A stretch of 64,000 nucleotides of DNA from an uncultured delta proteobacterium (GTDB taxonomy: Bacteria > Desulfobacterota > Desulfobacteria > Desulfobacterales > SG8-13). The DNA is taken from contig CAWKCK010000005.1 of NCBI GenBank assembly GCA_963848135.1, forward strand, positions 186,001 through 250,000, written 5' to 3'. Under the pieces are notes generated by a model that searched no databases, was not told the DNA's origin, and was given only the letters and a program-made list of their open reading frames with translations. The position numbers were made by a program, and so were the translations under genes. Positions 1 to 64,000 of the stretch are shown here, piece by piece. How positions within the stretch are numbered: position 1 is the stretch's first letter; each line of letters starts with the position of its first letter.

Positions 1-55
1 GCATATTCCTGTAATCTGGCGGAGCCGGTCATCTGACCGTTTCGTGACCCTCACT

Positions 56-203
56 TAGTAGCTGTTGAAAAACAATTGCGCTTGACAATACGGCGTTAAT
101 GGCTGAATCGCGGGGCCCTACCCCCGCTTCAGCGAAGTCGAGGACTTGAAGCGAGGAGCCAACGTAGAGATTGGGCTAAAAAACTTTTTTGAGATGACTT
201 CTA
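56..203. repeat. Dispersed REP/MITE-like element, family B, copy 1
   Basis: 61-136 (GCTGTTGAAAAACAATTGCGC...GGCTGAATCGCGGGGCCCCTACCCCCGCTTCAGCGAA) aligns by eye with 46317-46393. It has an internal GCTGAA/TTCAGC stem-loop and imperfect terminal inverted repeats. Confidence 0.7.
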
Positions 204-216
204 ATGAATTGGCCAC

Positions 217-651
217 TTATTTAGTGGGAAAGACCAATCGGTCCAGAATCAGACCGTAAAATCGGTCACTACCCTCAGAAACAAAGAGCCAGCCGATATG
301 GACCAGGCATGCACGGCAGACGGCAACTTTCCAACGATATCCTCTAAACCAGGTGAATTCTCCCGTGCCCGGGCCGGCAGTGCCGCATCCATCGGCTCTT
401 CGAAAACACCCGATATCATATACGATCCCGTGAGGGTTGGCAAAGGTGTGGTGATAAGTGCCGTCCTTCTCGGTCCGCTCATCCGGATGCGTTACGGCAT
501 GACCGCATTGGCGGCAGAGGATCAACTTCTCTTCCCGCTCTGCTGTTTCATGCCCAACCGCCTCTTCCGGACGCCCGACCGGCATACCCGGCGCCGGCTT
601 ATCGCCCGGCAGGCGAAACCAATAGAGGATACCGCTGTCGGTCGCGTTCAT
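217..651 (-). CDS. Cereblon family (CULT / thalidomide-binding domain) protein
   Basis: Two CxxC Zn pairs (CRQC, CRAC), the FANPHG motif and tri-Trp pocket residues (EFTWFRGYRW...HIGWLF). Start placed at ATG 651; the ORF extends to 693. Confidence 0.9.
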   Translation of the reverse strand: MNATDSGILYWFRLPGDKPAPGMPVGRPEEAVGHETAEREEKLILCRQCGHAVTHPDERTEKDGTYHHTFANPHGIVYDIGCFRRADGCGTAGPGTGEFTWFRGYRWKVAVCRACLVHIGWLFVSEGSDRFYGLILDRLVFPTK

Positions 652-774
652 AACCGGTGCCTTCCATGGGTACCCGACCGCACCGTCCAGCACCCGTTTT
701 GAGAGCGCTTTACATGCGATTCAACATCATTATATTCAAACCCAACCAAACAGAAAATCGAATCAAATAAAACG

Positions 775-1329
775 GTGACACGGATGAATAAACGTATCGT
801 CCAGTTAGTTTTGGCATTGATTTTTCTCTTCAGCCAAACGGCCTTGGCCCCGGCCGAGGATCTCGACAACCGTTTCAATGAAATTGTCAGCCGACTTTAT
901 CTAAACCATAGAAGCCTGTCCGTCGTCTACAACAAATTGCATGACGCCGCGCTCGAAGCCGTCAACGGATCCGACCAGCAGCTCGCCGCCATACAAAAAA
1001 CCTATCTATTTGTTAGCGAAGCCAACCTCGTGTGCCTCTCCCAGTGGGAGCTGCTTTCAATTATCGGATACATCAAAGACAGCCATCTGGCCGACTATTA
1101 CACGCTGCGAGTCAAGGGCCTGGATCGGGCTACTTTCGAATCACGGGATCGGCTTGTTTCCCTGAAACTATATTCCGCTGACATCGAAAACCCGGAACCG
1201 CGCGAGCTGATCGAAGAGGCCGTCGGCCTCATCGAGGCCAACATCTACATGTTTGAACAATTGGCAGACATTCTCAAACCCCTGGCCAACCCACCCAATC
1301 CTTTCACTCGCAGCCTGAAAAACTCCTGA
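775..1329 (+). CDS. Hypothetical secreted alpha-helical protein
   Basis: 184-aa ORF with an N-terminal signal-peptide-like segment (MNKRIVQLVLALIFLFSQTALA). Confidence 0.75.
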   Translation: MTRMNKRIVQLVLALIFLFSQTALAPAEDLDNRFNEIVSRLYLNHRSLSVVYNKLHDAALEAVNGSDQQLAAIQKTYLFVSEANLVCLSQWELLSIIGYIKDSHLADYYTLRVKGLDRATFESRDRLVSLKLYSADIENPEPRELIEEAVGLIEANIYMFEQLADILKPLANPPNPFTRSLKNS

Positions 1330-1398
1330 CCCACACGTCAGCCGAGTATTACCATTCGTTTGAACGAAAAAGATCAACGCGAATGGGGAAATGTCAGG

Positions 1399-3279
1399 CT
1401 AAACATCGAGAGCCGACAACCCCAAGGCCTTACGTTTGTTTTCGATGCGCCGCCGAATCAACACAGCCGATTTTTCCGGATCCGGCTCCACCGCAAAGGT
1501 GGCGCCAACCGCGTCCTCGAGCCCCTCGGTCAGCAGCTTCACAACATTCATGCTTCCGGCAATGGGGGGCATGGGCCCCAGAACCGTGTATACCCCCGAG
1601 GCGACAAAATAGGCGCCGATGGATACGGCCTTTTCCGAGTACCACTCGGGAGCAGCACCGGCCAGGGGTAGATCACTGATGTCTGCCTCCAATGCGTTTG
1701 CCAGGGCCGCCGCCACCATCAATATCCTGACATTGTCAACGCAACTGCCCATATGCAGAACGGGCGGTACGCCCAATGCCTTGCAGATTTCCTTTAAACC
1801 CGGTCCGGCAGATTCCGCCGCTTCGGCAATTTTGAAACCCGCCTTGGCGGTCGCAATCGCCGCGCAGCCGGTATCGACCACAAGAATGTCGTTTTCGATC
1901 AGGCGCCGGGTAAGAGTGACGTGACCGTAGTCTTGCTTTATTTTCGGGTTGTTACACCCGACAATTCCCACAACTCCCCGAATTTTTCCCGCTTTAATCG
2001 CGTCTATCAGGGGATCGAGCGTGCCCCCTAAAGCCCCAACGATCGATTCCACCGAGAAACCACCCACGGCGGCGACACTTTCCACCGGAATATAGACCTT
2101 GCCACGCCGGCTGTAGTTCTCGACCGCTTCCCGGACCAACTCCTTGGCCAAACCGGCGGCGTTGTCCGGATGAAACTCCCGGTGCGTCATCCCTGGGAAT
2201 CGCGCCTTGTCGCTGGTGCTGATCATACGGGTGTGGTAGCAGGCGCCGATGTTGCCAAGTGACGGCATGATGCATTGGTAGTCGACCAGCATCATTTCCA
2301 CGGCACCGGTCGACAAGACCAGTTCAGTTGTCAGGTGGTTACCTGCCATTTTTACACCGTGCCGCATCAACAACTCGTTTCCGGTGCAGCAAACCCCGGT
2401 CAGGTTGATTCCGCCGGCACCCTGAGTTTTTGCCAATTTGATCAATTCAGGGTCCTCGCAGGCGTGCAGGATCATCTCCGAAACCACCGGATTGTGTCCG
2501 TGGACGACGATGTTGACCATATTATCCTTGAGTACACCGAGGTTGAAACCGGTAGGACGCGGACGGGGCGTACCGAAGAGAATATCCGAAATATCGGTAG
2601 CGATCATGGAACCGCCCCATCCATCCGACAGGGCATTGCGCAAACTATGGAGCATAAGGCTTTGCCAATCGTTGTCGACGCCCATGTGCGTGCGATGCAT
2701 CATCTCGGACGTTTCGCGATCGATGCCCCGGGGAGTGATGCCGAGTTTTTCCCAGATTTCGCGCCTCTTTTTGGGTGCACGTCCGACGGGTGTGATACAT
2801 TTTTTGCGGGTACCGAAGTCTTCCTGCATGGCATCGGCCAGGTCCGTAGCAATAGCACGGGCATTCCTGCCGTCGGTTTCAATACCGTATTCCGCCGCTA
2901 CAGCCCTCAGCTTGTCCTCGTCTCGAATCTGGTAGCCGGAATCGCCACCTTTACCGACTTCGGCCAGTACATCGATCAGGTCGCGACCATGATCCGAATG
3001 CGAAGCCGCACCGGCGGCAATCATACGTCCCAGGTTGCGGGCCACGATAATATCGGCATCCGCGCCGCAGACACCTCTCTGGGGGCCTTCGCCGAACGGG
3101 TCTACCCGACAGGGACCCATGACGCAGTTGCGACAACTCAACCCCATATCGCAAAAGCCGCATTGAGGCTGCTGGGCCTGCAAACGGTCCCAGACCGTTT
3201 CGATCTGATCGCTCTGGGCCTTTTTGAGCATCAATTGCCCGTCTTCAGTGATGGTTTGATTTTCATGTTTCATCAGCAT
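1399..3279 (-). CDS. cooS: Anaerobic Ni,Fe carbon monoxide dehydrogenase catalytic subunit
   Basis: CxxC...CRNCVMGPC Fe-S motif; C-cluster ligand motifs HGHNP, GVCCTGNE, DYQC, VGCNN, TGCAA, GSCVD; SEKA lysine. GGGAGGT RBS. Confidence 0.97.
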   Translation of the reverse strand: MLMKHENQTITEDGQLMLKKAQSDQIETVWDRLQAQQPQCGFCDMGLSCRNCVMGPCRVDPFGEGPQRGVCGADADIIVARNLGRMIAAGAASHSDHGRDLIDVLAEVGKGGDSGYQIRDEDKLRAVAAEYGIETDGRNARAIATDLADAMQEDFGTRKKCITPVGRAPKKRREIWEKLGITPRGIDRETSEMMHRTHMGVDNDWQSLMLHSLRNALSDGWGGSMIATDISDILFGTPRPRPTGFNLGVLKDNMVNIVVHGHNPVVSEMILHACEDPELIKLAKTQGAGGINLTGVCCTGNELLMRHGVKMAGNHLTTELVLSTGAVEMMLVDYQCIMPSLGNIGACYHTRMISTSDKARFPGMTHREFHPDNAAGLAKELVREAVENYSRRGKVYIPVESVAAVGGFSVESIVGALGGTLDPLIDAIKAGKIRGVVGIVGCNNPKIKQDYGHVTLTRRLIENDILVVDTGCAAIATAKAGFKIAEAAESAGPGLKEICKALGVPPVLHMGSCVDNVRILMVAAALANALEADISDLPLAGAAPEWYSEKAVSIGAYFVASGVYTVLGPMPPIAGSMNVVKLLTEGLEDAVGATFAVEPDPEKSAVLIRRRIENKRKALGLSALDV

Positions 3280-3390
3280 AACGACCTCCCTCGGTATCGT
3301 ATTCCTCTTAACTGAAATGATTTATATTTAATTTTGGTCGGCATTTGTTTGGAACGCCGGATCGCCCGTCGCATGATGAGAAAACCGGCC

Positions 3391-4011
3391 TCACCGATTC
3401 AGGTCTGTAATTCTTGCGTTGCGAAGCTCGACCTGGGCTTTCTTGACCGCATTTAGCAGGGCAATACCCGCTGGTTGTGTTTCTTTTTCCATGCCGGCGA
3501 ATACACTGCGGGTCACTGCATCCGTCTTGCGTTTCATCGCCAACGATGGTTCCTCGAAAGTCAGGGCTCCGGATTTACATGCCTCGACACAGGCTGGCAC
3601 CTGGTTGCTTTCCTGCCGGACGATGCAATTGTCGCATTTCACTGCCACCGTCTTTCCTGGCGGTGCAAAGGTGTCCACGTGGTAGCGGACCACTCCGAAG
3701 GGACAGACCATGGCGCAGGATGCGCAGTTGATGCACTTGTCAGGATCGATAAGAACCGTGTCGAATTTTCCATCTCTGAAAATGGCGCCGGGCAGGCAAG
3801 CCATCATGCAGGGTGCCGGGTTACAGTGCCGGCAACGATTGGGAAATCCCTCTCCGATAAGACCGGCCCCCACGTGAACCCGGGACTTGGGCAGCGGCGT
3901 CTCCATAATCGCCGTATAGAGCTGCCCGGTGCGGGAATGCGCGGTGGCACAGGCTGGCATGCACTGCATGCAGCCGACACACCGTTCCGGGTGAACCACG
4001 ACTTGTTTCAT
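3391..4011 (-). CDS. cooF: CooF-like multi-[4Fe-4S] electron transfer protein
   Basis: Four Fe-S Cys motifs (CVGCMQCMPAC, CRHCNPAPC, CINCASCAMVCP, KCDNC...PACVEAC). GGAGG RBS before ATG 4011; directly upstream of cooS. Confidence 0.9.
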   Translation of the reverse strand: MKQVVVHPERCVGCMQCMPACATAHSRTGQLYTAIMETPLPKSRVHVGAGLIGEGFPNRCRHCNPAPCMMACLPGAIFRDGKFDTVLIDPDKCINCASCAMVCPFGVVRYHVDTFAPPGKTVAVKCDNCIVRQESNQVPACVEACKSGALTFEEPSLAMKRKTDAVTRSVFAGMEKETQPAGIALLNAVKKAQVELRNARITDLNR

Positions 4012-4052
4012 AGATCCTCCTTTAACGGCAAAGATTAAAAGATAAACAAGGG

Positions 4053-5300
4053 TTATCGAACGACGAGCGACGAGCGCCATAGCAGGCGGCCGTAGTTGAG
4101 CCCCGGCTCCACCAGGGCCTCGCGGGGAATCGTCAAGGGGGTCCGACTCTGGATGGCCGACAGCAGCACACCGCCCTGCTCGACATCGTTGACCATCACC
4201 ATGCCGACCAAGGCGTCGCCCTGGAAAACGAGTTTGCGGTAAATCTTCCGCCGTGGGCTCTTGTATACCACGGTTCTGTAAAGCGCGTCCGGCGGCGGGT
4301 TAACAACCCCACCGGCCATGATGTCAATGTCGAAAATACGGATGACATTCCGACTGAGACTCCCCCGGTAATCCACGGACCTGCCGGCCATGTTCATCCC
4401 GGCTATACGGCCCTGGCTCACAGCCTCAGGCCATATGGCGTTGACCCATGGCGTATTGCGGGCGATGTCCACATACTCGGCGACATCCCCGGCGGCAAAT
4501 ATCCCCGACACACTGGTTTCCATATGTGCATCCACGACAACGCCCAGATCGATATTGATCCTGTCGCGGGGAACAAAGGACAGCGCCGGCAGCACACCTT
4601 TACCGATGACCACCATATCGCAAGGCAGCCGACTGCCGTCAGAAAGTTGTGCCGCCTTTACAGCGCCGTTGCCATCGAACGCCTGTACCTCTATACCGAC
4701 CCTCACGTCGAGGCCGTGGCGCACGAGTTCGTCACGGATCATCATCCCCGCTTCACGGTCCACCTGCATGGAAAGCGGATAGCCCGATCGAATCAGCATA
4801 GTCACCTCTAAACCGCGCCGCAACAACCCATAGGCAGCTTTAAACCCCACCAGACCGCCGCCGAGAACCAACGCCCGGTGCGCGCCGTTGAGGCCATCGA
4901 TCATGGTACACACATGGGCTTGCGTGCGCATGTAGGATATGTTCCCAAGACTCAGCCCATCGGCTTTAATGGGACGTGGATCGGCACCGGTGGCAATCAG
5001 AAGCTTGTCGAACCCGTAGTTCGCCCCCCCCGTGGAGACCGTTCGGTTGACAATATCGATACCTGTCACACGGCTGCCGAGGACCGGTTGTATTTTTAAT
5101 TCATCGTAGAAATCGGATGAACGAATTGCCAACTTATTGGAACCGATGGAGCCCTCGAGTAGCAGGCTGATCATGGGCCGGGAATACGGTGGAAAGGTCT
5201 CATCCCCAATCATGGTGATGTCACCTGCGGGGTCCAGTTGGCGCACGGTCTCTGCAGCGGTTACACCGGCAACGCCGTTTCCGAGAATGAGGTATTTCAT
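4053..5300 (-). CDS. FAD-dependent NAD(P) oxidoreductase (FNOR / NirB-like)
   Basis: ILGNGVAG FAD motif, LIATGA, LGGGLVG NAD motif and FAAGDVAE. RBS GGAGG before ATG 5300. Confidence 0.9.
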   Translation of the reverse strand: MKYLILGNGVAGVTAAETVRQLDPAGDITMIGDETFPPYSRPMISLLLEGSIGSNKLAIRSSDFYDELKIQPVLGSRVTGIDIVNRTVSTGGANYGFDKLLIATGADPRPIKADGLSLGNISYMRTQAHVCTMIDGLNGAHRALVLGGGLVGFKAAYGLLRRGLEVTMLIRSGYPLSMQVDREAGMMIRDELVRHGLDVRVGIEVQAFDGNGAVKAAQLSDGSRLPCDMVVIGKGVLPALSFVPRDRINIDLGVVVDAHMETSVSGIFAAGDVAEYVDIARNTPWVNAIWPEAVSQGRIAGMNMAGRSVDYRGSLSRNVIRIFDIDIMAGGVVNPPPDALYRTVVYKSPRRKIYRKLVFQGDALVGMVMVNDVEQGGVLLSAIQSRTPLTIPREALVEPGLNYGRLLWRSSLVVR

Positions 5301-5644
5301 CTTGACCTCCAATTAACATGTATGTGGTCACGAATGGACACATTGGTTCAGAAGAGGATTCCGGGCATCAGTTGCTTAAAGAAGGGGATCCGTTGGCATA
5401 GATCCGGATGCGGATACAGTCGTTTTCGGGAAAGAAATTTGAGCTGCATTTGCCCCCCTGTACCGCTTACAGGATCGTTCGGGTGATTGGAGAACACAGC
5501 GCAGATGGAAAAATAAATACCGGCTCGAGCTGGTGATGTCAAGCAGGACTGGGGAATAATTATGCACAGGACGCCGCCGCCAAATGCACCCAACCGGGTA
5601 ATTTGCCGATGGGTTCAGCCAGGGCAGTAACTGAAAGCCCATGG

Positions 5645-6628
5645 TCACGGAACAGCCAGCACGATCTTGCCGAAATGGTGACTGCTTTCCATTTCCCGGT
5701 GAGCGTCCGCTGCCGCTTCAAGAGGGTAAACCCGGTGAATCAGCGGCTCGATATGGCGGTCGATGATGAACGGCATGACCCGGTCCCTGAAGGTTGCCGT
5801 GATCCGGGCCTTTTCGGCAACGCTGCGGGCGCGGATGACCGAGCCGATGATCCGCTGACGCTTGACCATCAGGTGGGCCAGGTTGACCGGGGCCACACCG
5901 CCGCTGGTCACACCGATAATCACCAGTCGCCCCTCCAAGGCCAGCGCCTTCAAATTGGGCGCCAGGTAATCGGCGCCGATATGGTCGAGGATCAGGTCTG
6001 CGCCGCGGTTTTCGGTAAATGTTCGAACTTCGGTCGCAAAATCCTCATTTTGGTAGTCGACCACCCGGTCCACCCCCAGGGCCGCAACCCGTTCGATTTT
6101 TCCGGGGGAAGCCGTCACGATGAGGGTCGCATTTGGCGTCAGGGATCGACAAAGCTGAATGGCCGCCGTATTGACGCCACCTCCGCCGCCGTGAAGAAGG
6201 GCGGTTTCACCGGGTTGCAGGTCACCGATAAGATAAATATTTAAAAATGCCGTAATGGTGGTTTCACTGATGCAGGCCGCTTCGGTATAATCCATTCCTT
6301 CCGGTATGGGTATCAGGTGGCTGTCATAAACCAGGGCATATTCGGCATAACCACCACCGGCCACAAGGCCCATGACCCGATCTCCCGGATTCCAATCGTC
6401 CACACCGGGTCCGAGAATGTCCACGACACCGGCCACTTCCAAACCAAGAATTTGCGATTCCCCCCTGGGCGGCGGATAGTTACCCTGGCGCTGAATGATA
6501 TCGGCCCGGTTCACCGATGTGGCCATTACCCGGACCCTTACCTGATTCGGACCCGGTACGGGCCTGTCGACGTCTGCGATCTGCATCATTTCCGGCCCGC
6601 CAAAGGTTTCCAATACAACGGCTTTCAT
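5645..6628 (-). CDS. NAD(P)H:quinone oxidoreductase, PIG3/zeta-crystallin family
   Basis: SVNRADIIQRQGNYPPP, LGLEVAG, HGGGGGV and HFGKIVL motifs. Start at MKAVVLE. Confidence 0.92.
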   Translation of the reverse strand: MKAVVLETFGGPEMMQIADVDRPVPGPNQVRVRVMATSVNRADIIQRQGNYPPPRGESQILGLEVAGVVDILGPGVDDWNPGDRVMGLVAGGGYAEYALVYDSHLIPIPEGMDYTEAACISETTITAFLNIYLIGDLQPGETALLHGGGGGVNTAAIQLCRSLTPNATLIVTASPGKIERVAALGVDRVVDYQNEDFATEVRTFTENRGADLILDHIGADYLAPNLKALALEGRLVIIGVTSGGVAPVNLAHLMVKRQRIIGSVIRARSVAEKARITATFRDRVMPFIIDRHIEPLIHRVYPLEAAADAHREMESSHHFGKIVLAVP

Positions 6629-6698
6629 TCTTTCCCTTCTCCTTTTTTTTCGGCTTTTCAGTTGATTCGCAGGTTTGGGATGACTGTTTGGCTTAGCA

Positions 6699-7316
6699 TT
6701 ACAGCGGCTGCCACTCCGCATCCATGTTCCCGATGACGGCAGTCACCGTTTTTACAAACCGGTCCATCAAGGGGGATCCGGCCGGCAAAGGCCGGCGTTT
6801 GAGATCCCCAAAAAAATTGCGGCGCAACCCGGCTGAGATCTCGAGTTGGACGCCCATGGCGAGACGGCCGCGGTTGCAGATGTTGAGCCGACTCAACCCG
6901 GGATATTGCGACGATCTTCCGGTTATAAAACCAACGGATTCGAGCATTTTCCCAACCTGCCTGGCAAGCCGGTGGTATCGGCCACCGAGAAAAACGATCG
7001 GCTCGGGATCCCCGCACCCATGGATAGAAAAAATGATGGCGGTCCTGGCAACAAGATCGTTACCCTGGGGTTCGTCAAACAGGTGGCTGGTGATGTGCAG
7101 GGCGGCATTGCCGCAAGGTTTTATCCCGCTGAAGGTGTAAAGACTGTGGCGACATCCGGCCACCGCTTCGGCAATTTCGGTTGTTCCCGGTTCAATTTCG
7201 CCGCCGTGAATCGCGACAACCCCAATGCCCGTGGACCCGCGTCGACAGCGGATTCGGTAGTCGATGCCTTCCTCTTCACGGGCCACTAGCTCACTGAATG
7301 ATCGATAGGTAGACAT
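6699..7316 (-). CDS. Poly-gamma-glutamate hydrolase family (DUF867/YjqB) protein
   Basis: AIHGGEIEPGTTEIA, LHITSHLFDEP, SIHG, NICNR and GVQLEIS motifs typical of the family. Confidence 0.85.
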   Translation of the reverse strand: MSTYRSFSELVAREEEGIDYRIRCRRGSTGIGVVAIHGGEIEPGTTEIAEAVAGCRHSLYTFSGIKPCGNAALHITSHLFDEPQGNDLVARTAIIFSIHGCGDPEPIVFLGGRYHRLARQVGKMLESVGFITGRSSQYPGLSRLNICNRGRLAMGVQLEISAGLRRNFFGDLKRRPLPAGSPLMDRFVKTVTAVIGNMDAEWQPL

Positions 7317-7393
7317 TTTCCTCCCGAAGATCCGGATCCTTCCGAGGGGGCGGGTGGCCGGGATTCAATTTTTAGCAGGGATTGTCCGCTAGC

Positions 7394-8302
7394 TTAGCGG
7401 TTGAAAATGATCATCCCCCCACAAATGAGCGTCATGCCGATTATGTGAAAGATCTCCACAGATTCACCAAGCCAAACAATGGCCAGAATCGATGCGAAAA
7501 CAGGGATCAGGTTGATGAATAACCCGGCCCGGTTGGCACCGAGCACGGCGACGCCATGATTCCAGCACAGATAAGCGATGATCGACGGAAATACCGCAAC
7601 ATATAGGATGCTCGACACGATATGGACATCGAGGGCTTTGGGCGTGCTATCGGCAGCCTGCCAAAGGTACATCGGCAGTAAAAAGAAGACCCCGATGCCG
7701 AAAGTATAAATCAGAAAACTCATCGGGTGGATCTGTGGCCGCCACCGCAGGAAAGCCGAGTAAAGGGCATAGATGACAACCGCTACCAGCATCAGGATAT
7801 CGCCTTCGGCAAAGTCCAGTTTGAAAAAAGTAGAAAAATCACCCCGCAGAACCACCAGGCCGGCACCCAAAACACACATGACAACACCAAACAGTTGACG
7901 CTTGGTGACGGTCTCCTTGAAGGCGATCAGGGAAATAACGATGATCACGGCCGGCATTGCGGTTTGAATCAGTGCGCCGTTAATGGCCGTGGTCGTGTGC
8001 ACTGCCGCGTACAGCATCGTATTGAAAGTGGTCACACCGGTCAGAGACAAGAACAGCACTATCTTCCAGTGTCTGACAACCTCGCGCCAGTCCGTGACCG
8101 CATACCGCCACGCAAACGGAAGCAAAATAGAAAAGGCGATGGTCCAACGCCAGAAAGCCAGGCTGACAGGTGCAATCATGTCGATCACCCCGCGTGCCAG
8201 AACAATGTTGCCGGCCCAGCACAGTGGGGCGACCGCCAGGATAAGGTACGGAACGGCACCGGTACCCGACCCCGATACCCTTTTTGCAAAGTGTAAAATC
8301 AT
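7394..8302 (-). CDS. DMT/EamA family transporter
   Basis: About 10 TM helices with WAGN, FWRW and AGLFINLIPVF motifs. Start uncertain; the longer ORF overlaps the upstream gene. Confidence 0.88.
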   Translation of the reverse strand: MILHFAKRVSGSGTGAVPYLILAVAPLCWAGNIVLARGVIDMIAPVSLAFWRWTIAFSILLPFAWRYAVTDWREVVRHWKIVLFLSLTGVTTFNTMLYAAVHTTTAINGALIQTAMPAVIIVISLIAFKETVTKRQLFGVVMCVLGAGLVVLRGDFSTFFKLDFAEGDILMLVAVVIYALYSAFLRWRPQIHPMSFLIYTFGIGVFFLLPMYLWQAADSTPKALDVHIVSSILYVAVFPSIIAYLCWNHGVAVLGANRAGLFINLIPVFASILAIVWLGESVEIFHIIGMTLICGGMIIFNR

Positions 8303-8361
8303 TCCAAATCTTATAAAGTTGTTCAGATCAGAATCAGATGAAGGGATAGTCTCCAATTTTT

Positions 8362-9429
8362 TTATCTGAGGAATATCGCTTTCTCGGGACAGATCTCCTG
8401 ACAGCAAAAGCAGGCGATGCAAGTTTCGGTGGCGACTTCCGGCAAGTCGACCGGCAGGGTCAAGGCCGCAACAGGGCACTGTTCGACACAGGTACCGCAC
8501 CCCGTACACCGGTCCGGGTCCACCTGGGGCTTGAGGCGTGTACGGCTGCAAATCAAGTCCTGGACGGCCGCATTGCCGGCGATGGCTTCGCCACCCAAAG
8601 GCGGAAGTTTGAAGTCGGTAAGTGGCATGAATTCACCGGTGACCTCGATCGTGTCTTCGTCGTAATCGCCCAGACCGACGTCGCGGGCCTTTTGAAGGAA
8701 CCGTAATCGACCCGGCACGATACCCATCATTCTTGCGATTGTAGCATCCAAAGCCACGGCGTTATCCGAAGCCAGTATCAATCCGATATCTCTTAAGTCC
8801 GGCGATGCCGGGCCGTTACCCTCCATTCCGAGAACGGCATCGACGATGAAAAGCTCCGGCACCCTGAGCCGGAACACGTCCACGACCAATTCGTGGAAAC
8901 GTCGCGGGGTTCCGGCGGCTCTGTGCAGCTGGGCCTTCTGGGCGCCAGGCAAAAAGCCATAGCTGTTTTTGATGGCGCCGGTCATGACCGTCAAGCCGTG
9001 GGTTTTGAATTTTGGTAAACTGATGATGATATCGGCATCCAGCACTGCCTGAGACAAGCTGACCGTGGTCATGAATTCGGCATTGAAGGCAACTTTCCGA
9101 GACTCGTTGCCGATGTTCCGGTAATAGCCCTTGGCCGCATCCAGAAGACCGGTCGTTCTGAAGCTCTGTTCATTGGCACCGTAACTGAACAAACCGGGGT
9201 TATCTCCGACAATGATTTCAGCCGGTTTCATCTTTTCTACTTCTTCAACGACTGCCCGCAGTACGGATGGGTGGGTGACGATGCCCTCCGCGGCCTTGGA
9301 TTCCCGCAGGACATTGGGCTTTATCAAAACCTTTTTCCCGACCGCGTTAACCGGAAAAAGTTTAAAGACCTGTGCCACGGATAGGTGGACATTATCGTAA
9401 TTTGCCGGCTGAATCATGACCTTGTGCAT
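8362..9429 (-). CDS. DUF362 domain protein with C-terminal 2x[4Fe-4S] ferredoxin
   Basis: VLIKPN, SLPKFKTH, TGAIKN and EGNGP motifs; CTGCGTCVEQCP and CIACFCCQEICP. Confidence 0.9.
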   Translation of the reverse strand: MHKVMIQPANYDNVHLSVAQVFKLFPVNAVGKKVLIKPNVLRESKAAEGIVTHPSVLRAVVEEVEKMKPAEIIVGDNPGLFSYGANEQSFRTTGLLDAAKGYYRNIGNESRKVAFNAEFMTTVSLSQAVLDADIIISLPKFKTHGLTVMTGAIKNSYGFLPGAQKAQLHRAAGTPRRFHELVVDVFRLRVPELFIVDAVLGMEGNGPASPDLRDIGLILASDNAVALDATIARMMGIVPGRLRFLQKARDVGLGDYDEDTIEVTGEFMPLTDFKLPPLGGEAIAGNAAVQDLICSRTRLKPQVDPDRCTGCGTCVEQCPVAALTLPVDLPEVATETCIACFCCQEICPEKAIFLR

Positions 9430-9459
9430 TCTCTTCTCCTGAATTCTAAATGGGTATGA

Positions 9460-10995
9460 TCAGAGGGCTTTTTCGGTCGGCTTTTCGGACGCTGGTGATA
9501 TGCCGGCCATAAGCGGTCCGATACGCGTTATGCCGTCCTCATCGTCACCGTCGATAACATCCATGATTCGACCGCCGAATAGCACCGCAATACGGTCTGA
9601 CAGGGATAGCGCCTCATTTAGATCTCCGGTAACCAGAAGGATGCCGGCCCGTTCCCGTGCTTTAAGCAAAACCTGCCAGATATCCTCGGTGGCACCGATA
9701 TCGAGGCCCTGGGTGGGTTGCTCGGCAACGATCAGGCGGGGTCGACGGAAGAATTCCCTTGCCAGCACCATTTTTTGGAGATTACCACCGGACAGATGCC
9801 GTGCCAATGCCAAAGGCTGAGGGGGCTGGACATCGAATTCCGATATCAATTCCCCGGTTTTTCTTTGGGCCTTGCGGTTCAGCAACCAAGGCCCCCGTGA
9901 AAATCCCTGGCGGGTGGTGAGCAGGAAATTCTCCACCAGATTTAAATCGAGGCAGGTGGCCAACCCCCGGCGGTCCTCGGGAATGTAAATCAGGTTGCCG
10001 TCCCAGCTGTGACGCGCGTAAAACTGTTCCCAGGGTTTTCCGAGAATATTAACCGTGCCGATTGCCGGCCGCAGTAACCCGCATATGATCTCCACCAGAG
10101 ATTTTTGACCATTGCCCGCCACACCCACAACACCAAGGATCTCTCCCTGACGCACCTGCAGGTCGATGTTTTCGAGACCATTGCCACTCAAGCCATTGAT
10201 TCGCAATACCATCTGGCGAGCCTCAACCGGCGTCTTTTTCACCTGAAGCACAACTTCCCGGCCGACCATTCTCATCGCCAGTTCCGCCTTTGAATTGACG
10301 TCCCCGGCTGCCATTTCCGCCACCACCGAGCCCTTGCGAAGGATGGCGATGTCATCGGCCAGGGCCATGACTTCATCGAGTTTGTGACTGATAAAAACGA
10401 GGGCTTTTCCCTGGGCCGCCATCTGCCGCAGGGCATCGAACAATTGCTCGATTTCAGGTGGCGTGAGCACAGCGGTGGGTTCGTCAAAAATCAGGACGCG
10501 GCTCTGGCGGTAGAGCAACTTCAATATCTCCACCCGCTGCCGCTCCCCCATGGACAGTTTGGAAACGCGGGCCGATGGATCAATCTCCAGACGGTATCGC
10601 CGCGAAAGATCCGCGACCTGCTGCAGCATCTTTTTGGGAGACAACCAGATGCCTTCTGATTGCCCCAGGAACACGTTTTCGGCAACGGTCATCGCCTCGA
10701 TCAGCATAAAGTGCTGATACACCATACCAATCCCGATACTATGGGCTGTCTGGGTGGTGTGGTTCGACGTCTCGGTTCCGTCGATCAGGATGCGGCCGCT
10801 GTCAGGCTTAAGCCGTCCGGACAAAATGCTCATCAATGTGCTCTTACCGGCACCGTTCTCCCCCAGCAATGCCTTGATCCGCCCATTATGGATATCGAGG
10901 GTGATATCCCGGTTGGCCTTGACCGGCCCGAAGGCCTTGCTGATGTGTTCCAATCTGATGAACGGCGGAGAAGGGGGATTCATGTCGATGATCAC
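9460..10995 (-). CDS. Nucleoside/purine ABC transporter ATP-binding protein (CUT2, duplicated ATPase)
   Basis: [11 protein letters not shown]alker A, DEPTAVL and a second LSGGNLQK module. Confidence 0.93.
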
Positions 10996-11477
10996 TCTCT
11001 GTTGACGAGAGGTTGAATGAACTGGGGTTCGGCGTCCCAGGGAAACAGGATCCAGGTGTCCTGGCTGACTTCGGTGATGAACGTGTCCACCAAAGGCCGT
11101 CCCTGGGGCTTGGCGTATACAGTGGCAAAGTGGGCTTTGGGCAGCATATCCCGAACGGTCTGGGCCGTTTTGCCGGTATCGACCAGATCGTCGATCAGCA
11201 ACCAGCCGTCACCATCCATGTCGAGTGGCTTGAGCACCTCCACTTCACCTTTGTGGTTCTGCCATTCGTAACTGCTGACGCACACCGTATCGACCAGGCG
11301 GATATCGAGTTCGCGGGCCACAATTGCCGCCGGCACCAATCCCCCCCGGGTTATGGCGATGATCCCTTTAAAATAATTATGCCCCAGTAACCGCCAGGCC
11401 AAGGCCCTGGAATCCCTGTGAAGCTGTCCCCAGGATACGGGAAACGTCCTTTTATAATCCACTTTCGCATCTTTCAT
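10992..11477 (-). CDS. gpt: Xanthine(-guanine) phosphoribosyltransferase
   Basis: [23 protein letters not shown] motif and [10 protein letters not shown]. Confidence 0.95.
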
Positions 11478-11680
11478 GTGTCAAACTCCGCTAATAGGAT
11501 ACGGGGCGCCGCAATGGTCTTTGCGTCGGTTAGAATTCAGCGCTGAATCTTCGCATGAATCCCTGAGTCCCGTGGTGGCAATGTCTCGTCGAAAGACCGG
11601 AACGTTTGGCCTAAACACCGTTCGCACCGTCCAATCGGTTGCAATCCATAGAGCCCACCTGTATCACAAGATTTCGGGCG

Positions 11681-12601
11681 TTAGTCGGCCGGCTCGATAT
11701 TGATCCCCAATGCAGCAGGCGCTTCATCGCCCCGCCCTTTCCAGGAGGAAAAGACCAACACGCCGATCGTCAGGGCATAGGGCAGCATCAGCAACAGCGA
11801 TGAAGGCAGGTGTGTTCCGCTGGCCTGCAGCCGAAACTGAAAGGCCATCACACCACCGAAAAGATAGGCCCCCAGCAACGCCCGCCAGGGTTGCCAGAAA
11901 GAAAATATCACCAGCGCAACGGCAATCCAGCCGCGGCCAGCCGTTAGGCCGTTGGTCCACAAGTGCGTATACGCCAGTGACAGATAGGCCCCGCCAAATC
12001 CCATCAACCACCCCCCGGCCAAAACCCCGAACCAGCGGTAATACCTGACGCGCAGACCGGCTGCCAGCGCCGCGTCGGGGTATTCACCTACCGATCGTAA
12101 CCCGAGGCCCCAGCGAGTATAACGTAAAAACACCCACAGTAATGGCGGGACCAAGTAAGCCGCGTACACCAGGAGGTCGTGGTTAAACAAAATCGGCCCG
12201 ACAAAAGGAATCTCGGAAAGCAGGGGCAACGCAAACGGTTTGAATCCCGGTGCCGCCTGCCCGATATAGGGTGTGCCCAGATAATTGGCCAGACCGGCGC
12301 CCAGGATCGTCAGCGCCAGACCCGATACCACCTGATTGCCTTGAAATCCAAGGCACACCAGACCATGGATGCCGGCGAAAAGGGCACCGAAAAGCCCTCC
12401 GGCCAGAAAACCACACACCGGGCTGCCCGTGAACATGGCGGTTAAAAAGGCCGCCAGAGCGCCGACGAGCATGATCCCCTCGACGCCCAGATTCAAGATG
12501 CCCGACCGCTCGGTGAGGATTTCCCCTAACGTGGCGTACAAAATCGGTGTGCCAGATTGAATGGCTGCCGCAAGCAGGGGTACGAGAAAATCCGCGTTCA
12601 T
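11681..12601 (-). CDS. Nucleoside ABC transporter permease
   Basis: ERSGILNLGVEG and GRGWIAVALVIF. Start MNADF overlaps the upstream stop (ATGA). Confidence 0.92.
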   Translation of the reverse strand: MNADFLVPLLAAAIQSGTPILYATLGEILTERSGILNLGVEGIMLVGALAAFLTAMFTGSPVCGFLAGGLFGALFAGIHGLVCLGFQGNQVVSGLALTILGAGLANYLGTPYIGQAAPGFKPFALPLLSEIPFVGPILFNHDLLVYAAYLVPPLLWVFLRYTRWGLGLRSVGEYPDAALAAGLRVRYYRWFGVLAGGWLMGFGGAYLSLAYTHLWTNGLTAGRGWIAVALVIFSFWQPWRALLGAYLFGGVMAFQFRLQASGTHLPSSLLLMLPYALTIGVLVFSSWKGRGDEAPAALGINIEPAD

Positions 12602-13662
12602 AGTCCCCTCCTGACTTCGACGCGGTAACGAACGATGAACCCGCTGGCCAGAACAGTCAGAAGGATAAGACCTTCCATGATTTCCCCGAAAGCGGCCGGG
12701 ACCTGTAAATCGAGCTGCAGGGATTCCAGGCCGACCCGCAGTCCCGCCAGGAGAAACGACGCCACAGCGATAGATAGCGGGTTCAGGCGGGCCAGCCACG
12801 CCACCACAATGGCCGTGTAACCATAGCCAACCATGATGCTCGGCTGCAGGCGGTTCAAATTGGCGGATGCCTCCAGAAAACCGGCCCAGCCTGCCAGCAT
12901 CCCGCTCAAGACCATCACCAGGATCACCAGCCGTTGATAAGGCAACCGAGCATATCGCGCCGCTCGAGGATTTTCGCCGCTGGCTTTGAGTTCGAATCCC
13001 AGTCGAGTGAAGCGGAAGAAAATCCACACCCCCAATCCGGCAGCCAAGCAGACTAAGATTCCCCAATTTAAACGGGTCGTTCCGATCAAACCCACCACCG
13101 CTCCTTCGGTAAACTCCCTGGTCATGGGAAAACCAAAGCTGGTCGGATCTTTCCAAGGGCCGTAAACCAGGTAGTCCAGGAAAAGGATGGCGATGTAATT
13201 TAGCATCAGAGAGACGATAATCTCGTTGGACCGCATCCGGACTTTCAGGATTGCCGGTACAAAGCCCCATAAGCCACCGGCAAATGAGGCCCCAATCAAC
13301 ATGGCCGGCAAAAGAACATACCAGGGCATGTCCGGAAATCTCAGCGCCACCCATGTGGCCCCGACCGCACCCAGTGCAAATTGTCCTTCGGCACCGATAT
13401 TCCAAACCTGCAAACGGAAGGCGATGGCCACACCCAGCGAACACAGGAAAATCGGCACGGATTTGATCAGGCAATCCTCAAGGGCCCAGGCGGAGAAGAA
13501 GGCACTTTTGACCAGCAGGTTCATGGCATTCAAGGCCGGTCGGCCTTGAACCGCCAACAGCAGACCGCAGATGCCCATCGAAAAAGCAACCGCCGCCAGA
13601 AAAACAAGAAAGGAGCCCCAACCGAGAGGCTCCCGCCTTTTATGCACGCGCAACCCAACCAT
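12598..13662 (-). CDS. Nucleoside ABC transporter permease
   Basis: WNIGAEGQ, NEIIVSLMLNY and GYGYTAIVVAWL motifs. Confidence 0.92.
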   Translation of the reverse strand: MVGLRVHKRREPLGWGSFLVFLAAVAFSMGICGLLLAVQGRPALNAMNLLVKSAFFSAWALEDCLIKSVPIFLCSLGVAIAFRLQVWNIGAEGQFALGAVGATWVALRFPDMPWYVLLPAMLIGASFAGGLWGFVPAILKVRMRSNEIIVSLMLNYIAILFLDYLVYGPWKDPTSFGFPMTREFTEGAVVGLIGTTRLNWGILVCLAAGLGVWIFFRFTRLGFELKASGENPRAARYARLPYQRLVILVMVLSGMLAGWAGFLEASANLNRLQPSIMVGYGYTAIVVAWLARLNPLSIAVASFLLAGLRVGLESLQLDLQVPAAFGEIMEGLILLTVLASGFIVRYRVEVRRGL

Positions 13663-13779
13663 CGCAAAGCCCTTGCAGCGCCAGGAGTTGTTATCGCCTG
13701 ATCCATTCTTTCTGGCTCGAGATCGCAACCATTCCGATCAATGAACCCGGAAGGACATTCGCCCTGTCAGAGCAGGCGC

Positions 13780-14838
13780 TTATTCCAGGGTACCGACAAC
13801 ACCCTGAACGAAATACTTCATGTTCAGGAGTTCTTCGTCCGTTGCGACCTTGCCCTCCGGAACCTGAACATTGCCCCCTTGATCTTTGACTGGCCCGGCG
13901 AAAAGCGGTGCCGAGCCATCGATGATGGCCGCTTTTTTGGCATTCACCCTGGCGCGGACATCCTCGGGCACCATGGCGCCGAAAGGCGCGAGATCCACCA
14001 TGCCCTCTTTCATCCCCCACCAGACCGAAGCGCTTTTCCAGGTGCCGTCTCGGACCTGTTCGACGGTCTGGGTATAAAAGGGTGCCCAGTTCCAGACCGG
14101 GGCGGTGAGTTGGGCCTTGGGGGCAAACTTCGACATGTCGGTATTGTAGCCGATGGAATACACCCCCTTGTCCTGAGCAGCCTCCTGGGGACCGGGAGAG
14201 TCCTGGTGCTGGGCGATCACATCGGCACCGACATCCAACAGGCTTTTGGCGGCCTCCTTTTCAGTGGCCGGGTCATACCATGTTTTGGTCCAGACGACGC
14301 GTACCTGGACCTTGGGGTTGACCTCCTGAGCGCCCAGGGTGAAGGCATTGATTCCGCGGATTACCTCGGGAATGGGGAATGCCGCCACGTACCCAAGGAT
14401 GTTCGATTGGGTCATGGCACCGGCCACCATTCCGGAAAGGTAGCGCGCCTGGTACATTCGGCCGAAGTAATTGCCCATATTGGGGGCCAATTTGAAACCG
14501 GAGCAATGTTCGAATACCACATCCGGGAACTGTTTGGCCACTTTCAACATGGAATCCATGTAGCCGAAACTGGTGGCAAAGATGACCTTGTAGCCTTTGC
14601 GGGCCATGTTGAGAATGACCCGTTCCGAGTCCGGTCCTTCGGACACCGCTTCGACATAGGATGTGGAAACACCCGCCATGTCTTCGACCGCCAGGCGCCC
14701 CTGGTCATGGGCAAAAGACCAGCCGGCATCCCCGATGGGGGAGACATAGATAAAGCCCACCTTCATGTCTTCCCCGGCGGCAAAACCCAGAGAACTGCAA
14801 AAAACCAGTGACAATAATACGATGGTTAATTTGCGCAC
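13780..14838 (-). CDS. BMP family ABC substrate-binding protein (purine nucleoside)
   Basis: Signal peptide; GFIYVSPIGDAGW, ATSFGY, PIPEVIRGINAF and WYDP. GGGAGG RBS. Confidence 0.93.
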   Translation of the reverse strand: MRKLTIVLLSLVFCSSLGFAAGEDMKVGFIYVSPIGDAGWSFAHDQGRLAVEDMAGVSTSYVEAVSEGPDSERVILNMARKGYKVIFATSFGYMDSMLKVAKQFPDVVFEHCSGFKLAPNMGNYFGRMYQARYLSGMVAGAMTQSNILGYVAAFPIPEVIRGINAFTLGAQEVNPKVQVRVVWTKTWYDPATEKEAAKSLLDVGADVIAQHQDSPGPQEAAQDKGVYSIGYNTDMSKFAPKAQLTAPVWNWAPFYTQTVEQVRDGTWKSASVWWGMKEGMVDLAPFGAMVPEDVRARVNAKKAAIIDGSAPLFAGPVKDQGGNVQVPEGKVATDEELLNMKYFVQGVVGTLE

Positions 14839-14935
14839 GCTCGATCCTCCCTTTCGTTAATTGATTGCCCTATTTCGTGTTTTATACCGCATTTTAAAAA
14901 TACATTCCGAAATGAGGATTTTGGGCTGACGTTCT

Positions 14936-15460
14936 TTAAGCGGCAGCTCGCACAGAAATGTTATCTTTCGGAACCCGCCACAGGGCCGCAATTGTTCCCG
15001 TGGCGAATTTGGCTACTATTTCACCGAAGATGATGGCCACCAGCATCCCCGGATTGAAAACACCGGCAAAGGCAATCACATTGAACAGCAGACTGTCCAG
15101 AGGAATGCTGATCAGGTTGGAGCCGATCACCCGCTGAATCCAAGATCGGCGCAGGAGCTTCTGGTAAATCTCCGTATCCGCAGTCTCACTAAGAACGATG
15201 GCAATGAATGATGCGGCAATAATCCGCCACTCGACGCCGAGGAAGAGAGACTCCAAAACCATCCCGACCGCCGCGAAGAAGATCATAAGGTAGACCGGTT
15301 TGCGGCCGTAGCGGTGGACACGGTCGCGTTGCGTAAAGGTGACGCCGAAAACCAGCGTCCCCACGGATACCATGCCAAAGACCGGCAAGGGTATGAACCA
15401 GGTTGCCGTATAGTTGGCGATTAACACGGCGAGTATGTATATTGCCATCGACAGGACCAT
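14936..15460 (-). CDS. VUT family (YhhQ-like, queuosine precursor) transporter
   Basis: VLIAN, GVTFTQRD, ASFIAIVLSETAD, SNLISIPLDSLLF and AFAG pattern. Confidence 0.8.
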   Translation of the reverse strand: MVLSMAIYILAVLIANYTATWFIPLPVFGMVSVGTLVFGVTFTQRDRVHRYGRKPVYLMIFFAAVGMVLESLFLGVEWRIIAASFIAIVLSETADTEIYQKLLRRSWIQRVIGSNLISIPLDSLLFNVIAFAGVFNPGMLVAIIFGEIVAKFATGTIAALWRVPKDNISVRAAA

Positions 15461-15566
15461 CAGGGTGCTCCGGCAGGGGATCCAAATTCAAAAAAAGATA
15501 CGTTTTACTCTGGCGTCATAACGGATCGCACTGAAAAAAGCAATTTCTCTATTGTAATTCCAGCGT

Positions 15567-16349
15567 TTACTTCTCTTTCCAGTCCGGCTTTCGTCTTTCA
15601 AGAAAGGCTGTGACCCCCTCTTTGGCATCTTCAGTGGAACACAGCCGTGCAAACGCCTCGTTCATGTAGTCGAATTGGTGATTATAGTCCATATCGGCAA
15701 CAGCGTAAAAGGCCTGTTTGGCGATCTGCATGGCCACCGGACTCTTTTTGGCAAGGCGAGCCGCCCATCTCCGGGTTTCCCCGTCCAGGTCGTCCGCGGA
15801 AACGACCTTGTTCACCAGTCCCATCCCGAGGGCATCCTTGGCTTTTACCAGTTCACCGAAAAAGAGCATTTCGAGCGCGCGCTTGCGTCCCACCGAACGC
15901 GATACCGGTATGACCGGGCCGACACAGTTCAGGCCGACATTGATCGCCGTCAGACCGATCCGCGCGTTTTCGGCGGCGACAGCCAAGTCGGCAGCAGCGA
16001 CCAAACCGGCACCATTGGCCGCTGCAACGCCATGAACCTGCGCGATGACCGGTTTGCGCATCTGGCTGATTGTCAACAGAGGCTTTTCCATGAGCTCGAC
16101 CCAGGCACGATATTCCATGGTCGTTTTGTCGAAATATTCTTTGATATCGATGCCGGCGCAGAAGGCCTTACCCTCCCCTTTGAGGACAATAACACGCACG
16201 CGTGTTTCCCGGTCCAGCTTGGCAAACACATCAATCAGTTCGTGGACCAAGGGAGTGTTGAAGGTGTTAAGTTGCTCCGGTCGATTGAGTGTGACCGCGG
16301 CAACAAAATCATCGCCGATGTCGACCAATAGATTGTCATAGTTCATCAT
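15567..16349 (-). CDS. Enoyl-CoA hydratase/isomerase family protein
   Basis: LNRPEQLN, FCAGIDI, KPVIAQVHG and EGVTAFLERRKP. Confidence 0.92.
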   Translation of the reverse strand: MMNYDNLLVDIGDDFVAAVTLNRPEQLNTFNTPLVHELIDVFAKLDRETRVRVIVLKGEGKAFCAGIDIKEYFDKTTMEYRAWVELMEKPLLTISQMRKPVIAQVHGVAAANGAGLVAAADLAVAAENARIGLTAINVGLNCVGPVIPVSRSVGRKRALEMLFFGELVKAKDALGMGLVNKVVSADDLDGETRRWAARLAKKSPVAMQIAKQAFYAVADMDYNHQFDYMNEAFARLCSTEDAKEGVTAFLERRKPDWKEK

Positions 16350-16385
16350 CCTCTCCTTTTACCTATGCATTACAGTTAGTTGTAC

Positions 16386-16488
16386 CTAAAGTGAGCGTTT
16401 CAAATTTTAAATGAAGGGGGAACTGCTTTATTTTTAAGGAATTCTATCATCGTTTGATTTTAAATTTGAAACCCATCGGGATTGCCGA
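16386..16488. mobile_element. MITE-like repeat, family A (one intact TIR)
   Basis: Starts CTAAAGTGAGCGTTTCAAATTTTAAAT; colinear with the reverse complement of 35026-35129 and 18610-18708. Confidence 0.8.
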
Positions 16489-16737
16489 CGGCATTGTTCC
16501 GTACCTACCCGAAGACGCTTCAAAGGTAAACCCCATTTCGCTGATTCCGATTGAGAGCGTCACCCGGCGGCTGCAACTATGGTCTCTGCCATTTCCCGGA
16601 GTTTGGTTGTCTTTGCCACGGGCACCGTCAAAGTTATGATCGGCGAATGATCGCCCCCTGGGGTGGTGCACCGGAATGCCGCTTGATGAACGCACCGGGT
16701 GCAGACCACGCAGAGTATGCACAGCGCACAGTCGCGG

Positions 16738-16881
16738 ACTGGGTTATTTTACCCCAGTCAACTGGGTTAAACCACCCTATCGCCCGCGAACTGCCAGGCC
16801 ACCACCGGATCCAATATTAGAGACAAATATCTATAATTAATAAGTTTATTTAACAGGTGATGAATTTGGCACGCTCTGTGA
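16738..16881 (+). promoter_or_regulatory. Possible sigma-54 promoter with tandem ACTGGG operator sites
   Basis: TGGCAC at 16867 with a non-canonical -12 (GA); palindrome ACTGGG-N9-CCCAGT at 16738-16758 and a second ACTGGGTTA at 16761; AT-rich spacer. Confidence 0.4.
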
Positions 16882-16935
16882 TTAGGCAGAGTAAGCATTC
16901 AATCTGAACAATCCAAAGATACCCAGAAGGACGGC

Positions 16936-17340
16936 GTGAAGATGGGAAAAATTGATTATTATCGAAATCTGGCCGGTTTCAATATTCTCGTGGTAGAAAA
17001 CGATACTTTTATTTGCGACGCCCTGGTAAACGTTTTCAGAAGTTTAGACTGTTCTGTGGTTGTAACGGATTCAGTGCTGCATGGTATCAAATGCCTGAAC
17101 GGTGACAACTACGACATCATCATCAGCGATATGGCGCTACCCACTGCGGTCGGCCTGGAATTTTTCAATTATTTTTTGTCTCTGTGTCCTCAGGCACTAA
17201 AAATCCTCATCACCGGCAAGGGCGAAATCGATCCTCTAAAGACCACCCCGGGTCCCAGGGTGGATGAAATCGTCGAGAAACCGTTCCCCGTTAATAAACT
17301 GCTCGATCGGATCGTAACCAACTTTAACGAATACCTCTGA
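16936..17340 (+). CDS. Single-domain response regulator (receiver)
   Basis: ILVVEND, DIIISD (phosphoacceptor Asp), ILITG and EKPF. Confidence 0.88.
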   Translation: MKMGKIDYYRNLAGFNILVVENDTFICDALVNVFRSLDCSVVVTDSVLHGIKCLNGDNYDIIISDMALPTAVGLEFFNYFLSLCPQALKILITGKGEIDPLKTTPGPRVDEIVEKPFPVNKLLDRIVTNFNEYL

Positions 17341-17503
17341 CAACAGCGTTTAACGATACCCTCTCGCGTAACCGGCAAACCCTGCCTTGAAACATCCCTC
17401 ATTCGTGCACAACTTTCTTCGTAAACCTTTTGCGAGATTCAAACGTCATAGTGAACAGACTCCGACCCATACTCGTCGGGTCAAATCGAGCAGGGAGGTT
17501 AGA

Positions 17504-18016
17504 ATGAAAAAACTCGCCGGTACAGCTCTATCTATATTCATTGCGCTCACGCTTATACTGGTTGCACCACCATCCAGTTCTGCCGGAGGACGCTCTCATG
17601 GCTACGCTGGTGGTAAAACCGGCGGAGGGCATGGCTACAGGGGCGGTTACGGCTACCGTGGAAATCGCGGAGGGCATAATGGCTACAGGGGCGGTTACGG
17701 CTACCGTGGAAATCACGGCTACAAACGAGTGCATGGCCGCTGGGGCTATTACCGTCGGCCATGGGGCCCCCGATGGGGGGTTAATTTTAGCTGGGGCGGC
17801 CCCCTATGGTGGGGTCCGGGGTTTGCGCCGTACGGTTTTTTCGCGCCACCGCCTGTCGTCGTTCAGCAGCAGCCTCCCGTGATTGTCCAACCGGAGCCTC
17901 AGCAGACCGATTACTGGTATTACTGCCAGAATCCCCAAGGATATTATCCCTATATCAAAAGTTGCCCCGGCGGATGGATGCGCGTGGTGCCCGAGACGAC
18001 ACCGCCCAATCCTTAA
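17504..18016 (+). CDS. Secreted Gly/Tyr/Arg-rich, Pro-rich protein with C-terminal WYYC...GYYPY...CPGGW motif
   Basis: GGGAGG RBS, signal peptide and an internal near-perfect tandem repeat (about 17621-17714) encoding GYRGGYGYRGN. Confidence 0.8.
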   Translation: MKKLAGTALSIFIALTLILVAPPSSSAGGRSHGYAGGKTGGGHGYRGGYGYRGNRGGHNGYRGGYGYRGNHGYKRVHGRWGYYRRPWGPRWGVNFSWGGPLWWGPGFAPYGFFAPPPVVVQQQPPVIVQPEPQQTDYWYYCQNPQGYYPYIKSCPGGWMRVVPETTPPNP

Positions 18017-18031
18017 AGGAGATTTGTAAAA

Positions 18032-18580
18032 ATGATCCGGAGCCGAACATACATATTGGGCTTGATCGTCCTGACATTGAACGCCTGCGCCACGATACCG
18101 AACGGTCCGAGTGTCATGGTTTTGCCCCATCCGGGAAAGTCCTTTGCGGTCTTCCAATCCGAGGACCTGTCTTGCCGGAATTGGGCAGCGCTACAGACGG
18201 GTCTCACACCGGGTGATGCCGTCAATCGTAATCTGGTTAGCGGAGCGGCGATCGGAACACTGATGGGCGCCGGTCTGGGAGCCGCAATCGGCGCTGTCTC
18301 CGGCAACCCTGGCGCCGGAGCCGCCATCGGCGCCGGTTCCGGTCTCATCGGGGGTACGGCTGCAGCAAGCGGCCCGGCTTATGCCAGCGGTTGGGAATTC
18401 CAGCGACGTTACGACATCGCCTATCAGCAGTGTATGTATGCGAAGGGAAACCAATTGCCGGGAGCCATGCGCGCTTCACGACGATCATATGTACCGCCGC
18501 CACCGCCACCGGGCTACTCCAGCACCCCGTCTTATCCGCCGCCCGGCACCCCGCCGCCACCACCGCCGTATCCCCAGTAA
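18032..18580 (+). CDS. Glycine-zipper lipoprotein (YMGG-like) with Pro-rich tail
   Basis: Lipobox LNAC; GAAIGxxxGAxxGAAIG zipper; AYQQCMYAKG; AAGGAG RBS. Confidence 0.85.
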   Translation: MIRSRTYILGLIVLTLNACATIPNGPSVMVLPHPGKSFAVFQSEDLSCRNWAALQTGLTPGDAVNRNLVSGAAIGTLMGAGLGAAIGAVSGNPGAGAAIGAGSGLIGGTAAASGPAYASGWEFQRRYDIAYQQCMYAKGNQLPGAMRASRRSYVPPPPPPGYSSTPSYPPPGTPPPPPPYPQ

Positions 18581-18609
18581 CCGCGCCCTGTAAACCAAAA
18601 TAGTAGAAC

Positions 18610-18708
18610 CTAAAGTGAGCGTTTCAAATTTTTAAATCGAACTATGATAGAATTCCTTACATATAAATCAGCTCCGCCTTCATTTAAAATTTGAAACGCT
18701 CACTTTAG
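18610..18708. mobile_element. MITE-like repeat, family A (complete, 99 bp)
   Basis: Terminal inverted repeats CTAAAGTGAGCGTTTCAAATTTT / AAAATTTGAAACGCTCACTTTAG around a non-coding AT-rich core. Confidence 0.85.
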
Positions 18709-18956
18709 TTAGAACACTGTTTCTGTGGTCGCAGCAATGGCGTCCGCCGAGTACCAAGAGCCGGAGACGGCACTTTTTCTCTCCGCATTCAACCTGCCGG
18801 CAATGAGGTCGTGGCGCTTCCGCAGGAGAGAAGGAAGTGTAGCGATCACTTCCCGCTATCTACCTCCCCCCCTATTTGAAAAGAACCCGCCATTCTTGAC
18901 ACCCCGCACGCTTTGAGACATAGTCCGAGAACGTCTTTTCCTCGCAAGGTGCCGTC

Positions 18957-20858
18957 ATGGTGACTCGGAATGTGAAAATCAGATCCCATGTGATCCCGGT
19001 TCGGATTCTGTTGCCGGTCGTGATGACCGTTGCCCTGTTCGTGGGGACCATTTTTCTGCTCATCCTGCCGATTCTGGAGAATCGGATGATGACCGACAAA
19101 CGGGAGATGATCCGTGAATTGACCGAATCCGCCTGGAGCGTTCTCGATTCTTTCAGGGAAAAGGAAATCACGGGTCAGTTGCCGGGCAATCAGGCCCGTT
19201 TGCAGGCGATTGAGGCACTGCGGGCGCTGCGGTACGGACCTGAAAAAAAAGACTATTTCTGGGTCAACGACATGCACCCGTACTTGATCATGCATCCGTA
19301 TCGTCCCGACCTGGAAGGCAAAGACATTTCGGACTTTGCCGATCCCAACGGCAAAAAGCTCTTCGTTGAATTCGTCAAAGCGGTCGAGTCCGCGGGGGCC
19401 GGTTATGTGGATTATCAGTGGCAGTGGAAAGACGATCCCCTGCGGATTGTCCCCAAGATATCCTATGTCAAACGCTTCGAACCCTGGGACTGGATCGTTG
19501 GCACCGGCATCTATGTCGAAGACGTCCGCAACGAAATCGCAACCATTACCCGCCGGTTGACATATATTTGCCTGGCGATCCTGCTGTTGATCGTCGGCCT
19601 GTCCGGTTACACGGTCTGGCAAAGCACCGTCAGTGAACGCCGACGGCGCCTGGCCGACACGGCGTTGCGGGAAAGCGAGGAAAAATACAGGTTGCTGGCC
19701 GAAACCGCCCATGAATTCATTCTCGCATTCGAGCCGGACGGACGGATTTCGTATGCCAACAGCGCCTGGCTGGAGTCCAGCGGATTCGATCCGGTCGCCA
19801 TTCGAAAGATGAATATGGCGGATATTCTGCCGCTCGACGAACAGGCAGCATTCGAAGAACGCCTGGAAAAACTGCTGGCCGGAGACACGAACCCGCCCCT
19901 GTATGCATCGCATTTCCTGCTGAGAAACGGGTCCCGCATCCCGATCGAGGCCACCCTGGCCGCATTGCGGGAGGGTCCAGAGATACATCGAATTTTCATC
20001 ACGGCCCGGGATGTCACCGAGAAAAAGAAAGCCGAAGACCAGGCCCGAATGCACCGGGAGCAGCTGTATCAGGCCGATAAATTGGCGACACTGGGAACAC
20101 TGGTTTCCGGTGTCGCGCACGAGATCAACAACCCGGTCACTTTTGTCATGCTCAATGCGCCCATACTCAAGCAGGCCTGGCAGGCGGTGCTCCCCATCCT
20201 GGACGAACACCAGAAAAACCATGGCGATTTCAGAGTGGGTCGGATGGACTACTCCCGGCTGCGCGAGAGGCTTCCCTTGCTGGTGGGCAATATTATCGAA
20301 GGTGCCGAGCGGGTCAAAGCCATCGTGGGAGAACTCAAGGATTTTGCCCGCCAGGGTTCGGGTGATATGACGGCGGCCGTCGACATCAATCACACCGTCG
20401 CCAAGGCGGTCGGCCTCGTTGGCAACTTGATCAAAAAGAGCACCCACCATTTTGAAACAAATTATGCGGAGGCGCTTCCCCCCGTGACCGGCAACCCTCG
20501 CAAGATTGAACAGGTGGTGATCAATTTAATCGTCAATGCCTGTGAGTCGCTGCCCGATCCAGGGAGGACTGTGCAGATTGCGACGACCTACGATGTCGAT
20601 AGCGCCAGCGTCATTATCGACGTGCGCGACGAGGGCAGCGGTATGCCACCGAAAGTACTTCAACGAATCCGAGACCCCTTTTTCACCACCAAACGCGAAT
20701 CCGGCGGAACCGGACTCGGGCTGGCGATTGTCGACCGAATCGTCGACGATCACAAGGGCCAGTTGGCTTTCAGCTCGGTCGTGAACCAGGGAACAACGGT
20801 TCGGGTCAGCCTGCCGGCGACCAATCCATCTGTTAACGAGCAGGAAACGACATCATGA
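18957..20858 (+). CDS. Cache(2)-PAS sensor histidine kinase
   Basis: TM, DYFWVND...MHP...DPNGK Cache motif, TM, PAS, GVAHEINNP H-box, N/G1/F/G2 boxes (PFFTTK, GTGLGL). Confidence 0.95.
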   Translation: MVTRNVKIRSHVIPVRILLPVVMTVALFVGTIFLLILPILENRMMTDKREMIRELTESAWSVLDSFREKEITGQLPGNQARLQAIEALRALRYGPEKKDYFWVNDMHPYLIMHPYRPDLEGKDISDFADPNGKKLFVEFVKAVESAGAGYVDYQWQWKDDPLRIVPKISYVKRFEPWDWIVGTGIYVEDVRNEIATITRRLTYICLAILLLIVGLSGYTVWQSTVSERRRRLADTALRESEEKYRLLAETAHEFILAFEPDGRISYANSAWLESSGFDPVAIRKMNMADILPLDEQAAFEERLEKLLAGDTNPPLYASHFLLRNGSRIPIEATLAALREGPEIHRIFITARDVTEKKKAEDQARMHREQLYQADKLATLGTLVSGVAHEINNPVTFVMLNAPILKQAWQAVLPILDEHQKNHGDFRVGRMDYSRLRERLPLLVGNIIEGAERVKAIVGELKDFARQGSGDMTAAVDINHTVAKAVGLVGNLIKKSTHHFETNYAEALPPVTGNPRKIEQVVINLIVNACESLPDPGRTVQIATTYDVDSASVIIDVRDEGSGMPPKVLQRIRDPFFTTKRESGGTGLGLAIVDRIVDDHKGQLAFSSVVNQGTTVRVSLPATNPSVNEQETTS

Positions 20859-22279
20859 GCACTCCCCGGCCTACCCAACCGATCCTCATCGTGGATGATG
20901 AAGCCGCCATATTGCTGGCCATCGACACGGCCTTGCAAATGGCCGGGTTCAGCAACACCCTGACCTGTCAGGACAGCCGCCAGATCGTTGATCTCATGGC
21001 TAAACATAAGGTGGAAGTTCTCCTGCTCGATTTAACGATGCCCCACATCGACGGCCATAAATTGCTGGATCAGGTGAGCCGGGAATTCCCGGAAGTTCCA
21101 GTGGTGATCGTCACCGGGGCAGTGGATGTCGATACGGCAGTTTTATGCATGAAATCAGGTGCTTTTGACTATGTCATCAAGCCTGTTGAAGTCGACCGCC
21201 TGGTATCGGCCGTCAACCGGGCGGTATCGTTCAGGGAACTGAAACGAGAAAACTTTGCCCTGAAGCAGCACATTCTCAACGACACGCTGGAACGACCGGA
21301 TGCCTTCACCGACATCATCACCAACAATAAAAAGATGCTGTCCATTTTCCAGTATATCGAATCGATCGCTCAGACGTCACAGCCGGTGTTGATACGGGGT
21401 GAAACCGGGGTGGGCAAGGAACTCATTGCCCGGACCCTGCATACCCTCAGCGGTTTAAAAGGATCATTCGTCGCAATCAATGTCGCCGGACTCGATGACA
21501 ACGTTTTCTCCGACACCCTGTTCGGTCATCTTCGGGGCGCCTTCACCGGTGCAGAAAGGGACCGGAGGGGGCTCATCGAACAGGCTGCCGGTGGAACCCT
21601 GTTTCTCGACGAAATTGGCGATCTGAGTCCGGCCTCGCAGGTGAAACTGCTCCGATTACTGCAGGAGAGCGAGTACTTCCCCCTGGGACAGGATGTGGCC
21701 ACACTATCGGATGCCCGCATCGTGGCCTCGTCCAATGTCGATCTGTGGGAACGTCAAAAAGCCGGCCTGTTCCGCAAGGATTTGAATTACCGTCTGCGAA
21801 CCCATCGGATTTACATACCACCGCTGCGGGACCGGAAAGACGACCTCCCGCTCCTGCTCGACCATTTTCTAAGTAAAGCCGCCGCCGAGCTGAATCGCAA
21901 GAAGCCGACGGTACCCAAAGAACTTTTCACGCTGCTCCGAACCCACTCCTTTCCCGGAAATGTCCGCGAGTTGCAGACCCTTGTTTTCGACGCCGTCAGC
22001 CAGCACAAGGGCGGCATCCTCTCTTTGAATGTGTTCAAGGGCCACATCAAACTTCACCTGTCACGGGAAAATCCCGCACCTGAGGCCACCGGCGAAACCC
22101 CGGAGGAGCGACCGGAGCGAATCGGTTTCCCTGAGGACTTGCCGACCATCAAGCAGGCCACACGCCAACTGGTCTCCGAAGCCCTCAAACGGGCCGGGGG
22201 TAATCAGTCGATTGCCGCCGGTATGCTGGGAATTACGCAACAGGCCTTGAGCAAACGGATTAAAAAGATGAAAGCATAA
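20855..22279 (+). CDS. Sigma-54-dependent NtrC-family response regulator
   Basis: Receiver domain, GETGVGKE, GAFTGA, LFLDEIG, FPGNVREL and Fis-type HTH. ATGA overlap with the kinase. Confidence 0.96.
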   Translation: MSTPRPTQPILIVDDEAAILLAIDTALQMAGFSNTLTCQDSRQIVDLMAKHKVEVLLLDLTMPHIDGHKLLDQVSREFPEVPVVIVTGAVDVDTAVLCMKSGAFDYVIKPVEVDRLVSAVNRAVSFRELKRENFALKQHILNDTLERPDAFTDIITNNKKMLSIFQYIESIAQTSQPVLIRGETGVGKELIARTLHTLSGLKGSFVAINVAGLDDNVFSDTLFGHLRGAFTGAERDRRGLIEQAAGGTLFLDEIGDLSPASQVKLLRLLQESEYFPLGQDVATLSDARIVASSNVDLWERQKAGLFRKDLNYRLRTHRIYIPPLRDRKDDLPLLLDHFLSKAAAELNRKKPTVPKELFTLLRTHSFPGNVRELQTLVFDAVSQHKGGILSLNVFKGHIKLHLSRENPAPEATGETPEERPERIGFPEDLPTIKQATRQLVSEALKRAGGNQSIAAGMLGITQQALSKRIKKMKA

Positions 22280-22426
22280 TTGCTGCCGTGCGGCAATGCT
22301 GTGTGACCCCCTTTATTCTGATGGCCGATTTCCATCGGGCGCGGTGCTATTCGTGGTAAATCGTTATAAAACCACTATCCGCAGCGGTCTCAATCGGGAC
22401 CTATCCATTGAAACCGAAGAACACCC

Positions 22427-22525
22427 ACAACGCAGGTTGTATCCACAACCTGCGTTGTAATCGTATCGGATCACCGTTTCCGCCTTGTTCGGTCATACGC
22501 CCTCGCTGTTTACAACCAAAGTTGT
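22427..22525. promoter_or_regulatory. Three bEBP upstream activator sites ACAAC-N4-GTTGT
   Basis: Palindromic ACAAC/GTTGT half-site pairs at 22427-22440, 22445-22458 and 22512-22525. Confidence 0.8.
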
Positions 22526-22605
22526 AACCAAAAGAACACGCCATCCTCGCAATACAAATAGAAATATTGCAATATTTACAGATAGATAAATTAATGTCGA
22601 ATTAT

Positions 22606-22620
22606 TGGCATTACTTTTGC
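22606..22620 (+). promoter_or_regulatory. Sigma-54 -24/-12 promoter
   Basis: TGGCATTACTTTTGC, with canonical GG-N10-GC spacing. Confidence 0.85.
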
Positions 22621-22745
22621 TCTGCTAACAAGCGAAACAATATTCGATTCTTAGTAACGGTTCAAATAATGAATAAAATTCACTGAATATTGTTTATTAT
22701 TTATTCACCATTTAATTTTCATCACATTCAGGAGAGGGGTCACGC

Positions 22746-24158
22746 ATGGAGAAGATCAAGAACCGCGGCAAGCAGGTCGTTATGGCCGGATTGGGCATCA
22801 ATCTCGCCCTCGGAATCCTTTATACATGGAGCATATTCAAACTCGAGATCAAAGAATCGATTCTTGCCGGAGACGGCCGCTTCAATTGGGACATGGCCTC
22901 TCTGAACGATCCGTTCGCGGTGTGCTGCCTGATGTTCACACTCGGCATGCTGGCTGCCGGTCGACTCCAGGACAAAGTCAATCCGCGGTTGACGGCCATT
23001 TTCGGTGGCCTTCTCACCGGTGCCGGATTATTGGCCTCTTCCCAAAGCACGATTCTGGCCAACTGGATTCTCGGGTTCGGTGTCCTGACCGGTCTGGGTC
23101 TCGGGTTCGGTTATGCGTCTGCCACCCCTCCGGCCATCAAATGGTTTCCGGCGTCCAAAACTGGGATGATCGCCGGTATCGTGGTCGCCGGTTTTGGTCT
23201 GGCATCGGTCTATATTGCGCCGCTGGCAAATTTCCTGATGTCAAAGTACGGTATCAGCCAAGCCATGCTGATCTTCGGCGTGGCCTTTTTGGTCGTTGTC
23301 TGCGGACTGGCCATGCTGCTCGTCAATCCGCCCGAAGGTTACAAGCCTGAAGAAAAGGAACAGAAGAAGGTAACCACCCTGCGTTCGGCGACAAAGACAG
23401 AAGAGTTTCCCCCAAGCGAGGTCATCAAGACCAACACCTTCTACAAGCTCTGGTTCATGTTCTTCGTCGCTTCCGGTGCCGGATTGATCATCATCGGCAG
23501 CGTAGCCGGAATGGCCAAACAGAGCATGGGCCATTTGGCCTGGGTCGTGGTGGCCCTGCTCGCCATCGGCAATGCCAGCGGTCGCGTTGTGGCCGGTATC
23601 TTGTCCGATAAAATCGGTCGTACCCGTACCCTTTTCACCATGCTGACATTTCAGGGTCTGGTCATCACTTCATTGATATTTTTGGGTGAGGGCCAGGCCT
23701 TTCTACTGGTTCTGGCAGCAACATTGATCGGTTTCAATTACGGCACCAACCTGTCCCTGTTTCCCTCAGCCACCAAGGATTGTTTCGGTTTGAAAAACTT
23801 TGGCATGAACTATGGCCTGGTTTTTACGGCATGGGGTATTGGTGGATTCATATTTCCGCGGGTGTCTCAAATGATCGTCGCAAAGACAGGCTCCCCCGAA
23901 GCCGCTTACATCATGGCTGCCTTCCTGCTGTTTATCAGCGCCGGAATGACCTTTTTCACCAAAGCACCGAAAAGCCTGCGCTCGAAGGCCAAAATTATCA
24001 CCGCCCTGGAACCCGGCAAACTTTACAATGGGTATTTCATTTACCAACCCGGTTTTGTTTCCGAAACGGTTGATGAAGTCGCCAAAGACGAAGCCGCCGC
24101 CTCTAAAACGATCATCAAGCGGCTGCCGAATTTCTTTCTCAACCGTAAAACCGGATAA
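22746..24158 (+). CDS. OFA family MFS transporter (oxalate/formate antiporter-like)
   Basis: LGILYTWSIF, GRLQDK, KWFP, GIVVAGFG and NFGMNYGLVFTAWG; 12 TM. Confidence 0.92.
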   Translation: MEKIKNRGKQVVMAGLGINLALGILYTWSIFKLEIKESILAGDGRFNWDMASLNDPFAVCCLMFTLGMLAAGRLQDKVNPRLTAIFGGLLTGAGLLASSQSTILANWILGFGVLTGLGLGFGYASATPPAIKWFPASKTGMIAGIVVAGFGLASVYIAPLANFLMSKYGISQAMLIFGVAFLVVVCGLAMLLVNPPEGYKPEEKEQKKVTTLRSATKTEEFPPSEVIKTNTFYKLWFMFFVASGAGLIIIGSVAGMAKQSMGHLAWVVVALLAIGNASGRVVAGILSDKIGRTRTLFTMLTFQGLVITSLIFLGEGQAFLLVLAATLIGFNYGTNLSLFPSATKDCFGLKNFGMNYGLVFTAWGIGGFIFPRVSQMIVAKTGSPEAAYIMAAFLLFISAGMTFFTKAPKSLRSKAKIITALEPGKLYNGYFIYQPGFVSETVDEVAKDEAAASKTIIKRLPNFFLNRKTG

Positions 24159-24280
24159 AAAAGGGTCTGTTTCCAGCAATGCCGGGCAATCTCGCAAGCT
24201 GAAAGGGAGATTGCCCGGCATGTGTTGAAAGAAAACCATGTCCCAATCCGCCAAGCAGGACTCTGCAGATTGTCCGCAGT

Positions 24281-24634
24281 CTATTTGGCAGTGCGTTTCA
24301 ACCAGAAATCGAATGATCGTCCGGGTACGAATATATCCAGCCCCACGGACGGATCTCCCAGGGCGTTCTTGACAATGTGCGGCTCGTTCCCGGGTATGTA
24401 AACCGCGTCACCTTCATCGAGAACCACCTCGCCCTCCTCGTCGGTCACGATTGTCAGTTGACCTTTCAGTACAACCAGAACTTGGGCATTCGGGTGACCG
24501 TGGCGGGGTGAGGCATGGTGTGGCGGTTTGACGAAATGCTCGATGGAAATGTCTTTTTCGTTGCACAGACTCACCCGCTTCCAAGCGGGTTCGGGTTCAT
24601 AGTTCTCCGCAGTATTGAATCGGATCACTTTCAT
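24281..24634 (-). CDS. Cupin domain protein
   Basis: PRHGHPNAQ...VLKG and GDAVYIPGNEPH cupin motifs; GAAGGAG RBS. Confidence 0.88.
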   Translation of the reverse strand: MKVIRFNTAENYEPEPAWKRVSLCNEKDISIEHFVKPPHHASPRHGHPNAQVLVVLKGQLTIVTDEEGEVVLDEGDAVYIPGNEPHIVKNALGDPSVGLDIFVPGRSFDFWLKRTAK

Positions 24635-24784
24635 TGTTCGGACTCCTTCCCTTTATGAATTCCACAAACTTTTCCCTTAGCGGGCTGGACGGCACAGGGG
24701 CATGCGCTTTGTGGTTACCGCAGCCGAGAACCCGCGCAGAACACCACCCCGTGTAAAAAAGCATCACGTCCGGATGATTATGCG

Positions 24785-25726
24785 CTAATTATCAGGAAAC
24801 CGAAGTCCATATATCTGGCGGACTTCGTTCCGGTCGAAGGTAAAAAGTGTGCTGCAGTTATGACAACGCATCTCGAGCGGAAAAGGTCCATTTTCGCGTA
24901 TGTCGGTCAGGTCTTCAAACGGCAGCATCAGCAGCAGATTACGCACTTTCTCTTTATTGCAGTGACACATGAACTCTACCCGGCGCTCGGCGAGAACCCG
25001 AGGGGTGTAGTCCCAAAATTCGACTTGAAGCAGCTGTGCGGGGCGGTTGCCGGCGTCAATGGCCATGCCGAGAGATGGAAATTGAGCAACTTTCGCTTCC
25101 AATTCGGCGACAATCGCATCGTCTGCTCCGGGCATGGTCTGAATGAACAGACCGCCGGCGCCGACAACCCGACCGTCACGATCGAACTGGATGCTCAGGT
25201 TGAAGGCCGAGGGTATCTGTTCGGACGTCAGACAATAGTGCGCCAGGTCCTTGGCGATATTGCCGTAGTGAAGCGCGACCCTGCCGGTAAAAGGCTGTTT
25301 GGCCTTCTCGAGGTATCGTGTTACGGATAGTAAACCGGCACCGAAAAAAGGTGCCAGATCGAAGCTTCCCATCGGCTTTTCGATTGGAATCGGCACGCTT
25401 TTCAGGTAGCCGCGAACCTCCCCAAATGCGTTGGCATCGACCACCAGGCCCTTGATCGGTCCGCTACAGTCAATCTGCAGGCAGATCCGGTCATCACCTT
25501 TCATACCGGCCGTCATCAATACCGCTCCCAGATAAGCCCGACCGAGTACGAGGGTTTCAAAAATACCGAGCGCATGGTTGGCGCGCATTTCATTAACCAT
25601 GCGGGTGCCGTTGACAACGACCCCGCGCACCGTATCGTCGGCCAATGTAAAATGGGTCAAACGGTCGTTGGCCCCGGCGAGCAGCAGCGCTTTCCGATCG
25701 TCGCCATAGATGTTTTTTTTGAACAT
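24785..25726 (-). CDS. hslO: Hsp33 redox-regulated chaperone
   Basis: SEQIPS, AGGLFIQTMPG and C-terminal CxC (MCHC) plus CxxC (CHNC). Confidence 0.92.
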   Translation of the reverse strand: MFKKNIYGDDRKALLLAGANDRLTHFTLADDTVRGVVVNGTRMVNEMRANHALGIFETLVLGRAYLGAVLMTAGMKGDDRICLQIDCSGPIKGLVVDANAFGEVRGYLKSVPIPIEKPMGSFDLAPFFGAGLLSVTRYLEKAKQPFTGRVALHYGNIAKDLAHYCLTSEQIPSAFNLSIQFDRDGRVVGAGGLFIQTMPGADDAIVAELEAKVAQFPSLGMAIDAGNRPAQLLQVEFWDYTPRVLAERRVEFMCHCNKEKVRNLLLMLPFEDLTDIRENGPFPLEMRCHNCSTLFTFDRNEVRQIYGLRFPDN

Positions 25727-25729
25727 GGT

Positions 25730-26194
25730 TTACTTTTCGAGTTTGTCGATACGGTCCTTCTGGTGACTGATCCGACTTTTCCAGGCAGCATCCTGCATGA
25801 GGTGAATTCCGGCCAAACGGTTGAATTCACGCGCCTGCTGCGCATTATTCTTAATCAGCCAGGCTTCGGCCAGGTAGTAATAATTCTGCCCACTGCTCGA
25901 ATCGAGAGCCACCGATCGCTCCAGAATGCGGATGGCCGCATCCGGTTCTCCGCGGGTCAGATGCTGCCGCCCTTGTCGCACCATTGCCGCGGCTGCGCGA
26001 ACGTGGGCATTGTGGGTTTCCGGTACCGAAGTCGTCGGCTGTTTGTCGGTCGGTGCGGGAACGGGTTTTGGCGCTGGTTGGGTCACGCGAACATCAGTCT
26101 TCTCCATGCAACCCAGAAGTACCAGTACGACCAGAATGCCGAAGAACATCAGTAAACGGTTATTTTCTCGGTGCGATAAGTCCTTTGAGTCCAT
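25730..26194 (-). CDS. TPR lipoprotein, LpoP-like
   Basis: Lipobox LLGC, Pro-rich linker and TPR helices (AAIRILERSVALD...NYYYLAEAW); immediately downstream of PBP1B. Confidence 0.75.
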   Translation of the reverse strand: MDSKDLSHRENNRLLMFFGILVVLVLLGCMEKTDVRVTQPAPKPVPAPTDKQPTTSVPETHNAHVRAAAAMVRQGRQHLTRGEPDAAIRILERSVALDSSSGQNYYYLAEAWLIKNNAQQAREFNRLAGIHLMQDAAWKSRISHQKDRIDKLEK

Positions 26195-28469
26195 CGATAA
26201 TCACCTTAAAAGGCCCTTGCGCCGGGTGGATCGGACATGGCCGATCAGGCTGCTTTTCTGTCAAAAAGACTTCCTCAACGGGTCGCGGACAGGTACGACC
26301 CTTGGCCAGCAGACCGGATTCACTGCACACCGTTAGCCGGACAACACCTTCGGGCATTCTGAAATCCGCTCCCGTAAAGTAGTCGGGAATCGAGGTCATA
26401 AAATCCGCCCATATCGGCAGGGCAGCCTTGGAACCGGAAGCATCGATCGCATCGCCATTGTCGAATCCGACCCAGACCAGTGCCAGGATATCCGGCGTGT
26501 ACCCGACAAACCAGGCGTCACGGAAATTATTGGTGGTGCCGGTTTTACCGGCAATTGATCCCGGAAGATTCCATGCTCCAAGCGCCCGGGCGGTGCCTTC
26601 GGTCACCACACTTCTGAGCATATCCGTTACGATATATGCTTTGGCCGGCGTGATCAAGTTCTCAATATTGAGATGGCGCTGATTGAGTATCTGGCCGTGA
26701 TCATCGGTGACATCCCGAAGAGACAGCGGATAAGGCAGCACCCCGTCACCCGCGAAGGCACAGTAGGCCCGGGCCAGTTCGATGGGAACTACTTCGAAGG
26801 CACCCAGCGCCAGGGATGGATACGGTCGGATCGGGGTTGAAAAATGAAATCGCGCCACCTGCGTCACGATCGATTCCAGACCCACCCGCATGGCCATATC
26901 CACAGTCGCCCGGTTATTCGACGTCGCCAGTGCCGTACGCATGCTGACATCAATTTCGGCATCTTCAGAAAAATTTTCGGGGGTCCACGGTTTATCGTCT
27001 ATCAGGTAGGTTTGGGGACCACTCGACAAGCGGGAAACCGGTGTCATGGTATCCAAAGCCGCCAGATAGACAAAGGGTTTGAAGGCACTACCAGGCTGCC
27101 GTCGGCTCTGAACGACCCGGTTGTATTGGCTCGTATTGTAATCTCTGCCACCAACCATGGCCAGAATAAAACCGGTCTTGGGCTGTAAAACGACCACCGC
27201 CCCCTGCAACTGGCGTGAAGGATCGGGTCTTTTCAGCGACGGCAAGGTTTGCTCCAGCCGGTTCAATCCGCGGACGAGGGCCTGTTCGGCAGCGCTCTGC
27301 ACCCGGGTGTCGAGCGTCGTAAATATCGAGAGACCCAGTCGGGTGAGGTCATCCGGGGAATAGAGTGCCTCGAGCTGTTGGGAAAGGTAATCCAAAAAAT
27401 AGGGCGCCTTTTTGACAGAGAAACTCTCCCCGACGGCAAGCACAGGTTGTGATCGGGCCGTATCGCGCTCTTCAACGTTGATCCAGCCTTTGGCCTGCAT
27501 CGCTTTGAGTACGTCATCCCGCCGCTGACGGCAGCGGTCGATATGGCTATAGGGTGAATAGCGCCCCGGGGCCCGGATCAATCCGGCAATCGTCGCTGCT
27601 TCGGCCAGCGATATTCGCTCGACACTCTTTCCGAAATAAAAAGTGGTCGCCTCACCGACGCCGTTGATGGCCACCGATCCACTCTGACCGAGGTAAATAT
27701 CGTTCAAATAGATTTCAAGGATCTGGTCTTTCTCGTACATCCATTCGATGATCACCGACATCATCAGTTCATTGAGTTTTCTGCTGAATGTCCTTTCAGG
27801 GGTTAAAAAGAAATTCTTTGCCAGTTGCTGGGTAATCGTCGAGCCTCCTTGTCTGATTTCGCCGTATCGCAAATTGACGTACAGGGCTCTGAGAATGCCA
27901 ACGGGATCGAATCCGTGGTGATCGTAGAACCGGCCGTCTTCGGCGGCAAGGACCGCGTAAATGAATTCGCTGGGCACCTGGCGGATGGAAACAAGCTGGC
28001 GGCGTTGTCGTTCCGGGCCGTAGAATTGGCCAATTTCCTCTGGCTCCAGTTCCAGGATCGGCAGCGGGTTCCGGTTGTCGACCCGCTCGATGGATTTTAT
28101 GACCTGTCGGTCAAAACGAATCCGGACGAGATCGCCCGGCCGACTCAGATTCGGTAGGGAAAAATCGTTCAAATATATCTCCGCCGAAGCCGCGGCAAAC
28201 CGTACCTCACCTTTTTTCTGCGGCCGGGCGCTGACAGTCCTGTATCGCAGACGGGATAGTTTCTCGCGCAGGTGATCCGGCCCGAACCGTTGCCCGGGAT
28301 ACAGCAGCGTCGTGTCTGAATAGACCGTGGACGGAATACGCCAGAGACGGGAGGAAAATCGCTTTTCAATCCGGGCAGACAAATGCCAGCCGTAAACGAG
28401 GACAGCGCCGATGGCGACTGCCAGAAAAATACACACCGACTTGAATAGTTTGTTCATCACGCACCACAC
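26160..28469 (-). CDS. mrcB: Penicillin-binding protein 1B (UB2H + GT51 + transpeptidase)
   Basis: EDGRFYDHHG, GGSTITQQLAKN, RKLNE, SAFKP, SNN and KTGT; UB2H-like segment (LREKLSRLRYR). Confidence 0.93.
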   Translation of the reverse strand: MWCVMNKLFKSVCIFLAVAIGAVLVYGWHLSARIEKRFSSRLWRIPSTVYSDTTLLYPGQRFGPDHLREKLSRLRYRTVSARPQKKGEVRFAAASAEIYLNDFSLPNLSRPGDLVRIRFDRQVIKSIERVDNRNPLPILELEPEEIGQFYGPERQRRQLVSIRQVPSEFIYAVLAAEDGRFYDHHGFDPVGILRALYVNLRYGEIRQGGSTITQQLAKNFFLTPERTFSRKLNELMMSVIIEWMYEKDQILEIYLNDIYLGQSGSVAINGVGEATTFYFGKSVERISLAEAATIAGLIRAPGRYSPYSHIDRCRQRRDDVLKAMQAKGWINVEERDTARSQPVLAVGESFSVKKAPYFLDYLSQQLEALYSPDDLTRLGLSIFTTLDTRVQSAAEQALVRGLNRLEQTLPSLKRPDPSRQLQGAVVVLQPKTGFILAMVGGRDYNTSQYNRVVQSRRQPGSAFKPFVYLAALDTMTPVSRLSSGPQTYLIDDKPWTPENFSEDAEIDVSMRTALATSNNRATVDMAMRVGLESIVTQVARFHFSTPIRPYPSLALGAFEVVPIELARAYCAFAGDGVLPYPLSLRDVTDDHGQILNQRHLNIENLITPAKAYIVTDMLRSVVTEGTARALGAWNLPGSIAGKTGTTNNFRDAWFVGYTPDILALVWVGFDNGDAIDASGSKAALPIWADFMTSIPDYFTGADFRMPEGVVRLTVCSESGLLAKGRTCPRPVEEVFLTEKQPDRPCPIHPAQGPFKVIIDGLKGLIAPRK

Positions 28470-28858
28470 AAAACATAGGGTTGATTAACCTTTGGAACGG
28501 CGATTATACAGACAGATCCGATGCGATGGAAGGGTTATTCGCCCGGTACGCAAACGACTGCAGGAAGATTGTCGCCACGCACGGCAATTTTTTTGAATGT
28601 CAGCCTTCAGAGCCTGGATCCCATAGAAGGGCAGCAGTCGTCCCACCGCAAGCCTCGTTTATCCGTTGGCCTTGATAGGGGTCGAATCCAGCGCTGTTGG
28701 CATAACTATATGGTATGAATAGTAAAATTGTCGAATGGGCAACCATAACCCATCACGGGAGGGGGTGAAGCGGTCGTCTTTGCATGCCCGGTGCCGTTGC
28801 GTAAATACGGTACTTCGGGTGAGAGGTCATCGGAGCAGGGATTGGAAACCGAAAGAAT

Positions 28859-28999
28859 TTAGTGTTCCGAGTCTTCGCGATCAAACGTTGCGTCGGTGTT
28901 CTCGGAACCGTCATCGAAATCACTCCAAGGGATTGATTTCTTGAACTCTTTCTCCACCAAATCTTCCCAATTGTAGCCGGGTCTGTATTCTTCGTGCAC
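28859..28999 (-). CDS. Small acidic hypothetical protein (46 aa), below the ORF-track cutoff
   Basis: Manual translation: GTG start, MHEEYRPGYNWEDLVEKEFKKSIPWSDFDDGSENTDATFDREDSEH*; AGAAAGG upstream. Confidence 0.5.
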   Translation of the reverse strand: MHEEYRPGYNWEDLVEKEFKKSIPWSDFDDGSENTDATFDREDSEH

Positions 29000-29059
29000 G
29001 ACAGCGAACCTTTCTCTGTTTACGATTCGGCGGCCCGGGTAACGCCTTAAGGAACACTA

Positions 29060-29099
29060 AAAGTATAACTCCCCGGGTGGCATACCACAGGGAGTTATA
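29060..29099 (-). terminator. Intrinsic terminator-like hairpin
   Basis: TATAACTCCC...GGGAGTTATA stem followed by CTTTT on the minus strand. Confidence 0.6.
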
Positions 29100-29477
29100 A
29101 AAGATGATGATATAAAGGATGTTTCAGGTAACGCTCGTGTTAATTAAAAATGCCTAAGTTAACTTACTTGAATTCTATAAGATTTGAAAGATGACTACCC
29201 TACCTAAAAAATCTCCTCGTCGTTTTATGTTAATAAGTAATGTTAACTCGCCAACAAAATTTTTTCCGGATTTGTGTGATCGTATCCCTGAAACATCCCT
29301 TATACGCCTGGTTGAGGGCCCATCCAATTTACCCCCGGTTTTGCCGTAAATCCTGTGTGTCGGCATGCCCGCTTGGTCCATCGGCAGCAGCGCAAGAGTC
29401 GAAAGAGAAGGAGGAGGAAGACGACCGCGTTTGGGTCCCGGATAACCTAAATTTCTATCCGCATCCCGGCATACCGA
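29060..29477 (-). ncRNA. Putative sigma-54-dependent structured sRNA 1 (5' domain about 29360-29477; 3' end uncertain)
   Basis: Lies downstream of a -24/-12 promoter. The 5' end UCGGUAUGCC pairs with GGCAUGCCGA, and a GUCG/CGAC hairpin loop carries UCUUCCUCCUCCUUCUCUUU. No convincing CDS. Confidence 0.6.
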
Positions 29478-29486
29478 GAATAGCTG

Positions 29487-29614
29487 ATACAAGTTTTATG
29501 CCAGCACGCCGAGATGTAAAATTTTCTTTTTTTTCGAATACTTAAAAATCCCAACCCCGGTCTTTCCATACATTTTTTGACAAAATACAGTCAAATTCCT
29601 GACAAAATACGTCA
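29487..29614 (-). promoter_or_regulatory. Sigma-54-type promoter with IHF-like site and paired TGAC-N7/8-GTCA UAS
   Basis: TGGCATAAAACTTGTAT (29503-29487); TGAC-N8-GTCA at 29578-29593 and TGAC-N7-GTCA at 29600-29614; AT-rich IHF-like TTTCGAATACTTA at 29532-29544. Confidence 0.7.
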
Positions 29615-29643
29615 GCCGGTCTCTTTACTGCCACCCGGTCGGA

Positions 29644-31431
29644 TCAAACCCACTGCAATGCTTCTGAAAGGCACGTTTCCGTCAGAATCCGCCGTTTGCC
29701 CAGGCGCAGGTACACAGCGCGACCGACCGTGGCCAGGCGACGCAGCTCCGTAATAAGCACGCGCAGCCGGTCATACGACCACATATCGAGACATCGCTGC
29801 CTCGCGAGACCGCCCCGGTGACAATGCGGTGGAACGGGTGGCGCATCGCATTTTGGCGTCTCAAACCGGCCGACGACCTGCCCGCCACTGATAACGAGCC
29901 CGATAATCGTCTTTTGCCGTGAGCCCCACGTCAGAGACGACTCACTCAGAAGTGCCAACCATCGGGCCCGGCGGAGCATCCAGGCGCATTGACCCAGTAA
30001 GGATTCTATCCGACCGGCCACATCTTCGGCCGTCCACAGGTCATCGGCAGCACCGGTCTGTGTTTCTTCTTTGCTGTCGTCTATCGATTCCTTCCCGTTT
30101 TCAAGCGCCGCTCTAGTCAGGCGCCGCTTCATGTCACCGATGGCAAGTAACGTTCGCCAGATCGGCTTGGATTGAATGGCTGTCGCATGACGATCCATGA
30201 ACAGTCCGATTCCGCCCAGCAGGCAGGCTTTATCCGGGCAAAAACGCTCCGGCAAGTCGAGCAGCACTGCCGAATCCTTGACTGCGGGTTCAGAAAACGA
30301 TCCTGACGGTTCCGCCAGGATATTACCGATGGCATGCAAGGCTTTGAAAAGGCCCCGATGCGGCACGGGTCCGAACCTATGCTGCCGATCCGGTACATGC
30401 GAATAATTCTTGAAGTCGGGGGACATGAACCAAGTGTGGCGGTTGTCGGCCTGCAGAGCAATGTTGTACGGCGGACGGAATCTCTTGATTTCTTCGGTTT
30501 CCAAAAGGGCGGCCTCCAGGGCCGATCCGGTGGGTGTTATTTTTACGTCGGCCGCCTGGGTAAGCATCTCCAGTGATTTCTCCGAATGACAACCGGTTTT
30601 ACGAAAATGGCTGTTTACCCGCTGGCGGAGATGCGTTGCCTTACCGATATAAAGTAAATCTCCATTGGATCTGACGAAACGGTACACCCCGGGTTCTTCC
30701 GGCAGGTTACGCCGAATGGTAGAGGGCATTGGATATCGGCGAACAGCGGTCGGTACCGGTGTCCGAGCCAGCCAGTTTTTCAATTCCGAAAGGGTGTGAA
30801 TTCCGAGAGACCGATTGAGGAGAGTGACCAGCTGACGCCAGATAACGGCTGTGGCGATGGCATGGGCGGCGGAACGCCGACGAGGTGTAACCGTGTGCCC
30901 AAAGTATCCGGCCAAGGCTCGCAGGCCTTTACGGGGAAGTTCGGGCAGCAGGCGCCTGGCAATTTCATGACTGCAGATGATATCGAACGGAAATATTGAT
31001 GCAGCACCCTGCAATTCGTAGAGATGCCGCAAAAAAGGCTCTTCAAAGCGTGAAAAATGAATGACCAGCGGGCACCGCTGCAATTGGTTGGCGCCGACGA
31101 CAGAACGGGCCGTTTCGTTCAACCGGCGCCACACGGCGTCAGTCGACCACCCATCAATTATATCGGCTTGCGTTAATCCGGTCAGGCGCACGACAGGCGG
31201 TGGAATCGTACCACCTGAAGGCAATCGAACCCGGCAGCTAAAAACCGACGACCAATCGGATACGCCGGCAATCACGGCCGATGTCCGGATCCATCCGATT
31301 TCAATCAGACTGGCGCATTCCGGACGGCTCCCGGTGGTCTGGCAATCGAGGATCAATACCTCGAGAGTCTTAAGCGGCGAATGGATCCCCATGCCTGCAG
31401 GAACGGTATTTGGGGTCACGAGTGAAGGCAC
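29644..31431 (-). CDS. DEDDh (DnaQ-like) exonuclease - GIY-YIG (UvrC/Cho-like) endonuclease fusion
   Basis: ILDCQTTG...IEIG and LTGL N-terminal fold; PGVYRF...LYIGKATHLRQRV...ALLETEEIK...PPYN. Confidence 0.85.
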   Translation of the reverse strand: MPSLVTPNTVPAGMGIHSPLKTLEVLILDCQTTGSRPECASLIEIGWIRTSAVIAGVSDWSSVFSCRVRLPSGGTIPPPVVRLTGLTQADIIDGWSTDAVWRRLNETARSVVGANQLQRCPLVIHFSRFEEPFLRHLYELQGAASIFPFDIICSHEIARRLLPELPRKGLRALAGYFGHTVTPRRRSAAHAIATAVIWRQLVTLLNRSLGIHTLSELKNWLARTPVPTAVRRYPMPSTIRRNLPEEPGVYRFVRSNGDLLYIGKATHLRQRVNSHFRKTGCHSEKSLEMLTQAADVKITPTGSALEAALLETEEIKRFRPPYNIALQADNRHTWFMSPDFKNYSHVPDRQHRFGPVPHRGLFKALHAIGNILAEPSGSFSEPAVKDSAVLLDLPERFCPDKACLLGGIGLFMDRHATAIQSKPIWRTLLAIGDMKRRLTRAALENGKESIDDSKEETQTGAADDLWTAEDVAGRIESLLGQCAWMLRRARWLALLSESSLTWGSRQKTIIGLVISGGQVVGRFETPKCDAPPVPPHCHRGGLARQRCLDMWSYDRLRVLITELRRLATVGRAVYLRLGKRRILTETCLSEALQWV

Positions 31432-31532
31432 CTGTTAATTTAGGTACAACGGGATCCGAAAACGACAGGAAATTCCGGGAGTATTCTTGATGGCTTCGAC
31501 CGAAAATCACCGACGGTGAGGCGCTCGTCGAT

Positions 31533-32441
31533 TTATTCGATTTTCAACTTTCTGGCGAAAGAGGCCGCTTCCAGACCTGCCACGCAGCCTTCACCCACGG
31601 CTTTGGCCATCTGCCACGGTGGTCCGCAGATGTCACCGGCGGCGAAGACGCCCGGAACACTGGTGTTCTGTTTTTTGTCGGTATGAATATATTTGGCATC
31701 ATCATCCAAACGGATTCCAAATTCAGCAGCAAGTTCCATAACCCCCTTGGCTCCCAGTTCGATGAAAACACCACTGACAGGAATTGGCGTGCCATCTTTC
31801 AACACGATGCCGGTCACTTCCTTGCCTCCGTCTATTCTCTCGACGGCCGCGCCCTGATGAATGATGATATCGCTTTGCTCGATTTCTTCCCTCAGGGAAT
31901 CAATCACCTGTAACTGTTTGCAGACCAGGTGAACCTTACGGGCGGTGCTCGTCAGCGTCACGGCGCCGCTGGCCGCCGCACTCTCACCCCCGATAACCGC
32001 CACGTCCTGGTCACGGAAAAAATTGGCATCGCACTCGACGCAGTAACTGACCCCCTTGCCGAGAAAATCCGTTTCTCCGGGAACACCCAGCTTGTTGCGG
32101 GTGGAGCCTGTGGCGATAATCAGGCTTTTACAGCGGATGCTTTGCCGGCTTTCGGTCGTCAGGCTGAACAATTGGCCGTCCGGGGTGACCTTCAAAATAT
32201 CTTCGTCGACGATTTGCGCACCGAATTGAACGGCCTGCTCCCGGCCAATGCGCAGCATATCCTCCCCGGCCACGCTGAAGAGGCAGCAGAAATTTTCGAC
32301 ATGGGCGTGAAAAAGACTGCTCTTGACCTGCTTACCGAACATGACAACCGAGGCCTTTCGACGGGCGGCGTGAATGGCGGCCTGTAGTCCGGCCGGTCCT
32401 GTACCGAGGATAACCACATCAATGATTTCTTTTGGCTGCAT
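31533..32441 (-). CDS. Thioredoxin reductase-like flavoprotein
   Basis: ILGTGPAG, IIATG, GKGVSYCVECD and FAAGD...AVGEG. Confidence 0.9.
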   Translation of the reverse strand: MQPKEIIDVVILGTGPAGLQAAIHAARRKASVVMFGKQVKSSLFHAHVENFCCLFSVAGEDMLRIGREQAVQFGAQIVDEDILKVTPDGQLFSLTTESRQSIRCKSLIIATGSTRNKLGVPGETDFLGKGVSYCVECDANFFRDQDVAVIGGESAAASGAVTLTSTARKVHLVCKQLQVIDSLREEIEQSDIIIHQGAAVERIDGGKEVTGIVLKDGTPIPVSGVFIELGAKGVMELAAEFGIRLDDDAKYIHTDKKQNTSVPGVFAAGDICGPPWQMAKAVGEGCVAGLEAASFARKLKIE

Positions 32442-32991
32442 TTGTTATCTCCCAACCCGGCGGACATAATATTAAACATCAGTTTTCAGAGGCCAATCCG
32501 TTCCAGGCGATGCTATTGCCCTATTACGGCAATTTATTATTGATAAGCGGTATGATCGCTTCTCTTTGTCTCGAAGGACAAAATTTTCAAATATGCGATA
32601 ATCGACGGTCCGGTAACGACCGCGGATCCGTTCTCTGACATCATCTTGCACCGGACCGACAGGGCTGTCAAGCGTTGTTGCCCAGATGCTCGATTTCAAC
32701 CCGAAAGCAGAGCGCACCCAGTGATCGGCCCCGCGCAAAGATCACTATATTCTTGAATTTGAACAATTTTCGAGGCCATGACGTGAACATGACGCTTTCA
32801 GTTCCTCTGTGCTCTTGAATTCGGTGTTTTCAGCATTACACTATTGACTATGGTTAATTGCGTGAGGCCGACATGTTTGACCGGTGCACCAAAGCTGATC
32901 AAACCGACCTCACCTGAACACGTTGGCGCCATGAAGTATTCCGACCGAACGCAGCGTGTCGATATATACCACCGAAAGGAGATGAAGCCGT

Positions 32992-33294
32992 ATGGCCAAA
33001 GATAAATTCAAAGTAACACCGGATGTTTGTACATATCTGAGCGAAGACGAACACACCCTGAACATTGAAGTTTCCGTGCCGGGTGTCAACAAAGGCGATA
33101 TCCGCCTGCAACTGCTCGATGACAGTTTTAACCTGACAGCCCCGGGAAAGGATGTCGAATACGTCACCGCTTCAGCGTTCTGCTGCCCGGTTAAGGCCAC
33201 TGAGGCCAAGGCAAAATATGAAAACGGCTGCCTTAAGATCTCGGTGCCTTTCAAAAATCCGTTCGAGAACGCAGTGCAAGTTACAATCGGTTGA
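32992..33294 (+). CDS. Small heat-shock protein (Hsp20/alpha-crystallin)
   Basis: VPGVNKGDI and AKAKYENGCLKISVP; AAGGAG RBS. Confidence 0.88.
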   Translation: MAKDKFKVTPDVCTYLSEDEHTLNIEVSVPGVNKGDIRLQLLDDSFNLTAPGKDVEYVTASAFCCPVKATEAKAKYENGCLKISVPFKNPFENAVQVTIG

Positions 33295-33374
33295 CGGCAC
33301 CCAACACCGGGAAATTAATAATCACGACCCCAAAGACAATGCCTCACAGGAAGTCGTCGGGAACCAGAATACAG

Positions 33375-33402
33375 AAAGCAGGGTCTTTCAAGACCCTGCT
33401 TT
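33375..33402. terminator. Bidirectional terminator-like hairpin
   Basis: AAAGCAGGGTCTT-TC-AAGACCCTGCTTT perfect inverted repeat between convergent genes. Confidence 0.7.
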
Positions 33403-33627
33403 GCATTTGCACCCCAATTCATGCAACCGCATGAGCACGGGTTGCATCTTCCCACATTCCATTCAGATTCAAAGCGCCCGGTGGAAGGTCTTTGGAATCG
33501 TCACTTTCAATCGGATATGGCGCCTCTAACCCAGACATTTCATGTCAAGTATCTAAAATTAAATTAATTTACTCATAGTGGCGAAAAAGATTTTATGAAA
33601 TATTCGGGCTAATAAACCAACACCCGG

Positions 33628-34212
33628 TCAAGCGCTGCCACCTTTGAGACCAAGTGCATCGGCAACGTCGCGCATACCCATGATCGTGTCCGTTATGAGC
33701 TCGCTCACTTCAACGCCCAGCATCTGAGCCCCTTTTTCAATAATTGTCCGATCGACACCGGCGGCAAACCGCTTGTCCTTCCATTTTTTCTTGACTGACT
33801 TGGCCTTGAGGTCCATCAGGCTCCGTGATGGCCGGACAAGGGCGGTCGTGACGACCAGGCCGGTCAGTTCATCTATGGCAAAAAGGACTTTTTCCATTTC
33901 AGTTTGTGGTTCCACATCCGTACATATACCCCAACCGTGACTCACCACCGCACGGATATATTCTTCGGGCCAGTTTCGGTCCTTAAGAATTTCTTCGGTC
34001 TTACGGCAGTGCTGGTCGGGATACATTTCGTAATCCAAATCATGGATCAGGCCAACAATCCCCCATTTTTCTTCATCCTCATCGCGTTTGTGCGCCATGT
34101 ATCGCATGACGCCCTCAACGGCTAAGGCATGTTTGATCAGGCTCTCATTCCGGTTGTACGTCTTCAGCAACGTTAAGGCATCGTCACGTGTCGGCACATT
34201 CGGTTCATTCAT
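33628..34212 (-). CDS. HD(IG) domain metal-dependent phosphohydrolase
   Basis: KHALAV, IHDLDY, SH and AIDELTG; AAGGAGG RBS. Confidence 0.9.
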   Translation of the reverse strand: MNEPNVPTRDDALTLLKTYNRNESLIKHALAVEGVMRYMAHKRDEDEEKWGIVGLIHDLDYEMYPDQHCRKTEEILKDRNWPEEYIRAVVSHGWGICTDVEPQTEMEKVLFAIDELTGLVVTTALVRPSRSLMDLKAKSVKKKWKDKRFAAGVDRTIIEKGAQMLGVEVSELITDTIMGMRDVADALGLKGGSA

Positions 34213-34275
34213 ATGTTACCTCCTTAAAGTCAGAAACTTCTCGATCTTGTGCCCGGCGGAAGCGTCCTGACGGCA

Positions 34276-34845
34276 TTACCGCCTATCCCCCTCCCCGGGC
34301 AGAAACGGCCACAGCTCTTTCAATCCCATGGATCCGGCGGACACGATTATTTTGGGTGAGTATCGGCCGTACTGAATAATTTTTGCCATTTTATCATCGC
34401 AGCCCGCCGCAGAAAGACGGCCGCTCACCCAAAGGACCCGCGGGAACAAAAGCGCGTTGATGAAAGGCAGATCCTCGTCTCGACAAAAACTGCTCCCACG
34501 GCCATCGTCGATAATGATAAAATCGGCCCATCCGTCTTTTAAACATTCGATGGTCTCCCGTTCTCCCGGGTCAAGAAGAAAGAGACGTTTGTCTTTCGAT
34601 AACTGCCACGCCGCGCGCCTGCCGCTGGAGACGATAGTGACTGCCGCTCGGCGGGCCACATCTCTGAAGAACGCCGCCCCGGGGTATCCACTGTGCGTAA
34701 CCTCCCAAAGGACCGTCGCCGTCATCAGCACACGGTAGGTCTGAACCAGCCGTCCGAACAATCCGGCTTTGAATAGTATAATGGCTGAAGAGGCGTCAAC
34801 AATCGCCCGTTTTCGATCTATGCCTGTATTCTGAAGAGTGTCCAT
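34276..34845 (-). CDS. PIN-domain protein (DUF3368-like)
   Basis: IVDASSAI, V..EV, LDPGERETI and IIIDD acidic PIN motif. Confidence 0.75.
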   Translation of the reverse strand: MDTLQNTGIDRKRAIVDASSAIILFKAGLFGRLVQTYRVLMTATVLWEVTHSGYPGAAFFRDVARRAAVTIVSSGRRAAWQLSKDKRLFLLDPGERETIECLKDGWADFIIIDDGRGSSFCRDEDLPFINALLFPRVLWVSGRLSAAGCDDKMAKIIQYGRYSPKIIVSAGSMGLKELWPFLPGEGDRR

Positions 34846-35025
34846 GCCATATGGGCAATAAAGTAATCATTGCTGCACTATTTTATCAAGAACCTAATTT
34901 GAGCGATTGTCGAGATTGCCGCAGATACAAGGAAGATGTCGTTCCGTCCCGCCGCCGGCGGGATCAGCTATGCGGGACGGCATATGACGCCGTGGATGCG
35001 GCAACCCTCCAGAGGTGGATAAAGA

Positions 35026-35129
35026 TCGGCAATCCCAATGGGTTTCAAATTTTAAAATCAAAGGATGATAGAATTCATTAAATACAAAGCCGTTCACCCT
35101 CCATTAATAATTTGAAACGCTCACTTTAG
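35026..35129. mobile_element. MITE-like repeat, family A
   Basis: Reverse complement aligns end-to-end with 16386-16488, including the shared non-TIR end GGGATTGCCGA. Confidence 0.8.
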
Positions 35130-35224
35130 GAAGAAGTTGTTGCATAAGTGCGGGGGGACCCCGATTGAATCACGCTCAGTAAATTTCGAGCATATAGGCA
35201 CGGAATAGAGAAACAGGGGATGGG

Positions 35225-35353
35225 AGAAAAAATTGGCCCCTGGAGTTCGCGGGACTCCAGGGGCACTTAAAGGAGGAGTCACTCCGAGGTTCACCAGGCC
35301 CCGGAGCGTGTCTGATGAAGTTGCCAACACCGGATTGGGTGGTAGCAGCTTGA
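35225..35353 (-). ncRNA. Putative sigma-54-dependent sRNA 2 (about 128 nt, three hairpins)
   Basis: Two stem-loops, then single-stranded ACUCCUCCUUU, then an 11-bp GC-rich terminator (35236-35264) and a U6 tract. Confidence 0.75.
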
Positions 35354-35362
35354 ATTCAGAGT

Positions 35363-35494
35363 ATACAAGTTCCATGCCAATATCATCCAAAATTTAAACT
35401 TTCAACATGCTGATATTATTTGCTTTTATTAAAGGTCGGCAAAATAGCTCCCAAATTTGCCAAAACACGTCAACACTCCTGACCAAATTTGTCA
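35363..35494 (-). promoter_or_regulatory. Sigma-54-type promoter with IHF site and paired TGAC-N7-GTCA UAS
   Basis: TGGCATGGAACTTGTAT (35379-35363); IHF consensus match TATCAGCATGTTG (35415-35403); TGCC-N7-GTCA at 35458-35472 and TGAC-N7-GTCA at 35480-35494. Confidence 0.72.
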
Positions 35495-35740
35495 CCGGCG
35501 GATCTAAAATAGCCATCCGGCGGTATCCGAATATAGATGTTTGGACGCCTCCGCGTGGCCCGTGGATCGATTGTGTTTTTTCCTTTTAATTCATCCCGCG
35601 ATTATGTAAAAATAAAAGGGTCACAATGCCCTTCGCCTGAATATTTTGATGAAAAAACCGGATGAGATCGATCGTCGGTCCCAAATAACTTTGCCTCAGG
35701 CGTATGGAAGGGATCGAGGGAGGGGGAAAACGTCGCTAAA

Positions 35741-36718
35741 ATGAACATGGCAAGTGCGATTGTAATGGCCGGCTACAATAACAAGTGGGCCGTCAAGAAA
35801 TATGCCAAAATCATCGCCGAACACTATGGTGAGACATTTATCGAAACCGGATACAAGCCGTTGAGGGAATTCGAGGTCATCGAGAACGGTCAATCGGTCA
35901 AGAAACCACTGATTCAATTCACCCTGGAACAGCTCTTCCAATGCAATCGCATCGGGGACATCACCATCGTCGGTCATCAAATGCTGCTGGAGCAGCGTCT
36001 TAACGATTTTCTCACCCAGTCTGGCCGGCCATATCGAATTATCAACCAGAACTCCCGTATCCCAGCTGATGTGATCAAGGCGTTTCACATTCGGCCCCGC
36101 AAGGTTAAACACAACTCCATCGCTGGAAATATGATCAAGGGCTACGCGGCCAGCACCGCTGGAGAAGAGAAACGGCACGCTTTGTTCGTGGCATCGGACT
36201 CACCATTGACCACCAGCTCTTTTATGGATTACTTCCTCGATCTGGCCGATAACTTTGCAACGGGGAATACGATTATTCTCCCCGCGGTGTTAATCGACGG
36301 TGCCACGGACAATTTTGGGCGATACCCGATGAAACTCATTAACGACTCGGATTTCCAACTGTCGGATAAAACCGATGCCCACGGCCGCCAGGGATTCCGC
36401 CTCTCTTCCCTGATGTATGCCAACCCATACGGATTCGACATCAACACCGCCAATACCGCTTACAATCTGCGCAAATGCCTGAACCCCAAAGTGCAGCTAA
36501 AATTGTTCAGGATCACGCGCCATCTGGGATATAAAAATTTCTACTCCAAGCATTTTATCCAGAAGGACCTGAGCTTGAAAGAAGTCGAAAATATTACCTC
36601 AGCTTTTTTCGACGGTCGTCTGAAGATCATTCCGGTTCAGGAGGTGGTTTCGAGCTACGATTATGACGGTACGGACGATGAATACCGTCGGTTGGCAGAA
36701 ATTCTTCGAAAAGGCTGA
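35741..36718 (+). CDS. Nucleotidyltransferase-like (MobA/NTP_transferase, GT-A fold) hypothetical protein
   Basis: AIVMAG start, K-PL...GKKPLIQFTLEQL...ITIVG, ASDSPL and C-terminal DYD. Confidence 0.65.
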   Translation: MNMASAIVMAGYNNKWAVKKYAKIIAEHYGETFIETGYKPLREFEVIENGQSVKKPLIQFTLEQLFQCNRIGDITIVGHQMLLEQRLNDFLTQSGRPYRIINQNSRIPADVIKAFHIRPRKVKHNSIAGNMIKGYAASTAGEEKRHALFVASDSPLTTSSFMDYFLDLADNFATGNTIILPAVLIDGATDNFGRYPMKLINDSDFQLSDKTDAHGRQGFRLSSLMYANPYGFDINTANTAYNLRKCLNPKVQLKLFRITRHLGYKNFYSKHFIQKDLSLKEVENITSAFFDGRLKIIPVQEVVSSYDYDGTDDEYRRLAEILRKG

Positions 36719-36772
36719 AGGGACTGATTTGCGTCCCGGAACAAGACAGCGGGCGACAATCCGCTGTCATTG

Positions 36773-37258
36773 TCAATGCAGTTCTTCTCGGATGCAAAGT
36801 TGCAGTTTCAGGGCATGCTTTTGCTCCTCGGCAATGATCCTCTCCAGGTCGTCCTGCGCTTCCCTGTCTTCCACAAATGGCCGCAGCATTTTAAAGAACT
36901 GGACCTTGTCCTTTTCGAATTCAATCGTGACCTTGAGCATTTGCATGTCTTTTTGAATGCCCGAAACATCGGCATTCTCCAACGAAAAACTCAAACCTCC
37001 GATAGTCTCCAATAAGATCTCACGGCCGACCTCGGCGATCTGCGGGTCTCCTTCCATATTCTCGGCTTTTCTTCGCAATGCCGAAAACCATTCCACATGC
37101 CGGGCTTCTTCATCAACGAGCCACGCGAGCATAGTTCGCAAATCTTCGTTTGTGGCCCGAGTCAATGCCATGCGGTAGATTTTTTCTGCATTTTTGTCGA
37201 TCTGAATGGCGATTTCAAATAAGTCTTCACTGGTAAACACAACATCCTCCGGAATCAC
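36773..37258 (-). CDS. Ferritin-like (rubrerythrin family) protein
   Basis: AIQID...IY, DEEARH, IEFE and EEQKH di-iron motifs. Confidence 0.85.
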   Translation of the reverse strand: MIPEDVVFTSEDLFEIAIQIDKNAEKIYRMALTRATNEDLRTMLAWLVDEEARHVEWFSALRRKAENMEGDPQIAEVGREILLETIGGLSFSLENADVSGIQKDMQMLKVTIEFEKDKVQFFKMLRPFVEDREAQDDLERIIAEEQKHALKLQLCIREELH

Positions 37259-37434
37259 TGGAATCAGTCTGTTAGAATCCTATCGCCCCGATATCTCGCG
37301 GGTGGCAGGCGTCAATTTGCAAGGTAATAAGAAAAATTCGGGGTCGAAGCGTAATAGGGGTTGTCAAAAGATCGTTCCGTTATTCGACCGTTTTTTTTAC
37401 CAATCCCTTATACCTTCCTTGCGTATTGCGGAAT

Positions 37435-38349
37435 TTATTTTTGAAAAGCGGTATAACCGGCGAAATTTCGCATCTTTCCTGATTGGATCTGCAAAACCAG
37501 ATTGTCGATCATCCTGCCGACAATTTCCTCCGCCCGTCTGAGATCTTTCTCGGAGCCGAAACTGGACCCAAGCTCCCGAAAAATAACATCGTATGGCGAT
37601 GGCTTGGCAGTGCCGTGCGGATAGGCCGTATCCGTTTTGGTGTAAATATGATCGTCGAACACATAGTTGCAGGGCCCCAGATCGGTATGTCTCCGATAGG
37701 GCCAATCGATCTTCAGCTGCGAAAATTTCCGCAGCAACCGCCGGCATGTTCTCCACTGAAGTATGTCTTCTGCTGTTACCGGGGCCTCCAGGCGATGTTC
37801 CAAACCGATGAAAAACGCTTCCAGCAAACTGGCCTCGGTAACGATCAATCCGTATTCGTACCAATTGTCGGCGGTCTCCCGCACAATTGTCTTGACCGAA
37901 GGGGAAAGCCGATGGTGGGTCGGACAGAAGTACACTCGGCATGCCATGCCGCCGTAATAGCTGAGCCCACGATAATCGATGCCGTCATTTCCCGCCGCCA
38001 AAGGATGCAGTAGGCAGCCGACCCGCGCGAGCTGTTGGCCAACAAACCCCACAAAAGGGCAATGGTGAAATTCAGGAAAAGGGACGCGCCCGCGCTGATC
38101 TTCCAATGTCTTGCGCCCGAAAGCCACGATCGCGTCCGCCTCGCGGGGTATCGAAGCAAATCTCTGTGTGCGACCGGTTAACATCGCCTCCAAGGCGGAA
38201 CGCGATACATCCGCCACGTTGTATAACCCGCAGCAGGCCGCGCAAGACACCCGTTCATTGAATTGACACAGGTAAACGCCGCCGGGTGCCAACGGTCCCG
38301 GTAGCGGCATGGTCTCGTTGCCTTTGCGCCGTTCCGTATTTTCACTCAT
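37435..38349 (-). CDS. Cys-cluster (YkgJ-like Zn/Fe-binding) hypothetical protein
   Basis: SCAACCG, HCPF...GCLLH and ACRVYFCP. Confidence 0.65.
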   Translation of the reverse strand: MSENTERRKGNETMPLPGPLAPGGVYLCQFNERVSCAACCGLYNVADVSRSALEAMLTGRTQRFASIPREADAIVAFGRKTLEDQRGRVPFPEFHHCPFVGFVGQQLARVGCLLHPLAAGNDGIDYRGLSYYGGMACRVYFCPTHHRLSPSVKTIVRETADNWYEYGLIVTEASLLEAFFIGLEHRLEAPVTAEDILQWRTCRRLLRKFSQLKIDWPYRRHTDLGPCNYVFDDHIYTKTDTAYPHGTAKPSPYDVIFRELGSSFGSEKDLRRAEEIVGRMIDNLVLQIQSGKMRNFAGYTAFQK

Positions 38350-38453
38350 CTCTATCCTGCATATTTACGAATGATTTTCCGCAAGGCTGAAAATAAGATT
38401 AAATTCCAACGGATAAAATATATTTGCGGATTAATTTTGATGATAACCGGATA

Positions 38454-39068
38454 TCAGCGTCGCAAAGCCAGGCACAGACCGTCCTTTTCCGGAGAATGCG
38501 CCGGTAAAAATGAGAACAGGTGCACGGTGGCCCATTCGGGAGCGGCAAAAATCAATTGATTGAACGGTTGGGCGGCTTCGAACCCCACATTGTCGGCAAC
38601 CAGCAATCCGCCTTTGCGCAATAATCGTCGGCAGTCGGGCAAAACCTTTCCATAATCGGATTTTTCGATATCCAAAAAAATCAGGTCAAAACGGTCTTCC
38701 ATCGTCTGCAGTATCCCAACGGCGTCACCGGTTCTCACCTCGGTTACTGTTGCCAAACCGGCCTGGCGGAAATTGGCCTTGGCCCTTCCGGCCATTTCGG
38801 GATCGTTTTCTATGGTTACCATACGACCGCTATTGGGATCGAGGGCCCGGCCGAGATAGATGGCCGAATATCCGGTGGCCGTTCCCAGTTCCAAGATTGC
38901 GGCAGCGTTGATGGAACAGGCCAGGATAAATAGAAGTTCTCCCACCACCGGTCCGATGATAGGAATATTTTCTCGATCGGCTTCGGCTTCCAGCGCTTTC
39001 AACAGCGGGTCACGCTCGGGAATGAACTGCCGGAAGTACGACTCGGGATTCTCCACCATAGCTGCCAT
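38454..39068 (-). CDS. SAM-dependent O-methyltransferase (YrrM/caffeoyl-CoA type)
   Basis: LELGTATGYS, FDLIFLD and GGLLVADNV. Confidence 0.92.
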   Translation of the reverse strand: MAAMVENPESYFRQFIPERDPLLKALEAEADRENIPIIGPVVGELLFILACSINAAAILELGTATGYSAIYLGRALDPNSGRMVTIENDPEMAGRAKANFRQAGLATVTEVRTGDAVGILQTMEDRFDLIFLDIEKSDYGKVLPDCRRLLRKGGLLVADNVGFEAAQPFNQLIFAAPEWATVHLFSFLPAHSPEKDGLCLALRR

Positions 39069-39092
39069 AGCTTCCTCTCTGACGGCCTAATC

Positions 39093-39500
39093 TTATTCAG
39101 GCAAAATTTTATATTCAGTTGTGATGTCAGCAACGCCGCGCACGGTCGCCGCTACCGAGCAGTATTTCTCTTCGGAAAGTTGAATCGCCTTCTGAACGGC
39201 CTTTTCCGTCAACCCCTTGCCACCGATGCGGAAGGTCAATTTTATCTTGCGGTAGGCCCAGGGCGGCTCGGGATCGTGCTCACCGGTGGTTAAAATCTCG
39301 AGACTGCTGGGAGGCTGCCGTTTTTTTGTCAGAATTTCGACCACATCGACGGCCGTGCACGCTGACAAGGCAATGAGCAACATTTGCGACGGCCGCATGC
39401 CGTTCGGGTCATTCTCTCCGGACAGTACAACCGCATGCTTATTTTCATCCATCCCCACGAATTGTTGCCCGGTTACCCAGCGTATGGTGGTACTCGGCAT
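39093..39500 (-). CDS. OsmC family protein
   Basis: RPSQMLLIALSAC and KYCSV; AAGGAG RBS. Confidence 0.92.
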   Translation of the reverse strand: MPSTTIRWVTGQQFVGMDENKHAVVLSGENDPNGMRPSQMLLIALSACTAVDVVEILTKKRQPPSSLEILTTGEHDPEPPWAYRKIKLTFRIGGKGLTEKAVQKAIQLSEEKYCSVAATVRGVADITTEYKILPE

Positions 39501-39572
39501 TTAACATCTCCTTTCGAATGGGTTTAAAACAGGTGTCAATTGAGCGGTTCTGCGATCCCCACTCCGAGCTCA

Positions 39573-40088
39573 TCAGGCCAGAGCATGCCGGATCACCCGA
39601 TAACGGGCAAAAATCTGGCCACTACCCAAGTGTTTGAAATCAATCAGTTCGAGCAGGATCGACACCGGCTCGGCAAAAAGAGAAAGGCCCTTCCCGAAGA
39701 CCCGGGGGACATAAGTCACGTGAATCTCGTCGATCAGATCATCCCGCGCAAAAAGTGTGTTGATTTGCGATCCTCCGGCCAGAACAACCGTTTCGTAGCC
39801 TTCCCTTCGCAATTCCGAGAGCACCTCCCGCGGATGTTTGGATGTGAACACCAGGTCCTCGCGGCTGGACACTCGGCTTTTGTCGCGACTGAGCACAATA
39901 TTCTTGCGCCCCGGAAGTGGTTTGCCGATGGTATCGTATGTTTTGGACCCCATGATCAATACACCCGCCTTGAGGGTAGTATTTTTGAACAAGCGTTTGT
40001 CTTCCGAACCGGTCCAGTCCGGAAAATCTTCTGGCCCGCGGGCTATCTTGCCATCAACCGTGAGTGCCATTAACAGAACAACCTTCAT
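39573..40088 (-). CDS. folA: Dihydrofolate reductase family protein
   Basis: MGSKTYDTI, PLPGRKNIVLSR, GGSQI and DEIHVT. Confidence 0.8.
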   Translation of the reverse strand: MKVVLLMALTVDGKIARGPEDFPDWTGSEDKRLFKNTTLKAGVLIMGSKTYDTIGKPLPGRKNIVLSRDKSRVSSREDLVFTSKHPREVLSELRREGYETVVLAGGSQINTLFARDDLIDEIHVTYVPRVFGKGLSLFAEPVSILLELIDFKHLGSGQIFARYRVIRHALA

Positions 40089-40252
40089 TTCACTGAAACT
40101 CCATGCCGTTTGCACTGATTTTTAAAAACAAAGTCCGAAAAACGCAAGGGTCGTATGAGTGATTGGCGAACAAAACGGTCGGATAACGGAACGTTTACAA
40201 CCACCATAACCCCGTCTGCAACGCCGAAAGAAGGTTATGAAATGCCCTGAAA

Positions 40253-41008
40253 TTAAAATTTCATCAATTCATCCTGGCCCACGATTACCGGCATGTATCC
40301 GAAGATGGCATTCAGATGGTGCAGAAAGGCATGGTGCCCTTCGGTCTGCCATATCTGCCGAACCTCATCGTCAATATCGCGATACTGCTCTATTAAATTA
40401 TCGATGGAGGCAACGCCCGTCGACAACTGACGTCGATCGACTTCGGCCGCGACCATCTCGAGCCACGTCTTACTGACGCCCATGATGAAATATGGCCAGG
40501 TGTTTCGAGTAATGGGGGACCAGCTCTGATCACTCGTATCCCCGATGCCGGTTTTGGTAATCTGCCCGTTACCATCGACGGAAACCCGCCGAATATTGCC
40601 CGACTGTAGAAGGTCCTCTACCAAAGAATCGTTCTGAACGGCAGCGATGACTCCCTGTGCGGAAACAGAATCAGCATAAAAAATAAAACTGAGACGATGC
40701 CCGGCCTTGTCACGGGCGGCTCTGCGGTGAAAACGCCACAGGGGAATCTGATCATGGTAACGCTCAAGAATCGGAGCGACAACCCGGTGTGCGATCAAAG
40801 CATCCATGTGCCATGCAGCTGCGCCCCCCTCCGGCCAATCGTGCTGAAACCTTACCGACCGCCAACCCATGGCCGTATTATTTTGCAGCGGTTCCCGGAC
40901 AATGGCCGTGGATGTTCCTTGGGGAGTCATCCCGGCACACCCGGCAATGATGATCACTCCCAGGGCAATTGTCACCCAACCGATTCGGTTCGTCACCACA
41001 TTGTCCAA
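40253..41008 (-). CDS. Hypothetical lipoprotein (possible Lant_dehydr_C-like fold)
   Basis: GTG start with GAGG RBS, lipobox IAGC; W...D.LI...V.P.L...W.F.R...GH.L and HH.N..G patterns. Confidence 0.7.
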   Translation of the reverse strand: MDNVVTNRIGWVTIALGVIIIAGCAGMTPQGTSTAIVREPLQNNTAMGWRSVRFQHDWPEGGAAAWHMDALIAHRVVAPILERYHDQIPLWRFHRRAARDKAGHRLSFIFYADSVSAQGVIAAVQNDSLVEDLLQSGNIRRVSVDGNGQITKTGIGDTSDQSWSPITRNTWPYFIMGVSKTWLEMVAAEVDRRQLSTGVASIDNLIEQYRDIDDEVRQIWQTEGHHAFLHHLNAIFGYMPVIVGQDELMKF

Positions 41009-41080
41009 AATTCCCTCAATATTATTCGGCGGCTTAATATTGGTGATAAGCCACCCCTGTCGGATTCTTAAATTTCGGGC

Positions 41081-41779
41081 CTAATTGAGATCGAACACCA
41101 GTCTCCATTGCTCGGAGCCCTTGCGTACCGCTACTTCTTCCTTTTCGATCTTTACGATCACATACCCTTCTAAAGATGCCCCTTCTCTGACGATATTCCC
41201 GTTGATGACCGCCAGACGATCGCCGGCTGCCGGTGCCCATGATATGGCTTGCAGCTTCAGTTCGGACGTCAAGATCGGGAGACTGGTCGTTGCGGGCACA
41301 CTCGGCTTAGCGGTTTTCTTTTCTTCCGACGATGGCTTTCGGACAGGTGGTGCCGGTTTTTTTTTCACCGTCGGCGATGGCGCGGGCTTGGCAACAGGTG
41401 CGGCTGGTGTCGCCTGACGATCGGGTTGTGGCGCGGCGGTTTTGGACGGCTTTTTGGCCGGTAGGCGTGCCGGCGGTGTGGCCGTTGGTTTGGGAGCGGA
41501 TGAAGTCTGATCCGGTTTGCTTATCGGTCGTGTCACGGCAACGGTTGTCTCGGTGCGGCTTTCAGGGGCCGGTTTGCTGAAGTAAAGGAAAAGGCCCCCG
41601 GCGGCAGCCACGACCGCTACAGCCAGCAGTCCCCATAATACGGCCGTAGATCGTCCGGCGCTGATATCCCAGCGACGGATACCCTTTCGGGATCTCGACC
41701 CGGACGGCCAGATGACCGACCGGCGTTTTCGGGGAAGCTCATCGTCGAGTTTCTTGAGGGCTTTTAAGATGGAGCTCAC
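41081..41779 (-). CDS. gspB: ExeB/GspB (T2SSB domain) protein
   Basis: MSSILKALKKL N-terminus, single TM, Pro-rich linker and LQAISW...RLAVING...REG. Confidence 0.8.
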   Translation of the reverse strand: MSSILKALKKLDDELPRKRRSVIWPSGSRSRKGIRRWDISAGRSTAVLWGLLAVAVVAAAGGLFLYFSKPAPESRTETTVAVTRPISKPDQTSSAPKPTATPPARLPAKKPSKTAAPQPDRQATPAAPVAKPAPSPTVKKKPAPPVRKPSSEEKKTAKPSVPATTSLPILTSELKLQAISWAPAAGDRLAVINGNIVREGASLEGYVIVKIEKEEVAVRKGSEQWRLVFDLN

Positions 41780-41879
41780 GGTGTCCAATTCCTTAAAATT
41801 CGCATCGCGGCGCAAGTAATTTTCGGAAAGGTCCGGGTATGCGGCCGTTTCCGAACCCCTTCATACCAACGCCTAATCT

Positions 41880-43604
41880 CTATTGTCGTTTCGCCACCTC
41901 GCGCCGGATATGGGGGATATTCAGCGCCTGATTTTCATTGAACAACAGGATTTTGGTTAACGGCCCGACGATTCCGTCGGGTGGGAGTCCGTTTTTTTCC
42001 TGTAGATGCTGCACGGCCCATTCGGTCTGATCGTCATAGTCGGGGCCGGTGTCGACCTGGGAAAAACCGATTTCCCGGAGATATTTCTTGAGCCTGACAA
42101 CCGATGCATCGGGCTGCCCACCCCGAATTTTATCATCTTCGTCCAAGTGGTTTCGCCACGGTATATATACCGGGCCATGACAACTGGCCGTCAACTCATC
42201 CTCCGGCACGGTGATGTCCGCGTTTCTGCCTGGCCGGCCGAGGGTCACCTCCTGATCATCGATGGCAGTTAAGGTCAGAAAACCTGGTGGGGAATCACGC
42301 GATATTCTCACGGCAATGACGGCCGGTAGATTCAAACTGGTGAGAAGTCCGAAATTGCATTCCGTTTTGAGCAATGAAAAGCCGTTCTGTTCGGCCGCCA
42401 TTTTGAAAAAAGCATCGTCATCGGTCTCATCATCGAGGAGCGGGTCGAGGACGGTCTCAATGCCCCAAAGCTCCAGCACCGAGGTCATGGCGATGTGCCT
42501 GGCCGATCTGACATCCATCTCTACCAGAAAACGCGACAAGGCTTCTGACTCCGTGCGTTGCGGTGATTCGAATGTTTGCGCGGGCGCTGCCGGCATCTGA
42601 TCCTGCTGGACGGTCACCAACTGGCTTTCCTCCCGAGGAAAAACCTTGGATATGGCCGTCCCCAATATGCGTTCTGCAAACTGTTGGGTGCCGGCGGTTC
42701 CCTGTTTGTAAAACCAAAGCATGAGAATAGCAAAGCAAACCAAGGCCAGCACAGTCAGCGGTAGTTTGAACCCTTTCTTTTTACGGCGCGCCGCAGCGCG
42801 ACCGGCATCGAGTTCTCGGATGGCCGCCCGCACGTCACCGCCGGTTATCTTTCTGCGATTTCGACTGTAAGCCGTCAGCAGGGACCGGTCACAAACAATA
42901 TTGATCAGGCGAGGGACGCCCTTGGAATAGCGGTAAATTAGGCGGACAGCGCTGCCGCTGAACGGTACTTGGCTCTTGGCGGAGGCAACATGAATGCGGT
43001 GCTCGATATATTCCCTGACTTCCCTGATGGTCAATGGCGATAACTGGCAGCTGAGCGTGATGCGCTGGGCCAACTGCCGAAGGTCGTACGAATCGAGAAG
43101 TTCCCCCAGTTCCGGTTGCCCGACCAGGATGATCTGCAGCAATTTGGAACGGCTGGTCTCCAGGTTTGAGAGCAGCCGCAACTGTTCCAGTACGTTTCGA
43201 GATAGATTCTGGGCCTCATCCACCAACAACACCACCCGTCTTCCTTCGGCTTTCATCCGGATTAGGTAGACGTTGAGCGCATCGATGAGGTTTTTAATAT
43301 CGTTTGATTGGCAACGGATTCCGAGTTCATCCGCAATCGTTTTGAGCAGCTGCTTGGGACCGAGCCGGGGGTTGAATATATAGGCAACCTCGGTTCCCTC
43401 ATCCAGATTTTCAAGGAAAACGCGGCATAGCGTGGTTTTCCCGGTACCCACCTCCCCAGTGATCTCCACGAACCCGTCTCCCTCGGAGATGGCATAGCTC
43501 AGGTGCGCCATCGCCTCCTCGTGGCTGCGGCTCACATAATAATACTCGGGGTTGGGAACCAGTTTGAAGGGTCTCTCCCGAAAAGAGAAAAATTTCTTAT
43601 ACAT
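41880..43604 (-). CDS. gspA: ExeA/GspA AAA ATPase with peptidoglycan-binding domain
   Basis: GEVGTGKT, LVDEAQ, LRLLSNLET, GQPEL and GVPRLIN; C-terminal DGIVGPLT PG-binding motif. Confidence 0.9.
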   Translation of the reverse strand: MYKKFFSFRERPFKLVPNPEYYYVSRSHEEAMAHLSYAISEGDGFVEITGEVGTGKTTLCRVFLENLDEGTEVAYIFNPRLGPKQLLKTIADELGIRCQSNDIKNLIDALNVYLIRMKAEGRRVVLLVDEAQNLSRNVLEQLRLLSNLETSRSKLLQIILVGQPELGELLDSYDLRQLAQRITLSCQLSPLTIREVREYIEHRIHVASAKSQVPFSGSAVRLIYRYSKGVPRLINIVCDRSLLTAYSRNRRKITGGDVRAAIRELDAGRAAARRKKKGFKLPLTVLALVCFAILMLWFYKQGTAGTQQFAERILGTAISKVFPREESQLVTVQQDQMPAAPAQTFESPQRTESEALSRFLVEMDVRSARHIAMTSVLELWGIETVLDPLLDDETDDDAFFKMAAEQNGFSLLKTECNFGLLTSLNLPAVIAVRISRDSPPGFLTLTAIDDQEVTLGRPGRNADITVPEDELTASCHGPVYIPWRNHLDEDDKIRGGQPDASVVRLKKYLREIGFSQVDTGPDYDDQTEWAVQHLQEKNGLPPDGIVGPLTKILLFNENQALNIPHIRREVAKRQ

Positions 43605-43768
43605 CCCGATTCTTTCCGGTAAAGGTACCAGGCCGGGTGCGCCGATCGCAGCCGGCAATCAAAATTCTGCTCATAGGAAAATATTTATAATAAAAACAAT
43701 TAAATGTGTCAAGTAGAGCTGAAAGTGATCCTCAATGTCGATCAGGAGAACCCATACATTTTCTATTT

Positions 43769-44806
43769 CTATTCAAAAGCGTCCGGAAACAACTCAAGCT
43801 GGTCGACCTGACCGCTATCAAAGTTCTCGATGAACAGTTCGACGGTTTTTTTCAGTGCCTCGACACGCTCCCGGTTGGCCAGTTTCCAGGAATAGATTTC
43901 GCGATGGAGTTGGCGGCTGTCATCGGCCAGGGCCTCGATCACTTGGCGTTTGGCCGGTTCCCAAAGTAGATGCGCCTCTTCGCCTGGCAGGCCCAACCTT
44001 TTAAATTGCCAATTACAGTTGCGCTCCCACCATGGTGAAGGCTCAGTACCATTCGTAACGCTGCCTTCGAAGTAGAACAGGGTCCATTCGAGTTGTTTGG
44101 GTTTGATATGCAGGTCTCGGGCCACGTCCTTCAGCACGCGTTTGCCCTGGGGTGTATGCATGTCCAATGCGACCCAGTAAGGAAATGATTTTTCGGCACT
44201 GGTCGTCGCCACCGACATGGTGACGGTGGGAATGTCCATAATAGACAGGTAAGCTGCCGCCTGGATCACCGCCCGATCGAGAGGTCTTCCGGCGTTTTTA
44301 TATCTCATGGCGTTGACCCAAAGGGGGCGCCCTTCGTTATCGTCCAGGTTCCGCTCCAACCAGGTCCAGAAATCTTCCGGGCGACTAATGGCATTGGCCA
44401 CGATCTTTATATGGCGGTCGTCCGGATTGCCGCCGATCGTCGATGCATCTCCCTCGTACAGTCGGTGGGCCAGATATCCGAGGCCGGCGGCGTCCCTGTT
44501 CTTGTTCGATAAAGCGACCTTAATCAAGGCGGCCACTTTGCTGTGAAAGTGGCGGTTGAAAATAAGATCTTGTCCCAGAGGCCAGCACTCTTCGAAGGTG
44601 ATAAGCGCTGTCCGGTTTCGAAACCAGTTTTTCTCCCTGAAGCTCAGGCTCTGAATCAACGCACTGACGATGTAAACCAAATCGACATTTCCGCGCCGAA
44701 CTGCCTTCTGAAGCAGGGAACGAAAGCGGGCATCGATGTCGGTACCACGATTGTCGAATATTGTCATGTCTATCCCGAATATTTTGTCGCATTCGTTCAC
44801 CGGCAA
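43769..44806 (-). CDS. Hypothetical protein resembling RarA/MgsA C-terminal helical domains, with QLELF clamp-binding-like motif
   Basis: SLLQKAVRRG and ALDMHT.QG; no Walker A; C-terminal QLELF. Confidence 0.7.
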   Translation of the reverse strand: MPVNECDKIFGIDMTIFDNRGTDIDARFRSLLQKAVRRGNVDLVYIVSALIQSLSFREKNWFRNRTALITFEECWPLGQDLIFNRHFHSKVAALIKVALSNKNRDAAGLGYLAHRLYEGDASTIGGNPDDRHIKIVANAISRPEDFWTWLERNLDDNEGRPLWVNAMRYKNAGRPLDRAVIQAAAYLSIMDIPTVTMSVATTSAEKSFPYWVALDMHTPQGKRVLKDVARDLHIKPKQLEWTLFYFEGSVTNGTEPSPWWERNCNWQFKRLGLPGEEAHLLWEPAKRQVIEALADDSRQLHREIYSWKLANRERVEALKKTVELFIENFDSGQVDQLELFPDAFE

Positions 44807-44961
44807 GCCGTGTCATCCGCAGGACGCGGAAAGGACCGTCGAATCTTGCAAGGCGTGAATGCGGGATAGCGTAGCGACGGCAACCGCAAAATTTTGCATT
44901 ACCCTCTTATATGGAAAACCAACAACCCCACGGTTTGGTATTCGTTCGAGAGCGAAAGGCT

Positions 44962-45702
44962 TTACAGCGTCATACCGCCGTCAATAATCAGCACCTGCCC
45001 GGTCATGAAACGGCTTTCATCGGATCCTAAAAAAATGCAGGCATCTGCGACTTCATCCGCAGTGCCCAATCGTTTCATACGGTGTCGGCTGATAAAGGCA
45101 TTCCGCAGCGCGGCGGAGTCTGACGCCGCGGCGATGCGCGACGCCAGACCCGGGGTTTCGATGGCACCGGGACAGACGGCGTTGACCCGAATTCCCTGAT
45201 CGACATAGTCGATGGCAACTGATTTTGTAAAACCGATGAGCGCCGCTTTGGTGGTGCTGTATGCCAGGCGAGCGGGAGCACTGGTAATGCTGGAAAGAAC
45301 CGAGGCGATGTTGATGATGACACCGGCGCCCTTGGTGCACATGGACGGAAGAAATGCCCGGGTCATGTGAAACGCTCCCCGGATATTGACATCCACCGAA
45401 CGTTCCAGTTCTGCCGGCGTGCAGTCCAGAATTGTCCCCGAAGCCACGTATCCGGCGCAGTTAACCAAAATGTCAATGATCCCGATCTCTTCGGCCGCCG
45501 CATGGATGTCTTCAGGCCGGGTAACATCCAATTGCCGTATTCGGACCGATGGCGTGTCTTGCAGTTGCTTCAGCGGCGGCAGGCTCCGGCTTGTGGCCCA
45601 AACCTGACATCCCTCCCGGGCGAAACCGAGCGCAACAGCGCGACCGATTCCCTGCCCGGAACCCGTAACAACCGCGGATTTACCATCTAAACGTCCTGTC
45701 AT
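44962..45702 (-). CDS. Short-chain dehydrogenase/reductase (BDH2/DHRS6-like)
   Basis: TGSGQGIG, NCAG, YSTTK and NAVCPG. Confidence 0.92.
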   Translation of the reverse strand: MTGRLDGKSAVVTGSGQGIGRAVALGFAREGCQVWATSRSLPPLKQLQDTPSVRIRQLDVTRPEDIHAAAEEIGIIDILVNCAGYVASGTILDCTPAELERSVDVNIRGAFHMTRAFLPSMCTKGAGVIINIASVLSSITSAPARLAYSTTKAALIGFTKSVAIDYVDQGIRVNAVCPGAIETPGLASRIAAASDSAALRNAFISRHRMKRLGTADEVADACIFLGSDESRFMTGQVLIIDGGMTL

Positions 45703-46144
45703 GTTCGTACCCTAAATAATGCGCTCAATTCGACATCTTACAGAAATATGAAACGCGCTGTTTAGATTTATTTATGCAACTCTCTGGGCGATTGTCAAGT
45801 CGATGATCGCGCATGGAAACGGGCCGTTTTAGCTGTAAATCCGTACCTATTTGGGTGTGTGGGCGGCAGGTCCCTTGGACGGCCAAAACGACCGGGATGT
45901 TCATCGAGGGACGTCGCGCCCCGAAGAACCAAGCAAATCAGAATTCCACTGGAGCACAAGGAGAAGGGGGTTGAACGGGAAAGCGAATCCACGAAGACCG
46001 CTTTCCCGATTAATATCGTGCGGATGTCAACCAGAGGACATCGAAGGCTCCGAATCCGAATCTTCGGCACGGCACAGAAAACGCGTAAAGCATTCCCATT
46101 GATTGCAGTAAACCACCGCGGTTCCAGAGCATTCGGTTCGGCTC

Positions 46145-46170
46145 AAGCGCTTCGAAGCGCTTTCTTTTTT
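46145..46170 (+). terminator. Terminator-like hairpin with no upstream + strand gene
   Basis: AAGCGCTTCGAAGCGCTT followed by TCTTTTTT. Confidence 0.5.
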
Positions 46171-46316
46171 GTCTATGCCCTCGGAACGACCAGACTTATA
46201 TATATCTCTTTTTACTATTTTTTTTGTCTTTTTCATCGATCTTCTCGGATTTCAATTCTGTTGAGAAAAACCCCATTGGGGGTATATTGGGAAGCAAGCA
46301 TTATCGGCCCTAACAG

Positions 46317-46393
46317 GCTGTTGCAAAACGATTGCGCCCGGCAATACGGCAATAAAGGCTGAACCCGCGGGGCCCTACCCACGCTTCAGCGAA
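46317..46393. repeat. Dispersed repeat family B, copy 2 (partial)
   Basis: Colinear with 61-136. Confidence 0.7.
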
Positions 46394-46480
46394 AATGCTC
46401 ATTCAGTATAGCGGCTTTCCGGCTTAGTCGAAGCCAACCGTCCCCCCTTACACATTTCGTATTTTCCTTCTTGCCGGCGG

Positions 46481-47257
46481 TCACCGACCGGAAATCTGCA
46501 CGTTCGCTCCCAGGCGGATTTCCATCCGACGGACCGCCCAGGATACAATAAGAATTAGAACCAGGTATTCAAGTACCAGAACAGAGTATATTTCCAACGG
46601 CCGGTAAACCGTGACTGTCAGTTCGTTGGCTTTCCGGGTCAACTCCTGAAGCCCGATTACAGAAACCAGTGAAGACATCTTGAGCATATAGACAAATTGG
46701 TTTCCCAATGGGGGGAGAATTCGACGGATGGCTTGGGGTAGAATTATGAGGCGTAATTTGAGGAAGTATGATAGACCCAGAGCATCGGCCGCCTCTATCT
46801 GGCCTTTTTCGATGGACTGTATCCCACCGCGGAAGATCTCTGCTTCGAAAGCGCTGTCGCATAAAGACAACGCCAGGATACCGGCCGCAAAAGGGGCCAG
46901 AGAAATGCCGAGAACAACCGGCAGTCCATAGTATACCCACAGAATCATAACCAGGGTCGGTACGGATCGAAATGTTTCGACGTAGAGTCGATTTAGAGCC
47001 CGTAACAGCCGGTTTTTTGCGAGTCCCGGCAGGGCGACCAGAAGCCCCGCACCGACAGAAAGGACAATCGACACCGCTGCCAATCCGACCGTCATCCATA
47101 CCCCCTCGAGCAGGAACATCAGGTTGACGCTCCCTTGGGTCGTGGTCGGCAGCACTTCGTACCAGCCCCAATTGTATTCGACGTTGCTGCAACCATCGGT
47201 GGTCAGCACCATTACGAATCCGACCACCGCCGCGAGCCATCCGTTGAATCGGCACAT
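46481..47257 (-). CDS. Polar amino acid ABC transporter permease
   Basis: FRSVPTLV, AEIFRGGI and GQIEAADALG (EAA motif). Confidence 0.93.
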   Translation of the reverse strand: MCRFNGWLAAVVGFVMVLTTDGCSNVEYNWGWYEVLPTTTQGSVNLMFLLEGVWMTVGLAAVSIVLSVGAGLLVALPGLAKNRLLRALNRLYVETFRSVPTLVMILWVYYGLPVVLGISLAPFAAGILALSLCDSAFEAEIFRGGIQSIEKGQIEAADALGLSYFLKLRLIILPQAIRRILPPLGNQFVYMLKMSSLVSVIGLQELTRKANELTVTVYRPLEIYSVLVLEYLVLILIVSWAVRRMEIRLGANVQISGR

Positions 47258-47363
47258 ACGGGTTCCTTTTCTTTCCTTGTTCCTTTCACCGATTCCTGTT
47301 TCGCAATGGCCCGCGCATCGCTATTATCATTGCAATGTCGATCGGGGGTAAAGTCTGCGGAGG

Positions 47364-48146
47364 TCAATCAAGCATCTGCCACTTGATCTGGAGCCGGTCG
47401 AAAAATCCTTCGTTTTCTTTGATGGTGATCCAGTGGTTCAGGTAATTAAGCCACACGACATCGTCCTGTTGAACGATAAACGCCAGATCGGCGGGCTTGC
47501 GCGGACTCGAAACCGGCACTACGGCCAGTTCGGGATGCGTTTGGACCAACCGCGAGGCTTCCAGGTTGCTGGTCACCGAAACCATGGCCCTGCCGGACAG
47601 GACTTCCTGGTAATCGCGTGCCGGAGATTCGATGGCGCGGATCGTTGCGTTGGGAAAAAACTCTTTGGCCTGCTGTTCATGACTCGTGCCGAGGGTGACG
47701 GCAACGATAACATCCGGTTTGTCGATGTCCGCCCATTCATTGAACCTCACCAGGTTGGATTTCAGGGTGATGGGGACGGTATTCACCTGGTAATAAGACT
47801 GGGTAAAACCAACTGTCCGAATCCGAGAAGCAGTGATAGAAGCGCTGGTGCTGATATCGTATTTATCGGCAACGATGCCGTTGATTAGCGTTTTCCAGTC
47901 CGTTGGAACGAAAGCGATTTTTACGCCCATATCATCGGCGAGTGCCGTCATTACATCGATGTCGAATCCTTTGTAGCTATTTGTGGCCGGGTCTTTAACC
48001 GACATGGGGTTCCAGTCACCGGTGGTGCCGGCCCGCAGGAGTCCGGCTTCGAGAATTTTGTGCAACCGTGACCGGCTTTGGGCCTCGGCGGCGCCAACGG
48101 CGAGGGCCAGCAGAACCATCAGTGACAAAGCCGTACGAATTTTCAT
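47364..48146 (-). CDS. Amino acid ABC substrate-binding protein (family 3, PheC-like)
   Basis: Signal peptide; GTTGDWNP, GFDID and WLNYLNHWI; AAGGAGG RBS. Confidence 0.9.
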   Translation of the reverse strand: MKIRTALSLMVLLALAVGAAEAQSRSRLHKILEAGLLRAGTTGDWNPMSVKDPATNSYKGFDIDVMTALADDMGVKIAFVPTDWKTLINGIVADKYDISTSASITASRIRTVGFTQSYYQVNTVPITLKSNLVRFNEWADIDKPDVIVAVTLGTSHEQQAKEFFPNATIRAIESPARDYQEVLSGRAMVSVTSNLEASRLVQTHPELAVVPVSSPRKPADLAFIVQQDDVVWLNYLNHWITIKENEGFFDRLQIKWQMLD

Positions 48147-48464
48147 GGATTCGCCTCCTTCGGGCAGTAGTGATCATTATTTTCACGTCATTCCATATCG
48201 GCGGAAGGACAAAGGGCAGTGTCGACAGAGAAAATAACAAAATAAAATCAGATTGTTTCTTGTCAACCGCAACGGCCGATGGATCTTTGTATCGCCCTGT
48301 TTGCACACAAAATGATCGGCAGACTTGCTCAAGAATAATATCCTCATATATATTAGACACTATAAATACTATTGACCCTTGGAAAAGGGGCACAATCGGA
48401 CACCGGCCAAAAGGGCTGGGAAAAGATTGTCCCGTATCCTGCTTCAGCGAACCGGGATCACGAA

Positions 48465-51400
48465 ATGCCGAGCCAACCAGTCCCAAGCGACGGGATCAAT
48501 AATACTATAACCAGAAAGCCCGCGCGGCTTATCCTGGCAATTGTCCTCGTGCTTGTCAGTTGCCTGGCAGCACTGCTACTGGCAAGCGCGTATGTGTACC
48601 GACACCCTTCTATCGCCATTCCCTTGGTTACCAAAAGCATTGTCGCCATTACCGGTCTGGAGGTCACGGTCGAAGAAATGTCCTACGGCCTCGCCCCCCT
48701 TCACCTGCATGCCCACCGTATCGTCGTGTCTCCGACAAAAGGCAGGTACGATTTCAAACTGAAATTCAGATCGATTGATGCACAGGCCCGGATGACCGGG
48801 CCCTTCGGCCGCCGCACCCTCACTGTCGAGCATTTGCGGATCGAGGGTTTCGACGGGTCGCTCTCGTCAGCCGGTCGGTTAGCGGAACTTCTCAGTGCAA
48901 TGGTCGCAACGGGTCCGCCGTCCCGTATCGGACGCCTGGCACGACTCCTGGTTCGTTATTTGCTCTTCTCCGACATCACGTGGTCCGGCGCGGAGATGGT
49001 TGACGGCCGGGTGATGCTCACGGACGAAGCGTGGCAAATGACATCCGCGGGAATCGATGTAAAAATGACGCCTCAGGAGGGAATCGACATCCGCGGGCAG
49101 TCCCTCGAAGGACATTACGGCCATCAATCCCGCTTCGCAGCATCCGGTTACCAGCTTCACCTCGACCCCGAAGATCCCGCGGTAATAGGCGTCATGGCCG
49201 GTCGGCTGCACATTTCCGGCAGCTTCTTTCAAACCCCGCGCTTGGTGTGGCGGGACGGTTCTGTCACAGCTGAAATGATCTACCATGCCGGCCGGAGTGA
49301 AATTTCGCTGTCATCCATTAATCTGGAGGGGCACGCGGTACCGCTCATTGTTTCACCAGCGGCAAATCTGCCGAGCCGCAAGGTGTCCTTTACCACCCAC
49401 GGTATTTGGCGAGTATCGGAAAAGGCCGTCGAACTGCCCGAGTGGTCCCTGACTGCCACGGATCTTTTGGTGGCTTCCGGCCGTGCCAGGATTGACACAA
49501 CCCCACCGTATCTTTTGCAGCTTGATCTCATGGATAGCCGGTTGGAGAACCGTGAGCTCGTTGACCTGTATGGCGCTGTCATGGACGGACCCCACCTGCC
49601 GTTGAACGTTTCCGGTGTCATTAAGGCCACGGGACATGCCGCCGGACCCCTTAACGGCACAATTAACTCATGGCAAGGAGACCTGAGGCTGACCCTGAAA
49701 AAGGTCCCCCTCGTTTACGGGGAATCCGGTATGCGCCTGACAACCGATCTGTCCGGAAATATCATCGCAACCGGACATCTCTTCGATCCGCAATTGAAAA
49801 TCGACCTCGATGCTGAAGCATTCGGATTCAACGGCTCCGGTGTATCGCTGACCGGATTTCGACCAAGCTTGAGTGCCGCCGGCCGCTTCCCTGTCCTGGA
49901 AGTCGCCCTGCGCACGCGTGGTGTCGGCGCCCTGATGAAGAGGGGCGATATCCGCATCGAGCAGGTCAAGGTCGAATGGGACAAGGGCCGGATAGATTTG
50001 CAGTCCTTTGATTTGTCACTCCCCCGCATCACCCTGTCCACGGGAACGCTGAAGAATATCACTGCTTCTTTGACGGGCAATCCTGGCCAAACCTTACTAA
50101 AAGTTAAAGGTCGCAAAAGCGGCTTCACCCATACCGCCGCTTCGCTGGGGTTCCTGCCGGCCGGCTGGAATTTCCAGACCGAAGATACCCTTGATCTGAC
50201 GGTCGAGTGGCAGTCTGGAAATCCAGTATCACTGAACGGCAGGATGGATTTGACGGATTTTCGGTTCTCCAGTCCGGATGAAAACCGCATCGGCGAGACC
50301 ATACAGGCCAGGGTCGATACAACAGCCCGGTACAGTGTCAAAAGCGGCATCATCCGTACGGAAATGAATTTTTCGGCCGCTGGCGGGGAAGTCCTTTGGG
50401 GCCGATACTACTTCGATCTCGGCGTATACCCCCTTGCTGCAACGGGAATAATGGCTTTCGATACCACCCGGCGCCAACTGACGATCGACCGTCTGACAGC
50501 CTCACTGAAGGAAATGGTGGCGTTGAATGTTGCCGGTTCGGTGCAATCGACAGCCCGGCGCACCAGCGTTGACCTGATTGTCAAAATGGCAGAGACGAAC
50601 GCGCGCAACCTGTATCGTCACCTGGTGGCCGAACCTTATAAATTCGACCGGCCATCCCTGAGCGAAGTGGAGATCGACGGGCGCATCAACGCTGAAGCGG
50701 CATTGTCCGGTAATATAAACGACCTTCACGCCCAGGGGCGCGCCTACTGGAAGAAAGGCCGCATCGACCAGGGAAACGGTTCCTTGATCCTTGCCGGAAT
50801 CGATCTCGACCTACCTCTCTGGTTTGAGGCAATCCCGGGGAAAAAGGCCGGATCTTCCCGCCAGGGGCACCTAACCGTAGCGGATATGAAACTGCCCCGT
50901 CTTGGTCAGCAACCCCTGCGGCTCGAATTCGAAGTCGGCCCCAATCGCATGGCAATCCCGCGCACAACGGTTCTTAACGCATTCTCGGGCCAGGTCGTGG
51001 TCGGGCCGGTGGCTGCGAGCAATCTTTACACCAATCGCATGGCATTGGAAACCGATCTTACCTTCAGAAACATCGACATCGACACCCTGCTCAAGGAGGT
51101 CTGGCCGCAAATAAAGGGGGGAACACTGACCGGGCGACTCGATTCTGTTCGGCTGGAAGGCCGCCGGCTTTTGTCAAACGGTCAGTTGACCACCCGTATT
51201 TTCGGCGGCAGCATCGATATCATCGATCCGGGTATATCCGGGCTGATGACGTCCGTTCCGGTACTCAAATTCTCCAGCCAAATCAACGACCTTGATCTGG
51301 AGCAGATGACGGCCGGTACCGGCTTTGGAAAAATCAGGGGCATTCTTCAAGGATCCGTGGAAGGCCTGGAGATCGTCGATGGTCAGCCCCAGCGGTTTGC

Positions 51401-51761
51401 CCTGAGACTGGAAACGGTGGAAAAAAAGGGCGTTCCGCAGAAAATCAACATCCGCGCCGTAGATAACATCGCCCGCCTCGGTGGCGGTGGCAGCCCGTTC
51501 ATGGGAATGGCAGGATCGTTTGCCAAAATCTTCAGGGACTTTCCCTACCAAAAAATCGGTATTGCCGCGCGGCTGGAAAACGATATTTTCCGCGTCAACG
51601 GAACCATAAAAGAGAACGGTACCGAGTACCTGGTCAAAAAAGGTGGTTTTTCAGGGGTTAATGTAGTAAATTTGAATCCAGACAATCGGATCAGTTTCAA
51701 AGACATGATCAAACGGATCAAACGAATTTCAGGCTCCCAGGGAGGGCCGGTGATCCGCTGA
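48465..51761 (+). CDS. YdbH/AsmA-like intermembrane lipid-transport protein
   Basis: N-terminal TM, about 1100 aa beta-strand-rich body, and adjacency to the YnbE/YdbL-like gene. Start uncertain (ORF from 48372). Confidence 0.75.
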   Translation: MPSQPVPSDGINNTITRKPARLILAIVLVLVSCLAALLLASAYVYRHPSIAIPLVTKSIVAITGLEVTVEEMSYGLAPLHLHAHRIVVSPTKGRYDFKLKFRSIDAQARMTGPFGRRTLTVEHLRIEGFDGSLSSAGRLAELLSAMVATGPPSRIGRLARLLVRYLLFSDITWSGAEMVDGRVMLTDEAWQMTSAGIDVKMTPQEGIDIRGQSLEGHYGHQSRFAASGYQLHLDPEDPAVIGVMAGRLHISGSFFQTPRLVWRDGSVTAEMIYHAGRSEISLSSINLEGHAVPLIVSPAANLPSRKVSFTTHGIWRVSEKAVELPEWSLTATDLLVASGRARIDTTPPYLLQLDLMDSRLENRELVDLYGAVMDGPHLPLNVSGVIKATGHAAGPLNGTINSWQGDLRLTLKKVPLVYGESGMRLTTDLSGNIIATGHLFDPQLKIDLDAEAFGFNGSGVSLTGFRPSLSAAGRFPVLEVALRTRGVGALMKRGDIRIEQVKVEWDKGRIDLQSFDLSLPRITLSTGTLKNITASLTGNPGQTLLKVKGRKSGFTHTAASLGFLPAGWNFQTEDTLDLTVEWQSGNPVSLNGRMDLTDFRFSSPDENRIGETIQARVDTTARYSVKSGIIRTEMNFSAAGGEVLWGRYYFDLGVYPLAATGIMAFDTTRRQLTIDRLTASLKEMVALNVAGSVQSTARRTSVDLIVKMAETNARNLYRHLVAEPYKFDRPSLSEVEIDGRINAEAALSGNINDLHAQGRAYWKKGRIDQGNGSLILAGIDLDLPLWFEAIPGKKAGSSRQGHLTVADMKLPRLGQQPLRLEFEVGPNRMAIPRTTVLNAFSGQVVVGPVAASNLYTNRMALETDLTFRNIDIDTLLKEVWPQIKGGTLTGRLDSVRLEGRRLLSNGQLTTRIFGGSIDIIDPGISGLMTSVPVLKFSSQINDLDLEQMTAGTGFGKIRGILQGSVEGLEIVDGQPQRFALRLETVEKKGVPQKINIRAVDNIARLGGGGSPFMGMAGSFAKIFRDFPYQKIGIAARLENDIFRVNGTIKENGTEYLVKKGGFSGVNVVNLNPDNRISFKDMIKRIKRISGSQGGPVIR

Positions 51762-51770
51762 TTCGAGGAG

Positions 51771-52322
51771 GTGCTCATGAAATCGAACAGCCGTGTATTT
51801 CGGGTCGTATTCTTTGTTGTACTCCTTTTCGTCGGGGCATGCGTAACGATCAACATATATTTTCCGGCCGAAAAAGTCGAATCGGTGGCTGGTGAGATTG
51901 TGGATGACATACGCGGCCCTCGGCCGGAAAACCCGCCGGAATCGGAACAGAAACGGCAGGGATTTTTCCGGGGCCGGTCGCTTCTGGCAGGCCTGCTTCC
52001 AGTTGCCTGGGCCCAGGAAGCGACAACGGTGTCAAACCCCGCGATCCGGGAACTGAAGGATCGGATGAAAACCCGCTATGGATTACTCAAACCCTGGTTT
52101 GCCAAGGGGGTCTTGAAAGAGGGCAACGACGGTTTTGTCGCCATCGTCCAAGCCAATAACCTGGGATTGAAGGACAAGGGGGCGGTTCGGAATCTGGTCA
52201 CCGCTGAAAACAATGACCGCCAGAGCCTTTACCGGGAAGTCGCTAAAGCCTTGAACATCGACCCCAGTCAGACCGGACGGATTGCGGAAATTTTTGCCAA
52301 GGAATGGCAGAAGTCTCTCTAA
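51771..52322 (+). CDS. YnbE-like lipoprotein fused to DUF1318 (YdbL)
   Basis: Lipobox VGAC, CVTINIYFP, EGNDG and ENNDRQSLYREVA. Confidence 0.8.
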   Translation: MLMKSNSRVFRVVFFVVLLFVGACVTINIYFPAEKVESVAGEIVDDIRGPRPENPPESEQKRQGFFRGRSLLAGLLPVAWAQEATTVSNPAIRELKDRMKTRYGLLKPWFAKGVLKEGNDGFVAIVQANNLGLKDKGAVRNLVTAENNDRQSLYREVAKALNIDPSQTGRIAEIFAKEWQKSL

Positions 52323-52504
52323 AACCAACCGGCTGAATTCAAAAGAAAAGGTACCCGCACCCGCTAGTCCGCATGAATCTGAGGCGGCCGGTTACCGGCT
52401 GCAAGGGACGGTTGAATATCTCACGGCGGATCGCGTCCCTGTTTCTTTCGCGCGTTTGTTTCACCGATCATTTATGCCACCCTTCCGTAATTCGATAATT
52501 GTTT

Positions 52505-52605
52505 CCCAAATTGAGCGTTTCATATTTTCGCAATATGAAAATGAACAATAAAAATAAGGAATTTTCCCCATCAGAATTTCGAAAATATAAAACGCTCAAT
52601 TTGGG
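52505..52605. mobile_element. MITE-like repeat, diverged family A (101 bp)
   Basis: TIRs CCCAAATTGAGCGTTT / AAACGCTCAATTTGGG and the internal TAAGGAATT shared with the other copies. Confidence 0.75.
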
Positions 52606-52648
52606 GTTTTAGAAATACGGCCTAAAAAAACTCGCCGGCTTTTCGCTC

Positions 52649-52837
52649 ATGCAAGCGGAGCGTCTCATGAGCCTGACATTTCGCATCCTTCTTGCCGCCC
52701 TGGTGCTGTTGCTCGATCTGGTGGTCTTTTTCTTTCCGATAACGGCTGTCTTTATCGCCTATGTCATCATATTCAATCCGCCGTGGTTCAAAGAATTCAT
52801 TCGGCGGCTCGATAAACCGGACGACATGAACCCATAA
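52649..52837 (+). CDS. Small membrane protein
   Basis: Hydrophobic hairpin followed by NPPWFKEF; start may be 52667. Confidence 0.6.
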   Translation: MQAERLMSLTFRILLAALVLLLDLVVFFFPITAVFIAYVIIFNPPWFKEFIRRLDKPDDMNP

Positions 52838-53035
52838 TGGCCGACGCCCCGGTCGGCGCCCACAAATCAACACCGTATAGAATACACCGGAGAGTCGGCC
52901 ACCATTGCAATGCTTGCGAAAATAGTCAAAAATAATTAGACTGCCGGTGTTCATGTTTTGAAACGATCGTCACTCACAGGGCCCGAGACTTTAATGGGCC
53001 GGAGCCTTGGACACCATCACCGACAGAAGTGCACC

Positions 53036-54451
53036 ATGTACAGACAACTTTTTGGATTCAGAAAGAATCCGTTCAGGCAGTCGCCCGATCCGGCGTACCT
53101 TTTTCTGGGCCGACACCACGAAGAGGCCATGGCCCATCTCACCTATGCCGTCATGAAGGGTGAAGGCTTCAGCGTCATCACAGGTATGTCGGGCGTTGGA
53201 AAGACCACGATTTGCCGGTCATTTCTGGAACAACTCGAGGATGATGTTCAGGCCGCATACATATACGATGCCGGAGGCCTCAGCCCGCTGAAATTGCTCA
53301 GTCGCATCAATACCGCGCTCCAAATCCCTGCAAACTTCAACAATATCAAGGATCTGACCGATTCGCTGAATGACTTTCTCATCCTAAAAACCCGCGCGCG
53401 ACAAAAGGTGGCCCTTTTCATCGATGATGCTCACATCCTCTCTAATGACGTGCTTGAACAGATCCGGCTCCTCTCGAACCTGGAGACCACACGCCACAAA
53501 CTGCTCCAGATCATCCTAATCGGCCGGCCTGAACTATCGGATCGGTTGGCCTCCCGCGAACTCAGACAAATCGGGCAGCGGGTTTCGGTCAACTGGCACA
53601 TCAACCCGCTGAGCTACGAAGAGACCCTCGCCTACGTCCAGCACCGGATATCGGTTTCCTCCAGCGGACCACCGGTGCGGTTCGATCAATCTGCCGTTCG
53701 CCCTTTGTACCGATTTACAGATGGTATTCCGCGCCGCATCAACTCGGCCTGTGATCGCATGCTCAAAGAAGCCTATGACCGTCGGGAAAGAATCATCGAC
53801 GAAAAAATTGCGAAAAGTGCTCTGCAGAAATTGACCGATCGCCGGGAAATCCGGCCGGAAAGGATGAACCGGTGGTCATTGCTTTTTCTGGGCGCAGCGG
53901 CTTGCCTGGCACTGATCGCGGTCATTGGTGGTGCCTATGTCATTAATAAGGGTCGGTTGGAAATACCCACAGCCGTCGTCATCGCCAAAACGATCGATCC
54001 GCCACCGGATACACCACCAGATACAGCAGCACCACAGGAAGCCGAACCCGCGGCAACCGAAACGAAGACTTCGGTCCCCGGGGACACTCTGCCAATTGAA
54101 GCACAGGCCAAAGCGGTCCCCGAAGAGACATCCATTGTCCCGGATGTTCCCGCACCCGCCGTCCCGGAAGCCGAGGATACCGCCGTCACGGACGAACCGC
54201 CGCTCCGGTTAACCCACTCGGTTCAGGTCGGCGCCTTTCTTGAAGAGTCCAATGCGCACAAACGGTCGCAGGACTTGAAAAAAAGCGGGTACCTCCCCCG
54301 CATCTTCACCGTCACCGGCCCCGGTGGCCGCAACTGGTTTAGCGTGCGCATCGGTGATTACCCCTCGCTTGAGCAGGCCCGGCAGGAAGCCGAAAAATTC
54401 ACCGCAATTGAAAACAAGCCGACAGCCGTGCGGCCCTATAACGCGTTTTGA
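53036..54451 (+). CDS. ExeA-like AAA ATPase with C-terminal SPOR domain
   Basis: GMSGVGKT, IDDAH, GIPRRIN, TM, then SVQVGAF...WFSVRIGDY SPOR. Confidence 0.88.
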   Translation: MYRQLFGFRKNPFRQSPDPAYLFLGRHHEEAMAHLTYAVMKGEGFSVITGMSGVGKTTICRSFLEQLEDDVQAAYIYDAGGLSPLKLLSRINTALQIPANFNNIKDLTDSLNDFLILKTRARQKVALFIDDAHILSNDVLEQIRLLSNLETTRHKLLQIILIGRPELSDRLASRELRQIGQRVSVNWHINPLSYEETLAYVQHRISVSSSGPPVRFDQSAVRPLYRFTDGIPRRINSACDRMLKEAYDRRERIIDEKIAKSALQKLTDRREIRPERMNRWSLLFLGAAACLALIAVIGGAYVINKGRLEIPTAVVIAKTIDPPPDTPPDTAAPQEAEPAATETKTSVPGDTLPIEAQAKAVPEETSIVPDVPAPAVPEAEDTAVTDEPPLRLTHSVQVGAFLEESNAHKRSQDLKKSGYLPRIFTVTGPGGRNWFSVRIGDYPSLEQARQEAEKFTAIENKPTAVRPYNAF

Positions 54452-54458
54452 TATCGAT

Positions 54459-55376
54459 ATGAGTGATTTCGAAGTCCTGGTCATCGGGCGCAGTTGTCTG
54501 GATGTTATTGCCGTCCTGAACCGATTCCCGCATGAAAACCAGAAGGCCCCCCTCGAATTCAAGTTCACCGAAGGCGGAGGCCAGGGTGGAACGGCCGCAT
54601 GCTGCATCACCCGCCTGGGTGGCCGCGTCATCTACGTTGGCAAGCTGGGCGACGATGAGGAGGGGCGCTTCTGCCACCAGCGGCTGAAAGATTTTGGCGT
54701 CGACACGCACCGGGTCGAGATCATTACCGGCGGGCGAACGCCTGTGGCGTATGTCTTTGTTTCCCAACCCAGCGGCCGCCGAACCATCATCTACGAACCC
54801 AGCCGGTTGCCGCCGGTTGACCTCTCACCTGAACTGGAAGAATTGATCTGCAGAGCACCGGTGGTCCTTCTCGACCCGGAGGTGACCTATCTGGGCCCGG
54901 ATTTGGGTCGTCTGAAAACCGATGAGACCATGATCGTCTACGATGCCGAACGCTGGCGGGACGGTTTGCCGGACATCATGGCGCTGGCCGACTTCTTCAT
55001 ACCGTGCGCGGATTTTCTGGAATCACCTGAGCTGGGTTTCGGCGGATTGTCTTTCGCAGAAAAATTAACCGCCCTGAAGGCAATGATCAAAGGGCGCTTG
55101 ATCGTCACCCGGGGGAAAGACGGTGCCTATTATTTTTCCGGAAGTGCCATCCGGCACATCCCCGTACCGGAATCCGCCGTAGCTGCCGCCGTCGACACCA
55201 TCGGCGCCGGCGACAATTTTCATGCCGCTTTTGCCCTGGCTGTCAGCCGGGGGTTGAACCTGCACAGTGCCGTGCGTATCGCCGTCGCGGTGGCATCGCT
55301 GTCGTGCCGTGAATACGGCGGTCGCAACGGTGTGCCGGGGTGGGAGGAAGCCGCCGATCTTGCTGAACAGCTATGA
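54459..55376 (+). CDS. PfkB family carbohydrate kinase
   Basis: GGGQGGTAA, VGKLGDD, VTRGKDGA and DTIGAGDNF. Confidence 0.92.
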   Translation: MSDFEVLVIGRSCLDVIAVLNRFPHENQKAPLEFKFTEGGGQGGTAACCITRLGGRVIYVGKLGDDEEGRFCHQRLKDFGVDTHRVEIITGGRTPVAYVFVSQPSGRRTIIYEPSRLPPVDLSPELEELICRAPVVLLDPEVTYLGPDLGRLKTDETMIVYDAERWRDGLPDIMALADFFIPCADFLESPELGFGGLSFAEKLTALKAMIKGRLIVTRGKDGAYYFSGSAIRHIPVPESAVAAAVDTIGAGDNFHAAFALAVSRGLNLHSAVRIAVAVASLSCREYGGRNGVPGWEEAADLAEQL

Positions 55377-55484
55377 GCCATTATTTCGGACAACCAGCCG
55401 GTCATTGAATAACGCGGGTCATCAGACCGAATCATCCGTATGAACCAAGGGTTTTTCCGTTGGGTTCGCAGAGTTAAACCCGGG

Positions 55485-56168
55485 CTAGAGCGCTATACGG
55501 GAAATCGAGACCTCTCCGCCAAAGCATACCGCCACGTCGCGCCCAGGCTCCCACGGCCGTTCGTGAATTGTACCCGCGTAAGTAAAAATGTCGTTGTCCC
55601 GGTTGTAGGTGTAACGATGGGGATTGGTATCCGGTTCGCAGAAGCGGTGCCTGATGCGGGAAAGACGATCCAGCGGGTGCGGTAGGTTGACGTTCCAGTA
55701 GCAACCGGCGGGCAGGTTCCGATCGAGAAGCATCCTCACGATCTCACCGGCCCAGCGCCCCGTGAGCTCCCAGTCGATCCGGCAGTCCCGGGCGATGTAT
55801 TGTGAAACCGCCATGCCCCGGTAGCCCAGAATGGCGGCCTCACGCGCCGCAGCCACCGTGCCCGACTGATAGATGTCCGACCCGAGGTTGGCACCGGGAT
55901 TTATTCCGGCAATCACCCAAGCCGCATCCGGTACGATCATTTTGATGGCCAATCGGACGCAGTCAGCCGGCGTACCACCGACGCTGTAGAAATTCTCGGC
56001 CCGGCGTTTTATCGTGATGGGCGCATGGGTCGTCACCTGGTGGCCGACACCCGATTGGGCCGTCTCCGGTGCCATGATCACCGGATCGGCATACGCCTGA
56101 ACCGCAGCCAGCAGGGCCTCGAGACCCGGTGTGTCAAAACCATCATCGTTTGTCAGCACGATTTTCAA
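55485..56168 (-). CDS. surE: 5'/3'-nucleotidase SurE
   Basis: VLTNDDG, QSGVG, GTPADCV, GINPGAN and SGTVAAA. Confidence 0.95.
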   Translation of the reverse strand: MKIVLTNDDGFDTPGLEALLAAVQAYADPVIMAPETAQSGVGHQVTTHAPITIKRRAENFYSVGGTPADCVRLAIKMIVPDAAWVIAGINPGANLGSDIYQSGTVAAAREAAILGYRGMAVSQYIARDCRIDWELTGRWAGEIVRMLLDRNLPAGCYWNVNLPHPLDRLSRIRHRFCEPDTNPHRYTYNRDNDIFTYAGTIHERPWEPGRDVAVCFGGEVSISRIAL

Positions 56169-57313
56169 TCTTTTTCGCCTCTCCCGGTCCCCACGGCCAT
56201 GTCGTTTGAATCCAACACGCGGCCGATATAGGTTGCAATTTCTTCCGAACCGTTGCTTCCCCGCCGCTGCCGGCGTGGCCTGGACAGCAGTTGGGGAAGC
56301 TTTTCCACCCAGCGACCCGAATTGAAATCTTCTTCTTCGATGGCGACACCGTCGATATATCGGTCGATAAAATCGACCAGTCCCGCAGATTCCGGATAGT
56401 GTTTTCGGGCCGCATATCCAAAGGGCACACCGGCCGAATACACTTCGGCAATCGTGCTGTAGCCGGCCTTGCCGATAACGACGTCGCTGGCATTGACCAG
56501 GTCGGGATGGAAAAAGTCAGAATGATGCGGCAGCAGGACCAAATTATCCCGGAATGCCGTCGCGCGGCTGCTGCCCGGTAAAATGAAACAAGCGTCCCGA
56601 AACGCCGCCAGGCGGTCCAAAAAAAGACATCTACCGGGGATTCCGCCGGTTGTGACCAGAACCATTTTCTGCGAAACCGGTATGCGGAGACGGCGCCGGA
56701 TTTCCGCCCTTTCGGTTCTGAACCTGCGACTGATCGGGCCCACGATCGGGCCGACCTTTCTCCCGAAGCACACCGGTTCGGTTTGAATGTGATGGTCGGC
56801 GGCGGCGAAAATCCGGTGAAGATAGTCGATGTGGGCTTCCATTGTGGTCGCCATCGACGGGTACCCGCCGTAGATCATGTCCCAGGTGAAATTTTCGATC
56901 AGCACCGTCGGTATACCGCAGTGGCGCCCGACGGCGATACCCAAGGGCGCAATGTCGCACAGGATCACTTCACACCGGTTCCTTGTCACCGTGCGAGAGA
57001 GATCCGAAACCAGATCCGGATCGAAGGGCAGAAAGGTGTTCAGTCTTTCCAGTGTCAGGTCCAGGTCTTCCAGGAAGGCCGATATTTGGACCAGGCCAAT
57101 ATCGCTTGTTACCGGATACAGGGTGTAGGGTACCGAAAGGGAGTCTGCGAAAAACTGCGGCGGTACTGTCGTGAATATGTCGAAGTGGCAGGAGGGACGA
57201 AGACTCCCGAGTGTTTCCATGACAGCGCTGGCGCGTGCGGCGTGTCCGAAGCCGTGGGGCGAAATGAAACAGGCGATTCTGTGATGTTCCGCCGGCCGCC
57301 GCCCCGCATTCAT
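56165..57313 (-). CDS. GT-B glycosyltransferase-like protein (arabinokinase N-terminal domain-like)
   Basis: ISPHGFGHAAR, NFTWD, DVVIGKAGYST and YPE; TAATG coupling to the upstream ORF. Confidence 0.8.
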   Translation of the reverse strand: MNAGRRPAEHHRIACFISPHGFGHAARASAVMETLGSLRPSCHFDIFTTVPPQFFADSLSVPYTLYPVTSDIGLVQISAFLEDLDLTLERLNTFLPFDPDLVSDLSRTVTRNRCEVILCDIAPLGIAVGRHCGIPTVLIENFTWDMIYGGYPSMATTMEAHIDYLHRIFAAADHHIQTEPVCFGRKVGPIVGPISRRFRTERAEIRRRLRIPVSQKMVLVTTGGIPGRCLFLDRLAAFRDACFILPGSSRATAFRDNLVLLPHHSDFFHPDLVNASDVVIGKAGYSTIAEVYSAGVPFGYAARKHYPESAGLVDFIDRYIDGVAIEEEDFNSGRWVEKLPQLLSRPRRQRRGSNGSEEIATYIGRVLDSNDMAVGTGRGEKD

Positions 57314-57600
57314 TAAAGCGCTGCCGGTGCGAATGTCTTCTCGAACCAGCAAGGGGGTTTGGCCTCTGGGCCGTCCATACCTTCGGCTTCGAAACAGGCG
57401 ATCGCGAGTTGAAAGGTATGGTAGTCCACGTCGAAACCGCCCCAGCCCAGGTAACGGAGCCGTTGGTTGACCTGGGCGTGGCTCATCCCAGGGTTGTTGA
57501 GGATGGCGCCCGCCAGACTTCTGATAAAGCCGGGAATGTTGCGGGCATCGATTCCCTGCTCTTCCAGGCGGTGTAACAATATCTGTTTAATCGGCTGCAT
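57313..57600 (-). CDS. Small hypothetical protein
   Basis: 95-aa ORF with GAGGAG RBS; first gene of the operon. Confidence 0.75.
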   Translation of the reverse strand: MQPIKQILLHRLEEQGIDARNIPGFIRSLAGAILNNPGMSHAQVNQRLRYLGWGGFDVDYHTFQLAIACFEAEGMDGPEAKPPCWFEKTFAPAAL

Positions 57601-57640
57601 CGGGCTCCTCTCACCGTGATTTGGTCACTGCAACATCTTG

Positions 57641-57695
57641 AAGATATCAAGGACATATGGTGGGGTCAAGAAAAATATACCACTAGATATAGTAG
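57641..57695 (-). promoter_or_regulatory. Sigma-70 promoter overlapped by tandem NrdR-box-like sites
   Basis: TTGACC-N17-TATCTT (57669-57641); boxes CCACTAGATATAGTAG (57680-57695) and weaker CAAGGACATATGGTGG (57648-57663), 32 bp apart. Confidence 0.6.
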
Positions 57696-57777
57696 GAAGT
57701 CCCGTCTACTCGAGCGTGGTTTTATCGATTGCCGATCGCGCCACACGATACATAGCGACCAGGCTGACATGCTCCAA

Positions 57778-58329
57778 TCATTTTATTTTTTCGTTGTAAA
57801 TTGAAAGCATGAATAGGGTGGCCAGAGGCTGCGTGAACAGGGCACCGACAAAAAAGGATGACCCGATCGCCAGAATCCCGAGATAAATGGCGACCGTAAC
57901 CAGGTGAAAGCCAAAACCGCTGTCGACCCCCATGCCGTATGAAGTTTTGACCGCCTCCGGCAAAAGAAGACGCCGGTCTGTCATCAATGGCAACAGGTAA
58001 AGGCAGGCAAAGGTGACGAGAAAGGCAATCACGAAGCCGGGCAACACAACGAATATGAGCCCGATGACGATGGCCAGGGTCACCAGGATCGAAAACCCGG
58101 TCAAGGGCAGGAAGAGGCTGAGCTCGGAAAATAGGTCCTTGATGCTGGGGGTCCTCCCCTCTCGCATCATCCGCAACAATGACTGGGAATACCCGGCGAG
58201 GGTCACAGGCACCAGGATACCGAAAGACAGAAACCATATACAGAACATCACAAGGGTGATCACGATCAGCGACGTGATAAACTCGAGGGTTAAATCCCAG
58301 GCGTTTTCGATATGGGTTTTAAAATCCAT
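57778..58329 (-). CDS. Hypothetical integral membrane protein
   Basis: Multiple TM helices; IENAW...DLF...VLPG pattern. Confidence 0.75.
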   Translation of the reverse strand: MDFKTHIENAWDLTLEFITSLIVITLVMFCIWFLSFGILVPVTLAGYSQSLLRMMREGRTPSIKDLFSELSLFLPLTGFSILVTLAIVIGLIFVVLPGFVIAFLVTFACLYLLPLMTDRRLLLPEAVKTSYGMGVDSGFGFHLVTVAIYLGILAIGSSFFVGALFTQPLATLFMLSIYNEKIK

Positions 58330-58576
58330 GGCTGCCGGCCTTCTATTCAGCCCCACGCGTTATTGCGTGTAGCTGCACACAGAATACCCGTCTGCCCATC
58401 GGGGCGGGGCAATACATTGGGGTAGGTTTCCCCCAAAATAAAACGAAAGAAAATATATATTGAAATATTGGATAGTTGTCAAGCAAAACCCGAGAAAAAC
58501 CTGGGCATCCTATTAAAATTTACTGTCTGCTGCAACCGGCAATATAGCGTGTAAAAAGGACGGAAACGAATTAGTA

Positions 58577-58604
58577 TTGACACCCGTACAGGAATTGTTA
58601 CTAT
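58577..58604 (+). promoter_or_regulatory. Sigma-70 promoter for lnt-prfB
   Basis: TTGACA-N16-TACTAT with extended TG. Confidence 0.6.
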
Positions 58605-58677
58605 GCGGCATCTATCGAAGATTATAACAATTTCCGTCTATGCCCCCTGAAAGGGGGTTTTTTACAGCCGTGGGAAC

Positions 58678-60330
58678 ATGAAATTCCGGCCGCCCGAAAA
58701 TTCGCCCGCCAGCTATGGGTCGAATCCCGACGCACGACCGCATTCACAAGTGACAATGCACCCGCTCAATTCCAGCCGAATCCGTATGGGTCTTGCCGCT
58801 GGTAGCGGTCTGATGCTCACGGGTGCGTTCCCTGATATCGACATCGGTTGGCTGGCGTGGGTCGCCATCGTACCCCTGCTGGTGGCGGCTCGCAACGTCC
58901 CCTGGAAATGGGGTTTCGGGCTCGGATTTCTGGCCGGTATGGTTCACTACCTCTCGTTGATATACTGGGTCGCCTACACGATGCGGACTTACGGGCACCT
59001 TCCCTGGACGGTGTGCATCTCGATCCTGGTGCTTCTGGCCGCCTTTCTTGCGCTCTATTTCGGCGCGTTTTGCGTTTTGATCTGCCTTCTGCGCCCGAAG
59101 CCGGCCCTCGCGCTCATTACGGCGCCTGTCCTGTGGGTGGCCCTGGAATATCTACGCTCGTTCTTTCTGAGTGGATTTCCATGGGAACTGCTTGGATACT
59201 CCCAGTACAGGGTATTGCATCTGATTCAGATTTCAGATACTCTGGGCCCGTTCGGTGTTTCTTTTCTCATCCTGTTCGCCAACACGGCCCTTTTCTTTCT
59301 GCTGCTTCGCATCCTGAAACTCGACTGGTACGATACCGCGATATCCGGGCGGTTTGCGATCACAGCCGTTTGCCTGGTCGTTTTTCTCACGGGTGCCGTC
59401 TGGACCTACGGCGAAAGGCGCCTGGTGGATGTCGACCAAATGAGCGCAACCGCACCCTCGATTCGGGCCGCTGTTGTTCAAGGCAATATCGAACAGGTAC
59501 TCAAATGGGATCCGGCCTTTCAGGAAGCCACGATTGACAAGTACCTGCAGTTGTCACAAAGGGTTGCTGGCGCCCAACCGGATCTCATTGTGTGGCCTGA
59601 AACCGCGCTGCCGTTCCATTTTATGTATGATGGTCCCCTGTCCGACAAAGTTCGCGAAGGCATCCGCCAGATCGGAACCTATTTTCTCGTCGGCAGTCCA
59701 TCATTCGATCGCGGCACTGAAAGGGTCGATTACTATAACAGTGCCTATTTGATCGATCCGCTGGGGAACGCACTGGGAAAATACGATAAAACGCACCTGG
59801 TCCCCTTCGGCGAATATGTTCCTTTGAAAAAATGGCTACCTTTCTTAGGAAAACTGGTGGCCCAGGTCGGCGACTTCAGCCGGGGAAATACCGGCGATAC
59901 CATTGACTGGCATAGCGGTAGACTGGGTGTGTTTATATGCTATGAAGCGATTTTTCCGTATATTACACGGGCCATGGTCGCAAACGGTGCGACCCTGCTC
60001 GTCAATATCACCAACGATGCGTGGTACGGACGAAGCAGCGCCCCGTACCAGCATTTTTCAATCGCCCTTTTCAGGGCGGTCGAAAACAGACGCGCCCTGA
60101 TTCGCTCGGCCAACACCGGGATCAGCGGATTCGTCGATCCGGCCGGCCGGATCCTTGATCCGACGACATTGTTCACCGATGCAGCCATTGTCCACAGGGT
60201 ACCGCTGATCTCCCGGCTTTCTTTTTATACGCGCTTCGGAGATCTTTTTGCTGGCGCATGCCTGGCTGTGACAGCGGCCGCAATATTCGGGTATCTGATC
60301 GCCCTTTTCAAAACCATGAGAAGTAAATAA
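58678..60330 (+). CDS. lnt: Apolipoprotein N-acyltransferase
   Basis: GFPW, QGN, WPE, YDKTHLVPFGE, ICYE, TNDAW and RAVENRR. Start may be 58756 or 58786. Confidence 0.96.
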   Translation: MKFRPPENSPASYGSNPDARPHSQVTMHPLNSSRIRMGLAAGSGLMLTGAFPDIDIGWLAWVAIVPLLVAARNVPWKWGFGLGFLAGMVHYLSLIYWVAYTMRTYGHLPWTVCISILVLLAAFLALYFGAFCVLICLLRPKPALALITAPVLWVALEYLRSFFLSGFPWELLGYSQYRVLHLIQISDTLGPFGVSFLILFANTALFFLLLRILKLDWYDTAISGRFAITAVCLVVFLTGAVWTYGERRLVDVDQMSATAPSIRAAVVQGNIEQVLKWDPAFQEATIDKYLQLSQRVAGAQPDLIVWPETALPFHFMYDGPLSDKVREGIRQIGTYFLVGSPSFDRGTERVDYYNSAYLIDPLGNALGKYDKTHLVPFGEYVPLKKWLPFLGKLVAQVGDFSRGNTGDTIDWHSGRLGVFICYEAIFPYITRAMVANGATLLVNITNDAWYGRSSAPYQHFSIALFRAVENRRALIRSANTGISGFVDPAGRILDPTTLFTDAAIVHRVPLISRLSFYTRFGDLFAGACLAVTAAAIFGYLIALFKTMRSK

Positions 60331-60361
60331 TCTTAATCATTTTTTCGGGAGGGATGTCACC

Positions 60362-61463
60362 ATGTCAGTTGAACTGAAACAAAGAATAAAAGAACTTGGC
60401 CAGAAACTCGAACAGCTGCGAGGTTATCTTTGACCTGGCGACCAAAGAAAAGCGCTTGCAGGAAATCGAGAAACTGATTGCAAAGGAGGGCTTCTGGGAC
60501 AATCCTGAAGAAACCAAAGGCATAATGAAAGAACGGACCCGGGTGTCCAACCAGATCGAACGGTTTACCAAGTTAACCGTGGAACTCGAAGAAAGTGACA
60601 TCCTGCTCGACCTGGCGGTTGAAGAGTCCGACCCCAAGGCCCTCGAAGAGACCACCCGTCAAATCGAGTCACTGGAATCGAAAATTCAACAGCTCTCTCT
60701 CGACCTGATGCTCGACGGTGACGACGATGACAGCAATGCCATCATTTCCATCAACGCCGGTGCCGGCGGCACCGAAGCTCAGGATTGGGCCGAAATGCTT
60801 TACCGGATGTACCTGCGCTGGATCGAGCGCAAGGGATACGCATTCGAAGTTATCGATTACCAACCGGGGGAAGAAGCCGGCATTAAGAGTGTGACTTTCA
60901 CGGCCAACGGAGAATATGCCTTTGGTTACCTCAAGAGCGAGATCGGCGTCCATCGACTGGTCAGGATATCGCCCTTCAATGCCAGCGGCAAGCGCCACAC
61001 GTCTTTCGCTTCCGTGTTCGTCTACCCTGAATTGGACAACGAAATCGTCATCGACATCGAGGATAAGGATTTGCGTGTCGACACCTTCAGGGCCAGCGGT
61101 GCCGGCGGCCAGCATGTCAACAAGACCAGCAGTGCCGTCCGCCTCACCCATCTTCCCACGGGTATTGCGGTCCAGTGTCAGCAGGAAAAGTCCCAACACC
61201 GCAATAGAGAAATGGCGATGAAGGTTCTACGGGCACGATTATACCAGGTCGAGAAAGACAAACAGGAAGAAAAAATGCGCGAAATTCACGATACCAAGGA
61301 CGACATCGCCTGGGGCAGTCAGATCCGCTCTTACGTACTGCATCCCTACCAGTTGGCCAAGGATCACCGGACCAAAATCGAAATCGGAAACGTGAACAGC
61401 GTTCTGGACGGCGCCATCGATCCTTTCATCGAAGGCGTACTGCTGGCAAAGCAATCCCGGTAG
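60362..61463 (+). CDS. prfB: Peptide chain release factor 2 (programmed +1 frameshift at 60428-60434)
   Basis: ATG 60362 frame MSVELKQRIKELGQKLEQLRGYL ends at CTT TGA C; the +1 frame carries SPF and GGQ motifs. Confidence 0.97.
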
Positions 61464-61584
61464 ACTGTATATGTCGACGAACAGAGGCTTTTATGCGCAA
61501 TGCGCACCGAACAGGTTTCTTCCTGACCGCACCCCGACCAAATCGAATCAATTCTATGCGGTTAGGCATACAGAGCGAGAAGCC

Positions 61585-62133
61585 ATGAACCCGTGCGATC
61601 TCATTGATAATCACTACAAAGCCAATCCTGAGGCCCGCCGCCTTCTGAAAGCGCACGGCAGATTGGTCGCGGACAAGGCTCTCCAGATCGCGGCACGGGT
61701 GCCCCACCTTGCCCCGGATGTGGTGTTTATCGAAGAGGCGGCTCTGTTGCACGACGTCGGAATTATTTTCACCAACGCCCCTGCCCTGGGCTGCCATGGT
61801 GACCACCCGTATATCTGTCACGGCATTCTGGGGCGGACGCTATTGGAAGAAGATGGCCTGATGCGGCATGCATTGGTGTGCGAACGCCATGTCGGAGTGG
61901 GCATCAGCATTGAAGACATCCGACGCCAGCACCTGCCCTTGCCGGAGCGGAACATGCAGCCGCTTTCCATCGAAGAACAAATTATCGGCTATGCCGACAA
62001 GTTCTTCTCCAAAAACGGCAACGGTACGCAAGAAGAGAAAACAGTTGCGAATATCCTTGAAAACCTCGCGCCCTTCGGAGCAGACAAGGTGCAGCGGTTC
62101 AAAAATTGGGTATCCCTGTTTGAGGGCCGCTGA
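61585..62133 (+). CDS. HD domain phosphohydrolase
   Basis: H...ALLHDVG...HG...RHVG...ADKF. Confidence 0.88.
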   Translation: MNPCDLIDNHYKANPEARRLLKAHGRLVADKALQIAARVPHLAPDVVFIEEAALLHDVGIIFTNAPALGCHGDHPYICHGILGRTLLEEDGLMRHALVCERHVGVGISIEDIRRQHLPLPERNMQPLSIEEQIIGYADKFFSKNGNGTQEEKTVANILENLAPFGADKVQRFKNWVSLFEGR

Positions 62134-62188
62134 CGCGCCGATATCACCGAATTGATCGGATAACTCAATCAAAAATAGGAGACAAAGA

Positions 62189-62809
62189 ATGAACGTTACT
62201 GCCGTGCGACAAACAATTTTTGCGACTCTGCTCGCTTTTCTGACCCTTTCCTGCGGAGGCACGTATATTACAGAATCCTCGATCGATCGGAACCGTATTG
62301 GTAAACCCGTGTCAGACATTCTGGTCATCGTGGTGGCGGACAAACCAGAAAACCGAGCAGCTTTCGAACGCAAATTTGTCGCACAGCTTAAAGCGGCAGG
62401 CGTCGAAGCGGTATCAAGTACGGAAGCCATTTCCATGCCGCCAAATTTGAAGCTTGAAAAAGACGTCATATTGGAAGCGGTCGCAAAGTATGAAAGCGAT
62501 GCCGTCATCGTCACTTTCCTGTCCGGTATAGAGGAAAAAGACACCAATGTTAACACCGGTCGCGTATACCAGGGATATTACGATTATTACGGTTACGCCT
62601 ACGGTCGTGTCTACGACACGGGTTTCTACCGAGGCGTAACTACCGTTAAATTGCGAACCAATCTCTATGATGTGAAAACCGAAAAATTGATCTGGTCAGG
62701 GGAATCGAAATCCACGGATGTCGGTTCAGTTGGGCAACTCACCGACGAGGTGATACCGCTGATTGTCGCTGAACTGCAGAAGAACAAACTGATCGCACCG
62801 AAAAAATAG
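62189..62809 (+). CDS. Hypothetical lipoprotein (DUF4136-like)
   Basis: AGGAG RBS, lipobox TLSC, Tyr-rich segment and NLYDVKTEKLIWSG. Confidence 0.75.
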   Translation: MNVTAVRQTIFATLLAFLTLSCGGTYITESSIDRNRIGKPVSDILVIVVADKPENRAAFERKFVAQLKAAGVEAVSSTEAISMPPNLKLEKDVILEAVAKYESDAVIVTFLSGIEEKDTNVNTGRVYQGYYDYYGYAYGRVYDTGFYRGVTTVKLRTNLYDVKTEKLIWSGESKSTDVGSVGQLTDEVIPLIVAELQKNKLIAPKK

Positions 62810-62826
62810 TCCTGAATTGATATAAG

Positions 62827-63420
62827 ATGAGACTCCTCGACGATTGTAAACAAGGGAAAATTCAGAGCCGCAACATCGACATTGCGTCCTACGAATGCGG
62901 CGACGAACATATTGTCGTCTGTGGCGAACTGCATGACCGACGGCTGGTTCCCACCGTCACCCTCGAAGGCAAACCGCGACCCGCCGCTTCGGTGCACCAT
63001 ATGCGCATCTGCATGAAAGTGTCGATCCAATCGCTTACTATCGAGGATATCGAAGCCGAACTGCCTGAAATCCCCCACAAAGAATGTGCAGAGATGTATC
63101 GCACCTTGGAAGGGATCAAGGGCTTGACCCTTTCCCCGGGATTTACACGCAAGGTTAAGACGCAGTTGGGCGGGCGCAAAGGGTGTATCCACCTAACGAC
63201 TCTGCTGCTGGCAATGGCGCCGGCAGCACTGCAGGGCTTCTGGGTACACAACGATCGCAAACCGGAGCGCCGCCGCGTGTCAAAGGAGCTCATAGAACGG
63301 TATCTGATCGATACCTGCAGAGTCTGGCGCCAAGATGGGCCGCTGGTCAAAAAGATCGCGGCAGCTGCCGGCATCAGTCTCGATGACCACGATGGGGGCC
63401 ACCGGAAAAACAACGAATAA
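62827..63420 (+). CDS. DUF2889 family protein
   Basis: SRNI, GELHD, VHHM, P...C, LGG..GCIHL and IDTC..W. Confidence 0.8.
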   Translation: MRLLDDCKQGKIQSRNIDIASYECGDEHIVVCGELHDRRLVPTVTLEGKPRPAASVHHMRICMKVSIQSLTIEDIEAELPEIPHKECAEMYRTLEGIKGLTLSPGFTRKVKTQLGGRKGCIHLTTLLLAMAPAALQGFWVHNDRKPERRRVSKELIERYLIDTCRVWRQDGPLVKKIAAAAGISLDDHDGGHRKNNE

Positions 63421-63474
63421 CCCTCTCCTGCCGGTGACCATTTCCCTCACTGGTCCAATCTCCGCCGATTCTTT

Positions 63475-64000
63475 TCAACACTGCCGGATATTGTCGTGAT
63501 ACTCTTGCAGTGGCCGCACCTTGGGAGCGCCCTCCCGTCGGGCGTCAATACCTTTGGCCGCCGCGATGGCTGCAGCCGTCGTTGTGATGTAGGGGATCTT
63601 GTATTTGATGGCGGCCTTGCGGACTTCCGAACTGTCGTGGGTGCTCCGGCGTCCGCTCGGCGTGTTGACCAGCAGCTGAACTTCGTCGTTCTTGATGGCA
63701 TCGACCAGATCCGGCCGCCCCTGACCCAGTTTTTGAACCTGCTCGGCCTCGATCCCTTTTTGCTTGAGAAACTCGTGGGTTCCCTTGGTGGCCTTAATGC
63801 GGAATCCCATGTCCCTGAAAAGCCTCACGGGCTCGAGGGCGGCCGTCTTGTCGCGATCGGCAATGGTGAAAAGAACCGTGCCTTCCAGGGGCAGGGTGAT
63901 CTGAGTAGCTTCCTGGGCCTTGAAAAAGGCCCGTCCATACGAGTGCGAAATCCCCAGTACCTCGCCGGTGGAGCGCATTTCAGGCCCCAGGACGGGATCG
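63475..64000 (-). CDS. carB: Carbamoyl-phosphate synthase large subunit, C-terminal part (MGS domain; truncated by window edge)
   Basis: LGPEMRSTGEV, ATKGT, VNTP, IPYITT and LQEYH. Confidence 0.95.
   Translation of the reverse strand, partial: DPVLGPEMRSTGEVLGISHSYGRAFFKAQEATQITLPLEGTVLFTIADRDKTAALEPVRLFRDMGFRIKATKGTHEFLKQKGIEAEQVQKLGQGRPDLVDAIKNDEVQLLVNTPSGRRSTHDSSEVRKAAIKYKIPYITTTAAAIAAAKGIDARREGAPKVRPLQEYHDNIRQC

What the first reader, a model, noticed from the sequence alone, without database searches (positions are those of the whole stretch)
29060..35494. Two intergenic loci share one sigma-54/enhancer architecture: candidate co-regulated sRNA family
Seen: minus-strand elements TGGCATAAAACTTGTAT (29503-29487) and TGGCATGGAACTTGTAT (35379-35363) are 15/17 identical. 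Both have -24/-12 spacing and the same unusual GT at -12. Each has two TGAC-N7/8-GTCA palindromes (one reads TGCC) starting exactly 22 bp apart (29578/29600; 35458/35480), 75 and 79 bp upstream of the -24 element. An IHF-like site lies between (a perfect WATCARN4TTR match at 35403-35415). Neither promoter is followed by a credible CDS. Both lead into hairpin-rich sequence containing CUCCUCCUU, complementary to the AGGAGG Shine-Dalgarno. Established analogies are Vibrio LuxO/sigma-54-driven Qrr sRNAs, myxobacterial Pxr and alphaproteobacterial CCUCCUCCC 'cuckoo' RNAs. Inference: one bEBP, probably encoded elsewhere since the local NtrC faces different ACAAC-N4-GTTGT sites, drives several anti-SD sRNAs. 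I know of no description of this in sulfate reducers.
Basis: partly seen in the sequence, partly recalled or inferred. Interest (0 to 1): 0.9.

Follow-up and report, generated by a model that had tools for sequence, protein, structure and literature searches.

The report
PilR-type sigma-54 non-coding RNA genes
Two stretches between genes carry the same switch-and-promoter cassette as this bacterium's pilus gene but make RNAs rather than proteins, which suggests that the regulator of pilus production also controls a set of regulatory RNAs.

Summary
They are far beyond chance and conserved in relatives.

One enhancer-binding protein encoded elsewhere is the likely driver. The box consensus (TGACA-N5-TGTCA) is the motif conserved between a response-regulator gene and a sigma-54 pilin gene across the order. 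That regulator's single ortholog lies on contig C2, directly upstream of a box, a canonical sigma-54 promoter and a type IV pilin gene. It is PilR-like by gene context only.

The RNAs are not one family. Locus 2 is a ~127-nt sRNA with a strong terminator and a single-stranded CUCCUCCUUU resembling the 16S 3' tail; it was found in one relative only. Locus 1 is a ~415-nt structured RNA conserved across the genus, and its CU motif is not conserved. It lacks a canonical terminator and precedes a conserved 46-aa ORF. A third, widespread RNA family lies on another contig.

None of the three matches Rfam. Sigma-54-dependent non-coding RNAs in a sulfate reducer are already published. No expression data could be obtained.

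The parts
29600..29614 (-). Locus 1 distal enhancer box TGACGTATTTTGTCA (one mismatch to TGACA-N5-TGTCA)
   Evidence: Orthologous boxes were found in 8 of 9 relatives' loci by a strict regex.
29578..29593 (-). Locus 1 proximal enhancer box TGACTGTATTTTGTCA (N8 variant). It starts 22 bp from the distal box.
   Evidence: AATTTTGTCA is conserved in all genus orthologues.
29487..29503 (-). Locus 1 sigma-54-type promoter TGGCATAAAACTTGTAT, with GG at -25/-24 and GT instead of GC at -13/-12. The predicted start is near 29477.
   Evidence: TGGCAT-N5-TTGT is present in 9 of 9 relatives' loci. The transcription start is inferred and not mapped.
29060..29477 (-). Locus 1 structured RNA (class 1, ~415 nt). 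It has a 5' helix P1, a CU-rich loop, a 22-bp long-range helix and a 3' hairpin.
   Evidence: Fold -120 kcal/mol, z -2.1. In the 10-sequence alignment 59 pairs are predicted, 9 of them with double compensatory changes. No Rfam match.
29401..29421 (-). CU tract UCUUCCUCCUCCUUCUCUUUC (CUCCUCCUU at 29416-29408), predicted as a 20-nt hairpin loop
   Evidence: The motif is not conserved in orthologues.
29285..29307 (-). 5' arm of the long-range helix (GCGUAUAAGGGAUGUUUCAGGGA)
   Evidence: Both arms are nearly invariant across the genus and in genus g2.
29110..29130 (-). 3' arm of the long-range helix (UACCUGAAACAUCCUUUAUAU)
29065..29098 (-). Conserved GC-rich 3' hairpin followed by ACUUUUAG. It is terminator-like but has a poor U-tract.
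   Evidence: The terminator scan did not list it.
28859..28999 (-). Conserved 46-aa acidic ORF downstream of the class-1 RNA; it may be co-transcribed
   Evidence: Found in 14 of 20 family genomes, always next to the RNA. The wider search gave 19 clusters, all 'hypothetical' or unnamed. No Pfam match.
35480..35494 (-). Locus 2 distal enhancer box TGACAAATTTGGTCA
   Evidence: Conserved in G006.
35458..35472 (-). Locus 2 proximal enhancer box TGACGTGTTTTGGCA. It starts 22 bp from the distal box.
   Evidence: Conserved in G006, including the GGCA half.
35403..35415 (-). IHF-consensus match TATCAGCATGTTG between enhancer and promoter
   Evidence: The G006 orthologue keeps a consensus match, TATCAACGAATTA.
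35363..35379 (-). Locus 2 sigma-54-type promoter TGGCATGGAACTTGTAT. The predicted start is near 35353.
   Evidence: The G006 orthologue reads TGGCATGAAAATTGA.
35227..35353 (-). Locus 2 sRNA (class 2, ~127 nt) with three hairpins
   Evidence: Fold -52.5 kcal/mol, z -4.4, 0 of 200 shuffles as good. Identity to G006 is 75% from enhancer to terminator, against 49% upstream and 29% downstream. No Rfam match.
35266..35280 (-). Single-stranded GACUCCUCCUUUAAG. It resembles the genome's own 16S 3' tail CACCUCCUUUCUAAGG.
   Evidence: Unpaired in both the MFE and the centroid structure. Identical in G006. The 16S tail was read.
35227..35264 (-). Intrinsic terminator: 11-bp stem with 8 GC pairs, then UUUUUU
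   Evidence: (best-ranked terminator in the region)

Best explanation
Both loci are RNA genes transcribed from sigma-54 promoters. Each promoter is switched on from a pair of TGACA-N5-TGTCA enhancer boxes two helical turns apart and about 75 bp upstream. Locus 2 also has an IHF bend site between enhancer and promoter.

The activator is most likely the NtrC-family response regulator encoded at G000:C2:484633-486030 (-). I call it PilR-like by gene context. In this genome and across the order, its gene sits directly upstream of the same box, a sigma-54 promoter and the type IV pilin gene.

The regulon in this genome would then be the pilin gene plus three non-coding loci: window locus 1, window locus 2, and a third at C18:525156-525424.

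Locus 2 makes a ~127-nt terminated sRNA. Its exposed CUCCUCCUUU mimics the 16S 3' tail and would pair with Shine-Dalgarno sequences of target mRNAs without Hfq. Locus 1 makes a ~415-nt structured RNA. This may be a stand-alone RNA, the leader of the 46-aa ORF behind it, or both.

Shown by sequence and comparison: the architecture, its conservation, the non-coding nature, and the box-regulator-pilin linkage. Inferred: transcription itself, binding by this regulator, and the anti-SD mechanism (about 0.35 on its own).
For: Architecture beyond chance.

Conservation:
- Locus 2 has an orthologue in G006. Conservation is bounded by the enhancer and the terminator: 75% inside against 49% upstream and 29% downstream.
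- Locus 1 was found in 10 of 12 other genus genomes searched, with the promoter in 9 of 9 and the box in 8 of 9 fetched loci.
- The pattern TTTTGKCA-N65-90-TGGCAT-N5-TTG hits 20 of 20 family genomes with 0 reversed-control hits.
- The tandem-box pattern hits 96 of 301 order genomes, against 11 control hits in 8 genomes.

Regulator:
- All four map to one G000 gene at 66-75% identity, against at most 46% for the next paralogue.
- Downstream of that gene lie TGACAATATTTGTCA, then TGGCATGCGCATTGC, then a pilin with an N_methyl domain.
- Of 30 orthologue loci, 18 have a pilin within 1.5 kb downstream, and 16 of those 18 have the box in between.
- PilR lying directly upstream of the RpoN-dependent pilA gene is documented for Geobacter (PMC2725144, passage).

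Other points:
- One rpoN gene is present.
- No sigma-54-like promoter lies on the opposite strand of either intergenic region.
- RNA 2 folds with z -4.4 and has a strong terminator.
- RNA 1 helix P1 shows two adjacent compensatory pairs.
- The third locus and its relatives carry the same boxes and promoter type.
- Published precedent: sigma-54/EBP-controlled ncRNAs in D. vulgaris (PMC4641369, PMC3333781).
Against: - The -12 dinucleotide is GT, not the consensus GC. In G006 it is GA.
- Genome-wide, TGGCAY-N5-TTGT is not much commoner than TTGA or TTGG: 45 against 53 and 44, with TTGC at 82 and reversed controls at 14-31.
- The window boxes each deviate from the consensus by one or two positions or by one inserted base.
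- In G000 the pilin gene has a single box, not a tandem pair.
- 'PilR' rests on synteny alone. No NCBIfam equivalog cut-off was reached, and no histidine kinase gene is adjacent.
- G050 (95% complete) has boxes and a class-3 RNA but no orthologue at E<=1e-150. Among G020-G079, by my own tally of the rows of those calls, 16 of 18 RNA-positive genomes have the orthologue against 26 of 42 RNA-negative ones. This association is weak and the genomes are kin.
- Locus 1 has no canonical terminator, and its CU motif is not conserved.
- A perfect IHF consensus occurs in only 5 of 50 distinct enhancer-promoter spacers.
- SD complementarity cannot single out targets: 35 start regions carry a 10-nt match.
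- Locus 2 rests on two sequences only.
Confidence: 0.62

Rival explanations
1. Locus 1 is not a trans-acting sRNA. It is the long structured 5' leader of a sigma-54 operon that encodes the 46-aa protein. The conserved 3' hairpin would act as an attenuator or a processing and stability element.
For: - RNA and ORF co-occur. 13 of 15 other genus genomes have the ORF, always adjacent to the RNA, and G003 and G007 lack both.
- The hairpin has only 3-4 U after it and was not called as a terminator.
- Third-position changes in the ORF indicate a real gene (by eye).
- The ORF is kept at 46 aa in 12 of 19 homologue clusters.
Against: - In genus g2 the homologous RNA, with the same long-range helix, ends in a good terminator, and no match to this ORF was found in G016 or G019.
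- A leader of ~415 nt with a 22-bp invariant helix is unusual for a 46-aa gene.
- This reading is not exclusive of a dual role.
Confidence: 0.35
2. A different enhancer-binding protein, one of the other ~50 in the genome, binds the boxes at the RNA genes. This could be a paralogue with a similar helix-turn-helix. The pilin-linked regulator would then control only the pilin gene.
For: - The genome has 53 Sigma54_activat matches, about 52 genes.
- The next paralogue is 42-46% identical.
- RNA-gene cassettes differ from pilin cassettes in having tandem imperfect boxes, a shorter spacer, and T or A instead of C at -12.
- G050 has the RNA but no close orthologue.
Against: - The box consensus is identical at pilin genes and RNA genes, for example TGACAAAAATTGTCA in both.
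- Tandem boxes also precede pilin genes in L051, L063 and L101.
- No other bEBP gene was found next to any boxed locus among those fetched.
Confidence: 0.15
3. The RNAs act as protein sponges rather than by base pairing, in the manner of CsrB/RsmZ (recalled) or CrcZ (recalled). Repeated short motifs would titrate an RNA-binding protein.
For: - Class-1 RNAs carry 7-12 GGA triplets against ~6 expected.
- In genus g2 the interior holds three GGAACG..GGAACGGUAA-like repeats.
- At ~415 nt, the size is close to CrcZ (recalled).
Against: - No CsrA gene and no Hfq gene were found in a 98.65% complete genome.
- GGA enrichment is under two-fold.
- The repeats have decayed in G000 itself.
- RNA 2 has no repeats.
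Confidence: 0.08
4. The cassettes are duplicated remnants of pilin-type control regions with no functional product. The downstream hairpins would be incidental.
For: The two control regions resemble each other beyond the boxes, as a duplication would produce.
Against: - Conservation runs through the RNA and stops at the terminator.
- Compensatory changes occur in helices.
- Class 1 is kept across a genus and a second genus, and class 3 is found in 48 of 151 order genomes.
Confidence: 0.03

Closest known systems
PilS/PilR - sigma-54 - pilA circuit (Pseudomonas, Geobacter, Myxococcus)
   Same: An NtrC-family response regulator gene lies directly upstream of a sigma-54-dependent type IV pilin gene, with upstream activator boxes (PMC2725144 passage; PMC6058289 passages).
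   Different: Here the same box also precedes non-coding RNA genes. The papers I read in passages (PMC6058289, PMC2725144) mention no sRNA targets. The box here is a palindrome, TGACA-N5-TGTCA, whereas PMC6058289 describes TGT-N11-AGA plus GTCT elements for P. aeruginosa. No adjacent kinase gene is present in G000.
LuxO - sigma-54 - Qrr sRNAs (Vibrio)
   Same: One NtrC-type response regulator and sigma-54 drive several small RNAs. The class-3 family here is likewise multi-copy, with up to 10 copies per genome.
   Different: There is no sequence or structure match to any Rfam family. No Hfq gene was found. The regulator is not a LuxO equivalog (386 bits against a cut-off of 800). The three RNAs here are unrelated to each other.
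Desulfovibrio vulgaris sigma-54/EBP-controlled ncRNAs (DVU0679-Dv_sRNA2, DVU0653, DVU1419, DVU2359)
   Same: These are enhancer-binding proteins of a sulfate reducer whose targets are non-coding RNAs behind sigma-54 promoters (PMC4641369 abstract and table passages; PMC3333781 passages).
   Different: In those cases the ncRNA mostly lies next to its regulator gene. Here the RNA genes are on other contigs than the candidate regulator. None of those regulators is the pilin regulator; the pili regulator DVU2114 controls Flp/Tad-type pili. The sequences were not compared, because the supplements were not read.
GlrR(QseF) - sigma-54 - GlmY/GlmZ and CbrB - sigma-54 - CrcZ/CrcY (recalled, not from a call)
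   Same: Several RNA genes share one enhancer/sigma-54/IHF architecture. CrcZ has a size similar to the locus-1 RNA.
   Different: GlmY/GlmZ are homologous to each other, as are CrcZ/CrcY. The RNAs here are not. No Rfam match. Different regulators and motifs.
CCUCCUCCC 'cuckoo' RNAs of alphaproteobacteria and C-rich RoxS/RsaE-type sRNAs (recalled)
   Same: An exposed pyrimidine-rich anti-SD-like motif, in an organism where no Hfq gene was found.
   Different: No Rfam match at the gathering threshold. The only sub-threshold RsaE hit is 15.2 bits against 79, at E 5.8, and lies outside the sRNA body. Here there is a single motif per RNA, placed just 5' of the terminator.

Membership tests
sigma-54 (RpoN) -24/-12 promoter | GG at -24 and the exact spacing to the -12 element | tested here: met
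   TGGCAT-N5-TTG is present at both loci and conserved in orthologues.
sigma-54 (RpoN) -24/-12 promoter | GC at -13/-12 | tested here: not met
   Both loci read GT, and G006 reads GA at locus 2. The deviation is systematic: 0 of 43 RNA-gene cassettes have C at -12, against 16 of 18 pilin cassettes.
sigma-54 (RpoN) -24/-12 promoter | An rpoN gene in the genome and an upstream activator site 70-150 bp away | tested here: met
   One Sigma54_DBD gene is present. Tandem boxes lie 74 and 78 nt upstream.
sigma-54 (RpoN) -24/-12 promoter | A transcript start about 12 nt downstream that depends on rpoN | not testable with these tools
   No RNA run was listed.
PilR regulon | The target carries the same box as the regulator-pilA intergenic region | tested here: met
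   The consensus TGACA-N5-TGTCA lies between the regulator orthologue and the pilin gene in 16 of 18 loci that have a pilin downstream. The window boxes differ from it by 1-2 positions or one inserted base.
PilR regulon | The regulator is a PilR orthologue, with a PilS partner and proven control of pilA | tested here: inconclusive
   Synteny with the pilin gene is met. No equivalog model was reached. No adjacent kinase gene. No comparison with a characterised PilR sequence was possible.
PilR regulon | Physical binding and activation | not testable with these tools
   This needs EMSA or DAP-seq and mutants.
Qrr sRNAs | Match to the curated covariance model, Hfq dependence, a LuxO activator | tested here: not met
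   No Rfam match. No Hfq gene found. The LuxO model scored below its cut-off.
CsrB/Rsm-type CsrA sponge | Many GGA motifs in loops, and a CsrA gene | tested here: not met
   GGA occurs 7-12 times against ~6 expected. No CsrA gene found.
Stand-alone terminated sRNA | An intrinsic terminator directly after the structured body | tested here: met
   Locus 2: 11-bp stem plus U6. For locus 1 this feature is not met: the hairpin has a poor U-tract and was not called.
Any curated RNA family (Rfam 15) | A score at or above the gathering threshold | tested here: not met
   There were 0 matches in the window. Only chance-level hits appeared at E<=10. There were 0 hits at E<=1 for L007, L029, L024 and L039.

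The most novel reading that the evidence does not exclude
The pilin regulator of Desulfobacterales runs a post-transcriptional arm. Besides the pilin gene, it switches on several unrelated sigma-54-dependent RNAs: a widespread multi-copy family, a ~415-nt structured RNA, and a 16S-tail mimic. These RNA genes are set apart from the pilin promoter by a systematic T or A at -12. Pilus or surface sensing would then be coupled to translation control, without Hfq or CsrA.
Probability: 0.3. Interest if true: 0.75.

Novelty: new member of a known kind. Interest (0 to 1): 0.55.

Why it matters
Control of small RNAs by an enhancer-binding protein and sigma-54 is an established theme: Qrr, plus GlmY/Z and CrcZ (the last three recalled), and the D. 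vulgaris ncRNAs. The principle is therefore not new.

Three things would be new.
- Three RNA families absent from Rfam. One is found in 48 of 151 genomes of the order, in up to 10 copies per genome.
- Their attachment to the regulator of type IV pilin expression. This points to an unrecognised RNA output of a pilus-linked two-component system. My two literature searches returned no title or abstract reporting a PilR-activated sRNA; the full texts were not read.
- A clean promoter rule: C at -12 for pilin genes, T or A for RNA genes. This offers a natural test bed for how the -12 base tunes sigma-54 promoters.

All of this is computational and concerns mostly uncultured genomes.

Tried and rejected
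- Rfam at the gathering threshold on the window, at E<=10 on both loci, and at E<=1 on four related loci: nothing credible.
- RNA-seq: no RNA holder was listed for window:28800-35700.
- The local NtrC as regulator: rejected, because it has its own enhancer, promoter and MFS target.
- CsrA-sponge idea: weak GGA enrichment and no CsrA gene.
- Hfq-dependent, Qrr-like mode: no Hfq gene.
- Coding potential of the long ORFs that overlap the RNAs (105 aa at 29175-29492, 101 aa at 29240-29545, 89 aa at 35121-35390): no Pfam match, indels between orthologues, and no frame with a synonymous excess.
- Target prediction by SD complementarity: 35 start regions carry a 10-nt match, which is too unspecific to use.
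- Scan of genome contigs with a conserved 24-nt stretch of the locus-2 RNA: only the G006-like record was found, so class 2 stays at two sequences.
- Homology between locus-1 and locus-2 RNAs: none beyond the control region. Model R1 of the third family does not hit the window.
- RNAalifold on the 42-sequence class-3 alignment supported only 9 pairs, so I make no detailed structure claim for that family.
- Two further box+promoter candidates in G000 (C3:35626 and C17:89542) and one at C2:441116 have imperfect boxes or odd spacing and were not pursued.
- Four scripts stopped on regex errors. They were rerun or replaced by counting from printed output.

Full report
THE OBSERVATION

Locus 1, on the minus strand, has two boxes: TGACGTATTTTGTCA at 29614-29600 and TGACTGTATTTTGTCA at 29593-29578. 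After a 74-nt A/T-rich spacer comes TGGCATAAAACTTGTAT at 29503-29487.

Locus 2 has TGACAAATTTGGTCA at 35494-35480 and TGACGTGTTTTGGCA at 35472-35458. After a 78-nt spacer that holds a perfect IHF consensus (35415-35403) comes TGGCATGGAACTTGTAT at 35379-35363.

The promoter-like pattern is expected 0.09 times in the window and occurs twice. In the 6.03-Mb genome only these two loci have two boxes 22 bp apart.

No sigma-54-like element faces the other way in either intergenic region. The enhancers therefore do not serve the divergent gene at 35741-36718. At locus 1 the upstream gene (29644-31431, RNase_T plus GIY-YIG) is co-directional and ends 30 nt before the boxes.

WHAT IS TRANSCRIBED

Locus 2. 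From the predicted start near 35353 the sequence folds into three hairpins: -52.5 kcal/mol, z -4.4, and 0 of 200 shuffles as good. The last hairpin is the best terminator in the region, with an 11-bp stem and U6. GACUCCUCCUUUAAG lies unpaired between hairpin 2 and the terminator. The genome's own 16S rRNA ends ...CACCUCCUUUCUAAGG, so the motif mimics the anti-Shine-Dalgarno tail.

Only one other genome among 60 relatives has this RNA, G006 at 77% identity; a scan of the species collection found the same record only. In the pairwise alignment, identity is 75% from enhancer to terminator, 49% upstream and 29% downstream. There is a 2-nt indel, and no reading frame shows purifying selection. By eye on the alignment, stem changes are G-U/A-U or U-A/U-G switches while loops vary freely. 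The boxes, the IHF match and the CU motif are all kept.

Locus 1. This locus is different. A DNA search found it in 10 of 12 other genus genomes. All 9 fetched loci have TGGCAT-N5-TTGT, and 8 of 9 have the box by a strict regex. The RNA is about 415 nt long. Its parts are as follows.
- A 5' helix P1 with two adjacent compensatory pairs.
- A 22-bp long-range helix (29307-29285 with 29130-29110) that is almost invariant on both arms and encloses a variable interior.
- A conserved GC-rich hairpin at 29098-29065.

The hairpin has only 3-4 U after it and was not scored as a terminator. Sixty-six nt further on begins a 46-aa acidic ORF (28999-28859). This ORF is present in 14 of 20 family genomes and is always adjacent to the RNA. 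It is missing, along with the RNA, from G003 and G007. It belongs to 19 clusters named 'hypothetical' or not named at all.

In the orthologues it reads CUUCCUUUUCC, CUCCUUCUC, UCCAUCUC or GCCACAUC. It is therefore a lineage feature, not a family signature.

In a second genus (L039, L040) the same long-range helix closes an interior of GGAACG..GGAACGGUAA-like repeats. That RNA ends in a good terminator, and no match to the small ORF was found in the two genomes of that genus.

The two RNAs share nothing recognisable beyond their control regions.

A third locus. The pattern 'box end - 65 to 90 nt - TGGCAT-N5-TTG' hits 20 of 20 family genomes with no reversed-control hit. It revealed a third cassette in G000 at C18:525318-525424. 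Behind it lies a ~224-nt terminated RNA with no ORF.

A covariance model of its conserved core finds the family in 48 of 151 genomes of the order, in up to 10 copies, some in tandem. Of the 30 best loci, 23 have a sigma-54-like element upstream, 20 have a box-like site, and 16 have both in the right order. Many members carry CCUCC just 5' of the terminator; 11 of 30 have CCUCC or CUCCU within 220 nt 3' of the core. The G000, G006 and G007 copies lack it.

RNAalifold supported only 9 pairs on 42 sequences, so I claim conserved sequence (CGUGCAUCUU, AACGGCA) rather than a structure. None of the three RNA types matches Rfam.

THE ACTIVATOR

The tandem-box pattern hits 96 of 301 genomes of the order, against 11 reversed-control hits in 8 genomes. 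Many GC-rich hits are chance matches in coding sequence. The real class reads TGACAAAAATTGTCA or close to it.

All four proteins have one clear counterpart in G000: C2:484633-486030, at 66-75% identity against at most 46% for any other of the ~52 enhancer-binding proteins.

Directly downstream of that gene lie three elements in order: TGACAATATTTGTCA, a canonical TGGCATGCGCATTGC, and a 132-aa pilin (N_methyl domain; best NCBIfam hit is the N-terminus of myxobacterial PilA).

The orthologue is single-copy in 43 of 61 order genomes at E<=1e-150. Of 30 fetched loci, 18 have a pilin motif within 1.5 kb downstream, and 16 of those 18 have the box (at most one mismatch) in between. Five loci had under 300 nt of downstream sequence.

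This is the pilR-pilA arrangement reported for Geobacter (PMC2725144, passage). It is also the standard comparative argument for assigning a box to a regulator (method passages of PMC4641369). I therefore read the boxes as the sites of a PilR-like regulator. This remains an inference: no equivalog model was reached, no kinase gene is adjacent, and no binding was tested.

AN UNEXPLAINED REGULARITY

I tabulated the distinct box-plus-promoter cassettes in all fetched loci.
- Pilin promoters have C at -12 in 16 of 18 cases.
- RNA-gene promoters have C in 0 of 43 cases (T in 34, A in 9).

The genomes are kin, so this is not a statistic. Still, it spans many families. Genome-wide, TTGC is the commonest variant: 82 against 44-53 for the others.

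MECHANISM

The most likely reading has three steps.
1. The phosphorylated PilR-like regulator binds the box pairs on one face of the helix.
2. With DNA bending (IHF at locus 2), it contacts sigma-54 holoenzyme at the -24/-12 element.
3. It thereby switches on the RNAs together with the pilin gene.

For locus 2, the exposed and conserved 16S-tail mimic makes occlusion of Shine-Dalgarno sequences the best guess. No Hfq gene and no CsrA gene were found in a 98.65% complete genome. This excludes a Qrr-like, Hfq-dependent mode and argues against a CsrA sponge. SD complementarity alone cannot name targets.

For locus 1 I cannot decide between a stand-alone RNA, a leader of the 46-aa ORF, or both.

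COMPARISON AND NOVELTY

The principle is known: one enhancer-binding protein and sigma-54 driving regulatory RNAs. Examples are LuxO-Qrr, plus GlrR-GlmY/Z and CbrB-CrcZ/Y (both recalled). The D. vulgaris sigma-54 regulome lists 4 non-coding RNAs under DVU0653, DVU0679, DVU1419 and DVU2359 (PMC4641369, abstract and table passages). DVU0679 targets Dv_sRNA2 (PMC3333781, passage).

What I did not find in print is a pilin regulator with sRNA targets. Two searches listed no such title or abstract. PMC6058289 contains no occurrence of 'sRNA', 'small RNA' or 'noncoding'. Krushkal et al. 2010 on Geobacter PilR sites is not held, and the supplements of the Desulfovibrio papers were not read, so priority cannot be excluded.

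VERDICT

This is a real, conserved regulatory feature and a new member of a known kind. There is no expression evidence: no RNA run was listed.

Noticed in passing
window 18957-24158 (+): A Cache/PAS histidine kinase (18957-20858) and an NtrC-type regulator (20855-22279) are followed by ACAAC..GTTGT inverted repeats (about 22427-22520), a canonical sigma-54 promoter TGGCATTACTTTTGC (22606-22620) and an MFS transporter gene (22746-24158). This is a self-contained two-component/sigma-54 unit, unrelated to the RNA loci.
   Followed up: partly
window 28859-28999 (-): A conserved 46-aa acidic ORF (start VHEEYRPGYNWED in G000, MHEEY in relatives) lies behind the locus-1 RNA. It forms a narrow family of 19 clusters, all 'hypothetical' or unnamed, one of them from a Desulfobacterales MAG, and has no Pfam domain.
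   Followed up: partly
G000:C18:525156-525424 (L007 about 1268-1640, minus strand): A third boxed sigma-54 cassette with a ~224-nt terminated RNA. Its core family occurs in 48 of 151 genomes of the order, in up to 10 copies per genome and sometimes in tandem. It has invariant CGUGCAUCUU and AACGGCA and is absent from Rfam.
   Followed up: partly
all fetched cassettes: The -12 base is C in 16 of 18 pilin promoters and in 0 of 43 RNA-gene promoters of the same regulon. This is unexplained.
   Followed up: partly
window 29110-29307 (-); L039, L040: The 22-bp long-range helix of the locus-1 RNA is nearly invariant on both arms, whereas its interior is replaced between lineages: AT-rich in G000/G006 and GGAACG-type repeats in genus g2. 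The helix could be an RNase III site; this was not tested.
   Followed up: no
G000:C17:1238645-1238710 and G000:C18:441089-441154: Two weak hits of the class-3 model with identical scores (38.7 bits, 66 nt). They are probably a repeated hairpin and were not examined.
   Followed up: no
G000:C2:483676-484074 region (L081 3676-4074, minus strand): The type IV pilin gene has a single perfect box 126 nt upstream of its canonical promoter. The regulator gene upstream has signal peptidase I, not a kinase, as its neighbour.
   Followed up: partly
window 29578-29640 versus 35458-35520 (-): Similarity between the two control regions extends upstream of the boxes (CCGGRTGGC ... CCG..G.TGAC). This suggests that the whole enhancer-promoter cassette was duplicated.
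   Followed up: no

Follow-up and report, generated by a model that had tools for sequence, protein, structure and literature searches.

A predicted small RNA with an exposed anti-Shine–Dalgarno strand and a sigma-54-type promoter in Desulfobacterales

A predicted sRNA and its neighbourhood

The window is a stretch of 64,000 nucleotides from the genome of an uncultured member of the Desulfobacterales (genome G000; such handles are used only where genomes or loci must be told apart). On its minus strand lies a predicted small RNA (sRNA), preceded by a promoter and upstream palindromes and flanked by two protein-coding frames (Table 1). The first-pass annotation of this DNA had described two minus-strand hairpins, the first with 12 of 14 positions paired, followed by an unpaired ACUCCUCCUUU, an 11-bp terminator stem and a U6 tract. 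All of these elements are present where they had been placed, and hairpin 2 can be lengthened.

Table 1 Features of the sRNA locus, with positions in the window
Feature	Position	Strand	Remarks
Divergent gene, 325 aa	35741..36718	+	Conserved beside type A copies; given as context, outside the RNA
Upstream palindromes, candidate enhancer (UAS)	35469..35494	-	TGAC-AAATTTG-GTCA overlapping GTCA-GGAGTGT-TGAC; 90–115 nt upstream of the -24 element
Sigma-54-type promoter, TGGCATGGAACTTGT	35365..35379	-	-24 TGGCA and spacing canonical; -12 TTGT, not TTGC
Predicted sRNA, type A	35227..35353	-	~125 nt; putative 5′ end 12 nt past the -12 element; 3′ end at the T6 tract
Hairpin 1, AAGCUGCUACCACC/GGUGUUGGCAACUU	35351..35318	-	12 pairs over 14 positions; specific to type A
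UUCAUC motif	35314..35319	-	Single-stranded, conserved; complements GAUGAA, interpreted as an anti-start-codon
Hairpin 2, CUCCGGGG/CCUCGGAG, loop CCUGGUGAA	35308..35280	-	Extended to 10 pairs; between UUCAUC and the anti-Shine–Dalgarno seed
Anti-Shine–Dalgarno seed, ACUCCUCCUUU, core CCUCCUUU	35279..35269	-	Unpaired
Intrinsic terminator	35227..35264	-	11-bp stem 35264..35236, 8 G-C, loop of 7; T6 at 35232..35227
Downstream ORF, 189 aa	34845..34276	-	Same strand as the RNA

Folding supports this structure: the minimum free energy of -52.5 kcal/mol lies below the -37.9 ± 3.3 obtained from 200 dinucleotide shuffles (z = -4.38), none of which folds as well (0/200). The core CCUCCUUU has an ensemble unpaired probability of 0.91, compared with 0.48 for the whole molecule, and that of UUCAUC is 0.84. 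No Rfam 15 family matches the RNA, either in a 1-kb region of the window (E up to 10) or at 12 homologous loci (E up to 5); the weak rows returned, including PyrR208 at 17.3 bits and VrrA at 32.9 bits (the latter on a minimal copy, described below), lie far below the gathering scores and were put down to chance.

The gene for the 325-aa protein lies beside the type A RNA in four other genomes (tblastn; G006, 89%; G158, 67%; G018, 64%; G103, 62%) and was not found by tblastn at the G125 locus. Its product has no Pfam or NCBIfam match. A protein atlas gives a mere lead to MobA-like NTP transferases.

Homologues and covariation

BLAST alone returned 2 convincing homologues among 40 relatives, so covariance models were needed. 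Model R1 gave full-length matches in relatives (14 of the 20 genomes of the window's family). We call the three-hairpin form type A and its sister form type B; in model searches, both are confined to the window's family plus a small number of other families. A pattern scan of metagenomes yielded eight true homologues among 80 fetched loci: six of type B, one identical to the copy in G006 and one new type A copy (L237). Neither a regular expression nor model R2, which was built from types A and B, found a sibling three-hairpin copy in the window's genome.

The seven distinct type A homologues, a small set aligned by fitting to the covariance model, have 86.7% of cells paired and compensatory changes in 15 of 29 pairs, distributed over all three helices. 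None of 500 column shuffles reached these values, and slid controls gave 2–3 such pairs. Both sides change in 6 of the 7 modelled pairs of hairpin 1 (74.5% of cells paired), in 5 of the 10 pairs of hairpin 2 (90.8%) and in 4 of the 12 modelled terminator pairs. The single strands are conserved in sequence: CUCCUCCUUU is invariant in all seven, with an unpaired probability of the seed of 0.51–0.96 across them, and UUCAUC is kept in six, the copy in G125 having GCAUC.

An order-wide minimal sRNA

Model R2 also picks up minimal forms in other families, at 30–36 bits. A further covariance model, R3, was built from 7 minimal copies only, with the window's sequence excluded. It matches 109 of the 151 Desulfobacterales genomes sampled (83 of the 113 high-quality ones) and describes an sRNA of ~65 nt. 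In a sample of the phylum, 11 genomes outside the order gave weaker R3 matches, with the same layout in the 9 loci that were read. The window's genome also holds a minimal copy, on contig C3 (C3:301641-301748).

The window's RNA, type B and the minimal sRNA have in common, in the same order, a -24/-12 promoter box, UUCAUC, CCUCCUUU (CCUCCUU) and a terminator. In minimal copies, which lack hairpin 2, the UUCAUC and anti-Shine–Dalgarno motifs are contiguous, whereas in type A hairpin 2 separates them. UCAUC or UCAU is near-invariant in the minimal copies, and their consensus, UUCAUCUGUUYUCCUCCUU, is complementary at every position to AAGGAGGARAACAGAUGAA. Model searches and alignments show the predicted type A RNA to be an elaborated paralogue, in which the ~65-nt minimal sRNA has gained hairpins 1 and 2. 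Run with filters off, R3 gives no match on 35227..35353, so the homology between type A and the minimal form rests on the R2 cross-hits and the shared order of motifs. The best R3 score within 34000..37000 was 14.3 bits (E = 0.11) at 35382..35456; we considered this segment as a degenerate minimal-like promoter and 5′ region and rejected it as not significant.

Promoter and candidate activator

The sequence TTGGCATG (35380..35373), followed after four nucleotides by TTG, does not vary among the first three homologues, all 15 type A and type B copies or all seven distinct type A copies, and the predicted RNA start lies at a fixed distance of ~12 nt downstream of this box. The TGGCA at -24 includes the GG dinucleotide. 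The GC dinucleotide at -12 is absent from all seven type A copies, which have TTGT or TTGA there at the exact spacing of ten bases after the GG; we therefore term the promoter sigma-54-type rather than a canonical member of the class, and its dependence on sigma-54 is less sure than that of the minimal copies, 34 of 35 of which carry the textbook TTGGCA-N6-TTGC. The window's genome encodes rpoN, and we infer that the window's RNA would be transcribed from this sigma-54-type promoter.

The missing GC at -12 might instead mean that a housekeeping sigma factor uses a TATACT-like sequence overlapping the -12 position and that the TTGGCATG box is conserved for some other reason; several type A copies do have TAnnAn-like hexamers over this position. 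We consider this very improbable. A scan for sigma-70 promoters found none at the RNA start, its sole match on this strand being at 35442..35415, and the type A copies have no conserved -35 element at a suitable distance. Moreover, neither the TTGGCA box nor its exact distance from TTG varies, and both recur in minimal copies with perfect sigma-54 promoters and palindromes next to the activator gene.

The block of palindromes upstream of the promoter is also conserved in G006 and at the metagenome locus L237, and related TCAA-N4-TTGA palindromes precede type B and minimal copies. Those of the window are imperfect, differ from the canonical TCAA-N4-TTGA sites and failed a strict palindrome filter; canonical GGTTCAAAATTTTGAACC sites are found in the same genome on C3, at ~301800-301960.

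One conserved gene for an NtrC-type activator lies just upstream of 11 of the 35 minimal copies (orthologues 68–100% identical, ending <700 nt away), and the minimal sRNA is a neighbour of this gene in at least eight families. An HK and RR/EBP operon ends ~280 nt upstream of the minimal copy in G037 and G118, and three GGTTCAAAAATTTGAACC-type palindromes lie in the interval. This adjacency elsewhere makes it likely that the activator of the window's sRNA is the same conserved two-component NtrC-type regulator. The activator query has 52 matches in the window's genome, where the orthologue (C3:751201-752568) stands out at 74% identity, the next best reaching 49%; the activator gene and the window's RNA are on different contigs. 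A scan of genome contigs with the activator protein was swamped by paralogues, with 2 of 80 loci kept at >70% identity, neither of which has the sRNA after the gene. Feedback on the start regions of the kinase and activator genes was also considered and set aside, there being no convincing pairing with the sRNA in G000 or G037.

The opposite strand

The first-pass annotation had named a real small open reading frame (ORF) on the plus strand as a finding that would count against an sRNA. On that strand, AAAGGAGGAG resembles a Shine–Dalgarno sequence and is followed by an ATG 41 nt downstream; it could be where ribosomes bind to translate a tiny ORF (in the window, MKLPTPDWVVAA), with the hairpins as mRNA structure and hairpin 2 drawing the Shine–Dalgarno sequence close to the AUG. 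The minimal copies lend this some appeal, as their plus-strand spacing from Shine–Dalgarno sequence to ATG is a canonical 7 nt and the frame often starts with MKKLLG (exactly that hexapeptide in 5 copies).

The length of the frame, however, is not conserved. Frames called where a CAT lies no more than 60 nt from the last CCTCC have 12, 30, 5, 4, 55 and 24 aa in six type A homologues, and 4–43 aa in 25 minimal copies. At L237 this rule gave no plus-strand frame, but it is not decisive there, the last CCTCC falling in the terminator. One copy in G154 has no plus-strand ATG because CAG replaces CAT, and the MKKLLG start follows from conservation at the nucleotide level, third codon positions included. 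The plus-strand frame would also enter the promoter and, in G037, run antisense to the activator gene. All transcription signals, namely the palindromes, the -24/-12 box at its fixed distance and the U-tract after the hairpin, point to the minus strand, and we give very little credence to a functional plus strand.

Independence from the downstream gene

The 189-aa ORF shares its orientation with the RNA, which could accordingly be a cis-acting leader or attenuator of that gene rather than a trans-acting sRNA. Two further observations can be read in this way. Most type B copies have no U-tract behind their G+C hairpin and are located upstream of a DUF401 gene. Public RNA runs gave contigs that hold a small share of the sequence words and none of which spans the body of the RNA; the sole contig from an RNA library (192 nt, ~95% identical, covering 35109-35272) begins within the seed and passes through the terminator. 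Against a leader stand the strong terminator with its T6 tract and a gap of 380 nt between terminator and gene, 240 nt of which belongs to an interspersed repeat present 54 times in the genome. Only the congener G006 has the 189-aa gene next to the RNA; the G018, G158, G103 and G125 loci have none within 1.5 kb, and the neighbour downstream of the minimal copy is convergent in both G037 and G118. We regard a leader as quite improbable.

The window's RNA has a predicted promoter and a terminator of its own and is independent of its neighbours, as is characteristic of trans-acting sRNAs. The earlier reading of the locus as an independent sRNA with an exposed anti-Shine–Dalgarno seed, a terminator and a U-tail is well supported by the conserved promoter, the covariation, the conservation of the seed and the differing downstream gene. 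Very probably, 35353..35227 on the minus strand genuinely encodes a small regulatory RNA, in a bacterium of the sulfate-reducer type.

Pairing with start regions and candidate targets

The core CCUCCUUU, contained in CUCCUCCUUU, is identical to what we take to be the usual 3′ tail of 16S rRNA, this general sequence serving as the reference. We infer that the type A RNA would lower translation through this exposed copy of an anti-Shine–Dalgarno sequence. Occlusion of ribosome binding sites, as suggested at the first pass, fits the anatomy of the RNA, and fits it further in that the second conserved motif, UUCAUC, reads as an anti-start-codon; as to the mRNAs concerned, target scans gave candidates only.

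These candidates, which are weakly indicated, are mRNAs with an extended site, AAAGGAGG(AG), and then AUGAA, for example those for aapJ-like and livJ-like periplasmic amino-acid-binding proteins of ABC transporters. Candidate start regions in the window's genome are an aapJ-like one (C4:96390), a livJ-like one (C5:584570) and a RidA-like one on C3. The aapJ-like start region falls within the best 1% of the background in only 11 of 31 sRNA/gene pairs. No specific target stands out in the scan of the window's genome, the best sites belonging to generic strong-Shine–Dalgarno genes, and the 11-mer exactly complementary to the seed occurs in five type A genomes no more often than its reversed control. 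We rejected rplO, whose start region matched with one mismatch in G118, since the match is lost in G037, G097, G154, G158 and G000. Extra exact matches to the complement of the seed in G097 and G154 are second copies of the sRNA, not targets, and a five-genome search for mRNAs with AUGAARAAAUUAUUAGG after GGAG returned mainly the sRNA genes themselves. A search with PF17209 found no Hfq in the window's genome, which is 98.65% complete.

The RNA could also be real and act as a decoy, its CU-rich single strands mimicking the 16S rRNA tail and titrating a protein or an RNA that contacts the anti-Shine–Dalgarno sequence. The identity of the core to that presumed tail agrees with this, as do the scans that yielded no specific mRNA and the single strand of the minimal copies, which extends over ~35 nt and is conserved well beyond a normal seed of 7–12 nt. 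No candidate partner was identified, however, and the succession of anti-Shine–Dalgarno motif, 7-nt spacer, anti-AUG and anti-AAR is explained most simply by pairing with start regions. A decoy is in our judgement improbable.

Discussion

Taken together, we think it rather probable that the locus encodes a ~125-nt trans-acting sRNA that has a sigma-54-type promoter, is an elaborated paralogue of the minimal sRNA and pairs with the start regions of mRNAs. An enhancer-binding activator, which may be the conserved two-component NtrC-type regulator encoded at C3:751201-752568, would act at the upstream TGAC/GTCA palindromes to drive the promoter. Of the two free single strands of the RNA, CUCCUCCUUU would pair with the Shine–Dalgarno site and UUCAUC with the AUG-AA start of the mRNA, and hairpin 2 would bulge out between these duplexes. 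Such pairing would block binding of the 30S subunit and thereby lower translation, and perhaps needs no Hfq, a protein that the search did not find in the genome.

The arrangement recalls several known systems. Pxr, an sRNA of Myxococcus xanthus, is described as having a sigma-54 promoter and lying 262 nt downstream of the NtrC-type activator gene nla19; it has paralogues with their own sigma-54 promoters, and its targets are given as still unknown (PMC5568312; PMC5684412). Those portions of the first report that deal with Pxr do not describe the pair of anti-Shine–Dalgarno and anti-AUG motifs present here (PMC5568312). As far as Pxr is portrayed there, the likeness lies in the minimal copies of G037 and G118, which are ~280 nt downstream of an NtrC-type gene, and in the three stem-loops of the window's copy. 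We saw no sequence likeness, the taxon differs and the window's copy is away from the activator gene. No Pxr row appears among the Rfam matches for the window's 1-kb region (E up to 10) or the 12 homologous loci (E up to 5), although Rfam 15 presumably includes a Pxr model.

Closer in taxonomy, Desulfovibrio vulgaris Hildenborough is reported to have sigma-54/EBP-dependent non-coding RNAs downstream of DVU0679 (Dv_sRNA2) and DVU0653 (PMC3333781; PMC4641369). On that description, the two cases share the phylum, an NtrC-type two-component regulator that targets an sRNA gene just downstream of its own gene, a sigma-54 promoter with a conserved binding site, and a function that is unknown in both. 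The D. vulgaris RNAs, compared by description, belong to the Desulfovibrionales, whereas the family here is order-wide in the Desulfobacterales and has the elaborated paralogues A and B.

The Qrr sRNAs of Vibrio also depend on sigma-54 and an NtrC-type activator (LuxO), often adjoin the activator gene, occur as several paralogues per genome and base-pair at start regions with the help of Hfq. In contrast to Qrr, the system here has no Hfq that we could find, no sequence or Rfam match and a different signal. GcvB of enterobacteria and AbcR1/2 of alpha-proteobacteria repress mRNAs of periplasmic amino-acid-binding proteins; only if our candidate targets hold would the RNA resemble them, as a C/U-rich single strand that pairs with the start regions of binding-protein genes of ABC transporters, and in promoter type, structure and sequence it is unrelated to them.

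A bolder reading, which we put forward tentatively and think unlikely to hold as a whole, is that the family is a 'mirror image' of the consensus initiation region, with an anti-Shine–Dalgarno motif, a spacer, an anti-AUG and an anti-Lys codon. By this means a single two-component/sigma-54 switch would lower, without Hfq, the translation of mRNAs that have an extended Shine–Dalgarno sequence and AUG-AAR starts, foremost those of periplasmic solute-binding proteins, and type A would clamp its target across a three-way junction. If this were true, type A would show sRNA evolution, with the anti-motifs split by hairpin 2 and a second hairpin added at the 5′ side.

Beyond the hairpins, seed and terminator recognized at the outset, the analysis adds a sigma-54-type promoter with upstream palindromes, an order-wide family and an activator gene. 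The sulfate reducers of the Desulfobacterales have dozens of sigma-54 activators, the outputs of which are mostly unknown, and the output of one of the best conserved of these appears to be a small RNA rather than a protein operon. The RNA was found in 109 of 151 sampled genomes of the order and yet has no match in Rfam 15; it belongs in genome annotation and in Rfam-like libraries. The sensor kinase, activator, sigma-54, sRNA and translation would form a testable module in organisms important to the marine carbon and sulfur cycles, and the family may offer a natural case of sRNA paralogues that gain hairpins while retaining the same two single-stranded motifs.

Structure and promoter of the window RNA

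Read on the minus strand, window positions 35353..35225 are UCAAGCUGCUACCACCCAAUCCGGUGUUGGCAACUUCAUCAGACACGCUCCGGGGCCUGGUGAACCUCGGAGUGACUCCUCCUUUAAGUGCCCCUGGAGUCCCGCGAACUCCAGGGGCCAAUUUUUUCU. The first-pass annotation described this stretch as two hairpins, a free anti-Shine–Dalgarno (anti-SD) seed, a third, terminator hairpin and a T6 tract, which is exactly the layout of the minimum-energy fold (Table). At −52.5 kcal/mol, this fold was matched by none of 200 dinucleotide-preserving shuffles (−37.9 ± 3.3 kcal/mol; z = −4.38), and the terminator was found independently by a consensus terminator scan. UUCAUC and the seed are both single-stranded in the window RNA (unpaired probabilities of 0.84 and 0.91); across the seven sequences of this three-hairpin form (type A), the value for the seed core CCUCCUUU is 0.51–0.96 (0.91 in the window RNA), and CUCCUCCUUU is invariant in all seven. 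Rfam 15 gave no family at the gathering score in the whole window, and permissive filters over the 1-kb region around the small RNA (sRNA) returned three rows only, all at chance level.

Immediately upstream, TTGGCATGGAACTTGT (35380..35365) is a predicted promoter. Its two elements are laid out like the −24/−12 boxes of sigma-54 promoters, at precisely the expected distance, and its position would put the transcription start near 35353, where hairpin 1 begins. Within it, TTGGCATG-N4-TTG is invariant between the window and two BLAST-detectable homologues, and the sequence farther upstream varies. The genome encodes rpoN, and a sigma-70 scan found no promoter at the position of the box. The −12 element is TTGT in the window and TTGT or TTGA in all seven type A copies, TTGC occurring in none; a type A promoter of a kind other than sigma-54 is a less likely reading. 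The palindrome block upstream is also kept in another type A genome (G006) and a metagenome locus (L237).

Two other readings of this locus were considered. One is a small ORF on the plus strand, which the first-pass annotation named as evidence that would count against the sRNA if it proved to be translated. The frame from the ATG opposite CAU spans 12, 30, 5, 4, 55 and 24 amino acids in six type A homologues (L237, in which the last CCTCC falls in the terminator, gives no frame under the rule used) and 4–43 amino acids in 25 minimal copies, the ATG being missing from one copy. With frames of such varied length, and all transcription signals on the minus strand and so oriented against it, this ORF is unlikely. 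A cis-acting leader of the downstream gene is also unlikely for the window, as a terminator with T6 is present, a 240-bp interspersed repeat takes up a large part of the interval before the next gene, and that gene is kept beside the RNA in G006 only.

The repeat, about 240 bp and MITE-like (34891–35130), comes right after the sRNA terminator. A search of the genome gave 92 HSPs for it at E ≤ 1e-10, and 54 copies, spread over 13 contigs, are 200 nt or longer. It renders the ORFs at 34894–35097 (−) and 34851–35081 (+) spurious and explains the very high RNA-run contig depth over its interval. Pfam matches of genes around the sRNA (24785–39500) suggest redox or stress roles (Table). Three public RNA runs were available, of which two are metatranscriptomes (share of words, 5%) and the third carries no label. 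In these data the RNA body was uncovered, and one 192-nt contig of about 95% identity covers 35109–35272; these runs neither support nor refute transcription of the window RNA.

Features of the window RNA, its surroundings and related loci in this and other genomes (G000, the genome of the window; C, contigs; L, individual loci)
Feature	Location	Strand	Basis or details
Hairpin 1	5′ part of RNA	minus	12 pairs; minimum-energy fold
Free linker	between hairpins 1 and 2	minus	minimum-energy fold
Hairpin 2	after linker	minus	10 pairs; minimum-energy fold
Unpaired ACUCCUCCUUU	after hairpin 2	minus	minimum-energy fold
Terminator	3′ end of RNA	minus	11-pair G+C-rich stem, then T6; minimum-energy fold and consensus scan
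Overlapping palindromes TGAC-N7-GTCA and GTCA-N7-TGAC	35494..35469		90 to 115 nt upstream of −24 element
Hsp33	24785-25726		Pfam
Thioredoxin-reductase-like flavoprotein	31533-32441		Pfam
HD-domain protein	33628-34212		Pfam
Rubrerythrin-like protein	36773-37258		Pfam
OsmC	39093-39500		Pfam
Minimal copy, G000	C3:301641-301748 (= L063:1495-1602)	minus	R3, 59.8 bits
aapJ-like gene, G000	C4:96390		first in operon with two permeases and ATPase; start region UUAAGGAGGAGAGCAGAUGAAG
Paired minimal copies, G068	L336:1003-1114 and 1501-1612
Paired minimal copies, G163	L348:1212-1326 and 1501-1611
Paired minimal copies, G117	C2:347374 and 350081

Two structured forms

A covariance model built from three sequences (R1) gave full-length matches in 14 of the 20 genomes of the window's family, a tally that takes in 12 of 15 other genus members; one genome, G018, has two copies. 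The matches split into two forms. Type A, composed of hairpin 1, hairpin 2, seed and terminator, is carried by G000, G006 and G018, and was later found in G158, G103 and G125, from two other families, and in L237. Type B, present in most congeners of the window's genome, is closed by a short helix (ACGUCCG/CGGACGU), shares hairpin 2 with type A and bears the seed CGCCUCCUUU.

When the seven distinct type A sequences are aligned, pairing holds in 86.7% of cells, and both partners vary at 15 of 29 pairs (6/7 in hairpin 1, 5/10 in hairpin 2 and 4/12 in the terminator), values reached by 0 of 500 column shuffles; sliding the partners by one to three columns leaves two or three both-side-changed pairs. 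Because the alignment was fitted to the covariance model and the sample is small, we regard this covariation as good but not overwhelming support for the proposed structure.

Type B copies (loci L041–L052; genus g1 and G018) are flanked by a DUF401 gene and a CDP-alcohol phosphatidyltransferase gene, the latter preceded by an inositol-1-phosphate synthase gene. The type A neighbour gene gave a lead to a MobA-like nucleotidyltransferase, and there are hints of an inositol-phosphate theme common to the neighbours of both forms. In most type B copies the last G+C hairpin is not followed by a U-tract, so they may be read through or processed; a cis-acting leader is a more open reading here than for the window. 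Just downstream of the G018 type B copy (L052:1642-1748, +), several weak Rfam rows overlap, all to anti-SD-type sRNAs (suhB/mmgR at 25 bits, Xoo2 and Hrs13) and all below the gathering score; a further small RNA may be encoded here in tandem.

A minimal family across the order

A model of types A and B together (R2) gave hits in 11 of the 151 Desulfobacterales genomes sampled, some matches being only about 65–75 nt long, without hairpins 1 and 2. Built from seven such minimal copies alone, R3 found matches in 109 of the 151 genomes (83 of 113 high-quality genomes; 77 of 109 genera), with two to four copies in some. A canonical sigma-54 promoter, TTGGCA-N6-TTGC, precedes 34 of 35 aligned minimal copies, and is followed by the conserved single strand AACCUAAUAAUUUYUUCAUCUGUUYUCCUCCUUAA and then by a terminator hairpin and U run. 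In several genomes, minimal copies occur in tandem or nearby pairs at distances of 300–2700 nt, and every copy has a separate sigma-54 promoter (Table).

The G000 minimal copy has the promoter TGGCATTAATATTGC, and an RNA reading ...UAUUCAUCAUCUGUAUUCCUCCUUUG before its terminator; upstream of it, at 134 and 212 nt, are the near-perfect palindromes GGTTCAAAATTTTGAACC and GTTCAAAAATATGAAC. Since G000 and G013 carry a minimal copy as well as type A and type B, respectively, the two longer forms appear to be extra paralogues that do not replace the minimal one. A phylum sample of 151 genomes, at least five listed members of which (G000 included) belong to the order, gave weaker R3 matches (38–52 bits) in 11 genomes from outside it; nine of these loci, on inspection, have the same layout of palindromes, sigma-54 promoter, CU-rich strand and terminator.

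Recovery between the models is one-directional: R2 recovers minimal copies, and R3 did not recover the window RNA even with filters off. Type A and minimal copies nevertheless have in common, in the same order, the −24/−12 box, UUCAUC, CCUCCUU and the terminator, as well as upstream palindromes of a related kind. On the basis of these features and the R2 matches, we infer that type A is an elaborated paralogue of the minimal sRNA.

A linked sigma-54 activator

Genes for a histidine kinase (475 amino acids) and an NtrC-type response regulator/sigma-54 activator (460 amino acids) end about 280 nt upstream of the minimal sRNA in G037 and G118; three GGTTCAAAAATTTGAACC-type palindromes separate activator gene and sRNA, and a convergent TPR gene follows the sRNA. 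The flanks, about 1.5 kb, of 35 minimal copies were examined for this activator. In 11 cases an orthologue encoded on the sRNA strand ends within less than 700 nt upstream of the sRNA; these 11 orthologues represent at least eight families and are 68–100% identical. Curated NCBIfam models gave no match to the activator at cut-off, AtoC, NtrC and ZraR being nearest.

Only one gene of G000, C3:751201-752568, is a clear orthologue, with 74% identity along its full length against 49% for the next best. Directly past its stop codon are CGUCUGAUUUCCUCCUUUAUGGCCGA and a hairpin (C3, L098:1437-1492, minus), an element that resembles the 3′ half of the minimal sRNA, without promoter or palindromes, and may be a remnant or a 3′-UTR-borne copy. 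In the window itself, a sensor kinase (sCache/PAS/HisKA/HATPase), an NtrC-type sigma-54 activator of 474 amino acids (C5:206879-208276) and an MFS transporter are encoded in a row at 18957-24158 (+), at a distance of 13 kb from the sRNA. Sharing only 38% identity with the sRNA-linked activator, this one probably belongs to a separate circuit.

Predicted mechanism and candidate targets

Exact complementation of the minimal consensus UUCAUCUGUUYUCCUCCUU gives AAGGAGGARAACAGAUGAA, in which a Shine–Dalgarno site is followed, after a 7-nt spacer, by AUG and the first bases of a lysine codon. In the simplest reading, the sRNA would pair with both the Shine–Dalgarno site and the start codon of target mRNAs, blocking initiation. 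Hairpin 2 sits between UUCAUC and the seed in type A, and would bulge out between the two pairings. Because no Hfq (PF17209) was found in the 98.65%-complete G000, control genomes having matched, pairing may be chaperone-independent or rely on another protein.

With the two segments of the window RNA scored separately over 16,730 candidate start sites of G000, only generic strong-SD genes emerged; a stricter scan of 2,265 sites ranked a RidA-like gene first, a livJ-like binding-protein gene 8th (its site, AAAAAGGAGGAGUUAAGAUGAAA, is kept in G006 too) and an aapJ-like gene 34th. The aapJ-like gene ranked third of 16,730 with the G000 minimal copy as query. Over 31 sRNA/aapJ pairs from 28 genomes, the aapJ start region fell within the best 1% of the G000 background in 11 and was unremarkable in about a dozen (median background fraction, 0.086), scores that are inflated by the strong Shine–Dalgarno sites of all aapJ-like genes tested. 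Amino-acid-binding-protein mRNAs are thus reasonable candidate targets, nothing more. In five type A genomes, exact 11-mer complements of the type A seed were no more frequent than a reversed control. A less likely reading is that the sRNA acts as a decoy.

Relation to known systems

The position of the minimal sRNA downstream of an activator gene matches that of Pxr with nla19 in Myxococcus (PMC5568312) and of the Desulfovibrio vulgaris ncRNAs downstream of DVU0679 and DVU0653 (PMC3333781 and PMC4641369). Full-text literature searches on sigma-54-dependent small RNAs returned no description of this family. The kind is already known: a sigma-54/activator-dependent sRNA, often adjoining the gene of its activator. 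What adds interest is the breadth of the family, an anti-initiation-region design that is nearly complete, and the inserted hairpins by which the copy in the window stands apart.
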